DNA of 64,000 nucleotides, from assembly GCA_938014345.1 (NCBI GenBank), contig CALLSM010000036.1, positions 1,672 through 65,671 of the forward strand. The letters run 5' to 3'. Positions 1 to 64,000 of the stretch are shown in pieces. Position numbers and translations under genes: made by a program. The number at the start of each line of letters is the position of its first letter. Positions within the stretch are counted from its first letter, which is position 1. The notes under the pieces were generated by a model. The model saw only the letters and a program-made list of their open reading frames with translations, was not told the DNA's origin and made no database searches. Source of the DNA: an uncultured Succinatimonas sp. Its GTDB lineage: Bacteria; Pseudomonadota; Gammaproteobacteria; Enterobacterales; Succinivibrionaceae.

Positions 1-921
1 CCTGGGGTTGGCTCAGCTACTAAAAATAAGATCTTAGCTTATAAGCGTAGCCATGAAAAAAGCTTTGAAACTCGAGCGGTAGCCTCTGAGCATCAGGTAA
101 TTAAGCTCGTTCTTTTTTCTAAAAATTATCGCATTATTACAGGCGATGAGATCGACATGTGGTCGGATGTTAATGCCTGTTATGACAGTTTAGCTAAGGA
201 ATTTGGTTATGTACTCGAGGTTGTGTTTTTTACCGTAGGTCGCGATCGCGTCTTAGATCTCTACAAGCTCTGTAATGCCGACAATGTCTGTGGTGTGATT
301 GTGGGGGGTGCAGAACTTGATAAATCCGATCGCCAATTATTAGAACCGATTAAAAAGCCTTTAGTGATTTATGATGCCGATTTAGGCGATGATCTATGCT
401 CAGTGCAACTTGATAATTTTAATAGTGCTTTTAAGGCCGCAGAATATCTTTTCTCCCAAGGTTATAGCAATATTCTCTATTTAGCTCGTGATATGGATAT
501 CTATAACTATGAGCAAAGACGTTTAGGCTTTGAATGCTTCTGTGCCAATCACGCCTCTAATGCTAAGGGACAAATTCTAAAACAAGGTCAGAGTATACCT
601 GAGCTGTGTGAGGCTTTAAGTGCAGTTTTAAGGGCTCCTAAGCGCCCTCAGGCAATTTTAGCTGAGAGTTTTCATGGCAGTTTGGCCTCATTAAATATGT
701 GCGCAAAGCTCAACCTCAATATTCCTTTTGATCTCTTTTTATTGGGTATAGATGATATTCCTGAGTATATGACAGGTGGAGTCCACTTCCCGACGGTAAG
801 TATGCCGCATCGTCAGCGCCCATATTGGGTAATGCAGATGTTAAGGCTTGAGATGGGATCTACTTTAACTGAAGTTAAGCCTAAGGTATTAGTGCCGAGT
901 ACTTTAAAATTTAATGATTAA
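1..921 (+). CDS. LacI-family transcriptional regulator; 5' end truncated by the window start
   Basis: Frame 1 is open from base 1 and is in frame with the tracked ORF at 157..921. The N-terminal stretch (PGVGSATKNKILAYKRS) resembles a LacI HTH. The remainder looks like a periplasmic-binding-fold sugar-binding domain. It is adjacent to a hydrolase and transporter. Confidence 0.7.
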   Translation, partial: PGVGSATKNKILAYKRSHEKSFETRAVASEHQVIKLVLFSKNYRIITGDEIDMWSDVNACYDSLAKEFGYVLEVVFFTVGRDRVLDLYKLCNADNVCGVIVGGAELDKSDRQLLEPIKKPLVIYDADLGDDLCSVQLDNFNSAFKAAEYLFSQGYSNILYLARDMDIYNYEQRRLGFECFCANHASNAKGQILKQGQSIPELCEALSAVLRAPKRPQAILAESFHGSLASLNMCAKLNLNIPFDLFLLGIDDIPEYMTGGVHFPTVSMPHRQRPYWVMQMLRLEMGSTLTEVKPKVLVPSTLKFND

Positions 922-922
922 G

Positions 923-945
923 AAAATGGGCCTATAGGCCCATTT
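923..945. terminator. Perfect palindrome hairpin between two convergent genes; bidirectional terminator
   Basis: The sequence aaaatgggcctataggcccattt lies between the stop of the LacI-like gene (921) and the stop of the minus-strand hydrolase (974). Confidence 0.6.
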
Positions 946-973
946 GATTACGTAAGTCATGGTATGAAAATTT

Positions 974-2299
974 TTAGCGCTTGATTAAAAGCATTACATA
1001 ATCTCCGCCGGTAGCTGGGGTTTCAATGCTAAAGAACTGACGCTCGGTATTCTCGGTAATTGGATTATTGTAGATGTTGTAGCGTGGATCGTACCAGTAC
1101 AGATCGAAAGCACCACCAAAAACTGAAACATCCACACAGATGCTAGTAGGTTCTGGAATATAAGCGGCGATAAAGTCATAAGTAGCATTTGAAAGCACTT
1201 CAATATGACCTGCCCCGGTCGGATTGTCTGAGAGTAAGAGCTCTTTTGCCGGACGCAGAGTCTCAACCTTAGGTAATTTCTCAATAAAGCGCTTTATAAA
1301 TGGGATCTGGAAAGCGGCCGGGAAATTTAAGCTATCACTCCAGTAAGGAATAGTATCGTTTTGATAAGCTGCCGCCGCACTTTCAGGAATAACCTTAGCT
1401 TCATCTTCTTTACGGCGCATCTGCCAGATACCATAACAGCCGTAGGTAATACCTGCACCGCTTGAAAATACCGACCAGTAACTAGAGCGTCTTACTTCCT
1501 TATCAGAGAAGCGGGTGAAGTTATCAAGACGTTTCCAGCTCGTGCTTGCCATGATGGGGTGAGATTCATAGCAAGGCTCAGAGTTTAAGACCGGAATATC
1601 TAAACGCTCATAATCCTTTTGCATCGGTCGCCAAGCAGGGTAATTCTGTCCCATGTGTCCAGTCTGCCAAGTGACAAAGTCTAAATAATCAGGTTTATCT
1701 AACATATCCCATAAGGACAGACCGCTTTGAGTGTGGGCGGTAATGAGCTGATCGTGACCTACTTCCTCACGAATAGCGCGGGCCATAGCCTCAATGATGG
1801 AGCGGACCTTAGGATCGCCTAGTGGCCTATCACCACCTAGCATCCAAATGATATCGAGCTCCTTAAAGCGCCTAGCTAAATATTTAACAAAGTTATAGGC
1901 TTTAGGGGCATCAAAGATCGGTTTAACGCTATTACCCCAAGCTAAATTAGCCACAATATGGCAACCCCACATCGGCACTAAGGTGACAAATATTCCTTTA
2001 GAGTTGGCATAACGGATGACACGTTCTACATGGTCAAAATAATCATCATTGACAGTCAAATTATCTAAATCAGAAAAAGGTAATAAATTGCCTTCATAGG
2101 TTGGAGTTTTTAGACCATCTAATTCGGCTACAGCTACGGCTTGAATAGCGTTATAGCCCTTTGCGGCACGATTATCTAAAAAGTATTGAGCTTCTTTGAA
2201 GGTAAGCTTATGGAAGATTTCCCAAGCCGTGTCGGCGGTATAGAAGAAGAGCTTATTATTTTCATCAAAGATCTTTTTAAATTTTACGTGAAGCTTCAT
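974..2299 (-). CDS. Glycoside hydrolase family 140-like protein (DUF4038; apiosidase-like)
   Basis: The N-terminus FFYTADTAWEIFHKLTFKEAQYFLDNRAAKGYNAIQAVAVAELDGL matches the GH140/DUF4038 signature (F.wlgDTaWelf..l..eea..yLd.Ra.kGFtviq.vvlaEldGl). It is followed by the family's TIM-barrel-like core. Confidence 0.65.
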   Translation of the reverse strand: MKLHVKFKKIFDENNKLFFYTADTAWEIFHKLTFKEAQYFLDNRAAKGYNAIQAVAVAELDGLKTPTYEGNLLPFSDLDNLTVNDDYFDHVERVIRYANSKGIFVTLVPMWGCHIVANLAWGNSVKPIFDAPKAYNFVKYLARRFKELDIIWMLGGDRPLGDPKVRSIIEAMARAIREEVGHDQLITAHTQSGLSLWDMLDKPDYLDFVTWQTGHMGQNYPAWRPMQKDYERLDIPVLNSEPCYESHPIMASTSWKRLDNFTRFSDKEVRRSSYWSVFSSGAGITYGCYGIWQMRRKEDEAKVIPESAAAAYQNDTIPYWSDSLNFPAAFQIPFIKRFIEKLPKVETLRPAKELLLSDNPTGAGHIEVLSNATYDFIAAYIPEPTSICVDVSVFGGAFDLYWYDPRYNIYNNPITENTERQFFSIETPATGGDYVMLLIKR

Positions 2300-2324
2300 G
2301 GTGTTAATTTCCTTTTTTATCTAA

Positions 2325-3692
2325 TTAGTTGAATTTGGCTAAATTTTGCGTGTCAATTTCTTTTTGTATACGGTCGCAGATAGAGGCCTCTAATTTGTAG
2401 AACTTAAAGCTGATGGCGGCTAAGACGTGGCAGATTGCCGGTAGATAGCAAAACAACATGACAAAGCAGGCTAATTGCTCATGAGAAAGGGTGGTAGCAT
2501 CAGGATCATAATCGTAGAAGGCAAGCACATAACCTAAAAGAGCACCGCCTATGGCCATACCGAGCTTAGTTGAGAACAACATGCCGCCGCTGACGACACC
2601 GGTAATATTGATCTTGTGTTTTAACAGTGAGTAGTTAGCGCAATCTTGTACTGAGGCCCAAATTAAAATGGAAACCATTTCGCAGAAGATGGAAGAGATA
2701 AAAACACAGGCGATGACAAGTACAGTATTATTGAGGTTACAAAGGCCGATGCTGGCGATGGTAATGGCCGCTAAGATCTGCGAGATAGTCAGCATGCGAT
2801 TGCGACTTATCATGGAACGTTGCAACATGATATTGCAGATAAAGGGAGAGATCATACCAGCAATGGAACCTGCAGAGAGTACGCAGCCTAAGACAAAGGC
2901 ACTCTCACTTTCAATGATGTATTTGACAAAGTAAGCGGCGGCACCAAATTTTAAGGTATTAGCGGCCATAATCATGATTTGCCCGATAAATAAGGAATCA
3001 GCTTGTTCATTTTTGATGAGTAAGAGTATCTGTTTGCCAAATGAGACTGTGGTATCTACAGGAATATTGACGCGTTCTTTAGTATTAAAGAAGCACAGTA
3101 AGACTAAGATAATACAGAAGATACCGATACCTCCCATTACTACACGATAACCTACAAGGGCATTATCAAAGAGCGCTAGGAGGCTAGGGACAATGGCCGA
3201 ACAGGCAAACCATGCGACCTTATCTAAAGGGAAACGGATAGCATTTACAGAGAGGCGTTCATTAGAGTTTGGGGTGAGTACGCCTAAAAGGGATACATAG
3301 GGTACAAGCATGCAGGAATAGCACAGGATTAATACTATATAGCTTATATAAGCGTAAATAGCGCGACCCATTTCGCCTAAATCTGGGCCTAAAAACAATA
3401 CCCCGCAAGATAAACCATAGGGAATAGAGAAATACAGTAACCACGAGCGATATTTGCCGTACTTACTTTGGGTGCGATCGGAAATCATGCCGATGAGAGG
3501 ATCGAAAACGGCGTCGAGGAAACGAGAAATTAAAAAGAGAGTTCCCATTACTGCTGGATTGAGCTTGAAGACGTCGGTGTAGTAGACAGTCAAGAACATC
3601 ATAGTAAAGCCCATGAAGATATTAGCTGAGGCATCGCCTAAGCCGTAACAGAATTTCTCTCTAAAGGAGAGTTTTTCGTTAGTACTCTGCAT
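2325..3692 (-). CDS. GPH-family (MelB/YicJ-like) glycoside-pentoside-hexuronide:cation symporter, MFS superfamily
   Basis: The N-terminus EKFCYGLGDASANIFMGFTMMFLTVYYTDVFKLNPAVMGTLFLISRFLDAVFDPLIGMISDRT is typical of the GPH family. The protein has about 12 hydrophobic segments and is 455 aa. Confidence 0.8.
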   Translation of the reverse strand: MQSTNEKLSFREKFCYGLGDASANIFMGFTMMFLTVYYTDVFKLNPAVMGTLFLISRFLDAVFDPLIGMISDRTQSKYGKYRSWLLYFSIPYGLSCGVLFLGPDLGEMGRAIYAYISYIVLILCYSCMLVPYVSLLGVLTPNSNERLSVNAIRFPLDKVAWFACSAIVPSLLALFDNALVGYRVVMGGIGIFCIILVLLCFFNTKERVNIPVDTTVSFGKQILLLIKNEQADSLFIGQIMIMAANTLKFGAAAYFVKYIIESESAFVLGCVLSAGSIAGMISPFICNIMLQRSMISRNRMLTISQILAAITIASIGLCNLNNTVLVIACVFISSIFCEMVSILIWASVQDCANYSLLKHKINITGVVSGGMLFSTKLGMAIGGALLGYVLAFYDYDPDATTLSHEQLACFVMLFCYLPAICHVLAAISFKFYKLEASICDRIQKEIDTQNLAKFN

Positions 3693-4023
3693 AAAAAACT
3701 CCTTCTTAAACTATTTATATAAAGTTTAAATAATCTGTCGGTTTTGTCTTAAATCTTTTAAACTTTTGTTTAAAATGTTTTAAATTATTTTAAACTGAGT
3801 TTATATTGTAACTGCAAGATTTTAAATGCTTATATCTTTAAATGGCGATAAATATCACAATTTAAACTTAACTTATTTGGTTTAATTTGTTTAAACTAAA
3901 CTTAGTTTATATTTAAACTTGTTTAATAAAATCAAGTAAAATGAAGAAATTAATTAGAAGTTTTGTGCGGTTAAATAGATGAAATGGTGATGATCTTTGA
4001 GGGGGGATTGTTTAGGGGAAAAT
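3693..4023. promoter_or_regulatory. AT-rich repetitive upstream region for the transporter and hydrolase operon, with at least 8 copies of TTTAAA(C)
   Basis: The intergenic spacer is about 370 bp. It contains repeated gtttaaac, tttaaat and ttaaac motifs, for example at 3753-3790 and 3860-3920. Confidence 0.4.
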
Positions 4024-4053
4024 CCCTACTTAGTTTTTGCGACTTAAGTAGGG
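4024..4053 (-). terminator. Hairpin downstream of upp
   Basis: An inverted repeat ccctacttag ... cttaagtaggg lies just past the upp stop and is followed on the minus strand by a short T run. Confidence 0.45.
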
Positions 4054-4062
4054 AGTTTTGAT

Positions 4063-4689
4063 TTAGATGGTACCAAAGAGCTTATCGCCGGCATCGCCTA
4101 AGCCTGGGATGATATAACCATTTTCATTGAGATGATCATCATGGGCACCTATATAAAGCTCGATATCAGGATGCTCTTTTTCAAGTTTAGCAATACCTTC
4201 AGGAGCTGCGACTATGACCATAACCTTGATATGCTTACAGCCACGTTCTTTTAAAAGTGCGATAGCATCGGCGAGGGAGCCACCGGTAGCGAGCATAGGA
4301 TCGATGACTAGTGCGGTGCAGTCGGCAATATTTTTGACGCAATTTTCATAATAGGGCACCGGCTTTAAGGTCTTTTCATCTCTATACATACCTAAGACGC
4401 TGACACCGGTATCATTGAGATAATGGAGCACGCCGTTGAGCATACCGACACCAGCTCTGAGGATCGGGACAATGGTGAGATGTTTTTCATCAATCTTAGT
4501 GCCAGAGGTAGGGCCAGACCAGGTATTGACGGTAATGCTTTCTGTGGGAATATCCTTTAAAGCCTCGATTGTTAAAATCTCAGCAATCTGCGAGGTTAAT
4601 TCGCGAAAGAGGTGGCAGGAGATATTAGCATCACGCAGTAAGCTAAGCTTATGTTGTAGTAAGGGATGTTTTACCTGAGTAATTTTCAT
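4063..4689 (-). CDS. upp: Uracil phosphoribosyltransferase
   Basis: The 208-aa protein aligns end to end with Upp (MKI.QVKHPL..HKL..LRD ... YI.PGLGDAGD.LFGT). Confidence 0.92.
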   Translation of the reverse strand: MKITQVKHPLLQHKLSLLRDANISCHLFRELTSQIAEILTIEALKDIPTESITVNTWSGPTSGTKIDEKHLTIVPILRAGVGMLNGVLHYLNDTGVSVLGMYRDEKTLKPVPYYENCVKNIADCTALVIDPMLATGGSLADAIALLKERGCKHIKVMVIVAAPEGIAKLEKEHPDIELYIGAHDDHLNENGYIIPGLGDAGDKLFGTI

Positions 4690-4869
4690 AAATTCTAATC
4701 CTCAAAAAGCTCTTTTTTTCTTAAGCATAGATCAAAGATGCATAGTTTAAGCTTTAGAGGATAATTATTTCTAAGCTCTTAGCTTATAGTCGCTAAAGCT
4801 TTTTTAAAACATAATAAAATAGATAGAAAACTATAAATACAGAGCTTTAAGGGACAGCGGTGGTAAGTT

Positions 4870-5430
4870 ATGAAACTTAATTCGGAAATCATATCGTGGA
4901 AGCTTAGAGATGCAGGGCGTCTGGCAATTAAGACCGAGGCTTTAGAGTCTGAAAGTGAGGCTCAGCCTGCAAGCCCATCACAGCCGTTTTTAAATCAAAT
5001 TGAGTCTACAAATTTACCTAAAGAACCAGAAATAGCTGTAAATGATCGTTCAATCTTAAATGTAAGTTCTACCACTCAGGCTATGGTCGATGGGGTGGCG
5101 GTGGACCCAAATTTAAGCCGTTTTATCACTGAAGACGGTACTGTTATCAATATTCATGCTAATTGGCATTTGCGCAAACAGCGTGCCGATATTTACCTAA
5201 GCCCCACAAGTAAAGTCGATTATTTGCCGGCTTTAAAAGAATTTTTAGCTAAATTTAAGTTAAAGATTTTAGCTTATGAGCCGCAATATCATTATTTGCC
5301 TAGTGATATTTTGCTTTTAGATGAAAAGGATAAGGTCGAGCAGGGTACAGTTATCTATTTACAGCAGGGAAAGAGAGCAGTGTGGCAATTTCTAAAATCC
5401 AATTTGCCTGAGGTATTTGCACATGTCTAA
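4870..5430 (+). CDS. Hypothetical protein; its position upstream of rimI is consistent with a DNA polymerase III psi subunit (HolD)-like gene
   Basis: The 186-aa ORF overlaps the rimI start by 14 nt. In many gammaproteobacteria holD precedes rimI. Sequence similarity to HolD was not convincing by eye. Confidence 0.4.
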   Translation: MKLNSEIISWKLRDAGRLAIKTEALESESEAQPASPSQPFLNQIESTNLPKEPEIAVNDRSILNVSSTTQAMVDGVAVDPNLSRFITEDGTVINIHANWHLRKQRADIYLSPTSKVDYLPALKEFLAKFKLKILAYEPQYHYLPSDILLLDEKDKVEQGTVIYLQQGKRAVWQFLKSNLPEVFAHV

Positions 5431-5914
5431 TCCGGATTTTTTTATCACCAGAGTTTTGACTGATGAGGATAAGAGCTTAGCTTCACAGTTAGAGTTAGTT
5501 GAAATACGCACGCAAAAAAATGCTTGGACCTTGCAATCTCTGATCGAGTGTTTTGATAAGTCTTATAAAATCATAGGCTTATTTGCCGGTACGCGACTTA
5601 TAGGTTTTGCGGTGATCTATGCTACTAAATTTAGTACCGATATTTTGACTATCGGTGTAGATCCTGATTATCAGGGACGCAAATTAGGCACGAAGCTGTT
5701 ACGGGCGACTTTAGATGAGGCTTTACAGTGTGGAGCTGAGGAGTGTTTTTTAGAAGTGAGACGCTCAAATATTGTGGCCCAAAGCCTTTATAAGAAGTTT
5801 GGCTTTGAAATTACTGGTGTGCGTAAGGACTATTATGCCCCCTATGGCGATGAAGTTGCGGAAGATGCTTTTACTATGCATTTGCAGAATATAAAAGACG
5901 CTCTTGCAATATAG
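5417..5914 (+). CDS. rimI: Ribosomal-protein-alanine N-acetyltransferase (GNAT)
   Basis: The GNAT acetyl-CoA motif is present (GVDPDYQGRKLGTKLL ... LEVRRSNIVAQSLYKKFGF). Length is 165 aa. Confidence 0.8.
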   Translation: MHMSNPDFFITRVLTDEDKSLASQLELVEIRTQKNAWTLQSLIECFDKSYKIIGLFAGTRLIGFAVIYATKFSTDILTIGVDPDYQGRKLGTKLLRATLDEALQCGAEECFLEVRRSNIVAQSLYKKFGFEITGVRKDYYAPYGDEVAEDAFTMHLQNIKDALAI

Positions 5915-6157
5915 TGGTGCAAAATCTGCTTTGGTATGTCAGCACTATTTAGCACTTAATTCCATGCTGAATGGAACGCTTTTCTTGTACGTATAAATTA
6001 GACTATAGTTTGTGATCTGCATGGCGTTTTAGCTAAACGCTTTTATTTGATCCTAAAAGATTTGTTGACTAAATATATAATGTAACAGTGTCAGAACACT
6101 CTGTCCGTTAACAATAATTAGATCCTTATGTAGGATTGTTAAATACAGGAAAATGCA

Positions 6158-7684
6158 ATGCTGATTGGTATTCCACAAGAGAGTCTTCAGGGCGAAACAA
6201 GAGTTGCTGCAACTCCTGATACCGTCGGAAAACTCCTAAAGCTCGGCTTTGAAGTAGCAGTTCAAAGCAGTGCTGGCGCAAAAGCCAGTTTCACCGATGA
6301 AGCCTATGCGGCTGCCGGTGCTAAGGTTGTAGACAAGGACGTCTGGAACAGCGACATCATTTTCAAGGTCAATGCTCCTAATGATGCAGAAATTAAGTTG
6401 ATGAAGGAAGGCCAGATTTTGGTCAGCTTCATTCGTCCTGCTCAAAACAAAGAATTAGTGGACAAGCTCAACGCTAAGAAAGTAACTGTAATGGCCATGG
6501 ACATGGTACCGCGTATTTCTCGCGCTCAGTCCTTAGATGCTCTGTCATCTACTGCCAATATCAGTGGTTACCGTGCTGTAGTTGAGGCTGCCCATGAGTT
6601 CGGCCGCTTCTTCACCGGTCAGGTTACTGCCGCAGGTAAAGTTCCTCCGGCAAAGGTCTTAGTTATCGGTGCTGGTGTAGCAGGTCTTGCCGCTATTGGT
6701 ACTGCTCACTCCTTAGGTGCTATTGTTCGTGCTTTTGATACTCGTTTAGAGGTAGCCGATCAGATTAAGTCTATGGGTGGTGAGTTCTTAAAGCTAGACT
6801 TCAAGGAGGACGGTGGTTCTTCTGATGGTTATGCTAAGACCATGAGTGATGAGTTCATCAAAGCCGAGATGGAGCTGTTTGCTCAGCAGGCTAAGGATGT
6901 CGATATCATCATCACTACCGCCGCGATTCCTGGCAAGCCGTCACCGCGTCTTATCACTAAGGAAATGGTTGCTAGCATGAAGGCAGGCTCCGTGATCGTT
7001 GATCTCGCCGCTGCTGGTGGTGGTAACTGCGAATGCACTCAGGCCGGTAAGGTTATTACTACCGACAATGGTGTTAAGATCATCGGTTACACCGATTTAG
7101 CCGCTCGTCTGCCGGCTCAGTCTTCTCAGCTGTATGCTACTAACCTCGTCAACCTCAGCAAGCTCTTATGTAAGAATAAGGACGGCGTTGCTCTAATCGA
7201 CTTTGAGGACGTAGTCTTACGCAATATGACCGTAACTCGTGACGGTGAGATCACCTTCCCGCCGCCAAAGATCAGCGTTTCTGCAGCTCCGGCTGCTAAG
7301 CCTGCCGCAGCTCCGGTTAAGATTGAACAGAAGAAAGTCTCTCCGGTCTTAAAATATGGTTGCTTAGGCGTTCTTTTAGCCTTGATGTTACTCATCGGCT
7401 TATTTGCTCCGGCTAAGTTCCTGCCGCATTTCACCGTCTTCGTCTTAGCCTGCGTTGTCGGTTACTATGTTGTTTGGAACGTTACCCATTCACTCCACAC
7501 ACCTCTGATGTCTGTAACTAACGCTATTTCCGGCATTATTGTTGTTGGTGCCATGTTGCAGTTCACAGGCGGTGTCTTTACTGGCATTTTGGCCTTTATC
7601 GGCGTCTTGATTGCTTCCATTAACATTTTCGGTGGCTTTGCGGTAACTCGTCGTATGCTGGCTATGTTCAGAAAGCAGAAATAA
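6158..7684 (+). CDS. pntA: NAD(P) transhydrogenase subunit alpha
   Basis: The N-terminus MLIGIPQE...RVAATPDTV is PntA-like, the NAD-binding motif GAGVAGLAA is present, and there is a C-terminal transmembrane region. Length is 508 aa. Confidence 0.93.
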
Positions 7685-7705
7685 GGCTAGGGAGATAAAG
7701 AAAAA

Positions 7706-9103
7706 ATGACTTCATTAGGTACTGTGGCCTATATTCTAGCTGCGCTGTTATTCATTATTGCGTTAGCTGGCCTTTCTAAACAAGAAACTGCTAAGTACGG
7801 CTGTCTGTCCGGTATGGTTGGTATGGCTTTAGCCCTCTTCACCACCTTCTTCTCCGTCGGCAGCACTGTCGGTATCGTCCTCATCATCTTAGCTATGGTG
7901 ATCGGTGCTGGTGTTGGTATCTTTGTTGCCCGTCGCGTACAGATGACTCAGATGCCGGAGTTGATTGCCTGCTTACACAGCTTCGTTGGTTTAGCCGCTG
8001 TTTTAGTTGGTTATAACAGCTTCATCGAGTCTGATCCTAGCGTTATGACCTCTGCTGAGAACAATATTCACTTAGTTGAGGTATTCTTAGGCGTCTTCAT
8101 CGGTGCTGTAACCTTTACCGGTTCCATCGTTGCTTATGGTAAGCTCAATGGCACCTATAAGTATCGTATCTTCAAGTCCGCTCCGTTACAGTTACCGGGC
8201 GGTCACTTCTGGAACTTAGCTGCTATTGTTCTCTCCTTCCTGCTCATGGTTTGGTTCATGTCAGGTGATCATGGCTCCATGACAGCCTTGATCTTAATGA
8301 CCCTGATCGCTTTAGCCTTTGGTATCAACCTTGTTGCCGCCATCGGTGGTGCTGATATGCCGGTTGTTATCTCCATGCTGAACTCCTATTCAGGTTGGGC
8401 TGCCGCCGCTTCAGGCTTCATGCTCGATAACGATCTTCTGATCGTTACCGGTGCTTTAGTAGGTTCTTCAGGTGCTATTCTGTCCTACATTATGTGTAAG
8501 GCTATGAACCGCTCCTTCATCTCTGTTATCGCCGGTGGCTTCGGTAATGCTCCGGTCGCTAAGAAGGATGAGGAAGTTGGTGAGTATCACGAGATGAAGG
8601 CTAACGAGGTTGCTGAGTTACTGAAGGGTTCTTCTTCTGTAATCATCACCCCGGGCTATGGTATGGCTGTAGCTCAGGCTCAGAATGCTGTTGCCTCCAT
8701 GACCGAGAAGCTTCAGGCTTTAGGTGTTAAGGTACGTTTCGCCATTCACCCGGTAGCAGGTCGTCTGCCTGGCCATATGAACGTTCTCTTAGCTGAGGCT
8801 AAAGTTCCGTACGACATCGTCTTTGAGATGGATGAGATTAACGATGAGTTTGAGGAGACCGATACTGTATTAGTTATCGGTGCTAACGATACCGTTAACC
8901 CGGCTGCTGCTGAAGATCCGACCTCTCCTATCGCCGGTATGCCGGTCTTAGAGGTTTGGAAGGCTAAGAACGTCATCATCTTCAAGCGTTCTATGAATAC
9001 CGGTTATGCTGGCGTTCAGAACCCGCTCTTCTTCAAGGACAATTCCTACATGTGCTTCGGCGATGCTAAGAAGACTGTTGAAGAGATCGTCAATAATATC
9101 TAA
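7706..9103 (+). CDS. pntB: NAD(P) transhydrogenase subunit beta
   Basis: There is an N-terminal membrane domain and a C-terminal NADP(H)-binding domain ([10 protein letters not shown] ... [15 protein letters not shown]). Length is 465 aa. Confidence 0.93.
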
Positions 9104-9120
9104 TAGCTATTGCTATTAAA

Positions 9121-9150
9121 GAAAAGGCCCGCAACTTGCGGGCCTTTTTT
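9121..9150. terminator. Rho-independent bidirectional terminator between pntB and crr
   Basis: The hairpin ggcccgcaacttgcgggcc is flanked by an A run and a T run. Confidence 0.8.
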
Positions 9151-9162
9151 GATCTTAAAACC

Positions 9163-9696
9163 TTATTTGTCATCGTGATTGAGAGCTACCCATGCACAGG
9201 CAGTTTCGCCGGCTGTAGCTTTACCTGAGGCTACGGCAACTTTAGCGATATTAGCTGAGGATTTGACCACAATGATGGAGGTGACGGTAGATTTTAAGGT
9301 GGCATTAGCGCGGCTCATGTCAAATTTAATAATGACATCGCCTTTTTTCACCTTATCGCCATTTTTGACCACCGCCTCAAAGCCATCTCCGGCAAAGCGT
9401 TTAGTGCCAACACCGCAGGTGACATAGATTTCCACCCCACATTGAGAGCGGATAGCAAAGGCATTATTTGAGGATAATAAACGCGAGATGATACCGTCGC
9501 AGGGGGCTAAAATTTCCTGATTTTCAGGAATAATGGCAATACCATCGCCGACAATGCACTCGGAGATCACCAGATCCGGAACATCTGCTAAGGGCAATAA
9601 TGAGCCACTTACAGGTGCAATCAGTTCTAAATCGGCATCCTCTTTAGCAACAGTCACAGCGTCATGCTTGCCAAAAAGCATGGATAAAATTCCCAT
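9163..9696 (-). CDS. crr: PTS glucose-specific EIIA component
   Basis: The 177-aa protein aligns with Crr (IIAPVSG...EDVPD.V.SE.IVGDGIAI.P ... active-site His region). Confidence 0.9.
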   Translation of the reverse strand: MGILSMLFGKHDAVTVAKEDADLELIAPVSGSLLPLADVPDLVISECIVGDGIAIIPENQEILAPCDGIISRLLSSNNAFAIRSQCGVEIYVTCGVGTKRFAGDGFEAVVKNGDKVKKGDVIIKFDMSRANATLKSTVTSIIVVKSSANIAKVAVASGKATAGETACAWVALNHDDK

Positions 9697-9793
9697 AAAA
9701 ACCCCTATTTAATGAATGAAAGGCAGGCACAAAAAATGCCTAAGTTAATTTATATTTTAGGCATTTTTTACATAAAAATCTAAATTAGACGAT

Positions 9794-11455
9794 TTAGTGC
9801 ATATTTAAGCGATTGATGAGCGCGGCTAATTCCTTGCCAGTAAAGAGATTCATAACCTCGTTATAGAGCTCAAGATCAAAAGCAGGCTCTAGCTGCGTGT
9901 CTAAATTGAGTTGTTCCACAGCATTGCGCATGCGGCCTATTTGATAGCCATCGACGGCATAATAGGTAACACCGAGCTTATAGAAGAAAGGTAAAAGCTC
10001 AATGCGTGGAGCATAGCGACCGGCCACACCGATAGGAATATGCGCCTCGTGGGCAGCCTTAGCGGCCATGACAATCATCTTAGCTAAAGCCGGGGTAAAG
10101 GCAATGTCAGCGGGGCGGGGTGCTGAGGCGTATTCAGCAAGAGAACTTGTGCCGATAATGATCATCGAACAATCGACGGAGATACCCTGAGCGCATAATA
10201 CTGAGGACGGGGTTTCACTCATAAAGCCTACCTCATAACTGCCATGCTGTATGCCGAGCTCTGAGAGTTCATGACAGCAGGAAATGGCTAGATTTTTAAG
10301 GTAGAGCGCCTCAGAGAGTCTAGTTATGAGCGGGAAGATAATGCGGATATTGCGACCACAGGCGGCACGCAAGAGGGCGCGGATCTCCTTCTTTAAAAGG
10401 CGCGAGCCTACTTCGGCACCATAACCTTTAAGCGGCCCCTGATCGTCTAAATGCACTCTAAATAGCGGCTTTTTATCATCAGCAAAGTCAAAGGTACGAG
10501 CGGTGATCGGCGCTGTCGGTGAGATGGGTTTAAAGAGCTTAGCAAAAGCTTCAGTCATCTCCTCTTCAGTAGGTTCATGATCATAACCTAAGAATAAAAA
10601 TTCCGAGCGTAAGAGCCCTAGACCATGGGTGGTATAGAGCGAATTACCATTGAGCTGACGGATAGCACCGACGGCACCGGCGATGGTGACATTGATGAGT
10701 GAGTCATCGGTGGTGACCTCATGGAAGAGGTCAAGCTTTTCAAGCATGGCCTTAGCGGTATTTTCCTCAGGATCGACCACCAAGACGCCGTTATTGCCAT
10801 CTACGAGCAATTTAGTGCCGTTTTCAATGGAGGTTGCCCCTTGCACACCGAAGATAGCCGGAATGCCTAATTCACGTAAGACTACACCTAAATGGCCTGA
10901 ATCGCGGCCAAACTCTAAGACTACAGCCTGTACCTTTTCGACATCTAAGGATAAAAAGAGCGCTGGGGAGAGATTTTCCGCCACAATGACGGCTTTTTCT
11001 TTGAGATTAGGTAAAACTACGGTGGAGTCATCGCGCTTGTGCAAAGAGCCGATAAATTCTAAGAGGAGGGATTTAATCTCCTTATTATCATTTAAAAGCT
11101 CCGGATCTTTACTGTGGTTGAAACTTTCAAGCTTGCCTAAAAGTACGCTCTTACACGCGGTGATGGCGGAGCAACCGCGATTGATGAGGTCGATAATATC
11201 GTGGTTATTACCTTTGTCGGTGAGAAAACCGGCAGCGGCGCCGAAGAGATCACGGATGCGATCTTGACCTGGATTTACAATCTGACGCAGACGGTTGGCA
11301 AATTGTGTGCTTTTCTTTTGGAATTTGTCGATTTCCTCCTGAGGATCGATGGCATAGAGCTTATCCTCAGTATTAAATCTTCCGGGTCTAGAAACGGTAA
11401 CTGCCGGAGCAAAGCCTACTCCAGCGGCAATGGAGACTCCCGACAAAGTGTACAT
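9794..11455 (-). CDS. ptsI: Phosphoenolpyruvate-protein phosphotransferase (PTS enzyme I), divergent
   Basis: The N-terminus LSGVSIAAGVGFAPAVTV resembles EI ISGILASPGIAFGKALLL. A phosphohistidine loop (GRDSGHLGVVLRELGIPAIFG) and a C-terminal PEP-utilising TIM barrel are present. The gene lies immediately upstream of crr. Confidence 0.8.
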   Translation of the reverse strand: MYTLSGVSIAAGVGFAPAVTVSRPGRFNTEDKLYAIDPQEEIDKFQKKSTQFANRLRQIVNPGQDRIRDLFGAAAGFLTDKGNNHDIIDLINRGCSAITACKSVLLGKLESFNHSKDPELLNDNKEIKSLLLEFIGSLHKRDDSTVVLPNLKEKAVIVAENLSPALFLSLDVEKVQAVVLEFGRDSGHLGVVLRELGIPAIFGVQGATSIENGTKLLVDGNNGVLVVDPEENTAKAMLEKLDLFHEVTTDDSLINVTIAGAVGAIRQLNGNSLYTTHGLGLLRSEFLFLGYDHEPTEEEMTEAFAKLFKPISPTAPITARTFDFADDKKPLFRVHLDDQGPLKGYGAEVGSRLLKKEIRALLRAACGRNIRIIFPLITRLSEALYLKNLAISCCHELSELGIQHGSYEVGFMSETPSSVLCAQGISVDCSMIIIGTSSLAEYASAPRPADIAFTPALAKMIVMAAKAAHEAHIPIGVAGRYAPRIELLPFFYKLGVTYYAVDGYQIGRMRNAVEQLNLDTQLEPAFDLELYNEVMNLFTGKELAALINRLNMH

Positions 11456-11458
11456 GTG

Positions 11459-12223
11459 TTATCCTTTTGCGAGGTTATAGAATTTTTGCATTTCTAAATA
11501 ATAACAAGTTCCGGCACATACAGCTGCGGGGGGTACCAAAATATTGAGAATTGGTACGGATAAAGCTACTGCGACTACCGCACCAAAGGTAAAGGTGGGC
11601 ATGGCATTAGCTTTAAGATCCTGCTTCATAAGGCTAAAAGGAATCTTGTGGTTATCATAAGCATAGTCACAATATTGCAAACAACCCATCCATGAGGTCA
11701 ATAAAAACCATAAAATCGGGGCAATTAAATTGAGCAATGGGATAAAGGTCACAATTAGGCAGATTAAAGCTAAGGGAATAAAGAAGAGTTGCTTTTGAAA
11801 TTCACGCTTTAAAATACGCGGCACATCCTTAAGAATGTCGACAAGCCCCATATCCTCAGAGGCAGTGCCATTGAGTTTCATCTCCACCTTATCGGCAAGT
11901 AGACCATAGAAGGGGGAGGCAATAATGGTGGCGACCGTTGAGAAGAAATAACAGCTGACGAAGATAAGTAAGATGGCAAAGATAGCTGAGAAGATATAAG
12001 CTAAAAATAAAAGATAATCAGGCCACATCTCAACAAGCTGAAAGACCCAATCTTTAATATAGGTAAAGAGCAGATAGCCTACGAGGCTCATTAAAATAAG
12101 GTTGATGAGTACTGGAATGAGTATATATAGGCGGCAATCTTTTGATAATGCCAATTTAATGCCTAAGCTTAGATATTTAAACGCATCGATAATAGAAATA
12201 TCGTTACGGTTAGGGGCTAACAT
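11459..12223 (-). CDS. cysZ: Sulfate transporter CysZ
   Basis: The 254-aa protein is collinear with E. coli CysZ (FFSTVA.IIA.PF.GLLA...DVPRI.KRE.QK ... L.QYCDY..DNHK.PF). Confidence 0.85.
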   Translation of the reverse strand: MLAPNRNDISIIDAFKYLSLGIKLALSKDCRLYILIPVLINLILMSLVGYLLFTYIKDWVFQLVEMWPDYLLFLAYIFSAIFAILLIFVSCYFFSTVATIIASPFYGLLADKVEMKLNGTASEDMGLVDILKDVPRILKREFQKQLFFIPLALICLIVTFIPLLNLIAPILWFLLTSWMGCLQYCDYAYDNHKIPFSLMKQDLKANAMPTFTFGAVVAVALSVPILNILVPPAAVCAGTCYYLEMQKFYNLAKG

Positions 12224-12341
12224 AGAAAATTCTCCGTGCTAAAAATAGTTTTTTTATTTTGATTTTTATATATAAGTTTGACCTTTCTATATAATACCAT
12301 CATTAGAGATCGCATCGGTTTTGTACTGTGGAGAGAAATAG

Positions 12342-15190
<2,849 letters not shown>

Positions 15191-15201
15191 GATTAGGATA
15201 A

Positions 15202-16005
15202 ATGCCTTCTTTAAGTTTTATTGTCAGTTCTAAAGTTCAAAAATTTATTATTTTTGTCATTATCGTCAATGCCATTACTCTAGGTCTTATGACCTCGCAT
15301 AAGCTGATGGCGCTCTGCGGAGGCTTGCTAAATTTTTTAGATAACCTCGCCTTGGCGATTTTTACTGTCGAACTTTTAGTCAAGATCGCCTATCAGCGTT
15401 TAGGCTTTTTTAAGGATCCGTGGAATATCTTTGATTTTCTGATTGTCGGTATCTCCTATGTACCGGCAACGGCCGGCCTTAAGGTCATGCGTGCGCTGCG
15501 TATTTTAAGAATCTTCCGCCTGATCTCTTCAATGCCGCGTCTGCGCATGATTGTGCAATCGCTCATCACCTCTCTTCCGAGCATAGGCTGGATCGTATTG
15601 TTATTATTCCTCGTCTTCTATGTCTTTGCGGTGATGGCCACGACTTTATTTGGCTCATCCTTCCCTGAGTGGTTCGGTTCTTTAAGCGAATCCTTCTTCA
15701 CACTCTTTCAGATCATGACCTTAGAGAGTTGGGCTATGGGGGTGGCAAGACCTGTGATGGAGGTTTATCCTTACGCTTTCTTATTTTTCATTCCCTTTGT
15801 CATGCTCAGCACCTTTGTGATCTTAAATGTGTTCGTGGCCATTGTGGTCAACGGTATGAGTGAGACTCGCGATAGTGAAAATCAAACTGAAGTTAAGGCT
15901 AATTCTCAAAATGAGGATTTAGAGGAGCTCAAAGGTGAGGTCAAGGCTTTAAGAGCACAGATTCAAGAGCTTACAGCTTTAATGAAAGCGCAGGATAAAC
16001 ACTAA
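15202..16005 (+). CDS. Bacterial voltage-gated sodium channel (NaChBac/BacNav family) with C-terminal coiled coil
   Basis: There are six hydrophobic segments. The S4 segment MRALRILRIFRLIS has Arg at every third position. The pore filter is FQIMTLESWAMG (TLESW). A coiled coil is present (EDLEELKGEVKALRAQIQELTALMKAQ). Confidence 0.8.
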   Translation: MPSLSFIVSSKVQKFIIFVIIVNAITLGLMTSHKLMALCGGLLNFLDNLALAIFTVELLVKIAYQRLGFFKDPWNIFDFLIVGISYVPATAGLKVMRALRILRIFRLISSMPRLRMIVQSLITSLPSIGWIVLLLFLVFYVFAVMATTLFGSSFPEWFGSLSESFFTLFQIMTLESWAMGVARPVMEVYPYAFLFFIPFVMLSTFVILNVFVAIVVNGMSETRDSENQTEVKANSQNEDLEELKGEVKALRAQIQELTALMKAQDKH

Positions 16006-16064
16006 GAGAGTTGTAAGCAGAAATGATCCCAGTAAGTTTGTTTAAACTTACTGGGTTTTATTAT

Positions 16065-17066
16065 TTAATAACCGCGATTATTACCTTCGGTATCGTATTT
16101 GTAATTAGAGGCATTTTGACCATCAGTACCGATAGCCTGCTCTAATTTAGCGGCATGCTCGACGGGGATGAGTAAGCCGTGATGATTGTCGATCTTATCG
16201 GAAAGATAACCGGCATTCAGACGTTTTAAAGTCTCAATGTGAGCGCCGGAGATATGTGCAACCTTTGAAAGAGAGTTGACATGATCGGCCACTTCCACGC
16301 GCTTGAAGGCAGGACGATTTTTAATTTCCGGCAGATTTACATGGTATTGCTCGGGATTCTTTAGGATATCAGCATAGGCGCGGAAGCGCTTAACATAATT
16401 ACGGGCACCGCGGCTGAGGCGGACATCAGCGGCGGATTTGACATCAATACCACGGGCGCGGGCGGCTTCAAGAGCTTTTCTAACTCCATATTCGCCTTGA
16501 TTATAAGCGGCGACTACTAATTCCCAATTGCCTAAATCTTTATACATGCGCTTTAGATATTTAACTGAGGCTTTAGTGGATTTAACAAAATCATAAAGCT
16601 CATCATAATTACCACTACGATTAAGGCCTACAGAGCGACCGGTAGCGCGGATATATTGCCAAGCACCGTGAGCGCCGTTATTAGCACGTACCTGCGGATT
16701 GATGCCACTTTCAATGAGGGGAATGGCGGCAAGCTCTATGGGGAGATCGTTATTTTTAAGTTCACTGAGTAAAAAGTGGACGAAAATTTCTGATCTTTTT
16801 AAATTATTGATAACGGTTTTAGCACAGTAGCGGGCGAGAGCTTTTTCTTCAGCATTAGGGGAAATATTGAGCTGAAAGCGACTGTCATCGGCAAGGGAGC
16901 TGTCCCAGACATTCTTTTGTTCCTCAGCTTGACGTAACATTTCGGCATAAGAGGAGTCATAACTTCGGACGTTATTTATAGCCTGCGCATTAGTGCTACA
17001 GGCACTGAGGGTTAATACTGATAAAGACAGTATCCCCAGAACTTTCAAAAGAGACTTTCTCATCAT
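16065..17066 (-). CDS. Membrane-bound lytic murein transglycosylase (MltD-like lipoprotein)
   Basis: A lipobox (LTLSAC) and an SLT catalytic motif (ESGINPQVRANNGAHGAWQY) are present, with a degenerate LysM-like C-terminus. Its position next to rnhA mirrors E. coli mltD. Confidence 0.7.
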   Translation of the reverse strand: MMRKSLLKVLGILSLSVLTLSACSTNAQAINNVRSYDSSYAEMLRQAEEQKNVWDSSLADDSRFQLNISPNAEEKALARYCAKTVINNLKRSEIFVHFLLSELKNNDLPIELAAIPLIESGINPQVRANNGAHGAWQYIRATGRSVGLNRSGNYDELYDFVKSTKASVKYLKRMYKDLGNWELVVAAYNQGEYGVRKALEAARARGIDVKSAADVRLSRGARNYVKRFRAYADILKNPEQYHVNLPEIKNRPAFKRVEVADHVNSLSKVAHISGAHIETLKRLNAGYLSDKIDNHHGLLIPVEHAAKLEQAIGTDGQNASNYKYDTEGNNRGY

Positions 17067-17103
17067 CTTTAAATTCCGATCTTTACTATCTGTTAGAAGT
17101 TAA

Positions 17104-17565
17104 TCACGCGTCAAAACCAGAATCTTCAATAAGATCATCGCCACTTGCACAAGCGCGAGCTAATTTATCACAACGTTCGTTTTCTACATGTCCGGCATGA
17201 CCCTTAACCCATTCCCAATGGATTTCATGCCTTTGGCATTCTTGATGTAACAGTTGCCATAAATCTTGGTTTTTGACTGGTTGTTTTTGGCTTGTCCGCC
17301 AGCCATTGCGGATCCAGCCCTTTAACCATTGTGTCATGCCATTTTTTACATATTGACTGTCGGTAATAACGGTAACTATGCAAGGCTGTTTTAAAGCTTG
17401 CAGGCCTTTGATTACAGCCATCAATTCCATACGATTATTAGTCGTAAGTTTATAACCACAAGCTAACTCTTTTTCATGTTCACGGTGGCGGAGTATGGCT
17501 GCATAACCACCCGGACCCGGATTTTTCAAACAGGAGCCGTCGGTGAATAGGGCAACTTCCTTCAT
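17104..17565 (-). CDS. rnhA: Ribonuclease HI
   Basis: The protein is 153 aa with the DGSC ... TNNRMEL ... TDSQY motifs. Confidence 0.93.
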
Positions 17566-17585
17566 AAGTCTGAGTCCATATATCG

Positions 17586-17648
17586 CACAAGGTTAAAACT
17601 AGTTAAGCATATGCTATTTAAGTTATAGGCTCAGTTCACAAGGTTAAA
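17586..17648. promoter_or_regulatory. Divergent rnhA/dnaQ promoter region with a 12-bp direct repeat flanking a 10-bp palindrome
   Basis: The repeat cacaaggttaaa occurs at 17586-17597 and 17637-17648. The palindrome agcatatgct lies between them. Confidence 0.35.
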
Positions 17649-17884
17649 GTCTCTAAAGAGAGAGGAGCTTGTTTAAAAATAAGCCTAAATAAATTATATG
17701 CTTTTTTCAACGTTAGTGATTATAGCACAAAAAACATCAAGATTTTCCTTTTAAAATCAATATGTTATAAAATGAGAGCTATTTTCGTAGTGCTATAATT
17801 AGAAAAATGCGCATTTGTCGTTATCAAAAAAGCTTTCTTAAGCTAAACTAAGGACACTTAGATTTTATTTAAAAAAGGTTTTTT

Positions 17885-18814
17885 ATGAAGCGTCAGGTAG
17901 CCTTAGATACAGAAACTACCGGTAAATCTGATGATGGTACTCCAGGCGATCACCGTATTATTGAAATCGGCTGTGTGGAGATCATCGATCGTAAGCTTAC
18001 TGGCAGACAGTTACAGCTTTATGTAAATCCTGAGCGCGCCGTGGATGAAGAGGCCTTTGGCGTTCACGGTATTTCCGATGAATTTTTACAGGATAAGCCG
18101 AAATTTGCCACTGTAGCTCATGAACTTATCGATTTTATCCGGGGCTCTGAGCTTCTCATTCATAACGCTAAGTTCGACGTCGGCTTTTTAGATAAGGAAT
18201 GGATGCTTTTAGGCATGTCTGAGCGCACCGCAGATATGGCGACAGTAGTCGATACCGTGTCTTTAGCCATGAAATTATGCCCAGGACATCAGGTAAACTT
18301 AGACAATCTCTGTAATATCTATGATGTCGACCGCTCAGCGCGTACCATGCACGGCGCGCTTTTAGATGCGCAGATCTTAGCTGAAGTCTATTTAGCCATG
18401 ACCGGTGGCCAGAAGTCCTTTAACTTTGGGGATGGGCTATCGGCAGTTGAGGCTAAGCGCTGGTTACGTCCTCAAGGGGCGCACTTGCCACGCATGGGGG
18501 TGGAAGCACAAAGGCGTGCGGTACATATAGTCAATATGATCGAGCTCTCTCAAAGCCGCCCGCTTAGAGAAGTTGATGGCGTCAGCATGGGTGGTAGCAC
18601 GTGGAGTTCTGATTATGATTGCCCCTTTTTAAAGAAAGGTGAGGAAGAGGGCAAAAAAGAATATAAGGCGCGTTTAGCTCAACAAAAGCAGGAGCTTATG
18701 GACAAGCTTTTGACTGAGGAGCAACGTAAGTTATATGAGCAGTTCCTAGAGATCGACCATCAACAATATCAGGAATGGGAAGATCGCGTGATGGGCCGAG
18801 TTAAGAAAAGTTGA
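17885..18814 (+). CDS. dnaQ: DNA polymerase III epsilon subunit (3'-5' exonuclease) with an extended C-terminus
   Basis: The Exo I to Exo III motifs are present (ALDTETTG ... HNAKFDVGFL ... HGALLDAQILAEVY). The protein is 309 aa against about 243 aa in E. coli. Confidence 0.9.
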   Translation: MKRQVALDTETTGKSDDGTPGDHRIIEIGCVEIIDRKLTGRQLQLYVNPERAVDEEAFGVHGISDEFLQDKPKFATVAHELIDFIRGSELLIHNAKFDVGFLDKEWMLLGMSERTADMATVVDTVSLAMKLCPGHQVNLDNLCNIYDVDRSARTMHGALLDAQILAEVYLAMTGGQKSFNFGDGLSAVEAKRWLRPQGAHLPRMGVEAQRRAVHIVNMIELSQSRPLREVDGVSMGGSTWSSDYDCPFLKKGEEEGKKEYKARLAQQKQELMDKLLTEEQRKLYEQFLEIDHQQYQEWEDRVMGRVKKS

Positions 18815-18823
18815 GGAGAAATA

Positions 18824-19405
18824 ATGCTTTCATTTAATGTTTTAGACGACTTACGTGAGGAATATGCGGTTTTAGGTAATTTTATTGCCAAGCCCGATAC
18901 CCGTGAGTTGATTGAAAAGGCGATCGAGCTTATGGCCTCATCCTTAAAGGCTGAGGGCAAGATCATCTCCGCCGGTAATGGTGGCAGTATGTGCGATGCT
19001 CAGCATTTTGCCGAAGAACTCAGCGGCCGTTTTCGCGATGATCGCCCCGCTTATGCGGCCATTTCCATCTGCGATCCCTGTCATTTGACCTGTGTGGGCA
19101 ATGATTACGGCTTTGATTATGTCTTCTCCCGTTTTATGGAGGGTGTTGGCAAAAAAGGTGATGTCTTCTTAGGTATCTCTACCTCTGGCAATTCTAAGAA
19201 TATCATCGAGGCCTGCAAGGTCTGCAAAGAGCGCGGTATTAAGACCGTCTTATTATTAGGTAAGGATGGTGGCAAGCTTAAGGATGTCGGCGATGTCAAT
19301 CTCATCGTCCCGCATTGTGGTTATGCCGATCGTATTCAGGAAGTTCATACCATGATTATCCACATTATGATCCGTGGTATCGAGGAACTCATGGCTCAGG
19401 CCTAA
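18824..19405 (+). CDS. gmhA: Phosphoheptose (sedoheptulose-7-phosphate) isomerase, SIS domain
   Basis: GNGGSMCDAQHFAEELSGRF ... GISTSGNS ... ADRIQEVH matches GmhA better than DiaA. Length is 193 aa. Confidence 0.85.
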   Translation: MLSFNVLDDLREEYAVLGNFIAKPDTRELIEKAIELMASSLKAEGKIISAGNGGSMCDAQHFAEELSGRFRDDRPAYAAISICDPCHLTCVGNDYGFDYVFSRFMEGVGKKGDVFLGISTSGNSKNIIEACKVCKERGIKTVLLLGKDGGKLKDVGDVNLIVPHCGYADRIQEVHTMIIHIMIRGIEELMAQA

Positions 19406-19413
19406 TTTTAGAT

Positions 19414-19466
19414 GCGGATATTTTAATTTTGTTTAAATATCCGCACTATCTTCTTTATTTTTCAAG
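19414..19466 (+). terminator. Hairpin plus T-rich tract after gmhA
   Basis: The hairpin gcggatattt ... aaatatccgc is followed by ttctttatttttc. Confidence 0.55.
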
Positions 19467-19540
19467 CTTTTTCCCAAAACTTTCCGCAGTCTTTAAAGTC
19501 TTGTCGATTTATTTCCTAAGTTTTATTTTACAATTGTGTC

Positions 19541-19572
19541 GATAATTGTGATATTCACCACAAAATTATCGC
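19541..19572. promoter_or_regulatory. Imperfect palindrome about 30 bp upstream of the eptA-like start; candidate operator
   Basis: The sequence is cgataattgtg-N6-cacaaaattatcg. An adjacent acaattgt element at 19531-19538 is self-complementary. Confidence 0.3.
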
Positions 19573-19596
19573 TATTGTTAACTAGGTCTTAAATCC

Positions 19597-21249
19597 ATGC
19601 TAAATATAAAGTTTCCTTGGTATGCAGTTTTTTACGCTGTCGTTTTATATTTCTCTACCTTTTTAAATCAGCAGATCTTAAATCACTTCTATACCATCTT
19701 ATCTGATGCACCTAATGTCAGCACTTTATTCTATTTAACCCCGCCTTTAGTGCTGTTTTCAGCTTTAAGCTTAGTCTTTTTAGTTTTTAGCTCTAAATAT
19801 ATCTTCAAAGGCGTGATGGCCTTATTGATAGTCTCAGGTGCTTCTGTCGGTTATTTTGCTACTAAGTATGGCATCATCTTTGATTATGACATGATGATTA
19901 ACCTCATCTCTACTAATGTTGCTGAGGCGCGCGGTTATATCACCTTTGATTCGGTAATTGCGGTCTTTATCTATGGCTTAGTGCCAGCTGTGATCCTCTG
20001 TCTAATTAAGATTAAATGGCCTAAGTCTTTAGTGCGTGCGCTGTTACAGCGCATGGCGATAGCGGCAGTAGCCTTAGTGACCTTAGTAGCTATTGCTATT
20101 CCTTATTATCAAAATTATGCCTCGATAGGTCGCAATCACAGTATTTTGCGCAAGGAAATCTCTCCTTATAATTATGTCTATTATGGTTATAAGGCCCTAA
20201 AGCAGACCTATTTTCCGACGGTAGTTAAGTTTGATGCTTTTGGTTCTAAATCCTTTATCGACAATCCTGAGGAGCGTCCGGAGCTTTTTGTGGTAGTTGT
20301 AGGTGAGACTGCGCGAGCACAAAACTTTAAGCATAATGGTTATGCGCGCAATACTACTCCTTATACCGATAATCTCGATAATTTTGTGAAATTTGCTCCG
20401 GTAGAGAGTTGCGGTACCGCTACTGCTATATCGGTACCGTGTATGTTCTCTAGGCAAAATCGCGTCGATTATGATGAAGTGCGGGCACAAAACTCTAGTA
20501 ATCTTACCGATCTGCTTAAATATGCCGGTTATGATGTTTATTGGTATGACAATGACAGTGGCTGTAAGGGTGTCTGTAAGCGCATCAATAATGTCTTAAT
20601 TTCAAAAGATGATCCCAAGCTTCAGGGTAAATGTGGCGAGGATGGCTGTTATGATGAGGTACTCTTACCTTTGCTTAAAGAGCGTTTAGAGTTACAAGCG
20701 CAGAAGCAAAAGAGCACGATTATCTTTTTACATCTTATCGGCAGTCATGGTCCGACCTATTATGCCCGTGCTCCTGAGGATAAAAAGGTCTTTTTCCCTA
20801 CCTGCAATCGCGGTGATATTGAAAATTGTACACGCGAGGAGATCGTCAATGCTTATGACAATACCCTCGTCTATACCGATTATATACTGTCACAGGTAGT
20901 AGCTAAGCTTAAGCCCTATCAGGATAAGTTTGGTGTCGGTATGCTCTATATTTCCGATCATGGTGAGTCTTTAGGTGAGATGGGCTTATATCTGCATGGC
21001 TCTCCTTATGCTATCGCTCCTGAGGAGCAAAAGCGGGTGCCGCTTATGACCTATTTATCGCCATCCTTTATTGAGGATCATCATCTTGATATGCAGTGCT
21101 TACGCAATGAAGCTAAGTTATCTTTTAGTCACGATAACTTCTATCACAGTATGCTCGGTATCTTAGATGTGAACACTTCTTTCTATAATGACAAGCAAGA
21201 TCTGTTCTTAAAGTGCCGCATTTGGAAGAAGGGACCACATCAGGATTAG
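19597..21249 (+). CDS. eptA: Lipid A phosphoethanolamine transferase (EptA/PmrC/MCR family)
   Basis: There are five N-terminal transmembrane helices. The periplasmic sulfatase-like domain carries VVVVGETARA, CGTATA (nucleophilic Thr) and HLIGSHGP motifs. Length is 550 aa. Confidence 0.85.
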   Translation: MLNIKFPWYAVFYAVVLYFSTFLNQQILNHFYTILSDAPNVSTLFYLTPPLVLFSALSLVFLVFSSKYIFKGVMALLIVSGASVGYFATKYGIIFDYDMMINLISTNVAEARGYITFDSVIAVFIYGLVPAVILCLIKIKWPKSLVRALLQRMAIAAVALVTLVAIAIPYYQNYASIGRNHSILRKEISPYNYVYYGYKALKQTYFPTVVKFDAFGSKSFIDNPEERPELFVVVVGETARAQNFKHNGYARNTTPYTDNLDNFVKFAPVESCGTATAISVPCMFSRQNRVDYDEVRAQNSSNLTDLLKYAGYDVYWYDNDSGCKGVCKRINNVLISKDDPKLQGKCGEDGCYDEVLLPLLKERLELQAQKQKSTIIFLHLIGSHGPTYYARAPEDKKVFFPTCNRGDIENCTREEIVNAYDNTLVYTDYILSQVVAKLKPYQDKFGVGMLYISDHGESLGEMGLYLHGSPYAIAPEEQKRVPLMTYLSPSFIEDHHLDMQCLRNEAKLSFSHDNFYHSMLGILDVNTSFYNDKQDLFLKCRIWKKGPHQD

Positions 21250-21662
21250 AGCTTAGCGAAAATCTCGCCTTCAAGCTTTAAGATCGAGTTTAAGGCTAGA
21301 GAGATGCCCTGTGTAAGGTGGATAAAGCCTAAAGTAGTATCGATATTTTTAACAAAGCCTGAGGTAACGATATAATGGCCTCCGGCTTTTTTAGTATCAG
21401 GCTCAAAGCTTGTGATCTTGATAAAGGGCTTTTTATCTAAATGAGCCTTTAGAAAATTAAGGCGTAAATTGAGATCTTGCATACTCTCATCATCTAAGTG
21501 TTTAAAAGCAGTAGTCTCTCGTGAGGCTTCAATTATGGCCTCATCATGACCTGAGAGCGCATCAAAGGGTAAAAATTGCGCCGCACGTTCAGATTGCGTG
21601 AGCTTATGCACTATGCCGTCAAAGGGATAGGGGATATTGATGATATCGTCATAATTGCTCAT
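21246..21662 (-). CDS. YolD-like protein (proposed UmuD-equivalent accessory of Firmicute Y-family polymerases)
   Basis: The 138-aa protein has the motif SERAAQFLPFDALSGHDEAI, which matches the YolD-like family. It overlaps the polymerase stop by 4 nt. Confidence 0.6.
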   Translation of the reverse strand: MSNYDDIINIPYPFDGIVHKLTQSERAAQFLPFDALSGHDEAIIEASRETTAFKHLDDESMQDLNLRLNFLKAHLDKKPFIKITSFEPDTKKAGGHYIVTSGFVKNIDTTLGFIHLTQGISLALNSILKLEGEIFAKL

Positions 21663-23170
21663 GCCTTATGTCCTCCAATCTGCGCATTACGTTGTAGAGC
21701 AGTAGCACCTTCTTGTAGATCTGAGGCCTTAAAGACTGCATTTTTACCGTATTTATGCTTAAGATTTAACACGGCCTGCTGCAATTTACGCTCACGCTTT
21801 AAAGCTTGCGCTTTAAGTTCCTGCTTTTTTAATTCATCTTCATAATCAGTAAAGAGATCAAGTTGCCGGCCTTCACGCGGGTTTTCTATATAGGTATTTT
21901 CATCTTTAAGCTCGATAGCACAGAGATTGAGGCGGCGAATTAAGAGTAGCGGATTTACTAAGCGCTCAAATAATTTTAAGGCCGTCTCTACAATGAGACT
22001 ATCGGTATTACCGCATTGAGTTAAAGCCTCAGTGCCGTGGGCACTTTTAGGTACAGATCTACCATAGCGATCGCTCACAATTTCCCCTTTATAGCGTGAG
22101 GCGATATGGTGATTAGTGAGATTTTCGCGATCAAAACCCACTGTCAGCACGAGTTTTTGACAGACTAGATGCTTTTCAATGAGATTTAATGATAATTGTG
22201 AGGCCATCTCGCGCACCACTAAATGGGCCTTGTCATAAGGATAAGGACAGCTTAGGACCTGACCTTCACCTAAACTTTTGCGCTCGGGACGGATCTTTTT
22301 AATAGCGGCGATAGTGGTAGTTTCATAACCCCAAGCATGATCGATAAGCAATTCGGCATTGACGCCAAAGAGACGATAGAGCAGTGCTTGATTGTATAAA
22401 GAACAGCGGGCGACATCGCCCATAGTATAGATATTTACGGAAGCTAAACGTTTAGCATAACCTGGGCCTACGCGCCAAAAGTCGGTAATGGGGGTATAGG
22501 ACCAGAGGTATTGGCGATAATGCATTTCATCAAGTTTTGCTAAGCGCAAGCCCTTGTGATTAGGGCGAGCATGCTTAGCTAAGATATCCATGGCAATTTT
22601 GGCTAAATAAAGATTAGTGCCGATGCCGGCGGTAGCCGTAATACCGGTAGTCTCTAAAATCTCGCTGAGGACCTTTTCGGCAAGCTCCGAGGCTTTGAGA
22701 TTATAGTTTTTGACATAGGTGGTAGCATCGATAAAGACCTCATCTATAGAGTAGACATTGATATCAGTAGCTGAGAAATATTTAAGATAAATCTTATAGA
22801 TACGACTGCTGTAATCTAAGTAGAGCGCCATTTGTGGGGAGGCTACAATATAATCTATGGCATATTCAGGATGGTGCTTGATAAGACTTGCTACAGCGCT
22901 GCGATGCGTGAAGTTATGTGGCAGTTGCGCGCGCCTTTGATAATTGAGAGCGCGGACCTTTTGTACTACTTCAAAAAGGCGCGGCCTGCCGCTAATACCT
23001 AGAGCTTTAAGCGAGGGGCTGACTGCAAGACAGATGGTTTTTTCCGTGCGTGAGGCATCGGCGACTACTAAATGCGTATCGAGTGGATCTAAACCTCGCT
23101 CTACACATTCAACAGAGGCATAAAAGGATTTTAAGTCGATAGCGATATAGTAGCGACGCTCTGCATCCAT
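21659..23170 (-). CDS. Y-family (UmuC-like) translesion DNA polymerase, UvrX/YqjW (PolY2) type
   Basis: YIAIDLKSFYASVECVERGLDPLDTHLVVAD matches the PolY2 N-terminus. The SIDEVFID catalytic motif is present. Length is 503 aa. Confidence 0.8.
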   Translation of the reverse strand: MDAERRYYIAIDLKSFYASVECVERGLDPLDTHLVVADASRTEKTICLAVSPSLKALGISGRPRLFEVVQKVRALNYQRRAQLPHNFTHRSAVASLIKHHPEYAIDYIVASPQMALYLDYSSRIYKIYLKYFSATDINVYSIDEVFIDATTYVKNYNLKASELAEKVLSEILETTGITATAGIGTNLYLAKIAMDILAKHARPNHKGLRLAKLDEMHYRQYLWSYTPITDFWRVGPGYAKRLASVNIYTMGDVARCSLYNQALLYRLFGVNAELLIDHAWGYETTTIAAIKKIRPERKSLGEGQVLSCPYPYDKAHLVVREMASQLSLNLIEKHLVCQKLVLTVGFDRENLTNHHIASRYKGEIVSDRYGRSVPKSAHGTEALTQCGNTDSLIVETALKLFERLVNPLLLIRRLNLCAIELKDENTYIENPREGRQLDLFTDYEDELKKQELKAQALKRERKLQQAVLNLKHKYGKNAVFKASDLQEGATALQRNAQIGGHKA

Positions 23171-23307
23171 ATAAGCACACCATCAATCTAAGCTATCTAT
23201 AATTTTTATATATTATTACAGTATTTGTCAAATTTAATTTTAATTAAATTTTATATATAAAAATATTTTATATACCTAAAGAGTAGTGAGGGTGGGCAGA
23301 AACACAA

Positions 23308-23328
23308 AGAGGAGCATAAAGCTCCTCT
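23308..23328 (-). terminator. Hairpin downstream of purM
   Basis: The inverted repeat is agaggagc-ataaa-gctcctct. Confidence 0.45.
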
Positions 23329-23350
23329 TCAAGTTTTAAATCTTTAGAAA

Positions 23351-24388
23351 TTATTCAGAAATGGTAACCTGAGCGCCGTCAGCACCAACTTCCTTAATCT
23401 CACCTAATAACCAAGCGTTTTCACCGCTAGCCTTTAAGGTCTCGATGGTCTTAGCAACCTGATCCTTAGAAACAACAGCGATCATACCTACACCGCAGTT
23501 GAAGGTGCGATACATCTCGTGACGGGAAACACCACCGTTGTACTGTAACCAGTCAAAGACCTCAGGCCACTGCCAAGAAGTACCATCACAAGCGGCGCAG
23601 GTGCCCTTAGGCAGAACGCGCGGAATGTTCTCCCAGAAACCACCACCGGTAATGTGGGCTAAAGCGTGAACATCAACTTCCTTGATGAGCTTTAAGATGC
23701 TCTTTACATAGATCTTAGTCGGCTGTAATAAGGCATCGGCTAATAAAGCCCCAGAAGGTAAGCGGTCAACTAAAGGCTTAGCCTGAACTTCCTTTAAGAT
23801 ACGGCGAATTAAGGAATAGCCATTAGAGTGCGGGCCAGAAGAGCCGATAGCCACGATAGCATCACCAACCTTAACGGCGCTACCATCGATGATCTTAGGT
23901 TCATCAACTACACCAACGCTGAAACCGGCTAAATCATAATCACCGACCTCATACATACCCGGCATCTCGGCAGTCTCACCACCGACAAGGGCGCAACCGG
24001 CTAATTCACAGCCGTAAGCGATACCAGATACTACCTTAGTGGCGACATCAACATTGAGTTTACCAGTGCCATAATAGTCTAAGAATAATAAAGGCTCAGC
24101 ACCCTGAACGATAAGGTCGTTGACGCACATTGCAACTAAGTCCTGACCTACAGTGTCATGACGGTTGAGGTCAATGGCCAGACGTAATTTAGTGCCGACA
24201 CCGTCGGTACCAGTGACTAAAACAGGGTGTTCGTAACCGGCAGGAATGCGGGTAAGGGCGCCAAAGCCGCCTAAACCGCCGATAACTTCCGGACGGTTAG
24301 TGCGTTTTACCGGAGCTTTGATGCGTTCTACAAGTTCTTCACCGGCATCAATATCTACACCGGCATCTTTATAGGTTAAATTGGCCAT
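23351..24388 (-). CDS. purM: Phosphoribosylformylglycinamidine cyclo-ligase
   Basis: The protein is 345 aa and has the AIR synthetase motifs (DAGVDIDAG ... GGLGGFG ... [10 protein letters not shown]). Confidence 0.93.
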
Positions 24389-24526
24389 GACTGTCTCCAG
24401 AAAAAAATATGGCCATAATTTTACTAGATTGCTGAGATTTGTGCCATAAAATTCTGAAAATTTGCCTTATCTGAGTGTGGTAAAATTGACTTTAAAGGAA
24501 ATTATCTAATCAAAAGGCATAATTTT

Positions 24527-25612
24527 ATGAAAAGTAAGTCTGTTGTAGCTGCAATTTTAGCTTTAGGCTTGAGTAGTTTGGCTTTATCAGTACAAGCCAC
24601 GGAGGGTCCATTAGTCTATCAAGAGGATCTGAGTTTAGGTATTGATGGCGCTTTTAAGAGTGCTTTTGCTAAAGCTACTGCGAGTATAGCTGCAGGCGAA
24701 AGTGTCGATCTGAGCGTCGAGGAGATGATGGCTATGTGTCAAAACGTCGCCATCTTTAATGATAAGCTTGATGTAAGCTTTGATGCTGCCAAAATTAAGC
24801 AGACTTTAAATACCATGGGTATCTCCTCATGGGCGGGTATGGACGAACCGGTCATCTTATGGCTGTGTGTCGATGGCAATATAGTCGGAGCTGGCGATAA
24901 TAATGCTTTTGTACAGGAGCTTAAGGCTAAAGCTCAGGAACGCCACTATCAGATCATGTTGCCGCTCATGGATATTGACGATATTCAAGCTGTAAGTGCT
25001 GAGACTATTTTAAATAACGATATGGACAAGCTTGCAAAAGCCTCAAAGCGTTATGGCAATAGCTTTATTATCAGCGCTAAGGTCGCCACCGATAGCGAGG
25101 GTAAGCCACAAGTCTCCTTCAATGTTTTTGATCATAAATCTCAGATCTTAGATAAAAGTGTAAGTGCAGGTGAAGCAGTTGCCTCTGAGATGGCCCGTCA
25201 CATCGCTGATACTTTAAAGAATAATACCCAAAATACCGCCACCGCTTCAGCTACGGATTATTTTGAATTAGGTCCAGGTCAGGATTTTGTGAGAATTTTA
25301 ATTAGCAATGTCCAGAATGTGGTCGATTATGACAAAATTACTAGTAGCTTAGTCTCTTTTGGTTATTCTGCACACAGTCCAATTGTGGCCCGTACTGGAG
25401 AGGGCATCATTGTCGAAGTCAAAGCATCCTCGGGTGCGGAGATTTTAGATGGTACCTTAGCTCACAGTGGCACCTTTACTAAGACTGCCTCTTGGACCTA
25501 TACCTTTAATAAATCTGCAGGTGAGGTCAGAGCCGATCGTGGGGGTATTGAAAAGGGCTTGCCCAATCTCATTCGTTCAAGCTTTGAGGTAGAGGCTCAG
25601 GCTGCACAATAA
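24527..25612 (+). CDS. Exported conserved protein of unknown function (DUF2066-like), as found upstream of hda in Vibrio-like genomes
   Basis: A signal peptide is present and no enzymatic motif was seen. The position between purM and hda is conserved in other genomes. Confidence 0.5.
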   Translation: MKSKSVVAAILALGLSSLALSVQATEGPLVYQEDLSLGIDGAFKSAFAKATASIAAGESVDLSVEEMMAMCQNVAIFNDKLDVSFDAAKIKQTLNTMGISSWAGMDEPVILWLCVDGNIVGAGDNNAFVQELKAKAQERHYQIMLPLMDIDDIQAVSAETILNNDMDKLAKASKRYGNSFIISAKVATDSEGKPQVSFNVFDHKSQILDKSVSAGEAVASEMARHIADTLKNNTQNTATASATDYFELGPGQDFVRILISNVQNVVDYDKITSSLVSFGYSAHSPIVARTGEGIIVEVKASSGAEILDGTLAHSGTFTKTASWTYTFNKSAGEVRADRGGIEKGLPNLIRSSFEVEAQAAQ

Positions 25613-25623
25613 AAGGAGCTTTT

Positions 25624-26325
25624 GTGAATCACGAACCCTATCAGGAAACTTTGCCATTTCAGATCTACGACCGTGGTGATTTTAATACCTATGTCGTAGG
25701 TTCTAATGAAGCTACGGTTAGGGTTTTAAAGCAGGCCGTAGAGAAGAAGAGCCATGAATTCTATTATGTCTTCGGCCCGCATGGCTGTGGCAAGACGCAT
25801 CTATTAAATGCCTTGTATCGAAGCTTAAAAAATCCAGCTTTGCAGTGCTTTTATTTGGATTTGCGTCAGGGCATGATGCTAAGCCCACAGCTTTTAAATA
25901 TTCGTCTGCCGCAATTTATCATTATCGATAATGCCGATACTGCAGCTGGGGATAGTGATTGGGAGTTAGCGCTTTTTGATCTCTTCAATCGTTGGTATGA
26001 CAAGCGCTCGGGCACTCTGATTATGAGTGGTAGTTGCTCTTACGATCAAATCCCTTTTTTACGCGCTGATCTCAATACGCGTCTAGGCTCAGGAGTCAGC
26101 TTACCTTTAAACTTCTTAGATGAAAATCAATGCATCGAGGCGATTAAAAAGCGCGCTGAGGGTAGAGCTTTCACTATACCTGAGGCGACAGCTGCGTTTT
26201 TAGTGCGTCATTTCAATCGCGATATGAAAAACCTCATGCAGCTTTTAGACATTCTCGATAGGGCGCAGTTTTCACAGCGCCATCAATTGACTATTCCCTT
26301 TGTCAAAAAAGTGCTCAAGATGTAA
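25624..26325 (+). CDS. hda: DnaA regulatory inactivator Hda
   Basis: The 233-aa protein has a degenerate AAA+ Walker A motif (FGPHGCGKTHLL) and the Hda family length. Confidence 0.8.
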   Translation: MNHEPYQETLPFQIYDRGDFNTYVVGSNEATVRVLKQAVEKKSHEFYYVFGPHGCGKTHLLNALYRSLKNPALQCFYLDLRQGMMLSPQLLNIRLPQFIIIDNADTAAGDSDWELALFDLFNRWYDKRSGTLIMSGSCSYDQIPFLRADLNTRLGSGVSLPLNFLDENQCIEAIKKRAEGRAFTIPEATAAFLVRHFNRDMKNLMQLLDILDRAQFSQRHQLTIPFVKKVLKM

Positions 26326-27786
26326 TTACTCATCTTTAGAGATCTTCTCATCAAAGGCTCTTTGATTGCTTAAAGCTGCCATCTTGGCGCGGATAATTTC
26401 ACGCTCATTGCCTGAGCAGACATTGAGCGCTTCACTATACATACCTAAAGCGCGGCTATAGTTTGACTGCATGCCAAAGACTTTAGCCTTGCTTTGCAAG
26501 CCTAGGCACTTTTGATTGAACTTAAGATAGGAGTCAGCTAATAGATCATTGATAAGAAAATCATCAGGATGCTGTTGCAGATATCTCTTTAAAATTTTCA
26601 CTGCCTTAGCGCTTTGATGATTTTCATTGAGGGCATTAGCATAATTTGCCACTATCGCCTCATTATCAGGACGGCGCTCATAGAGACTTTGTAGGCGTGA
26701 GATCGCGCGTTCTTTATGATTATTTTCAAGATCGATATCGGTAAGCAGATCGACTACAAAGATATTAGATCCTAAATTAAGTTCATCTAAGTAAGCTTGC
26801 GCTTGAGAGTATTGTTTTAATTCAAAGGCGATGAGGGCTAGGGCATAGAGACGATAGGTGCGATTGATCTTATTTGGATCTGCTTTGAGGTGCTCATAGA
26901 AAGCTTTGAGATCATAATTCATATAGCGCACATCGATGCGGGCCTTAGCGAGCATGAAATCGGGATTTTTGGAGTTTTTGCGCTGTGGATAACTGCGAGC
27001 GCGATTGATAGCCTCTGCGGTGCGGATCTCTGATAAAGGGTGATCGATAAGCATGGAGAAGACCGGATTGATATTACCCTGCATCGCGGTGAGTTTTTGA
27101 AAAAGATTGCTCATGCCATAGGGATTGAAACCGGCTTTATAGAGCAGATCGATACCTAATCTGTCAGCTTCATATTCATTACTGCGGGTGAAGTTGATAT
27201 CAGCCTGTGTGGTAGCGCCAATGGAAGTAGAGAGCGCGGCCATACCCATCATCGGATTGATGACCGCCATTGCCACTGCACCTATCATTGAGGCTATGGT
27301 CAAAGGCTGGCGGTCAAGCTGCTCTTCGATAAAGCGGGCGATATGTCTTTGGGTGACGTGTGAGATTTCGTGAGCTAAAACCGAGGCAAATTCGTCCTCA
27401 GTATCGGCATAATGAAAAAGTCCGGTATAGACCTGAATCTTACCGCCTAAGAAGGCTGAGGCGTTGAGCTCTTTATTATTGACGATGAAAAACTCAAAGG
27501 GGAAATATACATTGTCAGATTGCATGACAAGTTTATTGCCTACATAGTTGAGGTATTCATTGAGTACCGGATCGTTGGCAATATTGAGACTGCCGCGGGC
27601 TAAGCGCATGAAATACTCGCCTATAGCCTTTTCGCGTTGTACAGTGATGCCCCGGGTGCCGGAGTTTCCTAAATCGGGTAGGTCGAAACTTTGAGCTGTG
27701 ACGCTTGCACCTAACAGGAGCATAGCGCTAGCTAAGGCGGCCTTAAAAGACTTTAATAACATGTATATCCTTGATTTGCACAACAT
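26326..27786 (-). CDS. bepA: Beta-barrel assembly-enhancing protease BepA (M48 peptidase with TPR)
   Basis: A signal peptide, the HEISHVTQRH (HExxH) motif and C-terminal TPR repeats are present. Length is 486 aa. Confidence 0.8.
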   Translation of the reverse strand: MLCKSRIYMLLKSFKAALASAMLLLGASVTAQSFDLPDLGNSGTRGITVQREKAIGEYFMRLARGSLNIANDPVLNEYLNYVGNKLVMQSDNVYFPFEFFIVNNKELNASAFLGGKIQVYTGLFHYADTEDEFASVLAHEISHVTQRHIARFIEEQLDRQPLTIASMIGAVAMAVINPMMGMAALSTSIGATTQADINFTRSNEYEADRLGIDLLYKAGFNPYGMSNLFQKLTAMQGNINPVFSMLIDHPLSEIRTAEAINRARSYPQRKNSKNPDFMLAKARIDVRYMNYDLKAFYEHLKADPNKINRTYRLYALALIAFELKQYSQAQAYLDELNLGSNIFVVDLLTDIDLENNHKERAISRLQSLYERRPDNEAIVANYANALNENHQSAKAVKILKRYLQQHPDDFLINDLLADSYLKFNQKCLGLQSKAKVFGMQSNYSRALGMYSEALNVCSGNEREIIRAKMAALSNQRAFDEKISKDE

Positions 27787-27889
27787 AATAAAAGTTGCAA
27801 ATTGAGATCAATTTAAATTTGCGTATATACTTTTCAAAATTATAGAATTATTTGGTTCTTACGCATAAAAAATTCTTGGAAATTTCCTT

Positions 27890-29101
27890 ATGTTTGTTTT
27901 GCTTAAAAGATGGTATTGGCGACATTTTTCGCAACCTGGTACCATCGAGTTTGCCTTAGTATTAGTAGGTGCCTTTCTTATCGTCTATTATTTTATGTGG
28001 CTAGTAGGCCCTATTGTAGTGGCCTTATGCTTATCCTATTGCTTAGATTGGGCAGTAAGATGGGCTATTCGTCGCTTTAGAATATCGCGTTTTTGCGCCG
28101 CGACCTTGACGATGACGCTTTTTATCGGTTTATGTGTCGGCATTATGCTATTTGTGGTGCCTAAGCTATTACAGCAGGGTAGTGAGTTCTATCAAAAGGC
28201 CCAGGAATTTAGCCAAAATGCCTCAGAGAGTGCGGATATTGCCGATGAAAATCTCGATGAAGTAGTAGCTTCGACTATCTATGATCTCATCGAGCGCATG
28301 CCTGAGCCTTTAAGTAGCATGGTAAGTCGTGAGGAAATTGAAGTGGCGGTCAATGATGCGCGTACCTCCATCATGAAAAATCTCACCGTCATCATCAAAA
28401 CGCAGATCATGCCCTCGGTAATGAATGTGGCTACTTGGCTTATGTATGTGGTGATTGTGCCTATCTTTATGTTTTTGATGCTAGCTAATAAGCATGTCTT
28501 GCAAAGGCGCATTCGTACCTATATTCTGCCAAATAATCAGGCCTTAATCTCGGTATTTTGGCCTAGGATCAATGCCCAGATTGAAGGCTATATTCGCGGT
28601 AAGCTCATCCATATCTTTGTGATTACCATAGTAAATACCATAGCCTTTCTCTTCTTTGATCTCAATTTCTCCTTCCTTTTAGGTTTAGGCGTGGGTTTGT
28701 CGGTAGTGATCCCCTATGTCGGTGCCGTTATCATCACTGTGCCTATCATCCTTATCGGTATGGTGCAATTTGGCTTAAGTTCGACTTTCTTCTATCTTTT
28801 AGCGGTCTATATCATCATTCAGCTTTTAGATAGTAATGTCTTAACGCCATATCTCTTCTCAAAGGCCATGAATCTCGATGCTTTCTCGATCTTAGCTGCC
28901 ATTATGATTTTTGGCGGTTTATGGGGCTTTTGGGGTGTTTTCTTCTCTATTCCCTTAGCAACCTTTATCGGAACTTTGATCGTGCATTGGCCTAATGCCG
29001 AGACTGATCCACCCTTGAAGGCTCTAGGGGGAGGTAAAGCTAAGGATGAAACCTTCCCAGAAGAAGAGGAAGATGGGCAACAGAGTACAGAAACTAAATA
29101 A
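27890..29101 (+). CDS. perM: AI-2E family transporter (PerM/YfgO-like permease)
   Basis: The protein is a polytopic membrane protein. Its position divergent from bepA matches enteric synteny. Confidence 0.7.
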   Translation: MFVLLKRWYWRHFSQPGTIEFALVLVGAFLIVYYFMWLVGPIVVALCLSYCLDWAVRWAIRRFRISRFCAATLTMTLFIGLCVGIMLFVVPKLLQQGSEFYQKAQEFSQNASESADIADENLDEVVASTIYDLIERMPEPLSSMVSREEIEVAVNDARTSIMKNLTVIIKTQIMPSVMNVATWLMYVVIVPIFMFLMLANKHVLQRRIRTYILPNNQALISVFWPRINAQIEGYIRGKLIHIFVITIVNTIAFLFFDLNFSFLLGLGVGLSVVIPYVGAVIITVPIILIGMVQFGLSSTFFYLLAVYIIIQLLDSNVLTPYLFSKAMNLDAFSILAAIMIFGGLWGFWGVFFSIPLATFIGTLIVHWPNAETDPPLKALGGGKAKDETFPEEEEDGQQSTETK

Positions 29102-29147
29102 AGTTCTGAAATATTCAGGGGCGGAATTTCCGCCCCTGAGTGTTTTA

Positions 29148-29984
29148 TTAGTACATTAAAGTATAGAGCTTACGTCTGAAGGTCTTCTGTAAGGCATTAC
29201 CATTGAGGGTATTGAGAATATCTAAGAAGGTCTTTTTGATCTCGTTTTGGCTTAAGTCGTGCTTTAAAACTTCAAAGAGCAGATTTAAAGCTTCCTCGTG
29301 ACGACCGCCTTCAGAGAGGGCGATGGCGAGCTTATTGACGATCTCTAAATCCTCAGGGTGTTCCTCATGGGCCTTTTGCAGATCGCGGATCTGCGGAGAA
29401 TCAGCGGCGCTTTCAGCTAAGGTGAGGGAGGAGATTAAATCCTTATATTCCTGCTCATTTTGCTCTTCACGACCGGCATTGTCTAAAAGCTCATGGGCGC
29501 GGGTGAGATCCTTAGTCTTAATGCATAAGCGGGCAAGCATGAATTTTAAATCTAAGCGAGTTGGAGCTTCACTATAGGCTTCATTGGCCTTGATAATAGC
29601 CTCAGCGAGCTTATTTTGAGCCTCAGCTTCTAAAGCTTCACGCATGAGATTATCCGCTTTAGAGGGCATGTATTTAGCGACAGTGTCGGTGATCTTAGAG
29701 ACAATATCATCACCCTGTAAGGCATCTACTGGCTGTGAATTTTTGAGTACTACTAAGGTTGGCACTGAGCGCAGACCTAATTGCATGGCAATAGCCTGAC
29801 CTACCTCAGATGAAACATCAGCCTCAACTAAGGCTACATAATCATTGCTCTCAGGCACATTAGCCTTAACTGCGGCGGTAGCAGCCTGGCACTCAGGAGC
29901 ATTAACAAAGAAATAAACAAAGACCGCTTTAGTAGCAGAGTTCTTAACTAAAAGGTCTTGGACGTTATTTTCATCAAGGAGCAT
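29148..29984 (-). CDS. cnoX: Thioredoxin-like chaperedoxin CnoX/YbbN with C-terminal TPR
   Basis: The thioredoxin fold has a single Cys (NAPEC), followed by TPR helices. Length is 278 aa. Confidence 0.7.
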   Translation of the reverse strand: MLLDENNVQDLLVKNSATKAVFVYFFVNAPECQAATAAVKANVPESNDYVALVEADVSSEVGQAIAMQLGLRSVPTLVVLKNSQPVDALQGDDIVSKITDTVAKYMPSKADNLMREALEAEAQNKLAEAIIKANEAYSEAPTRLDLKFMLARLCIKTKDLTRAHELLDNAGREEQNEQEYKDLISSLTLAESAADSPQIRDLQKAHEEHPEDLEIVNKLAIALSEGGRHEEALNLLFEVLKHDLSQNEIKKTFLDILNTLNGNALQKTFRRKLYTLMY

Positions 29985-29987
29985 TTT

Positions 29988-31715
29988 TTAATCCTTAAAG
30001 CGATTGAGATCCTGCATTGCGCGGATCAGGTTTTTTAAATTAGGGCGGATAGGGAGACGATTACCCGAAGCCTCAATGAAGGCTGAGCCATTATTGTCAT
30101 AAACCGTCACCACATCCTGAGCTACAAGTAAAAGCTTGTTGCCATTGGTAGTTACAAAGAAATCTCGCTGCGTCAGACCTTCAAGGCTGATACCTAGAGT
30201 ATAGGTAGCGGCAGTATTAGTGATGCCTAATACCTGATGGCCGATGGTAGCTGGCAAATCATAAGCGGAGGTAATGGTATTGACGCTCTCACCTTGATAT
30301 TCACCAAAAGGCCATAAAATCATCAAAGGCACATGCTGTGAATTGCGATTGTAGATCTTACTGCCATCGCTTAAAAGCGGATTGCCTAAGGCCGAGGTTA
30401 TGATGACTAAGGTATCATTGAGGCGCTCATTGCTCTCTAAAGTCTGCATAAATTGCGCTAAGAGGCTGTCGATATGTTTGAGAATGCGCTCACGCTCTTT
30501 CTCTTTAAGATTGCCATCGCAGAGATCGTTGAGGCTAATGCGTAAAGCAAAATTGCGCTTAGGATTTATAGTCTCTATATATTCAGAGGCCTTAGCTAAA
30601 ACCTCGCTTTCATTGGCGAAATTATCTAAATTACTGTGTCTAAAGCCAAAGAAGCTCTGCTTTTGATAAGCGCTCTTATCGGCAATGAGGCGCACTAAAT
30701 ATTCCTGACGATGCATTTCATCGACAATAACAGGGGCGATGTCCTTAGCTAAAAGGGCATTGCGATATTGAATCGGCAGACCATAATTGAGGGCAAAGTC
30801 ATTATCTGAGAGTTTTACATAGGGCAGATAATGATTTTCATAGCTCTGAGCGCGGTGCTTAAAGGCCCATAAATTGGGGGTATGTGCACTTGAAAGATCA
30901 GATCTGGACATACCATTGATAAAGATCATCACTACCGAGCGCTGTGGCGGCATTGCCGCGATATTTAAAGGCTCGAGCGGATAGCGCAAGGCCATATCCA
31001 CAGTTCTCTGGCTTTTAGTATTATCAGCAATCCAACCGTGATTGGAGAGGAAGGATTTAGCTGTCATCGGATAATGGGCTGGGAAGACTGGTCTTAGGAT
31101 ATTGATAGCCTCATGGCGTGTAGCATCTGCCCAAATATGGATACTGTGCGAGGAGATGAAAGCTAAGGTGAGGGCGATAATCACAATGGATGGGAAGTGA
31201 TTGTGACGTATTTTGCTTCTGTAGATTTCGCGGGTGGAGAGCTTGGCAAAGAGGAGCTCAAAGGCGATAACAATAGGGATAGCAATCCACAGAAAATTGT
31301 AATTTAAACCGGTTTTAAAATCTAAATCTCCAAAAATTAAACCTAAAACCACTACCGACAGATGGACGCGGGCGGATAAAAAGAGTTTAGCGTCGACAAG
31401 CAAGATGGTAAAGGCAATGATAGCTGTGATGATGGAGAGATATTTGTAGATATGATAATTGCCGATAAAGGATAGGGGAAAGAGAATGATGAGATACGTC
31501 AGGAAGGTCAAAAAGCTCATTTGACCTAACCAGGTGATGATGAGGTAGATAAAAGAAATGAAGCTGTCAGTATGCGGGGCGGCATAGACATAAACGCTAC
31601 CTATGAGAATAGCTAAAAAGATATTTAAAAAGAGAAAATGATGGCCCCAAGTATTACTTCTTGAAACCTGTTCCTTATAGGAAAATATATTTAAGATTTT
31701 GATTGTTTGACGCAT
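29988..31715 (-). CDS. yejM: Inner-membrane protein YejM/PbgA/LapC (DUF3413 plus sulfatase-like periplasmic domain)
   Basis: There are five N-terminal transmembrane helices and then a sulfatase-fold domain. Length is 575 aa against 586 aa in E. coli. Confidence 0.7.
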   Translation of the reverse strand: MRQTIKILNIFSYKEQVSRSNTWGHHFLFLNIFLAILIGSVYVYAAPHTDSFISFIYLIITWLGQMSFLTFLTYLIILFPLSFIGNYHIYKYLSIITAIIAFTILLVDAKLFLSARVHLSVVVLGLIFGDLDFKTGLNYNFLWIAIPIVIAFELLFAKLSTREIYRSKIRHNHFPSIVIIALTLAFISSHSIHIWADATRHEAINILRPVFPAHYPMTAKSFLSNHGWIADNTKSQRTVDMALRYPLEPLNIAAMPPQRSVVMIFINGMSRSDLSSAHTPNLWAFKHRAQSYENHYLPYVKLSDNDFALNYGLPIQYRNALLAKDIAPVIVDEMHRQEYLVRLIADKSAYQKQSFFGFRHSNLDNFANESEVLAKASEYIETINPKRNFALRISLNDLCDGNLKEKERERILKHIDSLLAQFMQTLESNERLNDTLVIITSALGNPLLSDGSKIYNRNSQHVPLMILWPFGEYQGESVNTITSAYDLPATIGHQVLGITNTAATYTLGISLEGLTQRDFFVTTNGNKLLLVAQDVVTVYDNNGSAFIEASGNRLPIRPNLKNLIRAMQDLNRFKD

Positions 31716-31753
31716 TGCTACCTTCTCAATCTGGCAATGGCTTCATTTTAACA

Positions 31754-31881
31754 TTGTTTTGTCAAAACAAAGATTTCAGAAAAAATTCTCAAAAAACTTT
31801 TCGTATTTACAGCCTAAATTTACCTAAATAACGCGCAAAGTGCCACCTAAAGATTAGCCCCTGATTTTGCTTTTGACAAAA
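31754..31881. promoter_or_regulatory. Two TTTTG-N-CAAAA palindromes in the divergent yejM / vWA-gene promoter region
   Basis: ttgttttgtcaaaacaa lies at 31754-31770 (8-bp arms). ttttgacaaaa lies at 31871-31881. Confidence 0.35.
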
Positions 31882-31916
31882 TTTAGGTATTTTTTAATCG
31901 ATAAAAGGAGGGGGTT

Positions 31917-33490
31917 ATGAGCGAGCTTATCAATGCTATGCCCATTATTGTCAGCAATTATGCCAAGATGTTTGGGGTTAAGGTGCGCATGTTAGGTACT
32001 ATGGCCTATACCAATGGCGAACTTATTACACTGCCGCGCCTTGATCTCAACGATACTCTCAGTGCGCGCGTTGCCTATGGTTATTTAGCCCATGAATCAG
32101 CGCATGTACGCTATACCGATTTTCGTAGTATTAGAAGGCTACATCGCAATTTTACCTTATTTACACTCTTTAATATTTTAGAAGATGCCCGTATCGAGCG
32201 CATTATCAGCCGCGAGTTTATCGGTGTGTATGAGAATTTAGAACTCATCATGCTCTATTCTGAGCGCTTATGGCAACAGTTTGTCGCGGATATGGACGCG
32301 GTTTCTTCATTGAGACTGCTATTATGCGGCACGCTTTATTATGCCAGTGTCAAAAGTCAGGGCTTTAAAAGTCAAAGACCTAAGGCCTGTACACTCTTAT
32401 TGAAACTAAGAGCGCGGTGTGAGCATAAATTTATCCGAAATTTTTTCGCGCAGGTTGCCACAATTGTTAGCTGTAAAAATACCCAAGAGACTCTTACTTT
32501 AGCGCAGAAGCTCTATAACCTCATTGTGTCCCATGCGCCGCAACTTTTAGCTAAAAAGCGCGAAGATTTGGAAAATATTTCTGAAAAGAGCGAGGCTGAG
32601 GTATTTGAGCTTTTAGAGCAGGAGATAGGTCATGATCGCAGTAAGCTCTTGCCGCAGATGAAGACCGAGCAGATCTTAGCTGAGCTTATCCCTCAAAGCA
32701 TGAGTGTTAAGGATGATATGGGCATTATTATGCCGGGCGTGTGTAAGAGTGGGCGGGAGGATTTTATCGAGCTTATCGAAGACACGCGCCCTTTACGCCA
32801 TACTTTAGAGCACAAAGCTCGCGCTTGGTGTGAAGGTTATGGCATGCAAGCGCAACAGGGACGTAAAATCAATGTCGTCCGCGCCGCCTGTATCAGCGCT
32901 GGCGAGACGCGTATTTTTAAAAATCGCCTTTTATATGAGGATTATTCTACCTCCATCCATGTGCTCGTCGATGTCTCAGGCTCAATGCTCTTTTGTGACG
33001 ATCCTCAGGCTAAAAACCGCAATGATGAGGCCTGTCAGGCGGCGTTGATGATAGCCCTTGCTTTAGAGAATATCGATGGCATTAAAACCATGGTGACGTA
33101 TTTTCCTGGAGATGGTAATGAATTTGATGTCGCGCTCTTTGCCCATGAAAAGCCTCACAGGTGGCCAGTCGCTTTGATCAAAAAGCCAAAGGCTCAACGC
33201 CTTTAGCGCAGGCTTTATGGTATGCCGCCTCGTGTGCTCGCGATCTACGCTGTGCGCGTAATATTATCTTTGTGCTCACCGATGGTGTGCCTGATAGTAT
33301 TTCACAGACTAAGACCGCTCTTGATTATATTGAGAAGATGGGCATTGAGACCTATGGCATCGGCATTAAATCTGTTTTTATTACCACGCTGATTAAAAAT
33401 AGTGAGGTTATAAGTTCGACAAGTCAATTGCGACAGGTGATGATGCGCCTTTTTACCGGACTTTTTAAGCTTCCTGAGGAATTGAGCTAA
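31917..33490 (+). pseudogene. Frameshifted gene for a protein with an N-terminal HExxH-motif (putative metallopeptidase-like) domain and a C-terminal vWA (MIDAS) domain
   Basis: ORF 31917..33206 carries YLAHESAHV and later VDVSGSMLF (MIDAS DxSGS). ORF 33161..33490, in a different frame, carries the remaining vWA motifs GSTPLAQAL and FVLTDGVPD. The frame switch lies within about 33149-33180. Confidence 0.6.
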
Positions 33491-33535
33491 TCAAAGCTTG
33501 ATCAAGGCGGCAAATTTAAGCAAAGCGGCTAAAAA

Positions 33536-35796
<2,261 letters not shown>

Positions 35797-35928
35797 CTTT
35801 GTAAAGCTATAGTTATTTTGTGGTATATTTACGTCTTTAGAACTGGCCGTTAGTTTATTTGCCATTTCATCAAAATTTGGGCGTAAGCCATCTTTGATAA
35901 ATATATTTAATAATACGGGAATTTTTTT

Positions 35929-36282
35929 ATGAACATTATACCCACCGCATTTGCTGCTGAAGCTGCTCCTCAGGCCGGCGGCGATATGAGCATGATCATC
36001 GTTTTAACTGTATGTATGGTTGCAGTTTACTTCTTCATCATGCGTCCTAATTCTAAAAAACGCAAAGAGATGCAGAAGCTTTTAGACAATCTCGCTGTAG
36101 GCGATGAGGTCTTAACTAACGGTGGTATTGCTGGCCGTATCGTTAAATTACCTGATAACAAAGAGTATGTTTTAATGGACGTTGCCTCTGGTGTTGTCAT
36201 GCAGATGAAGCGCAATTATATCGTTGCTGTCTTACCTAAGGGCACCATCGAAATTGTCGCAGCCGATAAGCTCAAAAAATAA
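35929..36282 (+). CDS. yajC: Sec translocon accessory subunit YajC
   Basis: The 117-aa protein has a single transmembrane helix and the motif FIMRPNSKKRKE....L.VGDEV.T.GGI.G.I. Confidence 0.85.
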   Translation: MNIIPTAFAAEAAPQAGGDMSMIIVLTVCMVAVYFFIMRPNSKKRKEMQKLLDNLAVGDEVLTNGGIAGRIVKLPDNKEYVLMDVASGVVMQMKRNYIVAVLPKGTIEIVAADKLKK

Positions 36283-36297
36283 TTCTTTTTAAAAAGC

Positions 36298-36326
36298 ACG
36301 GCCACCTAGGTGGCCGTGATTATCTT
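36298..36326 (+). terminator. Perfect 22-bp palindrome hairpin between yajC and secD (partial terminator or attenuator)
   Basis: The hairpin cacggccacctaggtggccgtg is followed by attatctttt. Confidence 0.5.
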
Positions 36327-36340
36327 TTAGGACCCTCATC

Positions 36341-38215
36341 GTGATAAACAAGTTTCCCTGGTGGAAAAACCTACTCATCTTTTTAGTCATTGCGGTGGTT
36401 TTCTTCTACGCTCTTCCTAATCTATATGGAGAAGATCCCGCTTTACAAATTTCAGGCACCCATGGCATGGAAATTGATGCCAAGACCCAAGCTCAAATCA
36501 AAGCTGAGCTTGAAGCTAAGAATATTGAAGGTGTCTATGCTTTAGAAAACGGTCAACTTTTAATCCGTTTTCCCTCCACTGAACAACAGTTAGCCGCTCG
36601 CGAAACTGTCAATAAGATTTTAGGCGATAATTATATCGTCGCTTTAAACTTAGCTCCGGCCACTCCGACTTGGATGCGTTCTTTAGGTATGCATCCTCTG
36701 AAGTTAGGTTTGGATTTACGTGGTGGTGTGCATTTCCTCATGGAAGTCGATATGGACGAGGCCATGAAGAAGATGCGTACTCAGCTTGTAAATGATTTCC
36801 GTTCTGAGTTACGTAATCATGATATCCGCCTTTCAGGTGCCCGTGCTGAAGGTGATCATGTAATCGTGGAATTCCGTGATGATGCCTCCCGTAAGGCCGC
36901 TGAGGAATTATTAGCCTCAAATCATAAGGATTTCGTTATCAAGAGTATCGATCAGGATGGTAAATTCCGCCTGATGGCTACCATGACCCCCGGCAAGATT
37001 TCTCAGATCCGCACTAATGCTGTGGAGCAGAATATCAATATTATCCGTAACCGTGTTAACGAATTAGGTGTAGCTGAGCCGCTCGTACAGCGTCAAGGCG
37101 CCGATCGTGTGGTTGTCGAGTTACCGGGTATTCAGGATACCGCTCGTGCTAAGGAAATCTTAGGTGCTACTGCTACCTTAGAGTTCCGTCTTGTCGATGG
37201 TAATGCTGATGTGGCTGCCGCCGCTTCAGGTCACGTCCCGGCAGGTTGCGAGGTCATCTATGATGGCAAGGGTTATCCGGTTGTCGTACAAAAGCAGGTC
37301 ATCTTAACTGGTGATCATATTGTTGATGCTAGCTCTAGCACCGATGAAAACGGCCGTCCACAGGTTAATATTTCCTTAGACTCCCGTGGTGGTTCCATCA
37401 TGTCCAACTTTACTAAGGACAATGTGGGTAAGCCTATGGCCACTAACTTCATCGAGTATAAGGTCGTTCCGGATGAGGATCCTAACGCTCCTAAGCCTGG
37501 TGATAAGAACTATAAGCCTAAGTTTAAGAAGGTCGAGCAGGTCATTAACGTGGCCACCATTCAGACCCGTTTAGGCAGTAGCTTCCGTATTACCGGTATC
37601 GACAGTGCTAAAGAAGCTCACAATTTAGCCTTATTATTACGTGCTGGTGCTTTGATTGCCCCGATTCAGATTGTAGAAGAGCGCACCATTGGTCCGTCTT
37701 TAGGTCAGCAGAATATCGATAATGGTATGAAGGCTATGATCTATGGTCTGACCTTCCTGTGTATCTTCATGGTCATCTACTATAAGGCTTTCGGTCTTAT
37801 TGCAAATCTCGCCTTGTTCTTCAACATGGTCTTACTCGTAGGTGTGATGTCACTCATTCCTGGTGCCACCATGACCTTACCGGGTATTGCCGGTATTGTG
37901 TTGACGCTAGGTATGGCGGTTGATGCTAACGTGTTGATTTATGAGCGTATCCGTGAAGAGATCAAGCAAGGTCGTAGCATTCAGATTGCCATTCATGAAG
38001 GTTATGCCCGTGCCTTTGTGACCATTGCCGACTCTAACATTACCTCCTTCATTACCGCCCTCATCCTCTTTATGGTGGGTACTGGTGCTGTGAAGGGCTT
38101 TGCCTTAGTCCTCATGATTGGTCTGGCAAGCTCTATGTTTACAGCCGTTACTGCCTGCCGTGCGATTGTCAATATCGCTTGGGGTGGCCGTAATCTCAAG
38201 AAGCTGAGTATTTAG
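36341..38215 (+). CDS. secD: Protein translocase subunit SecD
   Basis: The protein is 624 aa with a large periplasmic domain and a C-terminal six-helix transmembrane bundle. Confidence 0.93.
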
Positions 38216-38228
38216 GAGAGCTCTTGCT

Positions 38229-39176
38229 ATGATGCAGTTTATTAAGGACGGTACCGTTATACCGTTCATGAAAATTAAAGGTACCATCGAACTTCTGTGC
38301 GTGGGCCTTGTGATCGCCAGTATTGTCTCTATGTGTGTAAAAGGCCTGAATTGGGGCTTAGACTTTACCGGCGGTATTGTGGTGGAAACTGAGTACACTC
38401 AGAGTGTCGAGCTTGATACTGTGCGTGATGCTTATGCTAAGTTTGGTATTGTCGGTACCACTCAGCATTTCGGCTCTTCCTACGATGTTGTTGTCCGTGT
38501 TGCCCCTAAGGATGGCTTAGATCAGCAGACTGTCACTGACAAGATCATGCAGGCCTCAAAGACCATCGATCCGAACGTGCATTTATCGCGTTCTGAGTAC
38601 GTAGGTCCGGCTGTAGGTCAGGAATTAGTTGAAAGTGGTATTTTAGCCATTGTGGTGTCATTGATCGCCATTTTGGTCTATATCGCTTTCCGCTTTGAGT
38701 GGCGTATGGCTACTGGTGCCGTCATTTCCCTAGCTTATGACGTAATCGTGGTTATGGGTGTATTCTCCTACTGGCAGATTGAATATGATCTGACCGTCTT
38801 AGCGGCAGTTTTAACTGTAGTAGGTTATTCCCTTAACGATAAGATCGTAGTTTTCGATCGTGTGCGTGAAAATGCTACTAAGCTCTCACGTTCTATTGGT
38901 ATTCCGCACCTTTTTGACGTATCCTTAACGCAGACCCTGTCACGTACCATCATTACCTCAGGTACTACCTTAATTACCGTAGTCAGCCTGTTGCTTTTTG
39001 GTGGTGAGATGATTTATGGCTTCTCTTTAGCCTTAGCAGTCGGTATCGTCTTCGGTACCTTCTCCTCCATCTATGTGGCATCAACCTGGGCTATTTTCTT
39101 AGGCATTAAACATGAGAATCTCATTCCGGCTAAACCTGTGAAAAAGGAAGATGACGGTTATGAGACCATGGACTAA
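38229..39176 (+). CDS. secF: Protein translocase subunit SecF
   Basis: The protein is 315 aa and lies immediately downstream of secD. Confidence 0.92.
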   Translation: MMQFIKDGTVIPFMKIKGTIELLCVGLVIASIVSMCVKGLNWGLDFTGGIVVETEYTQSVELDTVRDAYAKFGIVGTTQHFGSSYDVVVRVAPKDGLDQQTVTDKIMQASKTIDPNVHLSRSEYVGPAVGQELVESGILAIVVSLIAILVYIAFRFEWRMATGAVISLAYDVIVVMGVFSYWQIEYDLTVLAAVLTVVGYSLNDKIVVFDRVRENATKLSRSIGIPHLFDVSLTQTLSRTIITSGTTLITVVSLLLFGGEMIYGFSLALAVGIVFGTFSSIYVASTWAIFLGIKHENLIPAKPVKKEDDGYETMD

Positions 39177-39187
39177 GTGGGGCGTGA

Positions 39188-40168
39188 GTGCACACATTTA
39201 AGTCAAAGGCGTTTTTAGCAACTTCAGCTTTAGCTTTGAGCTTGTTAGCAGGTTGCGCAAGCACTGATGAGATAAAAACGCCTGCATCTACGACAGTGGA
39301 TCTCTCAGGTCCATTCAGTGTGCCTGCTGAAGAGATTCTCTTGTCCACAGCCTCCGAGCGCCTGACCGCACAAGATCAGGCGATCATTGTCAAATTGTCG
39401 ATGATGCTCGATACGCAGGCTAAGACTAAGGGCGATCGCGCCGAGATTTTCTATGAATTAGGTATTGTTTATGACCGTTTAGGTCTAGAGGCAACGGCCC
39501 GTACCATGTTCATGAATGCTCTGGTCGAAAATCCAGCCTTTGCCGCTCCCTATAATTTTGTCGGCATCTATTTTGCTAAAGATGGCCGTTTTCAAGATGC
39601 TCTCGATGCCTTTGATTCAGCTTTAGAGCTCAATCCTAAAGAAAGCTATATTTACTTCAATCGCGCTTTAGTTTTGCATTATGCTCATCGCGATATTGTC
39701 GCTCTTAAGGATCTCAAAAAGTTCTATGCTAGCGATCCTAATGATCCTTATCGTCTCTTGTGGATGTATATTGTCGAACATGGGGCTTTAGGGGCTGATG
39801 AGGCTTATGACAATTTAGAGCAGCGCTATGATAAGGTCAAAGAGCTCGATAAAAAGGACAATTGGGGCTTTAATCTCGTGCGTCTGTATTTAGGCAAATT
39901 AGATGAGGCGGTATTTTGGTCTCAAACTAAAGCCTATCGTCAAGATCCCGAGACCTTTGTCGATCATCTCTGTGAGGCTTATTTTTATCTAGGTAAGCTT
40001 CATCTTCTGCAAGGTGAGGATAAGCTTGCTTACGATAATTTTTATCTATCAGCTGCCACTCGCCGTTATGGTTTCTTAGAGTATCGTTATGCTCTAAATG
40101 AAATCGCCGCCTTAGAAAAACGCTATAAAATCAGAGCTGCAAGCTCGATTACCGAGCCTAATTTCTAA
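39188..40168 (+). CDS. nlpI: TPR lipoprotein NlpI
   Basis: A lipobox (LLAGCAS) is present. The protein is collinear with E. coli NlpI (ERA.I.YERG..YD.LGL...AR.DF..AL...P..A...N..GIY....G.F..A.EAFDS.LEL.P...Y...NR...L.Y..RD..A..DL..FY..DPNDP.R.LW.Y). Confidence 0.8.
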   Translation: MHTFKSKAFLATSALALSLLAGCASTDEIKTPASTTVDLSGPFSVPAEEILLSTASERLTAQDQAIIVKLSMMLDTQAKTKGDRAEIFYELGIVYDRLGLEATARTMFMNALVENPAFAAPYNFVGIYFAKDGRFQDALDAFDSALELNPKESYIYFNRALVLHYAHRDIVALKDLKKFYASDPNDPYRLLWMYIVEHGALGADEAYDNLEQRYDKVKELDKKDNWGFNLVRLYLGKLDEAVFWSQTKAYRQDPETFVDHLCEAYFYLGKLHLLQGEDKLAYDNFYLSAATRRYGFLEYRYALNEIAALEKRYKIRAASSITEPNF

Positions 40169-40174
40169 TCATTT

Positions 40175-40202
40175 AAAACCAATAGCTACTGCTATTGGTT
40201 TT
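40175..40202 (+). terminator. Hairpin after nlpI
   Basis: The hairpin is aaaaccaatagc-tact-gctattggtttt. Confidence 0.6.
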
Positions 40203-40280
40203 GCGCCATTTCATATCAATTTTATTGAGAATTTTTTTAGTACGCGTGAGCTTTATATAATTGCAACTAATCACAAGGTA

Positions 40281-40646
40281 TTGACGACGAGTATGAGTAA
40301 AAAGGAAAACAGTTTAACTTTAAGCGCAGATGCTTTAAATGAAATCAAAGAGCAAATGCTTCCTGTTGATGATACCGAGGTCATGGCGGAATTTTTCAAA
40401 GCGCTCTCTGATCCTACCCGTTTGAGTATAGTTAATGCCTTGCAATTGCATGAATGGCTATGTGTTTCCGATCTAGTTGAGCTCTTAGGTATGAGCAAAT
40501 CGGCGCTTTCACATCAATTATGTTATATGCGTTTGAATAAATTAGTCAGAGTTAAGCGCGATGGTCGTCATGTTTTTTATGCTTTAGATGACAGCCATGT
40601 AGATCAGGTCTTCGCCTTAGCGCTGTCACATGTAAACGAAGGTTAA
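40281..40646 (+). CDS. ArsR/SmtB-family transcriptional regulator
   Basis: The HTH region DPTRLSIVNALQLHEWLCVSDLVELLGMSKSALSHQL is present. The usual CVC metal site reads CVS here. The gene ends 9 nt before the desulfurase gene. Confidence 0.75.
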   Translation: MTTSMSKKENSLTLSADALNEIKEQMLPVDDTEVMAEFFKALSDPTRLSIVNALQLHEWLCVSDLVELLGMSKSALSHQLCYMRLNKLVRVKRDGRHVFYALDDSHVDQVFALALSHVNEG

Positions 40647-40654
40647 GAAAATCA

Positions 40655-41818
40655 ATGAATAAACCCATCTATTTAGATTATGCCGCCGCTACCCCGACTG
40701 ATCCTAGAGTGGTAGATGCCATGGTCAAATGTCTCACTAAGGATGGAGCCTTTGCCAATCCCCACGCTAAAGATCATGTTTATGGTTGGGAAGCTTGTGA
40801 GAGTATGGAAACAGCTCGCGCTCAGGTGGCGGAGCTTATCGGCGTCTCGCCCTTAGAAATTACCTTTACCTCTGGAGCTACCGAAAGCAATAATCTTGCT
40901 ATTTTTGGTTTAGCTCAGGAATTAGCCGCGCTTGGCGATAAACGTCGTCATCTCATTACCACTAAAATTGAGCATAAGGCTGTACTCGAGGCTTGTGAGC
41001 ACTTAGAGCGTCAGGGCTATAGAGTTACCTATCTGACTCCGCATCGCGATGGTACTGTCGATGAGGCTTTATTAAAAAGCGCTTTAGATGAGGATACTTT
41101 CTTAGTTTCTATTGCCCAAGCTAATAGTGTTTTAGGCTCAGTCAATGATATTAAGGCCCTCTCGGCTTTAACACGCTCTTATGGCGCTTATTTCCATACT
41201 GATACGGCGCAAAGTGCCGGTTATATTGAGACTGATTTTGCGCATAGCGATGTCAGTATGGCCACTTTAACCTCAGAAAAGGTCTGTGGCCCTAAGGGTG
41301 TCGGCGCTTTATATGTAAAGCGTAGCTTAAATTTACAGCTTATGGCCCAAATTTATGGTGGCGGTCAAGAAAAAGGTCTGCGCGGTGGTACTGTGCCTAC
41401 TCATCAGGTTGTTGGTATGGGTATGGCCTTTGAAATTTTAAAAAAGGAAGGCGCCTCTGATAAAGAGCGTATGGAAGGCTATCGTCAGTATTTAATTTCT
41501 AAGCTTAAAACTATTCCTGAAGCTATTATCAATGGCAGTGAAGCACATCATGTGCCGGGTATTTTGTCAGTAAGTTTTAATCATCTAGATGGCCGTAAAT
41601 TATTGCCAACGCTCACCGGTATTGCCGCCTCTACCGGTTCTGCCTGTGCCTCAGCTGATCTAAAGCCTTCCTATATTTTAACGGCAGTAGGTCTTAGCGA
41701 TGAGCAGGCCCGCGCCTCCTTGCGCTTAAGCTTTGGTCGTTTTACCACCAAATCTGAAATCGAAGCTGCCGCCGCTGAGATTTGTCTTAAGGTTCCCAAA
41801 CTGATACAAGAAGATTGA
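40655..41818 (+). CDS. Cysteine desulfurase (NifS/IscS-like, class V aminotransferase)
   Basis: The PLP-binding Lys region (TSEKVCGPKGVGALYV) and the active-site Cys loop (STGSACASADLKPSYIL) are present. Length is 387 aa. Confidence 0.85.
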   Translation: MNKPIYLDYAAATPTDPRVVDAMVKCLTKDGAFANPHAKDHVYGWEACESMETARAQVAELIGVSPLEITFTSGATESNNLAIFGLAQELAALGDKRRHLITTKIEHKAVLEACEHLERQGYRVTYLTPHRDGTVDEALLKSALDEDTFLVSIAQANSVLGSVNDIKALSALTRSYGAYFHTDTAQSAGYIETDFAHSDVSMATLTSEKVCGPKGVGALYVKRSLNLQLMAQIYGGGQEKGLRGGTVPTHQVVGMGMAFEILKKEGASDKERMEGYRQYLISKLKTIPEAIINGSEAHHVPGILSVSFNHLDGRKLLPTLTGIAASTGSACASADLKPSYILTAVGLSDEQARASLRLSFGRFTTKSEIEAAAAEICLKVPKLIQED

Positions 41819-41819
41819 T

Positions 41820-43124
41820 ATGCTTAAATTTTTAAATCATAGCGATGCACAGGACATGGCTGTAATTAGCCTGTGTGAGGATTTACCTAAAGCACCACTG
41901 CGCGCGGATGCTAAATTTAGCCCAAAAGCCTCAGGCTATACCGTCTTTATCAATAAAAATAGCACTAATCCCTATGCTCAGGCCGGACGCATCTGCGCTA
42001 CTTTAGGTTTAAGTGCGCTTAAATTAGAAAATTCCTTAAGCTTAGAGGAGAGTTATCAATTTGCTCTAGGTTTAGATGATTTAACCACAGATATAGATCT
42101 TAGTTTAAATTTAGAGGCAGGCGATCTGCAAAAACTCAGATCTACCTATGAAATTGTCTATGCCTGTCGTAAGCTTGCCGATACCTCCAATGCCACTATC
42201 GATCCGATAGCCTTGGTCAATCACGCCTATACTCTCATTGAGTCAAGTGTTACAAGTGGTAGCTTACGCTTTGATCTTATCGATAGAGAGGATGAGCGTT
42301 TTGCAAAATTACAAGGTCTTAAAGCCGTAGGCTCAGGCAGTGTTAAAAGCCCGTGCTTAGGTATTATCGATTATGTACCTGCAGGCATGAGTGAGGATGC
42401 TCCCGTTGAGATTGCTCTCGTAGGTAAGGGTATTACCTTTGATTCTGGCGGTTATGATCTCAAAGGCGCTAAGTTTATGGATACTATGCGCACCGATAAG
42501 ACCGGCGCTGTCAATTTAGCCGGAGCTTTAGCCTTAGCGATTAAACACGGCCTCAATAAGCATGTGCGCTTATATTTATGCTGTTCACAAAATCTCGTCT
42601 CAGCAACTTCCATGGTGCCTGGCGATATTATCGAGTATCAAAATGGCGTCACTGTGGAAATTGGCAATACCGATGCTGAGGGCCGTTTAGTTTTAGCCGA
42701 TGGCCTAATCTTAGCTTCAGAGACTAAGGCGCCAACCATTATCTCCGAGGCTACTTTGACGGGCGCAGCTAAGATTGCTATCGGTCGCGATATGTGTGCC
42801 CTTGTCTGCCGCGGTAATGTGGTGCCGCCAGCATTCTTACAGTCTTTTAGTGAGACTAATGAGCGCATCTGGCAATTGCCCTTGTATGATTTCCACGATC
42901 GCTTTATTAGCTCAAAGCGGGCGCAGTGGCTCAATACTGCTCATGGTGATGGTGCGCCAGGTGTATCCACGGCTGCCGCTTTCTTAGAGAAATTTGTCAC
43001 AAAAGACGCTGTATGGATGCATATTGATCTAAGCTCAGCTTATCTACCTGAGGGCTCACCTTTCCAAAGTTCAGGACCTAGCGGTGCTACTATCAGAGCT
43101 TTAGCAAAATATCTGTGCCTTTAA
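41820..43124 (+). CDS. pepB: M17 leucyl aminopeptidase family protein (PepB-like)
   Basis: The NTDAEGRL signature is present. Length is 434 aa. Placement after a cysteine desulfurase resembles the end of the enteric isc operon. Confidence 0.75.
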   Translation: MLKFLNHSDAQDMAVISLCEDLPKAPLRADAKFSPKASGYTVFINKNSTNPYAQAGRICATLGLSALKLENSLSLEESYQFALGLDDLTTDIDLSLNLEAGDLQKLRSTYEIVYACRKLADTSNATIDPIALVNHAYTLIESSVTSGSLRFDLIDREDERFAKLQGLKAVGSGSVKSPCLGIIDYVPAGMSEDAPVEIALVGKGITFDSGGYDLKGAKFMDTMRTDKTGAVNLAGALALAIKHGLNKHVRLYLCCSQNLVSATSMVPGDIIEYQNGVTVEIGNTDAEGRLVLADGLILASETKAPTIISEATLTGAAKIAIGRDMCALVCRGNVVPPAFLQSFSETNERIWQLPLYDFHDRFISSKRAQWLNTAHGDGAPGVSTAAAFLEKFVTKDAVWMHIDLSSAYLPEGSPFQSSGPSGATIRALAKYLCL

Positions 43125-43139
43125 TTTAAGGAGGCTATC

Positions 43140-43856
43140 ATGTATAAAAATATCGTAGTTTTAACCGGTGCTGGCATTTCGGCAGAATCGGGAATACCGG
43201 TATTTCGCTCAGAAACGGGACTGTGGGAGAGCGAGCGCATTGAGGAGGTGTGTACCGCCGAGGCGCTTGTGCGTGATAGCCTTAAGGTCCATAATTTTTA
43301 CAATAAACTCAGGCGCAATTTACACGCTAAAGAGCCTAATGCCGCGCATCTAGCGCTGACGCAATTGCAAGCTAAGTGGCCTCAGCTTTATGGAGGTGAG
43401 GTCACCTTGGTGACGCAAAATATCGACAATCTCCATGAAAAAGCCCATTCGCAGCATGTCATCCATATGCATGGCGAGCTTATGAGTCTATGGTGTCGCC
43501 ATTGCGATCGCCATTATCCTTTTAGTGGCGATTCAAGTCCTCGTGATAAGTGTAAATTCTGTGGACATACAGAGGTGCGCCCAGATATAGTCTTTTTTGG
43601 CGAGATGCCGTATTTTATGGATAAGATTGAGGAGAAACTTGCCGCTTGCGATCTCTTTATCGCCATCGGCACCTCAGGTGTAGTCTATCCGGCCGCCGGT
43701 TTTTGTCAATTTGCCCGCTCTGTAGGCGCTCGGTGTGTGGAGCTTAATTTAACTAAAAGTGCCGTAGCCACCAATTTTACCGATGCTATCTATGGTAAGG
43801 CCTCAGAGACAGTACCATCTTTAGTGACAAAGCTTTTAGAGAGCGGTAATTTTTAA
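43140..43856 (+). CDS. cobB: NAD-dependent protein deacylase (Sir2 family)
   Basis: GAGISAESGIP.FR ... QNIDNLH ... and the Zn-ribbon cysteines CRHC...CKFC are present. Confidence 0.85.
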   Translation: MYKNIVVLTGAGISAESGIPVFRSETGLWESERIEEVCTAEALVRDSLKVHNFYNKLRRNLHAKEPNAAHLALTQLQAKWPQLYGGEVTLVTQNIDNLHEKAHSQHVIHMHGELMSLWCRHCDRHYPFSGDSSPRDKCKFCGHTEVRPDIVFFGEMPYFMDKIEEKLAACDLFIAIGTSGVVYPAAGFCQFARSVGARCVELNLTKSAVATNFTDAIYGKASETVPSLVTKLLESGNF

Positions 43857-43957
43857 AGGCGCTAGGTCGCGCCATTATGCTCTTAGTGTCGTCTGGCCCC
43901 ATTCTTGCTATAATATAGGATTGCAATTATTTTTTACTTAAATTTGGGGACCCCTAG

Positions 43958-45052
43958 ATGACCGCTAAATTAAATTTACTCGATCTTTCTCCTAAGGATA
44001 TGGCGGATTTTTGTGTGTCATTAGGAGAAAAGCCCTTTAGAGCGCAACAGCTTTTAAAGTGGATCTATCAGTACGGCGTGACTGATTTTTCCTTGATGAC
44101 CAATATTAAGCGTGAATTGCGTGAGCGTCTCTCTGAAATTGCCGAGATTAGATTTCCACAAATTGTCACCGAGCAAAAATCCTCCGATGGCACCACTAAG
44201 TGGGCTTTAGATATCGGTGATGGTCAATTAGTTGAAACTGTGTTAATTCCTGAGGATGATCGCAATACTCTGTGTATTTCAACCCAGGTAGGTTGTCCGG
44301 TAAAATGCGCCTTTTGCCGTACCGGTGCTTCAGGCTTTAATCGCAATTTAAAGGTACATGAGATCATAGGTCAGGTCTTTGCTGCCGCCACGCGGGTGGG
44401 CTTTAGCGAAAACAATGAGCAAAAACCTATCTCTAATGTGGTCATGATGGGTATGGGTGAGCCTTTGTTAAATCTCACCGCTGTGCTTAAGACCACTGAG
44501 ATTTTATTATCAGATTATTGCTTTGCTCTATCTAAGCGTCGTGTCACCATTTCAACCTCAGGTGTAGCCCCCATTATCGATAAGATTGCAGGTCAGGTAG
44601 ATGTAGCTTTAGCCTTATCACTGCATGCCCCTAATGATGAATTGCGCGATCGCTTGGTGCCTTTAAATAAGAAATATCCTATAGCCGAGGTTTTAGCGGC
44701 AGTACGCAAGTATTTAGATAAATCTAATGCCAATTGCGGCCGTGTTACTATTGAATATGTCTTATTAGACGGTATCAATGATTCCCCTAAGGATGCTTTG
44801 CAATTATGCAAGCTATTAGCGCATACCCCGTGCAAGATCAATTTAATTCCTTTTAATCCGCATGAGGCCTCTGAGTTTAAGCGTCCAAGCTTAAGAGCCA
44901 TTGAGCGCTTCCAGCAGATTTTACTCGACAAGGGTTTTACCGTCTTAAAACGCTCAACCCGTGGCGATGATATTGCCGCCGCTTGTGGACAATTAGCAGG
45001 TCAGGTTAAAGACCGTTTACTTAAAGAGCAAATCCCTTCTGTGAGAGAGTAG
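43958..45052 (+). CDS. rlmN: Dual-specificity RNA methyltransferase RlmN (radical SAM)
   Basis: The radical-SAM cluster motif CPVKCAFC and a C-terminal Cys are present. The gene lies upstream of rodZ-ispG-hisS, as in enterics. Confidence 0.92.
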
Positions 45053-45057
45053 GTTGT

Positions 45058-46983
45058 ATGAGCAATAATAAAAAAGGCTTACGCAATCGCGTCTTTGCCG
45101 ATGGCAGACGCGAGGATTTAGGCCAATATTTAAAAAAAGAGCTAGGTTCTGACAATAAGATCACAATTGACGAGGCGGAGCATCCTCAGGCTTCCTCCTC
45201 AGAGCTTTTTAGCGCTAAGGTGCCGCAAAAGCTCGATAATGCGCACGTGCAAGAGCCTTTTCCGCTAGCATCTCAGGATCAAAGTGAGTCTGCAAAAGCC
45301 GTAGCTTCGAAGCTTAATAAGTCGCAAGTCCAAGAGCCAACTTTTGTAGCTAAGATCCCTAAAGCTTTGCGTGCGGATGCTGAAAATAAGGATAAGGCTA
45401 ATTTTAAAATTCCCACAGCCGCTGAATTTAAACAAGAAAATTTAGCTTTTAAGAGTGAGGCTAAGGAGCCTCTTTTTGATATGAACATCAAATCTCCACG
45501 CATCAATCCTCAATTCTTAGACAAAGCTGATAAGCCTGAGAGCGCTTCTGCATTTAAAAAAGAGCCCTCAGCGGAGATTAAGCCTAATTTAGAAGAAAAG
45601 ACCGAGTCTTTGAAGGAAAAAACCGCTCACAGTTTCAAAAGCGAGTCTTTTGCGCTTGAAGATCCCTTTACTCAGGATGAAATTTCTAGCGAGAGTCATG
45701 CCGAGGCCTTTTTAGACGATCCGGATAAAGTGCCGGTAGTGCCGACTTTACGCGATGATGAGGTACCTAATCTGCCAGGTGCCATCCTTATGCACGCCCG
45801 TGAGCTTTTAGGTTTGAGCATTCGTGAGGTCGCTGAGAAGTTACAGCTACGTATCAATACCATCAGCGATATTGAGCACGATCGCCTCAATCAAAAGACC
45901 GCAGTCTCCTTTGTTTCTGTCTATATCGGCAATTATGCGCGTCTTGTCAATATCGATCCGCAGACTTTGATCGATCTCTATGTGCAAAACGTCGAAGACA
46001 ATGCCCAAAAAGGCACTGAAATTCAAAAACAGCGTGGCCGTCTGCTCAATGGCCGCAAGTTTATCTATAGCGCTATCGCTTTAGTCGTTTTAGGAGCTAT
46101 AGGGGTGGCCGCTTATGCCTTCTTAAGCGCCGATAGTGGCGATGAGCATCAAGCTAGCGGTACTTTAAAGCTCAGTCAAACTAATCCTCAATTTAATGCC
46201 GAAAGCGGCAGTTTAAGTGTAGCTAGTGCGTCTAATAATGGCACTACTGCTAATGCTAGTGCAGAGCAAGCAGCTCCTGAGGTTTATGTCGATCCCAATA
46301 CGCAAAGAGCTAAAGCTCAGGCCTTAGCTTTAGAGCAAAGCGAGGATTTTGGCGCAAGTTCTAATCAAAATCTTGAGGATATAGTTCCTGCAAGCGATGC
46401 GCCTTTAACTTTATCTGGGGTTGAAGTTGATACTGGCAATCAATTTGCTAAACAACAGCGCGTTGACGAGCCGAATTTTGCTGCTATGAAGCAAGAGGTA
46501 AATACTAATTCTCAGCTTGTAAATAAGCCACAAAGCGAGACCTTAGTTATCGATACGAAGGCGGAAGAAGCTCAGGCACAAGCCCAGGCTCAGGCACAGG
46601 CTAAAGCTGAAGCTTTAGCTTTAGCTCAGAAAAAAGCTGAAGATGAGGCTAAAAAGAAGGCTTTAGAAGAGGGCGATACTAAGCTCTCCTCAAAGCTTAA
46701 GGATATTTCAGCTAGAACCTCACTTGCAGGACGTGAGGGTTTAGCTTCCATGAATAATGCACAGATCTCAGTTAGCGGTAATGTCTCCTTAAAGGTTACC
46801 GATAGCCGCGGTCATGTTCTAAAGCAAGGTTCATTTAAATCAGGCGATAGCTTTACTGTCAGCGGTATCCCGCCGCTTAGGGTTCATGTATCTGATTCAG
46901 CAAAGATTAAGATAAGATATATGGGCGGTAGGGTAAAGGTACCGTCAGCTAAGCAGGTAAGTTTTACCTTGCCGACTAAATAA
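45058..46983 (+). CDS. rodZ: Cytoskeleton protein RodZ with a long N-terminal extension
   Basis: The XRE-type HTH (ILMHARELLGLSIREVAEKLQL...) begins about 245 codons into the open frame. It is followed by a single transmembrane helix and a periplasmic domain. An alternative start at 45790 would give a canonical RodZ. Confidence 0.7.
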   Translation: MSNNKKGLRNRVFADGRREDLGQYLKKELGSDNKITIDEAEHPQASSSELFSAKVPQKLDNAHVQEPFPLASQDQSESAKAVASKLNKSQVQEPTFVAKIPKALRADAENKDKANFKIPTAAEFKQENLAFKSEAKEPLFDMNIKSPRINPQFLDKADKPESASAFKKEPSAEIKPNLEEKTESLKEKTAHSFKSESFALEDPFTQDEISSESHAEAFLDDPDKVPVVPTLRDDEVPNLPGAILMHARELLGLSIREVAEKLQLRINTISDIEHDRLNQKTAVSFVSVYIGNYARLVNIDPQTLIDLYVQNVEDNAQKGTEIQKQRGRLLNGRKFIYSAIALVVLGAIGVAAYAFLSADSGDEHQASGTLKLSQTNPQFNAESGSLSVASASNNGTTANASAEQAAPEVYVDPNTQRAKAQALALEQSEDFGASSNQNLEDIVPASDAPLTLSGVEVDTGNQFAKQQRVDEPNFAAMKQEVNTNSQLVNKPQSETLVIDTKAEEAQAQAQAQAQAKAEALALAQKKAEDEAKKKALEEGDTKLSSKLKDISARTSLAGREGLASMNNAQISVSGNVSLKVTDSRGHVLKQGSFKSGDSFTVSGIPPLRVHVSDSAKIKIRYMGGRVKVPSAKQVSFTLPTK

Positions 46984-46988
46984 AGGGT

Positions 46989-48089
46989 TTGAATTTTATG
47001 GAATGGCATCCACAGCAAATTGTCAGAAGAAAGTCCCGCCAAATTAGGGTGGGCAACGTTCTTATCGGCGGTGAAGCTCCGATTTCCGTGCAGAGCATGA
47101 CCTCTACCGATACTTTAGATACTGAAGCTACGCTAAAGCAGGTAAATGCTCTCTATGAGGCCGGTGCGGATATTGTCAGAGTCACCGTGCCGTCACTTAA
47201 TGCCTGTGAGAGTTTTGCTACTATTTGCAAAAATTCACCGGTGCCGATTGTGGCTGATATTCACTTTGATTATCGTATTGCCATTGATTGTGCTACGCAT
47301 GGTGCCGCCGCTTTGCGTATCAATCCCGGTAATATCGGTGCTCCTGAGCGTATTGAGGCCGTCTGTCGTGCCGCTTGCGATCATGGCCTACCGATTCGCG
47401 TCGGTGTCAATGCCGGTAGCTTAGATAAGGATTTATTAGAAAAATACGGTGCTCCTTGCCCTGAGGCTATGGTTGAGGCCGCTTTGCGTGCAGCAGAGGT
47501 TTTAGATGAGCATAATTTCTTTGATTATGCCTTTTCGGTTAAAGCCTCAGAACTCAATCTCTGTGTTGAGGCCTATGAGATCTTAGCTAAAAAGACCGAT
47601 GCTCCTTTACATTTAGGTATTACCGAAGCTGGTGGCCTGATGGGCGGTACGGTACTGTCTTCTATCGGTATCTCATGGTTACTTAAGCAAGGTATCGGTG
47701 ATACCATCCGTGTTTCGCTCGCTGCCGATCCTGTAGAAGAAATTCGTGCCGGTTGGGCGATCTTAAAGAGTATGCATCTGCGCTCGCGCGGTGTCGATAT
47801 TGTTGCCTGCCCAACTTGCGGTCGCCGTGGTATCGATGTGGTTGCAACTGTCGCCGCTTTAGAGAAGCGTCTTGGCGATATCAAGCAGTCCGTAAAGATT
47901 GCCGTCATGGGCTGTGTCGTAAATGGCCCAGGTGAGGCAAAACATGCCGACATCGCCGTCTGCGGTGCTAATGCCGGTAAATGTATGATTTATGAAAACG
48001 GTGTGCTCATGGGTAAGATCCCCTGTGAGGACGCTGTCTCCACCATTGAAAGTCGTGTGCGTGCTAAGCTTGCCGCACAAAATAGATAA
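46989..48089 (+). CDS. ispG: 4-hydroxy-3-methylbut-2-en-1-yl diphosphate synthase
   Basis: RRKSRQIRVGNV.IGG.APISVQSMT is present along with the C-terminal CPTCGR Fe-S ligands. Confidence 0.93.
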   Translation: MNFMEWHPQQIVRRKSRQIRVGNVLIGGEAPISVQSMTSTDTLDTEATLKQVNALYEAGADIVRVTVPSLNACESFATICKNSPVPIVADIHFDYRIAIDCATHGAAALRINPGNIGAPERIEAVCRAACDHGLPIRVGVNAGSLDKDLLEKYGAPCPEAMVEAALRAAEVLDEHNFFDYAFSVKASELNLCVEAYEILAKKTDAPLHLGITEAGGLMGGTVLSSIGISWLLKQGIGDTIRVSLAADPVEEIRAGWAILKSMHLRSRGVDIVACPTCGRRGIDVVATVAALEKRLGDIKQSVKIAVMGCVVNGPGEAKHADIAVCGANAGKCMIYENGVLMGKIPCEDAVSTIESRVRAKLAAQNR

Positions 48090-48104
48090 AAAGGAAAAAA
48101 CAGC

Positions 48105-49385
48105 ATGGCTTCATCAATTCAAGCTGTAAGAGGCATGAATGATCTGCTCCCCGGTGAGAGCTCAATTTGGCAACAGGTTGAGGGTGTCTTAAGACAGACC
48201 CTAGCCTCCTTTGGTTATAGCGAAGTGCGTATGCCACTAGTCGAAAAGACCGGCTTATTCTGTCGCGCTATCGGTGAGGTTACTGACGTTGTTGAAAAGG
48301 AAATGTATACCTTTGAAGATAGATCCGGCGATAGCTTATCCCTACGTCCTGAAGGTACCGCAGGTTGCGTGCGTGCCTGCTTAGAGCACAATCTCATCTA
48401 CAATCAGGAACAGCGTTTATGGTATATGGGACCGATGTTCCGCCACGAGCGTCCGCAAAAGGGCAGATATCGTCAGTTCCATCAGACTGGCTGTGAGGTT
48501 TTTGGTCTTAAGGGCCCGGATATCGATGCTGAGATCATCATGATGACTGCTTCTATTTGGAAGAAATTAGGCATCATGGATAAATTACAGCTACAGTTAA
48601 ATTCCTTAGGTTCAGCTGAAGAGCGCCGCGTCTATCGCGAGGAGCTCGTGAAGTTCTTAGAGGCACACTTTGATGATTTAGATGAGGACTCTAAGCGTCG
48701 TACCCATACTAATCCTTTACGTGTTTTAGATACTAAGGATGAGAAAGTCGGCGAGATCCTCAAGGATGCACCGCGTCTGAGCGATTTCTTCGGTGAGGAA
48801 ACCCGTCAGCATTTTGAGGGTTTAAAGAAGTTTTTAGACGATGCTGGCATCTCTTATATAATAAATGAGCGTTTAGTGCGCGGTTTGGATTATTATAATC
48901 TTACTGTATTTGAGTGGGTTACCGATGCTTTAGGTGCTCAGGGTACTGTCTGCGGCGGTGGCCGTTATGATAGCCTAGTAGAGCAATTAGGTGGAACCCC
49001 GACTCCGGCTGTAGGCTTTGGCTTAGGCATGGAGCGCTTGATTTTATTACTCACTACTTTAGAGAAGATTAAAGCTCAAAGCGCTGTCGATGTTTATATT
49101 GCCGGTGCCGGTGAAGGTGCTGAGCATTATCAAGCACAGGTCGCTATGTTCTTACGTGAGGCTTTACCGCAGGTGCGCATTTTAAATAATTGCGGCGGCG
49201 GTAATTTCAAGCGTCAGTTAAAGCGTGCTGACAAGGCTAATGCCCGCGTTGCAGTAATTTTAGGATCCGAGGAAATTAGTACAAATTCTGTTACTATTAA
49301 GGATCTTTGTAATCAGGAATCTCAGCAGTGCACTTGCCCCTTAGATGAGGCCGCCTCTAAGATTTCACAGATTTTAGGTTTATAA
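48105..49385 (+). CDS. hisS: Histidine--tRNA ligase
   Basis: The class II motifs are present and the protein aligns with HisS over its full 426 aa. Confidence 0.93.
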
Positions 49386-49402
49386 ATTATAAAGGAAAGA
49401 CC

Positions 49403-50101
49403 ATGGACGTATTAACCGACGACCACGAGAGAGAACAAGTTGTTCGCAAATGGTGGAGTGAGTATTGGAAGTCGATTGCCTTAGGTGTAGTTATCGCTTT
49501 AGGTGGTCTTTTAGGCTATCGTCAGTATCAGAGCTATCAGTTAGAAGAAGCTCAGACTCAGGCCTATGCTTTATATCAGTTACAAGCAAAGCTAGCTATG
49601 AATAGTTCTACAGCCGTAGCTGATGCTGAAGGCTTTATTAAAGAGCATGCCGATATCTATGGTGCGCTTTTAGCTTTAGATTTAGCTTCAGTCAATATGA
49701 CCTCTGGCGATTATGACAAGGCTTTAACTAATGTTAAATTTGCCGTAGCTAATGGTGGTGATCTCATCGCTCCTAACGCTTCTTTAGTTGAGGCCCGCAT
49801 CTTAGCTCAAAGCGGTAAGTATGCTGAGGCTCAGAACGTTTTAGCTGCTATTAAGTCTAAGGCTTATGATATTGAGAAGGCCGAAGTTTCTGGCGATATC
49901 TATCTTTCCTCAGGTGATAGCGCTAAGGCTCACGATGCCTATAAGAAAGCTCTGGACTTATGCATTGAGCGTAAAGTGCAGATTAACCCGTTATTACAGA
50001 TGAAATTTGATAATGTGATTGCTAAGGGCGATACCCCGGCCTTTAAGACTGCTACTGAGCACAACAATCAGATTATCGCTGACGGCGTGCAGCTTCATTA
50101 G
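49403..50101 (+). CDS. yfgM: YfgM-like ancillary SecYEG translocon subunit (UPF0070, TPR-like)
   Basis: The N-terminus, a single transmembrane helix and the periplasmic helical domain all match YfgM. The position after hisS is conserved. Confidence 0.7.
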   Translation: MDVLTDDHEREQVVRKWWSEYWKSIALGVVIALGGLLGYRQYQSYQLEEAQTQAYALYQLQAKLAMNSSTAVADAEGFIKEHADIYGALLALDLASVNMTSGDYDKALTNVKFAVANGGDLIAPNASLVEARILAQSGKYAEAQNVLAAIKSKAYDIEKAEVSGDIYLSSGDSAKAHDAYKKALDLCIERKVQINPLLQMKFDNVIAKGDTPAFKTATEHNNQIIADGVQLH

Positions 50102-50108
50102 CATTATG

Positions 50109-50132
50109 GGCCGGTAGATCCGGCCTTTTTTT
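50109..50132 (+). terminator. Rho-independent terminator after yfgM
   Basis: The hairpin ggccggtagatccggcc is followed by ttttttt. Confidence 0.8.
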
Positions 50133-50141
50133 ACACATAAG

Positions 50142-51752
50142 GTGGTTTCCATGACAAAATCAAAACTACTATGGGTAGCTCCTGTATTAGCGATGCTGTG
50201 CTTAGGTTGCGCTAATAAGGATGTGGATGCTCCGGTAGAAGCTCCTGAGATTGATAATCGCTTCAGCCTCCAGCATGTTTGGTCAACTTCTACAGGTGGT
50301 GTAGATGGCTTTTTCTCACAAATGCATCCGACCATCTCCGGTAATGCCGTCTATATCGCCTCACGCGATGGTGATGTGAGCGCTTTATCGCTTGATGCAG
50401 GTAAGAAGCTATGGACCACCGATTTAGGTGATGAAGAGGAAAATGATACTAAGCGTTCAGCCCGTCTCTCAGGCGGTGTCAGTGCTTATGGTGGCAAAGT
50501 CGCGGTAGGCTCGGAAAACGGTTATATCTATCTTCTCAATGCCGCAGACGGTAAGCTTTTGTGGAAGGATTATCTTGGATGTGAGATTGTCTCCGCTCCG
50601 GCCTTCTCTGAGAGCACAGGTAAAATCTTTGTCTTAGATAGCATCGGGCGCGTGCATGCTTATGAGGTGCTTAATGGTCAAAAGCTCTGGACCTCAGGTG
50701 ATAGCAACAATAGTTTACATCTAAGATCACAATCTGAGCCTTTAGCTGTAGGTGATGATTATGTCATCATCGGTGCCGCTCACGGTCAGGTTTATATCAT
50801 CTCGCAGCAAAACGGCATGATCTTAGATCAGATCACCGTTACTGAAAACTACGGTACTAATGATTTAGCCCGTATTGCCGATGTGGCCGCTACGCCATTA
50901 CTCTTAGATGGCAAGATGTTTACTACTGCCTATAATGGTGGTTTTGTCAGCTATGACTTTGATGCAAAGAGCATTGTCAATCGTCTGCCTTATCATAGTT
51001 CTAAGGCCTTAGGTTTTGATGATAGCCATTTTGTCATTACCGAAGATCACGGTCAGATTTACTGCATCAATCGCTATGACAATACCGAATTGTGGGTAAA
51101 TGCTAAGCTTCGCAATCGTAATGTCACAGCTCCGGTTGTTTATGGCAATTATGTAGTTGTCGGTGATTTTGAAGGTTATTTATACTTCATCAACTTACAG
51201 TCAGGCGTCATTGAGAGCATGTTCGATCTTGAAGATGCTGCCATCATGACCGCCCCGCAAGTGATTAACGGCAATCTCCTTGTCTATTATGCTAACGGTG
51301 ATTTAGAGATGGTGCGTTATGATCCTACAGGAGCTGCCGCCTCTAAAGCCCTCTATGCCCAAAACGAATTAGCCGCAGGTAAGGGCCGCGTTAAGGTCTC
51401 TGAGTTCAATCTCAACAATATCAGCTTTGGTCTTACCGCCGAGCAATTACAAGAGCGTCGCCGTCAGGCTGTCAATATTGTCAATCAGATTGAAGCTCGT
51501 CAGCGTGCCGCTGAGGCGCAGTTAGCCGAGTACAATCGTCGTAAAGCTGAGTACGAGCGTCAAAAGGCTGAATATGAGCGTCAGCGTCGAGCCTATGAGG
51601 AGCAAAAGCGTCAGGAATTATCAGGCTTTGGTATTATGCCAGGTGTTAAGTCTGAAGATGATGAAGTTGTAGCGCCTCAGGAGACGCCGGAGAGCGCTTC
51701 TCCGGAAGTTGAGGAAAATGCTAACGAAAAATCCTCGAGTTTTGGTATATAA
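50142..51752 (+). CDS. bamB: Outer-membrane protein assembly factor BamB with a C-terminal charged coiled-coil extension
   Basis: A lipobox (LCLGCAN) and PQQ-type beta-propeller repeats are present. There are about 140 extra C-terminal residues (AEYERQKAEYERQRRAYEEQKRQ...). Confidence 0.8.
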   Translation: MVSMTKSKLLWVAPVLAMLCLGCANKDVDAPVEAPEIDNRFSLQHVWSTSTGGVDGFFSQMHPTISGNAVYIASRDGDVSALSLDAGKKLWTTDLGDEEENDTKRSARLSGGVSAYGGKVAVGSENGYIYLLNAADGKLLWKDYLGCEIVSAPAFSESTGKIFVLDSIGRVHAYEVLNGQKLWTSGDSNNSLHLRSQSEPLAVGDDYVIIGAAHGQVYIISQQNGMILDQITVTENYGTNDLARIADVAATPLLLDGKMFTTAYNGGFVSYDFDAKSIVNRLPYHSSKALGFDDSHFVITEDHGQIYCINRYDNTELWVNAKLRNRNVTAPVVYGNYVVVGDFEGYLYFINLQSGVIESMFDLEDAAIMTAPQVINGNLLVYYANGDLEMVRYDPTGAAASKALYAQNELAAGKGRVKVSEFNLNNISFGLTAEQLQERRRQAVNIVNQIEARQRAAEAQLAEYNRRKAEYERQKAEYERQRRAYEEQKRQELSGFGIMPGVKSEDDEVVAPQETPESASPEVEENANEKSSSFGI

Positions 51753-51868
51753 TCTATAGTTTGATTAAAAATCACTTCTTTATTTTCAGTTGTGAGAATT
51801 GAAATTTCTTTAGGGGTAGGTTTTTCCTACCCTTATCTTTTGTGTAAGCCCACTTACAAGGAAAATTC

Positions 51869-53638
51869 ATGAAAGTAGTAGCTTTGGTAGGTTGCCCTAA
51901 TGTTGGTAAATCTACCTTATTTAATCGCCTAACTAAGACTCGTGATGCTCTAGTGGCGGACTTTCCCGGACTTACCCGCGATCGCAAATATGGTCGTGCC
52001 CTTTATGACGGTCGTGAATATGTCGTTATCGATACTGGTGGTATTGCCGAGGATAACGTTGAACAGCCTCAGGAGCTTACTGAGCGCATGACCTCTCAGG
52101 CCTTACAGGCTATTGATGAGTGCGATTTAGTTTTATTCATGGTAGATGCCCGTGCCGGCATCATGCCAGGTGATTATAGCGTTGCCGATTATATTCGCCG
52201 TGCTAATAAGAAATGCGCGGTCATTGCCAATAAGGTTGATGGCCTCGATCCTGAAACTGCTGGTGCTGAGTTCTATGCTTTAGGCTTAGGCGAGGTCTAT
52301 CAGACAGCCGTCGTCCACGGCCGTGGTGTCAGCATCATGTTAGAAGAGGTAATTGCGCCTCTCTTACGTGAAGAAGGTCCTTTAGAGTCCGATTTGCCTG
52401 AGAGCGATGACGAGGACAATGAAGGTGAGATTTGGGAAAAGGGCTATGAGTTCTTAGACAATGTGCCTGCGGACAAGGAAGGTGGTGGCTTTGACTGGCA
52501 TGCCTTCCGTCAAGAGCAGCGTGCCCGCGAGCATGGTCTCAATCCCGATGGTACTCCGATGGAGATGGCGATCGAGCGCCCGGTAGTACCGTTCTCGGAC
52601 TTACCTATCAAGTTTGCTATTGTCGGTAAGCCTAATGTCGGTAAATCTACCTTAACTAATCGCCTTTTAGGTGAGGATCGCGTGATTGTAGCCGATTTCC
52701 CGGGTACTACGCGTGATTCTATCTATATTCCTTTAGAGCGTAATGGCAAGAAATATATAGTTATCGATACAGCTGGTGTCCGCAAGCGCCGTAAGGTCTC
52801 CGAGGCGGTAGAGAAGTTCTCTATCGTTAAGACCCTTAAGGCTATTGAGGATTGCAACGTCGCCTTATTAGTTATCGATGCGCGTGCCCACATCAGCGAT
52901 CAGGATTTATCCCTGTTAGGCTTTATTATCGATTCAGGGCGTAGTTTAGTTATCGCTGTGAATAAATGGGATGGCTTAGATCAGAGCATTAAAGACGATA
53001 TCCGTATGGAGCTCAATCAGCGTTTAGGTTTCGTCGATTTTGCCCGCGTTCACTTTATTTCCGCTTTACACGGAACTGGTGTTGGCAATCTCTTCGATTC
53101 TATCGATGAGGCTTATGTCTCTGCAACTAATCGTCATTCTTCCTCTACCTTAAACCGTATTTTACGTGCCGCTATTGCAGAGCACGAGCCGCCGATTTCC
53201 GGTGGTCGCCGCATTAAGATGAAGTATGCTCACGCCGGTGGTTATAACCCGCCACGCATCATCATCCACGGCAATAAGGTCTCTAAGGTTCCGGATGCTT
53301 ATAAGCGCTATATCATCAATTGCTATCGCAAGGCCTTAAATATCATGGGTACTCCGGTAATTGTTGATTTTAGAGAGGGTGAGAACCCTTATGCTAATGA
53401 AAAGCCGGCGCAGAAGCGTCAGACTCAATCACAGATGCGTGAGGAGCGTCGTCAAAAGAGCAACGAGCGCATGTGGGAGAAGGCGGAAAAGCGTTCTGAT
53501 CGTGAAGAGAAGAAGGCTATCGCTAAGGCGCAAAAAGAAGGTACAGGCTTAGTTTTAGCTCATCGTCCGAAGAAGAGCGCCTCTAGTGTGAAAAAGCCTA
53601 AGCGCACAGCCGGTAAGGCTATTGCCCGTAATAAATAA
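51869..53638 (+). CDS. der: Ribosome-biogenesis GTPase Der (EngA) with an acidic inter-domain insert and a basic C-terminal tail
   Basis: Two G domains ([14 protein letters not shown] and [14 protein letters not shown]) and a KH-like domain are present. Length is 589 aa against about 490 aa in E. coli. Confidence 0.9.
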
Positions 53639-53644
53639 AAAAAG

Positions 53645-53672
53645 AAATCCCGCAGCCGTGCGGGATTTTTTT
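53645..53672. terminator. Bidirectional rho-independent terminator after der
   Basis: The hairpin aaatcccgcagccgtgcgggattt is flanked by a T run and an A run. Confidence 0.8.
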
Positions 53673-53693
53673 ATCTATAAAAAATTTTTTTAA

Positions 53694-53828
53694 CTAAGCG
53701 CTTTCTTGAATAAAGAAGACACCGCGACGGGACTGCAGACGGGTCTTAGCGTTTTTCATAAAAATTCTTTTTCTGCGGGCACGGGTTACCGCGGTATGGT
53801 TCTTAAGCTTTGAGGCTGAACGTTTCAT
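53694..53828 (-). CDS. Unannotated small ORF encoding a 44-aa, highly basic peptide with similarity to ribosomal protein bL34
   Basis: The peptide is MKRSASKLKNHTAVTRARRKRIFMKNAKTRLQSRRGVFFIQESA. An AGGAG lies 14 nt upstream of the ATG. It is too short to appear in the ORF track. Confidence 0.4.
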   Translation of the reverse strand: MKRSASKLKNHTAVTRARRKRIFMKNAKTRLQSRRGVFFIQESA

Positions 53829-54201
53829 TTTTTATTATTTTCTCCTAGATTAAGCCCATCGATTATAGCAAAGATAGTTTTATAAATACCCCTTCATTAT
53901 GCGATCTAAATTCTAGTTTTGGGAAAAATTTGCGTTAAATTTGAGTAATTTCCCTAAATTAGCTCAGTACGAGCTAGGGCGTCTGTACCCTTAGCGCTAA
54001 AAGCGGGGCTCTTTTAGCTAAAAATTTGGGAAAATTTGCTAATTTATGCGTTTTTTTGAAAAAAAGTTCTTCTTTTTAGTAAGAAAGCTTAAGCCTTCAT
54101 TATTAGATGCTGAGTAACAATACATTTATGATAAAATACGCACAACTCTTTGCCGTAAGGCACTCCTTTCTATTTGCATTGAATTAGCAGGATTCCAATC
54201 T

Positions 54202-57200
54202 ATGATTATCATGCGTGGTTCGTCGGCCGTTTCATCGTTCCGAATTGAAAAATTACTAGAAGCCTTTGCATCCGAGGGCATCAAGGTTAAATCTATTTGC
54301 GCTAACTTCATCCACTTAGCTGATGTTGATGGCGATTTAACCGCAGAGGAAAAGGTAGTTTTAGAGAAAATCTTAAGCTACGGTCCGGCCTCTGAAAGTG
54401 TTAATGAGGATGGTGATTTATTCTTCGTCGTACCCCGTATTGGTACCATTTCTCCGTGGGCCTCTAAGGCTACCGATATCGCTCACAACTGCGGTTTAAC
54501 TAAGATTAGACGTGTTGAGCGCGGTATTGCTTGGCATATTGTATCTGCCTCTGGTGCTAAGTTTAACGCCGATGAGCGCAAGGCTATTGCCTCTCACATC
54601 TATGACCGCATGATGGAGAATGTTTTAGACAGCATCGATGCAGGTGCCGCTTTATTTGAAAAGCAGACTCCCAAGCCTTTTAATACTGTCGCTTTAACCA
54701 CCGGTGGTATGGATGCTCTTAAGGAAGCTAACGTCAATTTAGGTTTAGCTTTATCTGAGCCTGAAATGGCCTATTTAATGGATTCCTTTAAGGATTTAGG
54801 CCGCGATCCTACTGATATCGAGCTTTATATGTTCGCTCAGATGAACTCTGAGCACTGCCGTCACAAGGTCTTCAATGCCGCATGGGAAATCGACGGTAAG
54901 GCTGAGGAGAGCTCCTTATTTGGCATGATCCGCAATACCTATAAGACCCATCCTGAGTATGTATTATCCGCCTATAAGGATAATGCTGCTGTTATGGAAG
55001 GCTCTAAGGCTGGTCGTTTCTACCCTAATCCTAATCATGAGTGGGCCTATCACGAAGAAGATATGCCGATCCTCATGAAGGTTGAGACCCACAATCACCC
55101 GACTGCTATCTCGCCGTTCCCGGGCGCTGCCACAGGTTCTGGTGGTGAAATCCGTGATGAGGGTGCTACCGGTGTTGGTTCTCGTCCTAAGGCCGGTGTC
55201 TGCGGCTTTACTGTATCTAATCTGCGTATCCCGGGTGCTGAGCGCGAGTGGGAGCAGGATTTTGGTAAGCCCGATCGCTTAGCCTCAGCTTTACAGATCA
55301 TGATCGAGGGCCCTTTAGGTGCCGCCTCCTTCAATAACGAATTTGGTCGTCCTAACCTCTGCGGTTATTTCCGTACCTATGAGGAAGAGGTCGAGTCCTT
55401 CAATGGCCGTGAGGTGCGTGGTTATCACAAGCCCATTATGCTTGCCGGTGGTTGGGGTAATATCCGCCGTCAGCACATCAATAAAGATCACATCGATCCG
55501 GGCGCAAAGCTCATCGTTTTAGGTGGTCCGGCTATGAATATCGGTTTAGGTGGTGGCGCTGCTTCTTCCATGAACTCCGGTGCCTCTTCTGCCGATTTAG
55601 ACTTCGCTTCTGTACAGCGTGGTAATCCGGAAATGCAGCGTCGCTGTCAGGAAGTTATCGATGCCTGCTGGCAGTTAGGTGATGACAATCCTATCATGTT
55701 CATTCACGACGTCGGTGCTGGCGGTCTGTCTAATGCTATGCCTGAATTAGTGTCCGACGGTGGTGTGGGTGGCCGCTTTAACCTGCGTGCTATCCCGAAT
55801 GATGAGCCGGGTATGTCCCCGTTACAGATTTGGTGTAACGAGTCTCAGGAGCGTTATGTTTTAGCCGTAATGCCGGAGCGTTTTGACGTCTTTGAGAACT
55901 TCTGTAAGCGCGAGCGTGCTCAGTATGCCGTCATCGGTGAGGCCACTGCCGAGCGTCGTGTAGTCTTAGAGGATCCGTACTTTGGCAATAAGCCTATCGA
56001 CTTACCTTTAGACATTCTCTTAGGCAAGCCGCCGCGTGTTCACAAGCAGGTGGTCTCAGCTAAGCAGAATTCCCCTGAGTTCAAATCTGAGGGTATTGCC
56101 GTTAAAGAGGCCTGCGAGCGCGTTTTACGTTTACCGTCTGTAGCTGAGAAGACCTTCTTAATCACCATTGGTGACCGTTCTGTTACAGGCTCTGTTGCCC
56201 GTGATCAGATGGTAGGCCCGTGGCAGGTTCCAGTTTCCGACGTCGCCGTTACTGCCGCTTCCTATGACAGCTATCATGGTGAGGCCGGTGCTATGGGTGA
56301 GAGAACTCCGGTAGCCTTATTAAATCACGCCGCTTCCGTACGTTTAGCTGTAGCTGAGGCTGTAACTAATATTGCCGCAGCCGATATTGGCGAACTCAAT
56401 CGCGTCAAGCTCTCAGCTAACTGGATGGCTCCTAATGGCCACCCCGGTGAGGATGCCGGTTTATTTGAGGCTGTACGTACCTTAGGTATGGAAATCTGCC
56501 CTGAGTTAGGTATCACTGTACCTGTCGGTAAGGATTCCATGTCTATGAAGACCACCTGGGAGCAAGATGGTAAGACCCGTACCGTTACCGCCCCGATGTC
56601 CCTCATCGTTACCGCCTTTGCCCGTGTTGAAGATGTAAGACGCACCTTAACTCCGCAGTTACGTACCGATAAGGGCGATACCACCCTCATCTATGTTGAT
56701 TTAGGTGAGAGACAAAATCGCTTAGGTGGCTCTGCCTTAGCTCAGGTTTATCGTCAGTTAGGCAACAAGTGCGCTGACTTAGATCACCCGGTAAGACTTA
56801 AGGGCTTATTCGATGCCGTACAGTTCTTAAATCGTAAGGGCAAGCTTTTAGCCTATCACGATATCTCCGATGGTGGTTTATTCACTACTGTCTGTGAGAT
56901 GGCCTTCGCCGGTCACACCGGTGTTGAGGTGAAGATGGACGTTTTAGGGGAGGATAACCTTGGCGTACTCTTCTCTGAGGAGCCGGGCGTCGTCATGCAG
57001 GTTTTAACCGAGGATGTTGAGACTGTCTTAAATATTCTCTCCGGTCACGGTTTAGCTAACTGCGCCTTCGCTGTCGGTGGCTTAAGAAATGATGATCGCA
57101 TTGTCTTTAGCCGTGATGGTGTTGATGTTGTCAATGAGGAGCGTCGTCACTTCAGAACTATTTGGGCTGAGACTACCTATCAGATGCAGAAACTGCGTGA

Positions 57201-58098
57201 TAATCCGCAGTGCGCTACCGAGGAGTTCTTAGCTAAGGATGAGTCTGACGATAAGGGCTTATTCGTAAATCTCAGCTATGATCTCAATGAGGATATTGCC
57301 GCTCCGTATATCGCTCGCGGTGTCAATCCGAAGATCGCCATCTTACGTGAGCAGGGTGTTAACTCTCAAAGCGAAATGGCAGCCGCCTTCAATCGTGCCG
57401 GCTTTAACTGTATCGACGTACATATGAGCGATGTGCTCTCAGGCGCCGTCTCCTTAGACGACTTCAAGGGCTTTGCCGCTTGCGGTGGCTTCTCTTATGG
57501 TGACGTTTTAGGTGCCGGTGAAGGTTGGGCTAAGTCGGTGCTCTTTAACTCTAAGGCCGCTGAGGAGTTCTCACGCTTCTTCAACCGTAAGGACACCTTT
57601 GCTTTAGGTGTTTGCAACGGCTGTCAGATGATGTCTACTTTAAGTAGCCTCATCCCCGGTGCTGAGAATTGGCCGCGCTTTGTAACTAATAGATCTGAGC
57701 GCTTTGAGGCCCGTTTTGTTGAAGTTGAGATCACTAAGAGCCCGTCCATTCTCTTTGCTAATATGCAAGGCTCCATGATGCCTATCGTCGTGTCTCACGG
57801 TGAGGGTCGTGCTGAGTTTAGAGATGCCGGTCATTTAGAGGCTCTGAAGGCTCAGAACCTTGTAGCGGCTCGTTATGTCGATCATAACGGTAAGCCTACT
57901 GAGGTTTATCCTTTAAATCCTAATGGTTCACCTGAGGGTATCACCGCTGTTACCACTCCTGATGGTCGCTTCACCGTCATGATGCCGCACCCTGAGCGTG
58001 TAATGCGTGCTATCTGCAACTCTTGGCATCCGGATAATTGGCTCGAGGACAGCCCTTGGGTCCGCTTATTCCGCAATGCCCGCGTCTTTGTAGACTAA
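54202..58098 (+). CDS. purL: Phosphoribosylformylglycinamidine synthase (large PurL)
   Basis: The 1298-aa protein is collinear with E. coli PurL (RGS.A.S.FR..KLL ... C-terminal glutaminase domain). Confidence 0.95.
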
Positions 58099-58122
58099 TT
58101 TAGGTCTTAAAGCTTAAAAATG

Positions 58123-58151
58123 AATGCCCACTTTAGCGTGGGCATTTTCGT
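58123..58151 (+). terminator. Rho-independent terminator after purL
   Basis: The hairpin atgcccactttagcgtgggcat is followed by tttcgtc. Confidence 0.7.
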
Positions 58152-58256
58152 CATTATGAGGGTGTTTTCACAAGTAAGAGCTACTTTTGAAAACATCATT
58201 TACATATACTGTTATTAAAGCCTTTTTAGGCATAATACATGCGCACAGGATAAGTT

Positions 58257-61200
58257 ATGAGCGAAATGCCAATTGCAATGAGAAATCTTGAAGCGGAGCT
58301 TATGAGTCATAAAGTCTCCGGTCTTTTAAAGATTTACCTCTTAAAATCTTTTTTTAATAATCTTTTTGTTGAGGTTAACTGTCAGGGCAATACCAATAAT
58401 ACCGGCAATAATGGTGCCGGTAAGACCTCGCTTTTAAGCTTGATTCCGATTTTCTATGGTGCTGAGCCTAATACTGTGGTCTCCCGTGAGGCGGGGAAAT
58501 CTTCCTTTGTGCAGTATTACTTACCCGCTAATGCCTCATTATTAGCCTTTGAGTATCTGCATTTAGGTGAAAAACGCTGTGTGCTTTTATATAGCCATGA
58601 GTCACAGCTTTACTATCGTTTTGTCGCTTGCAGTGGCAAGGAATTATTCTCTAAAGAGAATATGGAGGCGCATGCTGACTTTAACGATACCCGTGAGTGG
58701 CTTAAAGCCTTTGTCGCTAAAAAATATCCGACTAGTATTCAGCTCAATTCCACTATCGACTATCGCACCATTATTCAAAATGGCCGACAGCGCCTACTTA
58801 AAAATCGCCAGCAAAATATCGCCTTAGCACGTGAGTATTCTTTATGTTCAAGTGCCAAAGAAATGCAACATATGGGCGCTTTGACTGCGATTATGATCCG
58901 CAATAATCGCCTCTTAGAGCAATTGCGTATCATGCTTGTCGATTGCTATTTAGGCAATAGCATGCATATTGAAGTGCCAATTGTCGATGCGCAGAGCCTT
59001 AATAGTCAAACGCTACGGGCTATTTTAGAGGTGAAAAAGCAAGAGCCGAATTTACGTGCCGCGATTGCTAAAAGATCAAAGCTCAATGAGGATTTAGGCA
59101 AGGTTAAAGCTTGCTATAAGTATGTCTGCCGCTATCAGGACAGCATGCAAGAGCGGCGTGAGGTTTTAAAGCGCGAGCTTGAGACTTTTACGCAGAATTT
59201 AGAGCTTCTCAATGAGAGTTTTGAGCACAAGCGTCAGCATTTAGAACAGCAAAAATCGAGCTTAGACATTAAAGCTCAGCAATTAGCACAGGCTATTGAG
59301 GCTTTAGAGAAGAAGCGGGCTGAGTATGATGAGCTTGATATCAATAATGTGATCGCCCGTTATGATAATTTAGCCTCTTATCAGGAAGGAGAGCGCAGTG
59401 CTAAGGCGCATTATGACAGTATCAAGGCTTCACAAGATAAGCTTATCTCTGACTTTGACAGTAAGCGCCTGCTTCTTAATAAAGAGCATCAAAAGCATGT
59501 TGAGGACATCAATCAGGTATTAAAAAGCCTTGATGAGAAATTAAAGGCTTTGCAAGGCGAGCTTAATGATAAGAAAAATGCCGCGCGTTTAGCCTGTGAG
59601 CAGGAGCAAGAGGCCCGACGTCAAGAGCGTAATACGCATAAGCAAGATCTCAATGACAAGATCTTAGCTTTAAGCTCAAAAATTACTGAGCTCAAAAAGC
59701 CTACCGAGCTTGAAAGCAAGAAATTACAAGGCTTTGAAGCGACTATTGAGAGCTTAGAGGACAAGCTTAGTAAAAAACAAAAAGACTATATTGCTGTAAA
59801 TAAGCTTTTAGGGGCAAAAGACAAAGCTTTAGTTTCACTTAAAGATAAGCTTGAAAAAACTCAAAATAGAATCACTAAATTGTCTTTACATATTGAGGAT
59901 TTAAAGAGCAAGCTTAATCCGCAAAGTGGCTCCTTACAGGCTTTTTTAGAAGAGGCCCGTCCTTTATGGCGTGAGGATTTAGGTAAGATCATAAATCCAG
60001 AGCTGTTAAAGCGTGTCGATTTAAATCCCGCACTGCAGTCTAAAGAGCAGAGCCTCTATGGCTTAAGCCTTGATTATGGCGCAATTCAAACTCCTGAATA
60101 TCTTCTCAATATCGAGGAGCTCAAACGCATTTTAGAAGAAAAGCTTTTAGAGCTTAAGAGTGAGGATGAGAGTAAGGAGCGCCTCTTAGCTGATCACAAT
60201 AAGGCCGACAGAGAGTATAAAGAGCAAAAGGCTTTGCAATTGCAATTAGCCTCGGACTTAGAGAGTCTGCAAGGCGAGATTACGGCGCAAAAAAATGCCT
60301 TTAAGAGCTATAAGATGGAAGTTGAGCGCGAGAGCAATCTGCGCGCTGATAAGAGCTTAGAGGATTTAGTGGCTTTAAAACAGCAATTAGCTACTTTTGA
60401 TGTTAAGACTAAATCTCTTTTAAGTGAGATTAAACAAGAGCATTTAAATCATGAATTAGAGATTGCCGCCATCTTTGCACAAAAAGAAGAGCCGATTTTA
60501 GCGCATAAGCAATTAAAGGAAGATGAGCTCTCTTTTGAGAGCAATAATTATAAAAAGCGCAATGAGCAGTTAAATCAGGCTTGTGATGCCGCTTTAAGAC
60601 AAGAGGGTTTAGATCCTAAGATCGTGCGTGAGGCTCGCGATACTTATGAAAAGGCTCATGAAGAGGTTGAAAGTATTCAAAAAACTGAGCAATTAGTTAC
60701 TGAATACAAGGCCTGGGACAGCACACAGTGGCGGAGCTTTGATAAATTAAATGATGACCTGCGACAAAGCGAGCTGCAGCTTAATAACGTCAAGCATGCA
60801 TTACAGCAAGAGCAGGAGCAATTCAATCAAAAGTCGAATGTCATTAAGGTTAAATTAAAAGAATTAAGACGCGCTGATAAATATGCTGAGAGTGAGTATC
60901 AGACTTTAGAGAGTTGTCTGCAAAATGTTCTGCAGGCGGAAATTGATAGCATGAGTGCTACAATTGAAGCAGTTGATATCGATTATGTCGAGGTCGCCTT
61001 AGAGCTCAATAAGCTCGCCTCAGATCTCGTACGCAGTGCTAAAGCCTCACGTAAAGCTTTAGAAAATGCGGTTATATCCGTGAATAATATTCTGCAGGCA
61101 AGCCATAGCGATAATGTCATCGCTAAATCCTGGGAGGAGCTCTTAGCACATCGCCGCGAGAGCTTTGATGAAAGCGCTTATTATTCACAGGAATTTTATC

Positions 61201-61991
61201 TCTCCTGTGTTGATGATTTAGTGAAGCTTTTAGATGAGATTATCCCGCTTAATGAGCTTACGGTAATTGAGAGTGTGCGCACGGCTTCACAGAGCTTTAT
61301 GAATTTTTATGTAAGCTTAGAGGCCTTCAATAAGCGCGTGCAGAGCCTCTCTCGTGAGTTTGGTAAGCAGGTAGCTTTAGATAATCCTTTTAAGAGCTTA
61401 AGCGATATTCAAATTGAATTGCTCTCAAAAGTTGAGGAGCAGGATCTGTGGACACCTTTGCGCAACTTTGCCGATAAATTTACCGCCTATCAAGAGCAAG
61501 GGGGACAGGGGGCCCCGTCTCTTGATTTCTTAACGACCTTTGAGACTTTAAACTCAGTGCTCAAAAACTGCCATATTTCGGAGAATTTAGAGTCCTTAGT
61601 GTCATTGCGCATTTCATTGCGTGAAAATGGTCGTCAGGTGCAGATTAGATCCGATAGCGATCTCTCAGGTCTTTCAAGCCGCGGTATTTCTAAGCTCGCG
61701 ATTATCGTCATCTTCTGCGGTTTAACGCGTTATCTCTGTCAAGATCAGAATGTGCGTATTCATTGGCCCTTAGATGAATTAGGTGAGCTACATGAGGATA
61801 ATGTGGTCTTACTCTTTGAGCTTATGAATCGCAATAATATCGTACTCTTCTGTGCACAGCCTAATCCGTCGCCGTCTTTATTGCAGTACTTTGATACTAG
61901 CAATTATATCGACAAGAATAAGGGCGTGAAATTATGTGTGGATGCTAATATTTCCGCAGATAATCCGCTGTTAAGAATTTCTCAGGAGTAA
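58257..61991 (+). CDS. SMC-family ATPase of the MukB/MksB/JetC type (Walker A head, about 900 aa coiled coil, C-terminal signature and Walker B head)
   Basis: The N-terminus LLKIYLLKSFFNNLFVEVNCQGNTNNTGNNGAGKTSLL parallels the MukB head [33 protein letters not shown]. The C-terminus carries LSGLSSRGISKLAIIVIFCGL and IHWPLDELGEL. Confidence 0.8.
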   Translation: MSEMPIAMRNLEAELMSHKVSGLLKIYLLKSFFNNLFVEVNCQGNTNNTGNNGAGKTSLLSLIPIFYGAEPNTVVSREAGKSSFVQYYLPANASLLAFEYLHLGEKRCVLLYSHESQLYYRFVACSGKELFSKENMEAHADFNDTREWLKAFVAKKYPTSIQLNSTIDYRTIIQNGRQRLLKNRQQNIALAREYSLCSSAKEMQHMGALTAIMIRNNRLLEQLRIMLVDCYLGNSMHIEVPIVDAQSLNSQTLRAILEVKKQEPNLRAAIAKRSKLNEDLGKVKACYKYVCRYQDSMQERREVLKRELETFTQNLELLNESFEHKRQHLEQQKSSLDIKAQQLAQAIEALEKKRAEYDELDINNVIARYDNLASYQEGERSAKAHYDSIKASQDKLISDFDSKRLLLNKEHQKHVEDINQVLKSLDEKLKALQGELNDKKNAARLACEQEQEARRQERNTHKQDLNDKILALSSKITELKKPTELESKKLQGFEATIESLEDKLSKKQKDYIAVNKLLGAKDKALVSLKDKLEKTQNRITKLSLHIEDLKSKLNPQSGSLQAFLEEARPLWREDLGKIINPELLKRVDLNPALQSKEQSLYGLSLDYGAIQTPEYLLNIEELKRILEEKLLELKSEDESKERLLADHNKADREYKEQKALQLQLASDLESLQGEITAQKNAFKSYKMEVERESNLRADKSLEDLVALKQQLATFDVKTKSLLSEIKQEHLNHELEIAAIFAQKEEPILAHKQLKEDELSFESNNYKKRNEQLNQACDAALRQEGLDPKIVREARDTYEKAHEEVESIQKTEQLVTEYKAWDSTQWRSFDKLNDDLRQSELQLNNVKHALQQEQEQFNQKSNVIKVKLKELRRADKYAESEYQTLESCLQNVLQAEIDSMSATIEAVDIDYVEVALELNKLASDLVRSAKASRKALENAVISVNNILQASHSDNVIAKSWEELLAHRRESFDESAYYSQEFYLSCVDDLVKLLDEIIPLNELTVIESVRTASQSFMNFYVSLEAFNKRVQSLSREFGKQVALDNPFKSLSDIQIELLSKVEEQDLWTPLRNFADKFTAYQEQGGQGAPSLDFLTTFETLNSVLKNCHISENLESLVSLRISLRENGRQVQIRSDSDLSGLSSRGISKLAIIVIFCGLTRYLCQDQNVRIHWPLDELGELHEDNVVLLFELMNRNNIVLFCAQPNPSPSLLQYFDTSNYIDKNKGVKLCVDANISADNPLLRISQE

Positions 61992-62623
61992 TGAGCATGG
62001 CCGAGCGTTTTGAGTTATGTGTGGAAAAGCTCTTAGATGGTGAGGTTATCTGTGCCCTCACCGATAGCGATTTATTTGCTTATTTAGAGGATGAAGAACA
62101 GTTACAGAACGTCAATATGTGGCTGTTAAAGCTCCATCGGCGGGTGGCGCAAACTGCCGATAAGCGGGGTTTTTATTGCGTCTATAGCGATCTTAATGAT
62201 GATAGACGCAAGCGCTTAGTGCGCTTGCAATTTGAAGAGATTAGCCGCGATTTTGTAGGCTTAGTAGAATGGCTTCGTTTATGCCGTTCCATCTCACATG
62301 AGGCTCGTCCTATTGAAGCTGGCGATATCGTGCGCGAATCGGAGCTTTTAGCGGCGATTGAAAACTCGCAGACGCTAGCGGTGCAGCTTGAAGGTATTGC
62401 CGACAAATTTCAGCGCGCGAAAAACTCCACGATCAGCAATCGCCTGCGCTCGATTTTAGGCTATCTTGAAAATCAGGGCTATTTGCGCTTAAACAATACC
62501 TCAGGCTCAGTCTATACTGCCACCGCTAAATGGTCGCTTGTATACGATATGCTAGAATTTATCGCCTCCTGTGAGCTTCTAGATGACAATCAGGATACGG
62601 CAATACAGACGGAGCTCTTCTAA
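61991..62623 (+). CDS. Operon partner 1 (210 aa); possible KITE (MksE/JetB-like) subunit
   Basis: The start overlaps the upstream stop (taATGa) and the stop overlaps the next start. The size and an N-terminal LL.GEVI...D.DLF.YL motif are reminiscent of DUF4194, but the assignment is weak. Confidence 0.6.
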   Translation: MSMAERFELCVEKLLDGEVICALTDSDLFAYLEDEEQLQNVNMWLLKLHRRVAQTADKRGFYCVYSDLNDDRRKRLVRLQFEEISRDFVGLVEWLRLCRSISHEARPIEAGDIVRESELLAAIENSQTLAVQLEGIADKFQRAKNSTISNRLRSILGYLENQGYLRLNNTSGSVYTATAKWSLVYDMLEFIASCELLDDNQDTAIQTELF

Positions 62624-63876
62624 TGGCACGTAATGGCTCTCCGAAAACCGCTTTTAATCTTTTAAGCCGTAATTTTGAGCTTATAGAGCAGGCCTGTTAT
62701 GAAAATAACGGCGATATGCCATTAGGCGAGGACAATGCCTCTATTGAGGCCTTAGTGCGCAATCGCTTAGCTTATTATATCGATGATGAATTATGCGTGC
62801 GCGTGCATTCAAAGGTAAGAATGCTCGTCGATCATGTCTGCAGTCGCTTTCGCTTTCGTGAAAAACACGGTGAATTTGCCGCCCTTATCGATGCCTTAGA
62901 ATATGCTTTAGAGAGCTTTCATCGCGCGAAATTAAAGCCGCATGGGGATAATTATCAATTAGCCTTAGATGAGGTGCGTGAGGTGGTTTTAGATCTTACT
63001 GAGCTTCTAAGTGAGACGGTAAGCATGTATAACCATTTCGTTTTAGACGATTTCACCACAGCCTACGATCTCGATGAACGCATTTTCCAAACACAGCGCT
63101 GTAAAAACGAATTAGTGCAGATTAACGAGATCTTCATGCAGCTAAAGGTCGAGCAATTATTAGTGTGGGCAAGCTCTGATCCTATAGTAGATAATCTTTT
63201 GATGAAGATCTTCAAGCGTAAGCTTGATCGCTCTTTAAGTGAACTTAATATTGTCAATCAAAAGCTCATTGAGAGATTAGATAAATTGCACTTTGAAAAG
63301 CAGGTGCAAAGACGCAATCTGCTTTTAGATAGCTTTGCAAAAAAATATAAGGATAAGCTGCAATATACGCTAAGTGCAAAGCTGGTATCTTTTCCGCCGT
63401 CTTTAGCTTTAGCCGCTAGGCAAAATGTCTGCGCTTATGCTGATTTAGCTACTCCTAAGGAGAGTTATCAGGAGACTTTAGCTAAACTAGCCTCGCAAGT
63501 TAAAGCTAAAGTACAAAAACAAGCTAGTCCACAAGAGGAGAGCCCTGTTGCTGTCGTGGATGTGCGTGAGGAGAAGCTTGAAGTTAAGATCGATCTTGTC
63601 ATGCAGTATTTAGGCTATCTCTTTGAAGCGGTACTTAGCGATGATTATAAAGAAGATATTTCAGCCGTGGCCTGTTATAAGGCTTTTTGTGCAAAAGAGC
63701 CGCTCTTAGCTGAGAGAATTAAGCTTCAAGATTGGCTGTTTTTGGTAATGACTGAGAGCATGCATAAAAAGCGCATGATAAGACGCCATGCTCTTTATGA
63801 AGAGTGGGGCTTTTATGATGAAGTCTTTAAGGACACAGCCTTAGTTGGGGATATTGTATTTAAAAAGCTCAGGTAG
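62623..63876 (+). CDS. Operon partner 2 (417 aa); possible kleisin (MksF/JetA-like) subunit, unknown function
   Basis: The gene is translationally coupled (taATGg). The protein is helical and acidic with no recognisable catalytic motif. Its size is compatible with a kleisin. Confidence 0.55.
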   Translation: MARNGSPKTAFNLLSRNFELIEQACYENNGDMPLGEDNASIEALVRNRLAYYIDDELCVRVHSKVRMLVDHVCSRFRFREKHGEFAALIDALEYALESFHRAKLKPHGDNYQLALDEVREVVLDLTELLSETVSMYNHFVLDDFTTAYDLDERIFQTQRCKNELVQINEIFMQLKVEQLLVWASSDPIVDNLLMKIFKRKLDRSLSELNIVNQKLIERLDKLHFEKQVQRRNLLLDSFAKKYKDKLQYTLSAKLVSFPPSLALAARQNVCAYADLATPKESYQETLAKLASQVKAKVQKQASPQEESPVAVVDVREEKLEVKIDLVMQYLGYLFEAVLSDDYKEDISAVACYKAFCAKEPLLAERIKLQDWLFLVMTESMHKKRMIRRHALYEEWGFYDEVFKDTALVGDIVFKKLR

Positions 63877-63879
63877 AGT

Positions 63880-64000
63880 ATGGATAAAAGCCTCATCTTA
63901 TTTGCCCAAAAGCTCGTCAATAAACCTCTAGCTAGTATCAGATACAGTCAGAGTTTGAAAGCTTTATGTCAGGAAGTCGGGCTTGCACATAGGCTTATCG
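63880..64000 (+). CDS. Fourth gene of the SMC-like operon; 3' end truncated by the window
   Basis: An ATG lies 4 nt after the previous stop (MDKSLILFAQKLVNKPLASIRYSQSLKALCQEVGLAHRL...). The frame is open to the window end. Confidence 0.4.
   Translation, partial: MDKSLILFAQKLVNKPLASIRYSQSLKALCQEVGLAHRLI

What the first reader, a model, noticed from the sequence alone, without database searches (positions are those of the whole stretch)
19406..21249. EptA/MCR-family phosphoethanolamine transferase in an AT-rich insert, with a palindromic candidate operator
The 550-aa product has the transmembrane plus sulfatase-like architecture and the catalytic Thr motif (CGTATA) of lipid A PEtN transferases. 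Chromosomal and mobile members of this family (MCR) confer polymyxin and colistin resistance. The gene follows a roughly 190-bp AT-rich spacer with its own terminator upstream. It has an imperfect palindrome (cgataattgtg-N6-cacaaaattatcg, 19541-19572) just before the start codon. This palindrome is not the direct-repeat architecture of PmrA or PhoP boxes, so regulation may differ from the enteric paradigm.
Basis: partly seen in the sequence, partly recalled or inferred. Interest (0 to 1): 0.5.

Follow-up and report, generated by a model that had tools for sequence, protein, structure and literature searches.

The report
Chromosomal EptA lipid A phosphoethanolamine transferase
This is an ordinary, vertically inherited chromosomal gene for a lipid A phosphoethanolamine transferase (EptA type, a distant cousin of the MCR colistin-resistance enzymes) in an uncultured Succinatimonas-like gut bacterium; it is not an inserted or mobile gene, and the palindrome upstream of it is not conserved.

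Summary
The ORF at 19597-21249 (+) encodes a 550-aa EptA-family phosphoethanolamine (PEtN) transferase. It has the EptA_B_N membrane domain and a sulfatase-fold domain. It passes NCBIfam's lipid A PEtN-transferase cut-off and keeps all eight MCR-1 active-site residues, including the nucleophile Thr276, plus ten conserved Cys. On a tree it sits in a Succinivibrionaceae clade (bootstrap 99) next to MCR-3/4/7/9/10, apart from EptB and CptA.

It is not an MCR. Identity to any MCR is at most 45.6%, no MCR model reaches its cut-off, and no plasmid in PLSDB carries anything 60% or more identical.

The "AT-rich insert" reading is wrong. The order rnhA-dnaQ-gmhA-eptA-138aa-polY-purM is conserved in at least five Succinatimonas-type species. 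Gene GC and GC3 are within about 1.5 sd of neighbouring genes, and the spacer GC is typical of intergenic DNA here.

About 5% of shuffled spacers give an equal one. Its right arm is mutated without compensation in a 97%-identical strain and is absent from every other orthologous promoter.

What is conserved is a 24-nt block of two 12-nt direct repeats over the -35 region. Several relatives instead carry a PmrA-box-like TTAAC-N6-TTAAC repeat. Interest is low.

The parts
18824..19405 (+). Upstream gene gmhA (D-sedoheptulose-7-phosphate isomerase, LPS heptose pathway). Context only; not part of an eptA operon by the evidence below.
   Evidence: SIS_2 domain. NCBIfam TIGR00441 gmhA scores 217.1 against a cut-off of 209.45. 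It is adjacent to eptA in L001, L002, L003, L013, L043 and L047.
19413..19462 (+). Terminator-like hairpin after gmhA (stem 19413-19426 / 19432-19445) followed by a T-rich tail, CTATCTTCTTTATTTTT.
   Evidence: 14-nt arms, 93% complementary. RNA fold -15.7 kcal/mol, z = -5.56, 0 of 200 shuffles as stable. Relatives have GC-rich hairpin plus T-run terminators of different sequence at the same place (L001/L002/L013).
19527..19555 (+). Best promoter-like site for eptA: -35 TTTACA (19527-19532), 17-nt spacer, TG-extended -10 GATATT (19550-19555). Inferred, not shown.
   Evidence: Consensus scan gives 9 of 12 with TG. The scan finds 10 such sites in 3.1 kb against 7.1 expected, so on its own this is weak.
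19525..19548 (+). The only upstream block conserved with the 79% species: ATTTTACAATTGTGTCGATAATTG. It is made of two 12-nt direct repeats, TTTACAATTGTG (19527-19538) and TCGATAATTGTG (19539-19550), 9 of 12 identical. It is also readable as ACAATT-N8-AATTGT.
   Evidence: 21 of 24 identical to L001. 0.05% of 2000 shuffles reach this, while synonymous sites are saturated (dS about 2.3). It is unchanged in strain L019 except 19529 T>A. AATTGT-N6-AATTGT occurs once in the 64-kb window. It is absent from L002, L013, L047, L043 and L003.
19540..19571 (.). It overlaps the -10-like hexamer. The left arm is simply the second copy of the conserved direct repeat.
   Evidence: 10 of 11 complementary. 5% of shuffles match it. 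The right arm is hit by 19569 T>G and 19571 G>A in L019-L022 with no compensating change. It is not conserved in L001 or any other orthologue. As RNA it folds at -10.3 kcal/mol, z = -2.2.
19577..19593 (+). GTTAAC-TAGGT-CTTAAA: a TTAA-N7-TTAA repeat with PmrA-box geometry, 4-20 nt before the ATG and so inside the likely 5' UTR. Significance is ambiguous.
   Evidence: One mismatch to TTAAC-N6-TTAAC. My rough chance expectation is about 4% per spacer. The position is wrong for a -35-replacing activator box.
19597..21249 (+). eptA: a 550-aa lipid A phosphoethanolamine transferase. The N-terminal membrane domain runs to about residue 205 and the periplasmic sulfatase-fold domain covers residues 231-525.
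   Evidence: Pfam PF08019 plus PF00884. NF028537 scores 548.1 against a cut-off of 500. Full-length match to NmEptA 5fgn, E = 5.6e-110, residues 18-542. dN/dS is 0.07 against the strain variant. The exact protein is on 23 metagenome contigs.
20422..20424 (+). Codon of Thr276, the predicted catalytic nucleophile (equivalent to MCR-1 T285 and NmEptA T280).
   Evidence: Alignment columns. E237, K324, H384, D454, H455, E457 and H467 are also conserved.
21246..21662 (-). Convergent 138-aa ORF whose stop codon overlaps the eptA stop. No intergenic terminator separates the two genes.
   Evidence: ORF list. No Pfam or NCBIfam hit. The pair is conserved next to eptA in all syntenic loci.

Best explanation
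The ORF at 19597-21249 is the resident chromosomal eptA of an uncultured Succinatimonas-like bacterium (Succinivibrionaceae, Aeromonadales) from gut metagenomes.

Mechanism, inferred by homology. The protein is an inner-membrane enzyme with an N-terminal helical membrane domain and a periplasmic sulfatase-fold domain. Thr276 sits at a Zn site formed by E237, D454 and H455, with H384, H467, K324 and E457 nearby. It takes phosphoethanolamine from phosphatidylethanolamine as a covalent intermediate. It then passes it to a lipid A phosphate. This lowers the negative surface charge and the binding of cationic peptides such as host defensins and polymyxins.

Origin, shown. The gene is inherited vertically and is under purifying selection.

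Transcription, inferred. The gene is transcribed on its own. A hairpin terminator follows gmhA. A sigma-70-like promoter (TTTACA-17-GATATT) lies 42-70 nt before the ATG.

Regulation, inferred. It is probably not an operator. The 24-nt direct-repeat block over the -35 region is the better candidate for a regulatory or promoter element.
For: Domain architecture and curated family cut-off. Full-length similarity to the NmEptA crystal structure. All eight MCR-1 active-site residues and ten Cys conserved.

NJ tree, 300 bootstraps: Succinivibrionaceae clade 99, grouping with MCR-3/4/7/9/10 at 79, separation from EptB 93 and from CptA 100.

Synteny across species. The same locus is found in 23 or more metagenome contigs. 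dN/dS is 0.07. Composition is within the local range. No plasmid relative reaches 60% identity.

Terminator hairpin z = -5.6. Promoter-like site. Conserved 24-mer, P about 0.0005. Right arm of the palindrome mutated or absent in orthologues.
Against: No biochemical or phenotypic data exist. The substrate (lipid A 1- or 4'-phosphate rather than another acceptor) is inferred from family placement only.

The protein does not reach the E. coli EptA equivalog cut-off (519.6 against 660), so it is a distinct subfamily.

The promoter call is a weak consensus match (9 of 12) with no transcription start data. The Shine-Dalgarno sequence is weak (AGG at -14 to -12).

The palindrome is rarer than average (5% of shuffles) and overlaps the -10. 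A species-specific operator therefore cannot be excluded from two strains alone.
Confidence: 0.85

Rival explanations
1. The palindrome 19540-19571 is a true operator for a dimeric repressor that covers the -10 and start site of the eptA promoter. This would give the species a non-PmrA mode of control.
For: A 10 of 11 inverted repeat, found in only 5% of shuffled spacers and 1% within the last 80 nt. It overlaps the -10-like hexamer. The left arm lies inside the conserved block.
Against: In the 97.3%-identical strain, 2 of the 10 spacer substitutions fall in the 11-nt right arm and break the two outer pairs with no compensation. The right arm is not alignable in the 79% species and the whole element is missing from the 75%, 67% and 62% species. 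No HTH regulator gene lies next to the locus. The left arm's conservation is explained by the direct repeat it belongs to.
Confidence: 0.1
2. The gene is a horizontally acquired, potentially mobile MCR-like resistance determinant sitting in an AT-rich island.
For: ORF GC is slightly low (0.408 against a mean of 0.447, about 1.5 sd). The nearest named relatives are the MCR-9 and MCR-3 families.
Against: The position between gmhA and the 138aa/polY/purM genes is identical in five or more species, with EptA identity of 62-79%. GC3 is within 0.6 sd. There are no flanking repeats, tRNA, transposase or integrase. Identity to every MCR is at most 45.6% and no PLSDB plasmid holds a homologue of 60% or more. 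The protein tree follows taxonomy, with Succinivibrionaceae next to the Aeromonas, Shewanella and Buttiauxella-derived MCR-3/7, MCR-4 and MCR-9/10.
Confidence: 0.03
3. The enzyme decorates a target other than lipid A, such as inner-core Kdo or heptose, a flagellar rod protein, or pilin, in the manner of EptB, CptA/EptC or PptA.
For: It is adjacent to gmhA, a heptose-pathway gene. Members of the wider family are known to be promiscuous (C. jejuni EptC; 4tn0 matches at 8.6e-71). The E. coli EptA equivalog cut-off is not reached.
Against: Scores to EptB (163.5 against 493) and CptA (118.6 against 404) are far below cut-off, while the lipid A transferase domain model is passed. It branches with EptA and MCR enzymes of proven lipid A activity. 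K324 matches MCR-1 K333 and is not conserved in EptB or CptA.
Confidence: 0.1

Closest known systems
Neisseria meningitidis EptA (LptA), PDB 5fgn / 4kav
   Same: Full-length alignment of residues 18-542, E = 5.6e-110. Same two-domain architecture, catalytic Thr, metal ligands and ten Cys in the soluble domain. Like NmEptA it is a stand-alone chromosomal gene with no adjacent two-component system.
   Different: The two are substantially diverged: the full-length match scores 372 bits, and the window protein falls in a separate Succinivibrionaceae clade (NmEptA was not in the tree). The host is a gut anaerobe and no functional data exist.
MCR-9 / MCR-3 / MCR-10 / MCR-4 mobile colistin-resistance enzymes and their Buttiauxella, Aeromonas and Shewanella chromosomal progenitors
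   Same: These are the nearest named relatives: 45.6% (MCR-9), about 43% (MCR-3, MCR-10) and 41.9% (MCR-4) by tblastn. They share a clade at bootstrap 79. The active site is identical.
   Different: The window gene is not mobile and not on plasmids. It scores less than half of every MCR-specific cut-off (for example 554 against 1075 for MCR-3-related). There is no downstream dgkA as seen beside mcr-3 and no wbuC as beside mcr-9.
E. coli / Salmonella EptA (PmrC) in the PmrA-controlled eptA-basRS operon
   Same: Same enzyme family (40.1% identity; NF008619 519.6 bits).
   Different: It is below the equivalog cut-off of 660. No basRS follows the gene, and no response regulator or kinase homologue was found in the 64-kb window. 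The E. coli promoter carries CTTAAG-N5-CTTAAT (L040:101-117). The window promoter has only one degenerate half-site at -35. Several Succinivibrionaceae relatives do have TTAAC-N6-TTAAC.

Membership tests
Lipid A phosphoethanolamine transferase (EptA/MCR superfamily; NCBIfam NF028537) | N-terminal EptA_B_N membrane domain followed by a sulfatase-fold catalytic domain | tested here: met
   PF08019 covers residues 53-204 (E = 2.8e-41) and PF00884 covers residues 231-525 (E = 1.5e-59). Hydrophobic segments lie within residues 43-173. The alignment to full-length NmEptA covers residues 18-542.
Lipid A phosphoethanolamine transferase (EptA/MCR superfamily; NCBIfam NF028537) | Score above the curated family cut-off | tested here: met
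   548.1 bits against a cut-off of 500.
Lipid A phosphoethanolamine transferase (EptA/MCR superfamily; NCBIfam NF028537) | Catalytic Thr nucleophile and metal or substrate ligands (MCR-1 E246, T285, K333, H395, D465, H466, E468, H478) | tested here: met
   The window residues are E237, T276, K324, H384, D454, H455, E457 and H467.
Lipid A phosphoethanolamine transferase (EptA/MCR superfamily; NCBIfam NF028537) | Branches with EptA/MCR and not with EptB or CptA/EptC | tested here: met
   NJ tree with 300 bootstraps: EptB excluded at 93 and CptA at 100. EptB model 163.5 against 493; CptA model 118.6 against 404. OpgE was not included in the tree.
Lipid A phosphoethanolamine transferase (EptA/MCR superfamily; NCBIfam NF028537) | Adds PEtN to lipid A phosphate and raises polymyxin MIC | not testable with these tools
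   Needs lipid A mass spectrometry and MIC measurement.
MCR (mobile colistin resistance) families MCR-1 to MCR-13 | Score above a family-specific NCBIfam cut-off, or high identity to a named allele | tested here: not met
   The best is the MCR-3-related model at 554.2 against 1075. All others are further below. Identity is at most 45.6%.
MCR (mobile colistin resistance) families MCR-1 to MCR-13 | Carried on a plasmid or transposon, or otherwise mobilised | tested here: not met
   Chromosomal synteny is conserved. There are no flanking repeats or tRNA. All 1937 plasmid hits are below 60% identity.
E. coli-type EptA equivalog (NCBIfam NF008619) | Score above the equivalog cut-off | tested here: not met
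   519.6 against 660.
PmrA-box promoter (two NTTAAN hexamers separated by 5 nt, replacing the -35 element; PMC10570014) | Complete direct repeat at the -35 position of the eptA promoter | tested here: not met
   At the -35 position the window reads TTTTAC-AATTG-TGTCGA (TTTAAC in strain L019), so only one half-site is present. No TTAAC-N6-TTAAC occurs in the 64-kb window. A TTAA-N7-TTAA at 19577-19593 lies in the 5' UTR. Seven relatives do carry the full box.
Palindromic repressor operator | Both arms conserved, or co-varying, in orthologous promoters | tested here: not met
   The right arm is mutated in L019-L022 without compensation and absent in L001, L002, L013, L047, L043 and L003.

The most novel reading that the evidence does not exclude
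Across Succinivibrionaceae, eptA may travel with a portable PmrA-box-like direct repeat, TTAAC-N6-TTAAC. It is present upstream of eptA in seven loci with different genomic contexts. It also occurs upstream of a Na/Pi-cotransporter gene next to eptA in Ruminobacter-type loci. This would imply an undescribed PmrA/PhoP-like envelope regulon in these strictly anaerobic gut and rumen commensals. The window's lineage (window, L019, L001) would then have replaced the downstream half-site with a 12-bp-period AATTGT repeat. That would mean eptA regulation has been rewired or made constitutive in this species.
Probability: 0.25. Interest if true: 0.35.

Novelty: new member of a known kind. Interest (0 to 1): 0.15.

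Why it matters
The finding adds one more chromosomal "intrinsic" PEtN transferase to a family already catalogued widely in gut metagenomes (PMC8296556, PMC10285318). Its practical value is as a negative. Resistome screens may label this gene "MCR-3/9-like". It is in fact a core, non-mobile gene of a commensal and should not be counted as mobile colistin resistance.

The Succinivibrionaceae clade is a neighbour of the Aeromonas, Shewanella and Buttiauxella lineages from which MCR-3/7, MCR-4 and MCR-9/10 were mobilised. It is therefore a conceivable but so far unused reservoir.

The direct-repeat boxes seen in relatives offer a small, testable lead on envelope-stress regulation in a poorly studied family.

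Tried and rejected
1. CRP-like site. The palindrome centre reads TGTGA-N6-CCACA (19547-19562) and L001 has TGTTA-N6-TCACG in register. Each species has only one good half-site and the other orthologues have none. I dropped it as unsupported.

2. RNA element in the spacer. There is no Rfam match at E <= 1. The palindrome as an RNA hairpin reaches only z = -2.2, and z = -1.0 in an 81-nt context. It would be largely upstream of the predicted start site.

3. Mobile-element signatures. No flanking direct or inverted repeats beyond chance length were found. There are no tRNA genes in the window.

4. Distal second operator. The right-arm 13-mer has a perfect reverse complement inside the ORF (CGATAATTTTGTG, 20376-20388). 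That copy is not conserved in L001, L002, L013 or L043, so I treat it as chance.

5. Linked regulator. Nine ORFs of 208-255 aa in the window gave no response regulator. tblastn with the response regulator and kinase from L055 found nothing in the window. Neighbours of eptA in L007, L011 and L014 are unrelated housekeeping genes.

6. Literature on Succinatimonas or Succinivibrionaceae together with eptA, colistin or mcr. Nothing specific was found.

7. A first bootstrap run with Biopython timed out. I replaced it with a numpy implementation.
Full report
**What is at the coordinates.** The region 19406-21249 holds a 191-nt spacer and one ORF, 19597-21249 on the + strand, 550 aa.

The product has the Pfam EptA_B_N domain (residues 53-204) and the Sulfatase domain (residues 231-525). 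It scores 548.1 bits on NCBIfam NF028537, "phosphoethanolamine--lipid A transferase", whose cut-off is 500.

No more specific model is passed:

| Model | Score | Cut-off |
|---|---|---|
| MCR-3-related | 554 | 1075 |
| MCR-9 | 535 | 1240 |
| E. coli EptA equivalog | 519.6 | 660 |
| EptB | 163.5 | 493 |
| CptA | 118.6 | 404 |

The best solved structure is full-length Neisseria meningitidis EptA (5fgn), E = 5.6e-110, aligned over residues 18-542.

In a MAFFT alignment with MCR-1, -3, -4, -5, -8, -9, -10, E. coli EptA and EptB, Salmonella CptA and A. baumannii PmrC, all eight MCR-1 active-site residues are present. They are E237, T276, K324, H384, D454, H455, E457 and H467. The ten soluble-domain cysteines are also conserved.

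**Placement among EptA, MCR, EptB and CptA.** tblastn against 72,556 plasmids found 1937 records, all below 60% identity:

| Relative | Identity |
|---|---|
| MCR-9 | 45.6% |
| MCR-3 | about 43% |
| MCR-10 | 43.3% |
| MCR-4 | 41.9% |
| MCR-8 | 40.7% |
| E. coli EptA | 40.1% |
| MCR-5 | 35.1% |
| MCR-1 | 31.1% |
| CptA | 24% |

I built a neighbour-joining tree from 33 sequences and 540 columns, using Kimura distances and 300 bootstraps. The window protein falls in a clade made only of Succinivibrionaceae-type proteins (bootstrap 99). That clade sits inside a group with MCR-3, -4, -7-related, -9 and -10 (79). EptB is excluded at 93 and CptA at 100. OpgE was not in the tree.

**Whose gene it is, and whether it is an insert.** The nearest proteins in a 5.8-billion-protein collection are as follows:
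- 98% (P0001);
- 79% (uncultured Succinatimonas);
- 75-76%, then 57-67% (Succinatimonas, Succinivibrio and Succinivibrionaceae MAGs);
- 45-47% (Aeromonas, Buttiauxella).

The exact protein is on 23 metagenome contigs with the same neighbours. The gene order rnhA, dnaQ, gmhA, eptA, a 138-aa ORF, a Y-family polymerase-like gene, purM and DUF2066 is conserved in L001, L002, L013, L003, L043 and L047. In these species EptA identity runs from 79% down to 62%. The downstream half of that order is kept even in L044 (65%), where the upstream genes differ.

Composition does not mark the gene out:
- ORF GC is 0.408 against 0.447 +/- 0.025 for 41 ORFs, and GC3 is 0.414 against 0.439 +/- 0.042.
- The spacer's GC of 0.288 lies among the 20 intergenic gaps of the window (median 0.317).
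- No flanking repeats beyond chance length and no tRNA genes are present.
- dN/dS against the 97%-identical strain is 0.07.

The gene is a vertically inherited, selected core gene. The "AT-rich insert" reading is rejected.

**The spacer.** A 14-nt-arm hairpin (19413-19445) folds at -15.7 kcal/mol (z = -5.6) and is followed by a T-rich stretch. Relatives have canonical GC-rich terminators of unrelated sequence at the same place. Independent transcription of eptA is therefore plausible. The best promoter-like site is TTTACA (19527) - 17 nt - GATATT (19555) with an upstream TG. Such 9-of-12 matches are near chance density, so this is an inference.

**The palindrome.** It is real but mis-described. 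The best ungapped form is CGATAATTGTG / CAAAATTATCG, 10 of 11 complementary with a 10-nt spacer. Five percent of 2000 dinucleotide-preserving shuffles of the spacer contain an equally good inverted repeat.

Conservation fails:
- In strain variant L019-L022 (97.3% identical over 5.3 kb), ten substitutions fall in the spacer. Two of them, 19569 T>G and 19571 G>A, break the outer pairs of the right arm. The left arm does not change.
- In the 79% species the right arm is not alignable.
- In the 75%, 67% and 62% species the whole element is missing.
- No protein clusters lie between 98% and 79% identity. No intermediate relatives are available to test further.

**What is conserved instead.** A 24-nt block (19525-19548) matches L001 at 21 of 24 positions. 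Only 0.05% of shuffles reach this, although synonymous sites between the two species are saturated. The block consists of two tandem 12-nt repeats, TTTACAATTGTG and TCGATAATTGTG. In L001 they read TTAACAATTGTA and TTGATAATTGTT. The block spans the -35 hexamer and the spacer of the predicted promoter.

**Relatives have direct-repeat boxes.** An exact TTAAC-N6-TTAAC on the coding strand lies 80-300 nt upstream of eptA in L003, L007, L008, L011 (= L052), L014, L043 and L048. L044 has it with one mismatch. These loci have several different genomic contexts. In about 231 kb of related loci, the looser pattern NTTAA[C/T]-N5-NTTAA[C/T] gives 13 hits in total on both strands. Seven of those 13 are these sites upstream of eptA. 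Two more are exact TTAAC boxes just downstream of eptA in L010 and L053, about 95 nt upstream of a Na/Pi-cotransporter gene.

The geometry is that of the pmra-box: two hexamers with a TTAA core, separated by 5 nt and overlapping the -35 element (PMC10570014). As a control, the E. coli eptA upstream region shows CTTAAG-GTTGG-CTTAAT (L040:101-117). One relative (L055) has an OmpR-family regulator and a HAMP_PhoQ kinase 1.1 kb upstream of eptA.

The window has no such box in 64 kb and no homologue of that regulator. At the aligned position it keeps only the first half-site: TTTTAC in the window, TTTAAC in L019 and L001. A GTTAAC-TAGGT-CTTAAA lies at 19577-19593, directly before the ATG, and its meaning is unclear.

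The family context, however, points to direct-repeat control that has decayed or been rewired in this lineage, and gives no support for a palindromic operator.

**Mechanism and confidence.**
- Shown: family membership, active-site conservation, vertical inheritance, purifying selection, and non-conservation of the palindrome.
- Inferred from the established chemistry of EptA and MCR enzymes: Thr276 takes PEtN from phosphatidylethanolamine and transfers it to a lipid A phosphate. This lowers the binding of cationic peptides.
- Not shown: the acceptor site, any polymyxin phenotype, the transcription start, and any regulator.

**Novelty.** Chromosomal "MCR-like" or intrinsic PEtN transferases are already known to be widespread in gut MAGs and across 256 genera (PMC8296556, PMC10285318). 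I found nothing specific on Succinatimonas. This is a new member of a known kind, and the interest is low.

Noticed in passing
window 21246-23170 (-): A 138-aa ORF with no Pfam or NCBIfam hit is translationally coupled to a divergent 503-aa Y-family polymerase-like gene (start overlaps its stop). That gene has an IMS domain, and its best DinB model scores 156 bits against a cut-off of 381. The pair is conserved in all syntenic Succinatimonas loci. The motif ERAAQFLPFDALSGH recalls YolD-like (UmuD-equivalent) proteins. That resemblance is from memory only and was not tested.
   Followed up: partly
window 21246-21249: The stop codons of eptA (+) and the 138-aa ORF (-) overlap, so these convergent genes have no intergenic terminator. 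The overlap is kept in L001, L002 and L019 but opens to 5-34 nt in L043 and L044.
   Followed up: partly
L003:5828, L007:5801, L008:1717, L011:5848, L014:1324, L043:2922, L048:2276: An exact TTAAC-N6-TTAAC direct repeat with PmrA-box geometry lies upstream of eptA in seven Succinivibrionaceae loci with different genomic contexts. It is almost absent elsewhere in about 231 kb of those loci.
   Followed up: partly
L010:4134 and L053:4414: In Ruminobacter-type loci the same TTAAC-N6-TTAAC box lies downstream of eptA and about 95 nt upstream of a Na/Pi-cotransporter/PhoU gene. L053 also has two tandem eptA paralogues of 577 and 564 aa.
   Followed up: no
L055:4608-6847: An OmpR-family response regulator and a HAMP_PhoQ histidine kinase lie 1.1 kb upstream of the eptA orthologue P0020 (62%), separated from it by a DUF2786 gene. 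This locus has no TTAAC box. It shares an AACTTT-N7-AACTTT repeat with L016 and L017.
   Followed up: no
P0033 (49% homologue): This Succinivibrionaceae-clade homologue has the catalytic Thr replaced by Ala, the MCR-1 K333 equivalent by His and the H395 equivalent by Arg. It is possibly an inactive paralogue.
   Followed up: no
L016, L017: Contigs whose records are titled 'Firmicutes bacterium CAG:534' and 'Bacteroidaceae bacterium' encode EptA proteins 62-64% identical to the window's and of Succinivibrionaceae type. This is probably MAG mis-binning or mislabelling.
   Followed up: no
window 20376-20388: CGATAATTTTGTG inside the eptA ORF is the perfect reverse complement of the palindrome's right arm (19559-19571). 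It is not conserved in other species, so it is probably chance.
   Followed up: yes
window 58257-63876 (+): Three ORFs are coupled by overlapping starts and stops: a 1244-aa DUF3584 protein, a 210-aa protein with a weak MksE hit (E = 8.8e-7), and a 417-aa protein with no family. This looks like an Mks-type condensin or a related system.
   Followed up: no
window 18824-19405 (+): gmhA, the first step of LPS heptose synthesis, lies immediately upstream of eptA and keeps that position in Succinatimonas-type genomes. The two envelope genes are neighbours but are separated by a terminator-like hairpin.
   Followed up: partly

Follow-up and report, generated by a model that had tools for sequence, protein, structure and literature searches.

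A translationally coupled SMC-KITE-kleisin-Toprim cassette downstream of purL in a gut Succinivibrionaceae genome, a candidate unclassified Wadjet-like system

Four translationally coupled genes of the plus strand were found directly 3' of purL in a 64-kb stretch of DNA (hereafter the window) from a gut Succinivibrionaceae genome, and are predicted to encode an SMC-like ATPase, a KITE protein, a kleisin and a Toprim protein. This operon probably specifies a Wadjet-like four-subunit SMC-nuclease machine that restricts foreign DNA and that would represent a separate, unclassified (fourth) type with the organisation SMC-KITE-kleisin-Toprim, only three Wadjet types being recognised to date (PMC10586767; bioRxiv 10.1101/2025.03.10.642339). 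The four genes recur together and in the same order in dozens of genomes, indicating that the gene set is not a chance association. An earlier note on this DNA had read the operon as a rearranged or new member of the SMC-based plasmid-restriction or condensin-like systems, a reading which gains support from the KITE, kleisin and Toprim nature of the partners and from the conserved order.

Layout and boundaries of the operon

The SMC gene (g1; 58257..61991) is the first gene of the operon, with an AGGA motif ca. 10 nt 5' of its ATG, and is followed by g2 (61991..62623) and g3 (62623..63876), the g1/g2 and g2/g3 junctions both being formed by ATGA overlaps. The ATG of g4 is located at 63880, 3 nt past the g3 stop, and this gene crosses the window edge with only the 40 codons of its 5' end (63880..64000) lying inside. 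An SMC-headed operon starting at 58257, with products of 1244, 210 and 417 aa and ATGA overlaps, had been proposed before and was recovered in full. It had also been described as comprising at least four genes; four coupled genes do occur, but no further gene follows. Indeed, sequence past position 64000 was retrieved from metagenome contigs encoding an identical g3 protein and provided the complete g4 (L001:11258-12130; 290 aa), and in contig L001 the operon of exactly four genes is bounded by a trpS-like gene in convergent orientation, the stop codons of this gene and g4 overlapping. On the opposite side, a hairpin located after the purL stop (AATGCCCAC-tttagc-GTGGGCATT; 58123..58146, plus strand) is likely to be the purL terminator and the 5' limit of the operon, the terminator scan having scored its minus strand, with a weaker T-run on the plus strand.

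Products of the four genes

The g1 product (1244 aa) matches the Pfam family DUF3584 (PF12128) over its full length (residues 38-1215; E 1.1e-139, 467.5 bits vs. a cut-off of 31). Its Walker A motif or P-loop (G50-N-N-G-A-G-K56-T-S58; 58404..58430) is invariant or at least 90% conserved in sets of 15 and 34 homologues, while S1141 and G1143 of a signature-like LSSxG motif (L-S-S1141-R-G1143; 61671..61685) and D1173 and E1174 of the Walker B motif (H-W-P-L-D1173-E1174; 61761..61778), which precedes a D-loop-like LGxL, are invariant. Overall, G50, N52, G55, K56, T57, S58, S1141, G1143, D1173 and E1174 are at least 90% conserved in the 34 homologues, and the head motifs quoted in the earlier note turned out to be these conserved ones. 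Alignment with hhalign placed the C-terminal head in register with that of E. coli MukB, the signature-like motif facing the MukB LSTGE region and Walker B facing fLDEaarL, in what is a weak match (E 1e-3, probability 21%). JetC models of PADLOC matched g1 with E 0.014-0.028 at best, and JetC3 reached E 3e-4 in two of 15 homologues; a sequence search with SMC heads from the PDB gave no match to g1. The middle of the protein, formerly described as ca. 900 aa of coiled coil, does consist of helical-type stretches, but these form two arms (ca. 250-553 and ca. 615-1000; low in Pro/Gly and high in E/K/Q/L) that are split by a conserved Pro/Gly-rich segment of ca. 60 aa (residues 555-613; 59919..60095). 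This segment contains 9 Pro/Gly residues, whereas 50 aa of either arm contain 0-2, and forms a conservation peak between them (conservation of at least 90% at L560, F563, L564, W571, L583, L584, L589 and P591); from its position, it is regarded as a putative hinge. Taken with the motifs and the weak hhalign match, this arm-hinge-arm layout suggests that g1 is an SMC-like ABC ATPase organised as MukB and equivalent to JetC or MksB.

The g2 product (210 aa) matches Pfam MksE (PF21980; E 8.8e-7, 29.9 bits vs. a cut-off of 27), as do all 18 of its 18 homologues (best E 1e-11), nine of which also match DUF4194/JetB. These profile matches identify it as a predicted KITE subunit of the MksE/JetB type, a component that Wadjet includes and as which this protein had been proposed. 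The third product (g3, 417 aa) matched no Pfam family, DUF3375 included, in a profile search. Its AlphaFold model (pLDDT 85) matches the MukF and JetA kleisins, MukF providing the best structural matches, and displays an N-terminal winged helix (ca. 7-61), a helical bundle (63-244), a low-confidence linker (ca. 245-324) and a C-terminal winged helix (325-415). As judged from this model, g3 is a predicted MukF/JetA-like kleisin, again a Wadjet component, in agreement with the earlier proposal drawn from its size.

The complete g4 product matches DUF7281 (PF23947) over residues 97-283 (E 2.5e-36, 125 bits vs. a cut-off of 27), as do 24 of 24 homologues, and Pfam JetD_C with E 2e-3; matches to TOP6A-Spo11_Toprim (9/24), JetD_C and DUF2399 were also obtained with members of its family. 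Top Foldseek matches of its AF2 model (pLDDT 86.3) were TopoVI-A, JetD (7til) and MksG (8b7f), the best PDB match being TopoVI-A of M. mazei (E 1e-4). Across the family, residues E141-N142 and D195-x-D197 do not vary, and the E and DxD align with the TopoVI-A Toprim; in the N-terminal domain, R76, E86, K87 and V93 are invariant and the family alignment contains no invariant tyrosine. All PADLOC families matched by any g4 homologue are JetD models (weak matches in a few homologues, E 2e-6 to 1e-2), while the species' own g4 had no match in PADLOC. This protein, which has the catalytic E and DxD of the Wadjet Toprim subunit, is best described as a short JetD/MksG/TopoVI-A-like Toprim protein, the activity expected from its likeness to JetD being that of a nuclease and not of a topoisomerase. 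Such a partner strengthens the Wadjet-like reading, and none of the three partners derives from an unrelated housekeeping complex, an outcome that would have spoken against it.

Distribution and genomic surroundings

The order SMC-KITE-kleisin-Toprim is the same in all 26 species-representative loci with four readable genes, which belong to Gamma- and Betaproteobacteria, and on three plasmids. The departure from jetABCD and mksFEB that had been pointed out for the single locus is thus kept across the family. Homologues of g1 occur in 31 plasmid records and a 40-kb plasmid holds the whole cassette; Pseudomonas profundi, P. saliphila and two MAGs have three-gene versions without the Toprim gene. 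The family is uncommon and patchily distributed, a set of 1.84 billion representative proteins containing 111 of its clusters at 50% identity.

Outside the Succinivibrionaceae, the cassette often has neighbours typical of defence or mobility, and a BrxR/WYL regulator adjoins it in 14 loci. Other neighbours include type I (L034 and L036) and type III (L026) RM systems and SNF2 helicases (L019 and L042), one locus has an integrase island (L049), another has a transposase (L046), and the copy on pMAQU02 has a RES toxin and helicases alongside.

In the Succinivibrionaceae, the cassette is fixed between purL and trpS (10/10 contig contexts shown for the species), is syntenic in four related representative genomes (L009-L012) and has host-like GC and GC3 and housekeeping neighbours; no WYL regulator is found beside it at the purL-trpS locus. 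Identity between species is 37-68% for the cassette proteins vs. 84-93% for the flanking purL, trpS, iclR and dctP products. Whether the cluster is simply uniform core had been raised as an objection: it is core insofar as it is fixed in the species and syntenic in its relatives, but its divergence far outpaces that of the flanking genes, and elsewhere it is mobile. The Succinivibrionaceae cassette is seen as long resident and fast-evolving, as would be expected for genes in conflict with mobile DNA.

Relation to known systems and possible functions

The cassette has in common with Wadjet (JetABCD, equivalent to MksBEFG and EptABCD; types I-III) its four-part composition, its coupled genes and the occurrence of copies in defence islands and on plasmids; the Wadjet kleisin and the g3 model also share an N-terminal winged helix, a helical bundle and a C-terminal winged helix. 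The gene order differs, being C-B-A-D in the cassette vs. A-B-C-D, with the kleisin first and the SMC third, in Wadjet types I-III. In C. glutamicum, the mks order is F-E-G-B. Furthermore, unlike the Wadjet kleisin, g3 has neither a DUF3375 nor another Pfam match, the only match of the window's g1-g3 to the Wadjet models of PADLOC-DB v2 is JetC1 for g1 (E 0.028), and g4 (ca. 290 aa, DUF7281) is ca. 90 aa shorter than JetD (JetD and MksG, ca. 360-380 aa), so that its nuclease may be linked to the sensor in another way than in JetD.

The SMC-KITE-kleisin architecture is also that of MukBEF of E. coli and MksBEF of P. aeruginosa, g3 resembling MukF and g2 matching MksE. However, these systems have no nuclease subunit whereas the cassette has a Toprim partner, their operons run kleisin-KITE-SMC (mukF-mukE-mukB in E. 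coli, as confirmed here), the reverse of the cassette, and MukBEF belongs to the conserved core whereas the cassette is patchy, mobile and fast-evolving. Membership of MukBEF was rejected on the basis of the absence of any MukB, MukF or MukE Pfam match, the reversed order, the Toprim partner and the mobile or plasmid copies; at the sequence level, no similarity of the cassette proteins to MukF and MukE was detectable. The Toprim domain of g4 also resembles that of TopoVI-A and Spo11, but the cassette has no TopoVI-B partner and g4 no invariant N-terminal tyrosine.

A name for the cassette was found neither in PADLOC nor in NCBIfam or the searchable literature. That such clusters might already have been described proved correct to the extent that Price et al. 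flagged DUF3584 and two cofit hypothetical genes in Shewanella (Sama_0592-0594; bioRxiv 10.1101/072470), but this was without a name or a link to Wadjet. In three Shewanella species, the DUF3584 genes were specifically needed for cisplatin resistance and a motility phenotype was also reported, the two cofit partners having no family in 2016 (bioRxiv 10.1101/072470). The likeness of this cluster to the cassette lies in the Pfam family of the large ATPase and in the two adjacent partners; its phenotype, the sole experimental one tied to DUF3584, is cisplatin sensitivity and motility and not plasmid restriction.

By analogy with type I Wadjet, two g1 ATPases would pair at the hinge, and the g3 kleisin, dimerising via its N-terminal winged helix and helical bundle, would span the g1 heads while its linker is bound by g2 KITE dimers. 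Driven by ATP, the complex would load onto DNA and then extrude or scan it until recognition of foreign DNA, probably a small circle, allows a g4 Toprim dimer to cleave it. The Wadjet-like reading is favoured by the presence of all four parts, the conserved order, the defence-type contexts and the fast divergence. Against it, the fixed housekeeping site, the host-like GC and GC3 and the lack of a WYL gene at the locus also fit a housekeeping role, and the Shewanella experiments indicate cisplatin tolerance and motility; the 40-kb plasmid with the whole cassette would be hard to reconcile with a system that cuts every small circle.

A rival reading is that of a machine for the tolerance or repair of DNA damage on the host chromosome, in function nearer Smc5/6, RecN or SbcCD than a defence system, in which the Toprim nuclease would process crosslinked or stalled replication intermediates. 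We regard this as unlikely, though far from negligible. It accounts for the fixed neighbourhood and host-like composition in the Succinivibrionaceae and for the WYL-WCX regulators adjoining some copies, which we take to resemble the DNA-damage-responsive PafBC and DriD. It also agrees with the requirement for DUF3584 and its two cofit neighbours in cisplatin resistance, but the link to the Shewanella cluster is a common Pfam family only. Moreover, repair genes are normally well conserved, in contrast to the divergence of the cassette compared with its flanks; the rarity and patchiness of the family also speak against this reading, and the plasmid copies and the RM systems, integrases, transposases and BrxR alongside better fit defence.

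That the cassette serves as the main or back-up condensin of its host, substituting for MukBEF or MksBEF with an incidental fourth gene, is improbable. The trio does form a condensin parts list, the Toprim-less versions parallel MksBEF vs. MksBEFG, and no second SMC-sized gene occurs in the 64-kb window, which says little on the rest of the genome; yet g4 is translationally linked with catalytic residues invariant across the family, divergence is far above that of the flanks, and copies reside on plasmids and in defence islands. The cassette is also present in taxa with a condensin of their own, namely Vibrio, Aliivibrio and Photobacterium (MukBEF) and Betaproteobacteria (Smc-ScpAB). Likewise, g1 is unlikely to be the genome's only MukB orthologue, since the cassette includes a nuclease partner and copies of it occur on plasmids and in defence islands. 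Least probable is that the cassette acts by abortive infection, as a Lamassu-like or other SMC-like system, and not as a Wadjet-like DNA-cutting sensor: the weak PADLOC matches that suggest it (LmuB, best E 4.6e-11; AriA, best E 1.7e-10) involve only 5-6 of 15 g1 homologues (LmuB, 5/15) and are not family-wide, no LmuA- or LmuC-type effector was found in the cassette, whereas Lamassu combines the SMC-like LmuB with LmuA and usually LmuC, the Walker B glutamate is conserved in g1, and the KITE, MukF-like kleisin and JetD-like Toprim partners define the MukBEF/Wadjet branch.

Tentatively, and with a low likelihood, the defence and repair observations might both apply: the cassette would be a fourth MukBEF/Wadjet branch with permuted order and a minimal Toprim, domesticated for DNA-damage tolerance in the Succinivibrionaceae clade and perhaps in Shewanella, and elsewhere a mobile WYL-regulated defence. 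If so, it would parallel, in bacteria, eukaryotic Smc5/6, which acts both in repair and against episomes.

Organisation and boundaries of the cassette

An operon headed by a gene for an SMC-like ATPase is found immediately after purL on the plus strand of the window. Downstream of the purL stop (position 58098) come a 9-bp hairpin (58123-58146) and an AT-rich spacer of 110 nt, containing AGGA, that precedes the ATG of the first gene. The ORF list places g1 (SMC-like ATPase) at 58257-61991 (1244 aa), g2 (predicted KITE protein) at 61991-62623 (210 aa) and g3 (predicted kleisin) at 62623-63876 (417 aa), with an ATGA overlap at both the g1/g2 and g2/g3 junctions, and thereby reproduces the coordinates and overlaps of an earlier note made from the sequence alone. 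The fourth gene, g4 (Toprim protein), starts at ATG 63880 on the same strand, 3 nt past the g3 stop.

Looking up the exact g3 sequence gave 22 metagenome contigs, 6 of which were used to extend the locus; contigs reaching beyond the window end give a complete g4 product of 290 aa. Downstream lies a trpS-like gene in convergent orientation, its stop overlapping that of g4; an IclR regulator and a TRAP transporter come next. Since the gene after g4 is convergent, the operon consists of exactly four genes. In L001, a metagenome contig with a g3 identical to that of the window, the g4 and trpS-like stops share 4 nt just past the window end (L001:12127-12130), which leaves no space for a terminator, so that both transcripts must overlap. 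A promoter scan of 58000-64000 gave matches at chance level only and no Rfam elements were found in 53000-64000.

Predicted products of the four genes

The g1 product is a full-length match to Pfam DUF3584 (E = 1.1e-139). Residues of the Walker A (G50, N52, G55, K56, T57, S58), the signature-like LSSxG (S1141, G1143) and the Walker B (D1173, E1174) motifs are conserved across 15 to 34 homologues and are the same as the head motifs quoted in the earlier note. Pro/Gly and E/K/Q/L/A/R profiles delineate two helical arms (ca. 250-553 and 615-1000) separated, at the hinge position, by a conserved Pro/Gly-rich segment of ca. 60 aa (555-613). When PDB chains were searched by sequence, g1 alone had no match and the family profile returned coiled-coil noise only, with no SMC head. 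Against E. coli MukB, used as a single-sequence template, the C-terminal head of the g1 profile aligned weakly but in register, Walker B included (hhalign E = 1e-3, probability 21%), while PADLOC JetC models reached only E = 0.014-0.03 on g1 or its homologues. From these sequence features g1 is predicted to adopt an SMC fold.

The g2 product scores above the gathering threshold of Pfam MksE. This family is also matched by all 18 homologues searched, and DUF4194, the JetB family, by half of them. Its profile had no match among PDB chains by sequence, nor in hhalign with E. coli MukE, a weak negative given the single-sequence template. For g3, no relatives were found by sequence in Pfam, NCBIfam, PADLOC or PDB; its profile gave insignificant helical matches only with PDB chains and none with E. 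coli MukF in hhalign (again a weak negative with a single-sequence template). Word-indexed homologue searches performed poorly (10 matches for g3, 1 for g4) and an exhaustive HMMER search of representatives was needed, which defined a small g3 family of 111 clusters at 50% identity, all of about 400-430 aa; no g3 homologues were found in phage genomes. An AlphaFold2 model of g3 (pLDDT 84.9, from a 62-sequence alignment) starts with an N-terminal winged helix, followed by a long helical bundle, then a linker of low confidence (ca. 245-324) and finally a C-terminal winged helix, a domain layout that is also that of the kleisins of Wadjet and MukBEF (bioRxiv 10.1101/2025.03.10.642339). In a Foldseek search of PDB with this model, ranks 1-13 were all MukF or JetA (best E = 6e-5).

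The g4 product belongs to Pfam DUF7281 (E = 2.5e-36), with a weak additional match to JetD_C. Among 24 homologues, 9 match the TopoVI-A/Spo11 Toprim family, 8 JetD_C and 3 DUF2399, and the 11 PADLOC families matched by any family member are all JetD models. Invariant residues are E141-N142, R168-G169, D195-x-D197-x-x-G200 and Q272-E273; a Glu together with DxD is the metal-binding signature of Toprim domains. In sequence searches of PDB chains, g4 alone had no match and its profile found the Spo11 Toprim only, below threshold (E = 0.17). Its AF2 model (pLDDT 86.3) has structural matches with TopoVI-A (E = 1e-4), P. aeruginosa JetD (7til, 4e-4) and C. glutamicum MksG (8b7f, 5e-3). With a length of about 290 aa, g4 falls roughly 90 aa short of JetD or MksG. 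The operon reading of the earlier note is supported by these data and is extended by a predicted nuclease as fourth product. In L062, a metagenome contig of low coverage from the same species, the g4 gene is broken into ORFs of 203 and 82 aa (L062:10019-10881); the cause is a frameshift or nonsense allele, or else an error of assembly.

Gene order, plasmid-borne copies and relation to Wadjet

A scan of GTDB species, represented by one genome each, with the g1 alignment yielded 37 loci. The nearest to the window g1 (57% identity) are those of Succinatimonas and Succinivibrionaceae MAGs, which places the window in an uncultured gut member of the Succinivibrionaceae. ORFs were called in every locus and searched with the g1 to g4 profiles. 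All four genes occur in 26 species loci, in the order g1-g2-g3-g4 in every one, on a single strand and abutting or overlapping; no other order was found among the loci examined. This conserved composition is observed in Succinivibrionaceae, Marinobacterium, Vibrio, Aliivibrio and Photobacterium, as well as in Thiobacillus, Nitrosospira, Methyloversatilis, Sulfuritalea, Sideroxydans and other Betaproteobacteria. Four loci, from Pseudomonas profundi, P. saliphila and two MAGs, carry the SMC, KITE and kleisin genes without the Toprim gene (L016:7703-13376, L017:7703-13379, L014:2447-8271 and L035:7277-13116), a difference that parallels MksBEF versus MksBEFG. In these, g1 is slightly larger (1257-1312 aa), and that of L017 is broken into two ORFs of 761 and 479 aa. 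In the three-gene Pseudomonas loci, the ORF preceding g1 resembles an outer-membrane porin by eye and is probably unrelated to the cassette.

Homologues of g1 were detected on 31 plasmids (tblastn against PLSDB). Complete cassettes in the same order occur on Acinetobacter indicus pB18-1, in which gene 4 is annotated as "DUF2399 domain-containing protein", on Marinobacter pMAQU02 and on the Acinetobacter plasmid pACI-b25a (L064, NZ_CP026423.1, 40,249 bp, circular; locus 1073-7547), where IS elements and a recombinase flank it. Type I Wadjet cuts small circular DNA, and a circular carrier of 40 kb such as pACI-b25a is awkward for a cassette that would cut all such molecules. Elsewhere, on NZ_CP082174.1 (L051) and about 12 plasmids that resemble it, large plasmids of Enterobacteriaceae (Raoultella, Citrobacter, Enterobacter, Leclercia; 266-347 kb), a 222-aa N-terminal DUF3584 remnant (L051:8025-8690; 36% identical to g1 residues 8-232) is cut off by an IS630-family element.

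The cassette and Wadjet (MksBEFG) share the same parts list, and a like mode of action is supposed by analogy. The cassette falls outside the Wadjet types by its operon organisation, by recognition with current Wadjet HMMs and by the sequence-family membership of kleisin and SMC: g3 has no detectable sequence similarity and g1 almost none. The order of E. coli mukF-mukE-mukB is opposite to that of the cassette. A PADLOC v2 scan of the window proteins gave nothing significant and did not call the cassette, none of the four proteins has an NCBIfam model, and NCBI records name them "ATP-binding protein", "hypothetical protein", "DUF7281" or "DUF2399 domain-containing protein". It follows that counts of SMC-based immunity in Proteobacteria are probably too low, also for the large resistance-type plasmids of Acinetobacter. 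Wadjet types I-III only are recognised (PMC10586767; bioRxiv 10.1101/2025.03.10.642339), and in openly searchable full-text literature no earlier description of the cassette was found beyond the note of Price et al. (see below). The cassette is thus a candidate fourth Wadjet-like type.

In type I Wadjet, small circular DNA is sensed by JetABC, a dimer of dimers made up of SMC, KITE and kleisin, which activates the Toprim nuclease JetD (PMC10586767). With all four parts present and the ATPase and Toprim catalytic residues intact, the best-supported model for the cassette is an analogous one: an ATP-driven DNA sensor with a coupled Toprim cutter, whose targets would be plasmids or other foreign DNA. 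We regard this as reasonably probable; composition and conservation of the cassette are shown here, assembly of the complex, loop extrusion, target choice and cleavage are all supposed by analogy, and the functional assignment draws entirely on homology and context. The main rival, a role in DNA-damage tolerance, seems considerably less probable and stems from three Shewanella species in which resistance to cisplatin specifically depends on a DUF3584 gene and on two cofit hypothetical genes next to it (Price et al., bioRxiv 10.1101/072470). Should these genes represent the same cassette, a Wadjet-like machine would be tied to DNA-damage tolerance. That the cassette serves as the primary condensin, or constitutes a Lamassu-like system, is unlikely. 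Under the sensor-cutter model, the shorter nuclease and small hinge would amount to a minimal version useful for finding the essential features of JetABCD. Wadjet is a model for how an SMC motor distinguishes self from foreign DNA, and an unrecognised, widely scattered lineage with permuted order, minimal nuclease, plasmid-borne copies and a possible link to DNA-damage tolerance should be useful, and moderately surprising, to the specialist.

Genomic context and divergence

Outside Succinivibrionaceae, the flanks vary from locus to locus, even within Vibrionaceae, and hold many genes for defence and mobility. WYL-domain regulators are tightly associated with the cassette, at around 8930-9870 (minus strand) in L034-L044, at 3345-4193 in L048 and at 8917-9909 in L028. 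The regulator is of the BrxR type and divergent upstream in each of the eight Vibrionaceae loci, and a BrxR-type one adjoins the cassette in two others; WYL-WCX regulators lie upstream on the same strand in four betaproteobacterial loci, and no WYL regulator was found in Succinivibrionaceae loci. Type I RM genes occur downstream of the cassette in Aliivibrio and Vibrio, type III RM upstream in Thiobacillus, and SNF2 helicases next to it in two further loci, while a phage-type integrase island (L049), a transposase (L046) or, on pMAQU02, a RES toxin and helicases are neighbours elsewhere.

In Succinivibrionaceae, the cassette lies between purL and trpS in every case (L001-L012), and it is present in 10 of the 10 contig contexts listed among contigs with an identical purL. 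Its GC and GC3 are host-like and inside the host range, which led us to reject a recent horizontal transfer into this lineage; a pseudogenised remnant was likewise rejected because the catalytic residues are conserved and nine of the ten contig contexts have intact genes. Among species with 84-93% identity in purL, trpS, iclR and dctP, identity is 47-57% for g1, 59-68% for g2, 56-61% for g3 and 37-45% for g4. In a resident locus, divergence so much faster than that of the neighbouring genes is consistent with conflict-driven evolution or with a hotspot for allele exchange. The alternative cause would be relaxed constraint; conservation of the catalytic residues and reading frames that stay intact speak against decay. 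A cassette that is fixed yet fast-evolving in Succinivibrionaceae, abundant in human and animal guts, would point to domestication or an arms race, open to study in existing metagenomes.

In the related 2.05-Mb Succinivibrio-like genome (L007), a reverse-transcriptase (RVT_1) gene fragment is found upstream of purL (1-468) and an IS66 transposase (20287-21054) downstream of the sugar-acid genes that come after the TRAP transporter, the cassette site itself being unchanged. In the window, der/EngA (51869-53638) encodes a GTPase of 589 aa, about 100 aa longer than the usual EngA, with an acidic insertion between its two GTPase domains; at the C-terminus it has a tail of about 90 aa rich in Lys and Arg. 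The der-purL spacer (53639-54201) is unusually long (560 bp), matches no Rfam family and carries, in some contig annotations, a 44-aa minus-strand ORF.
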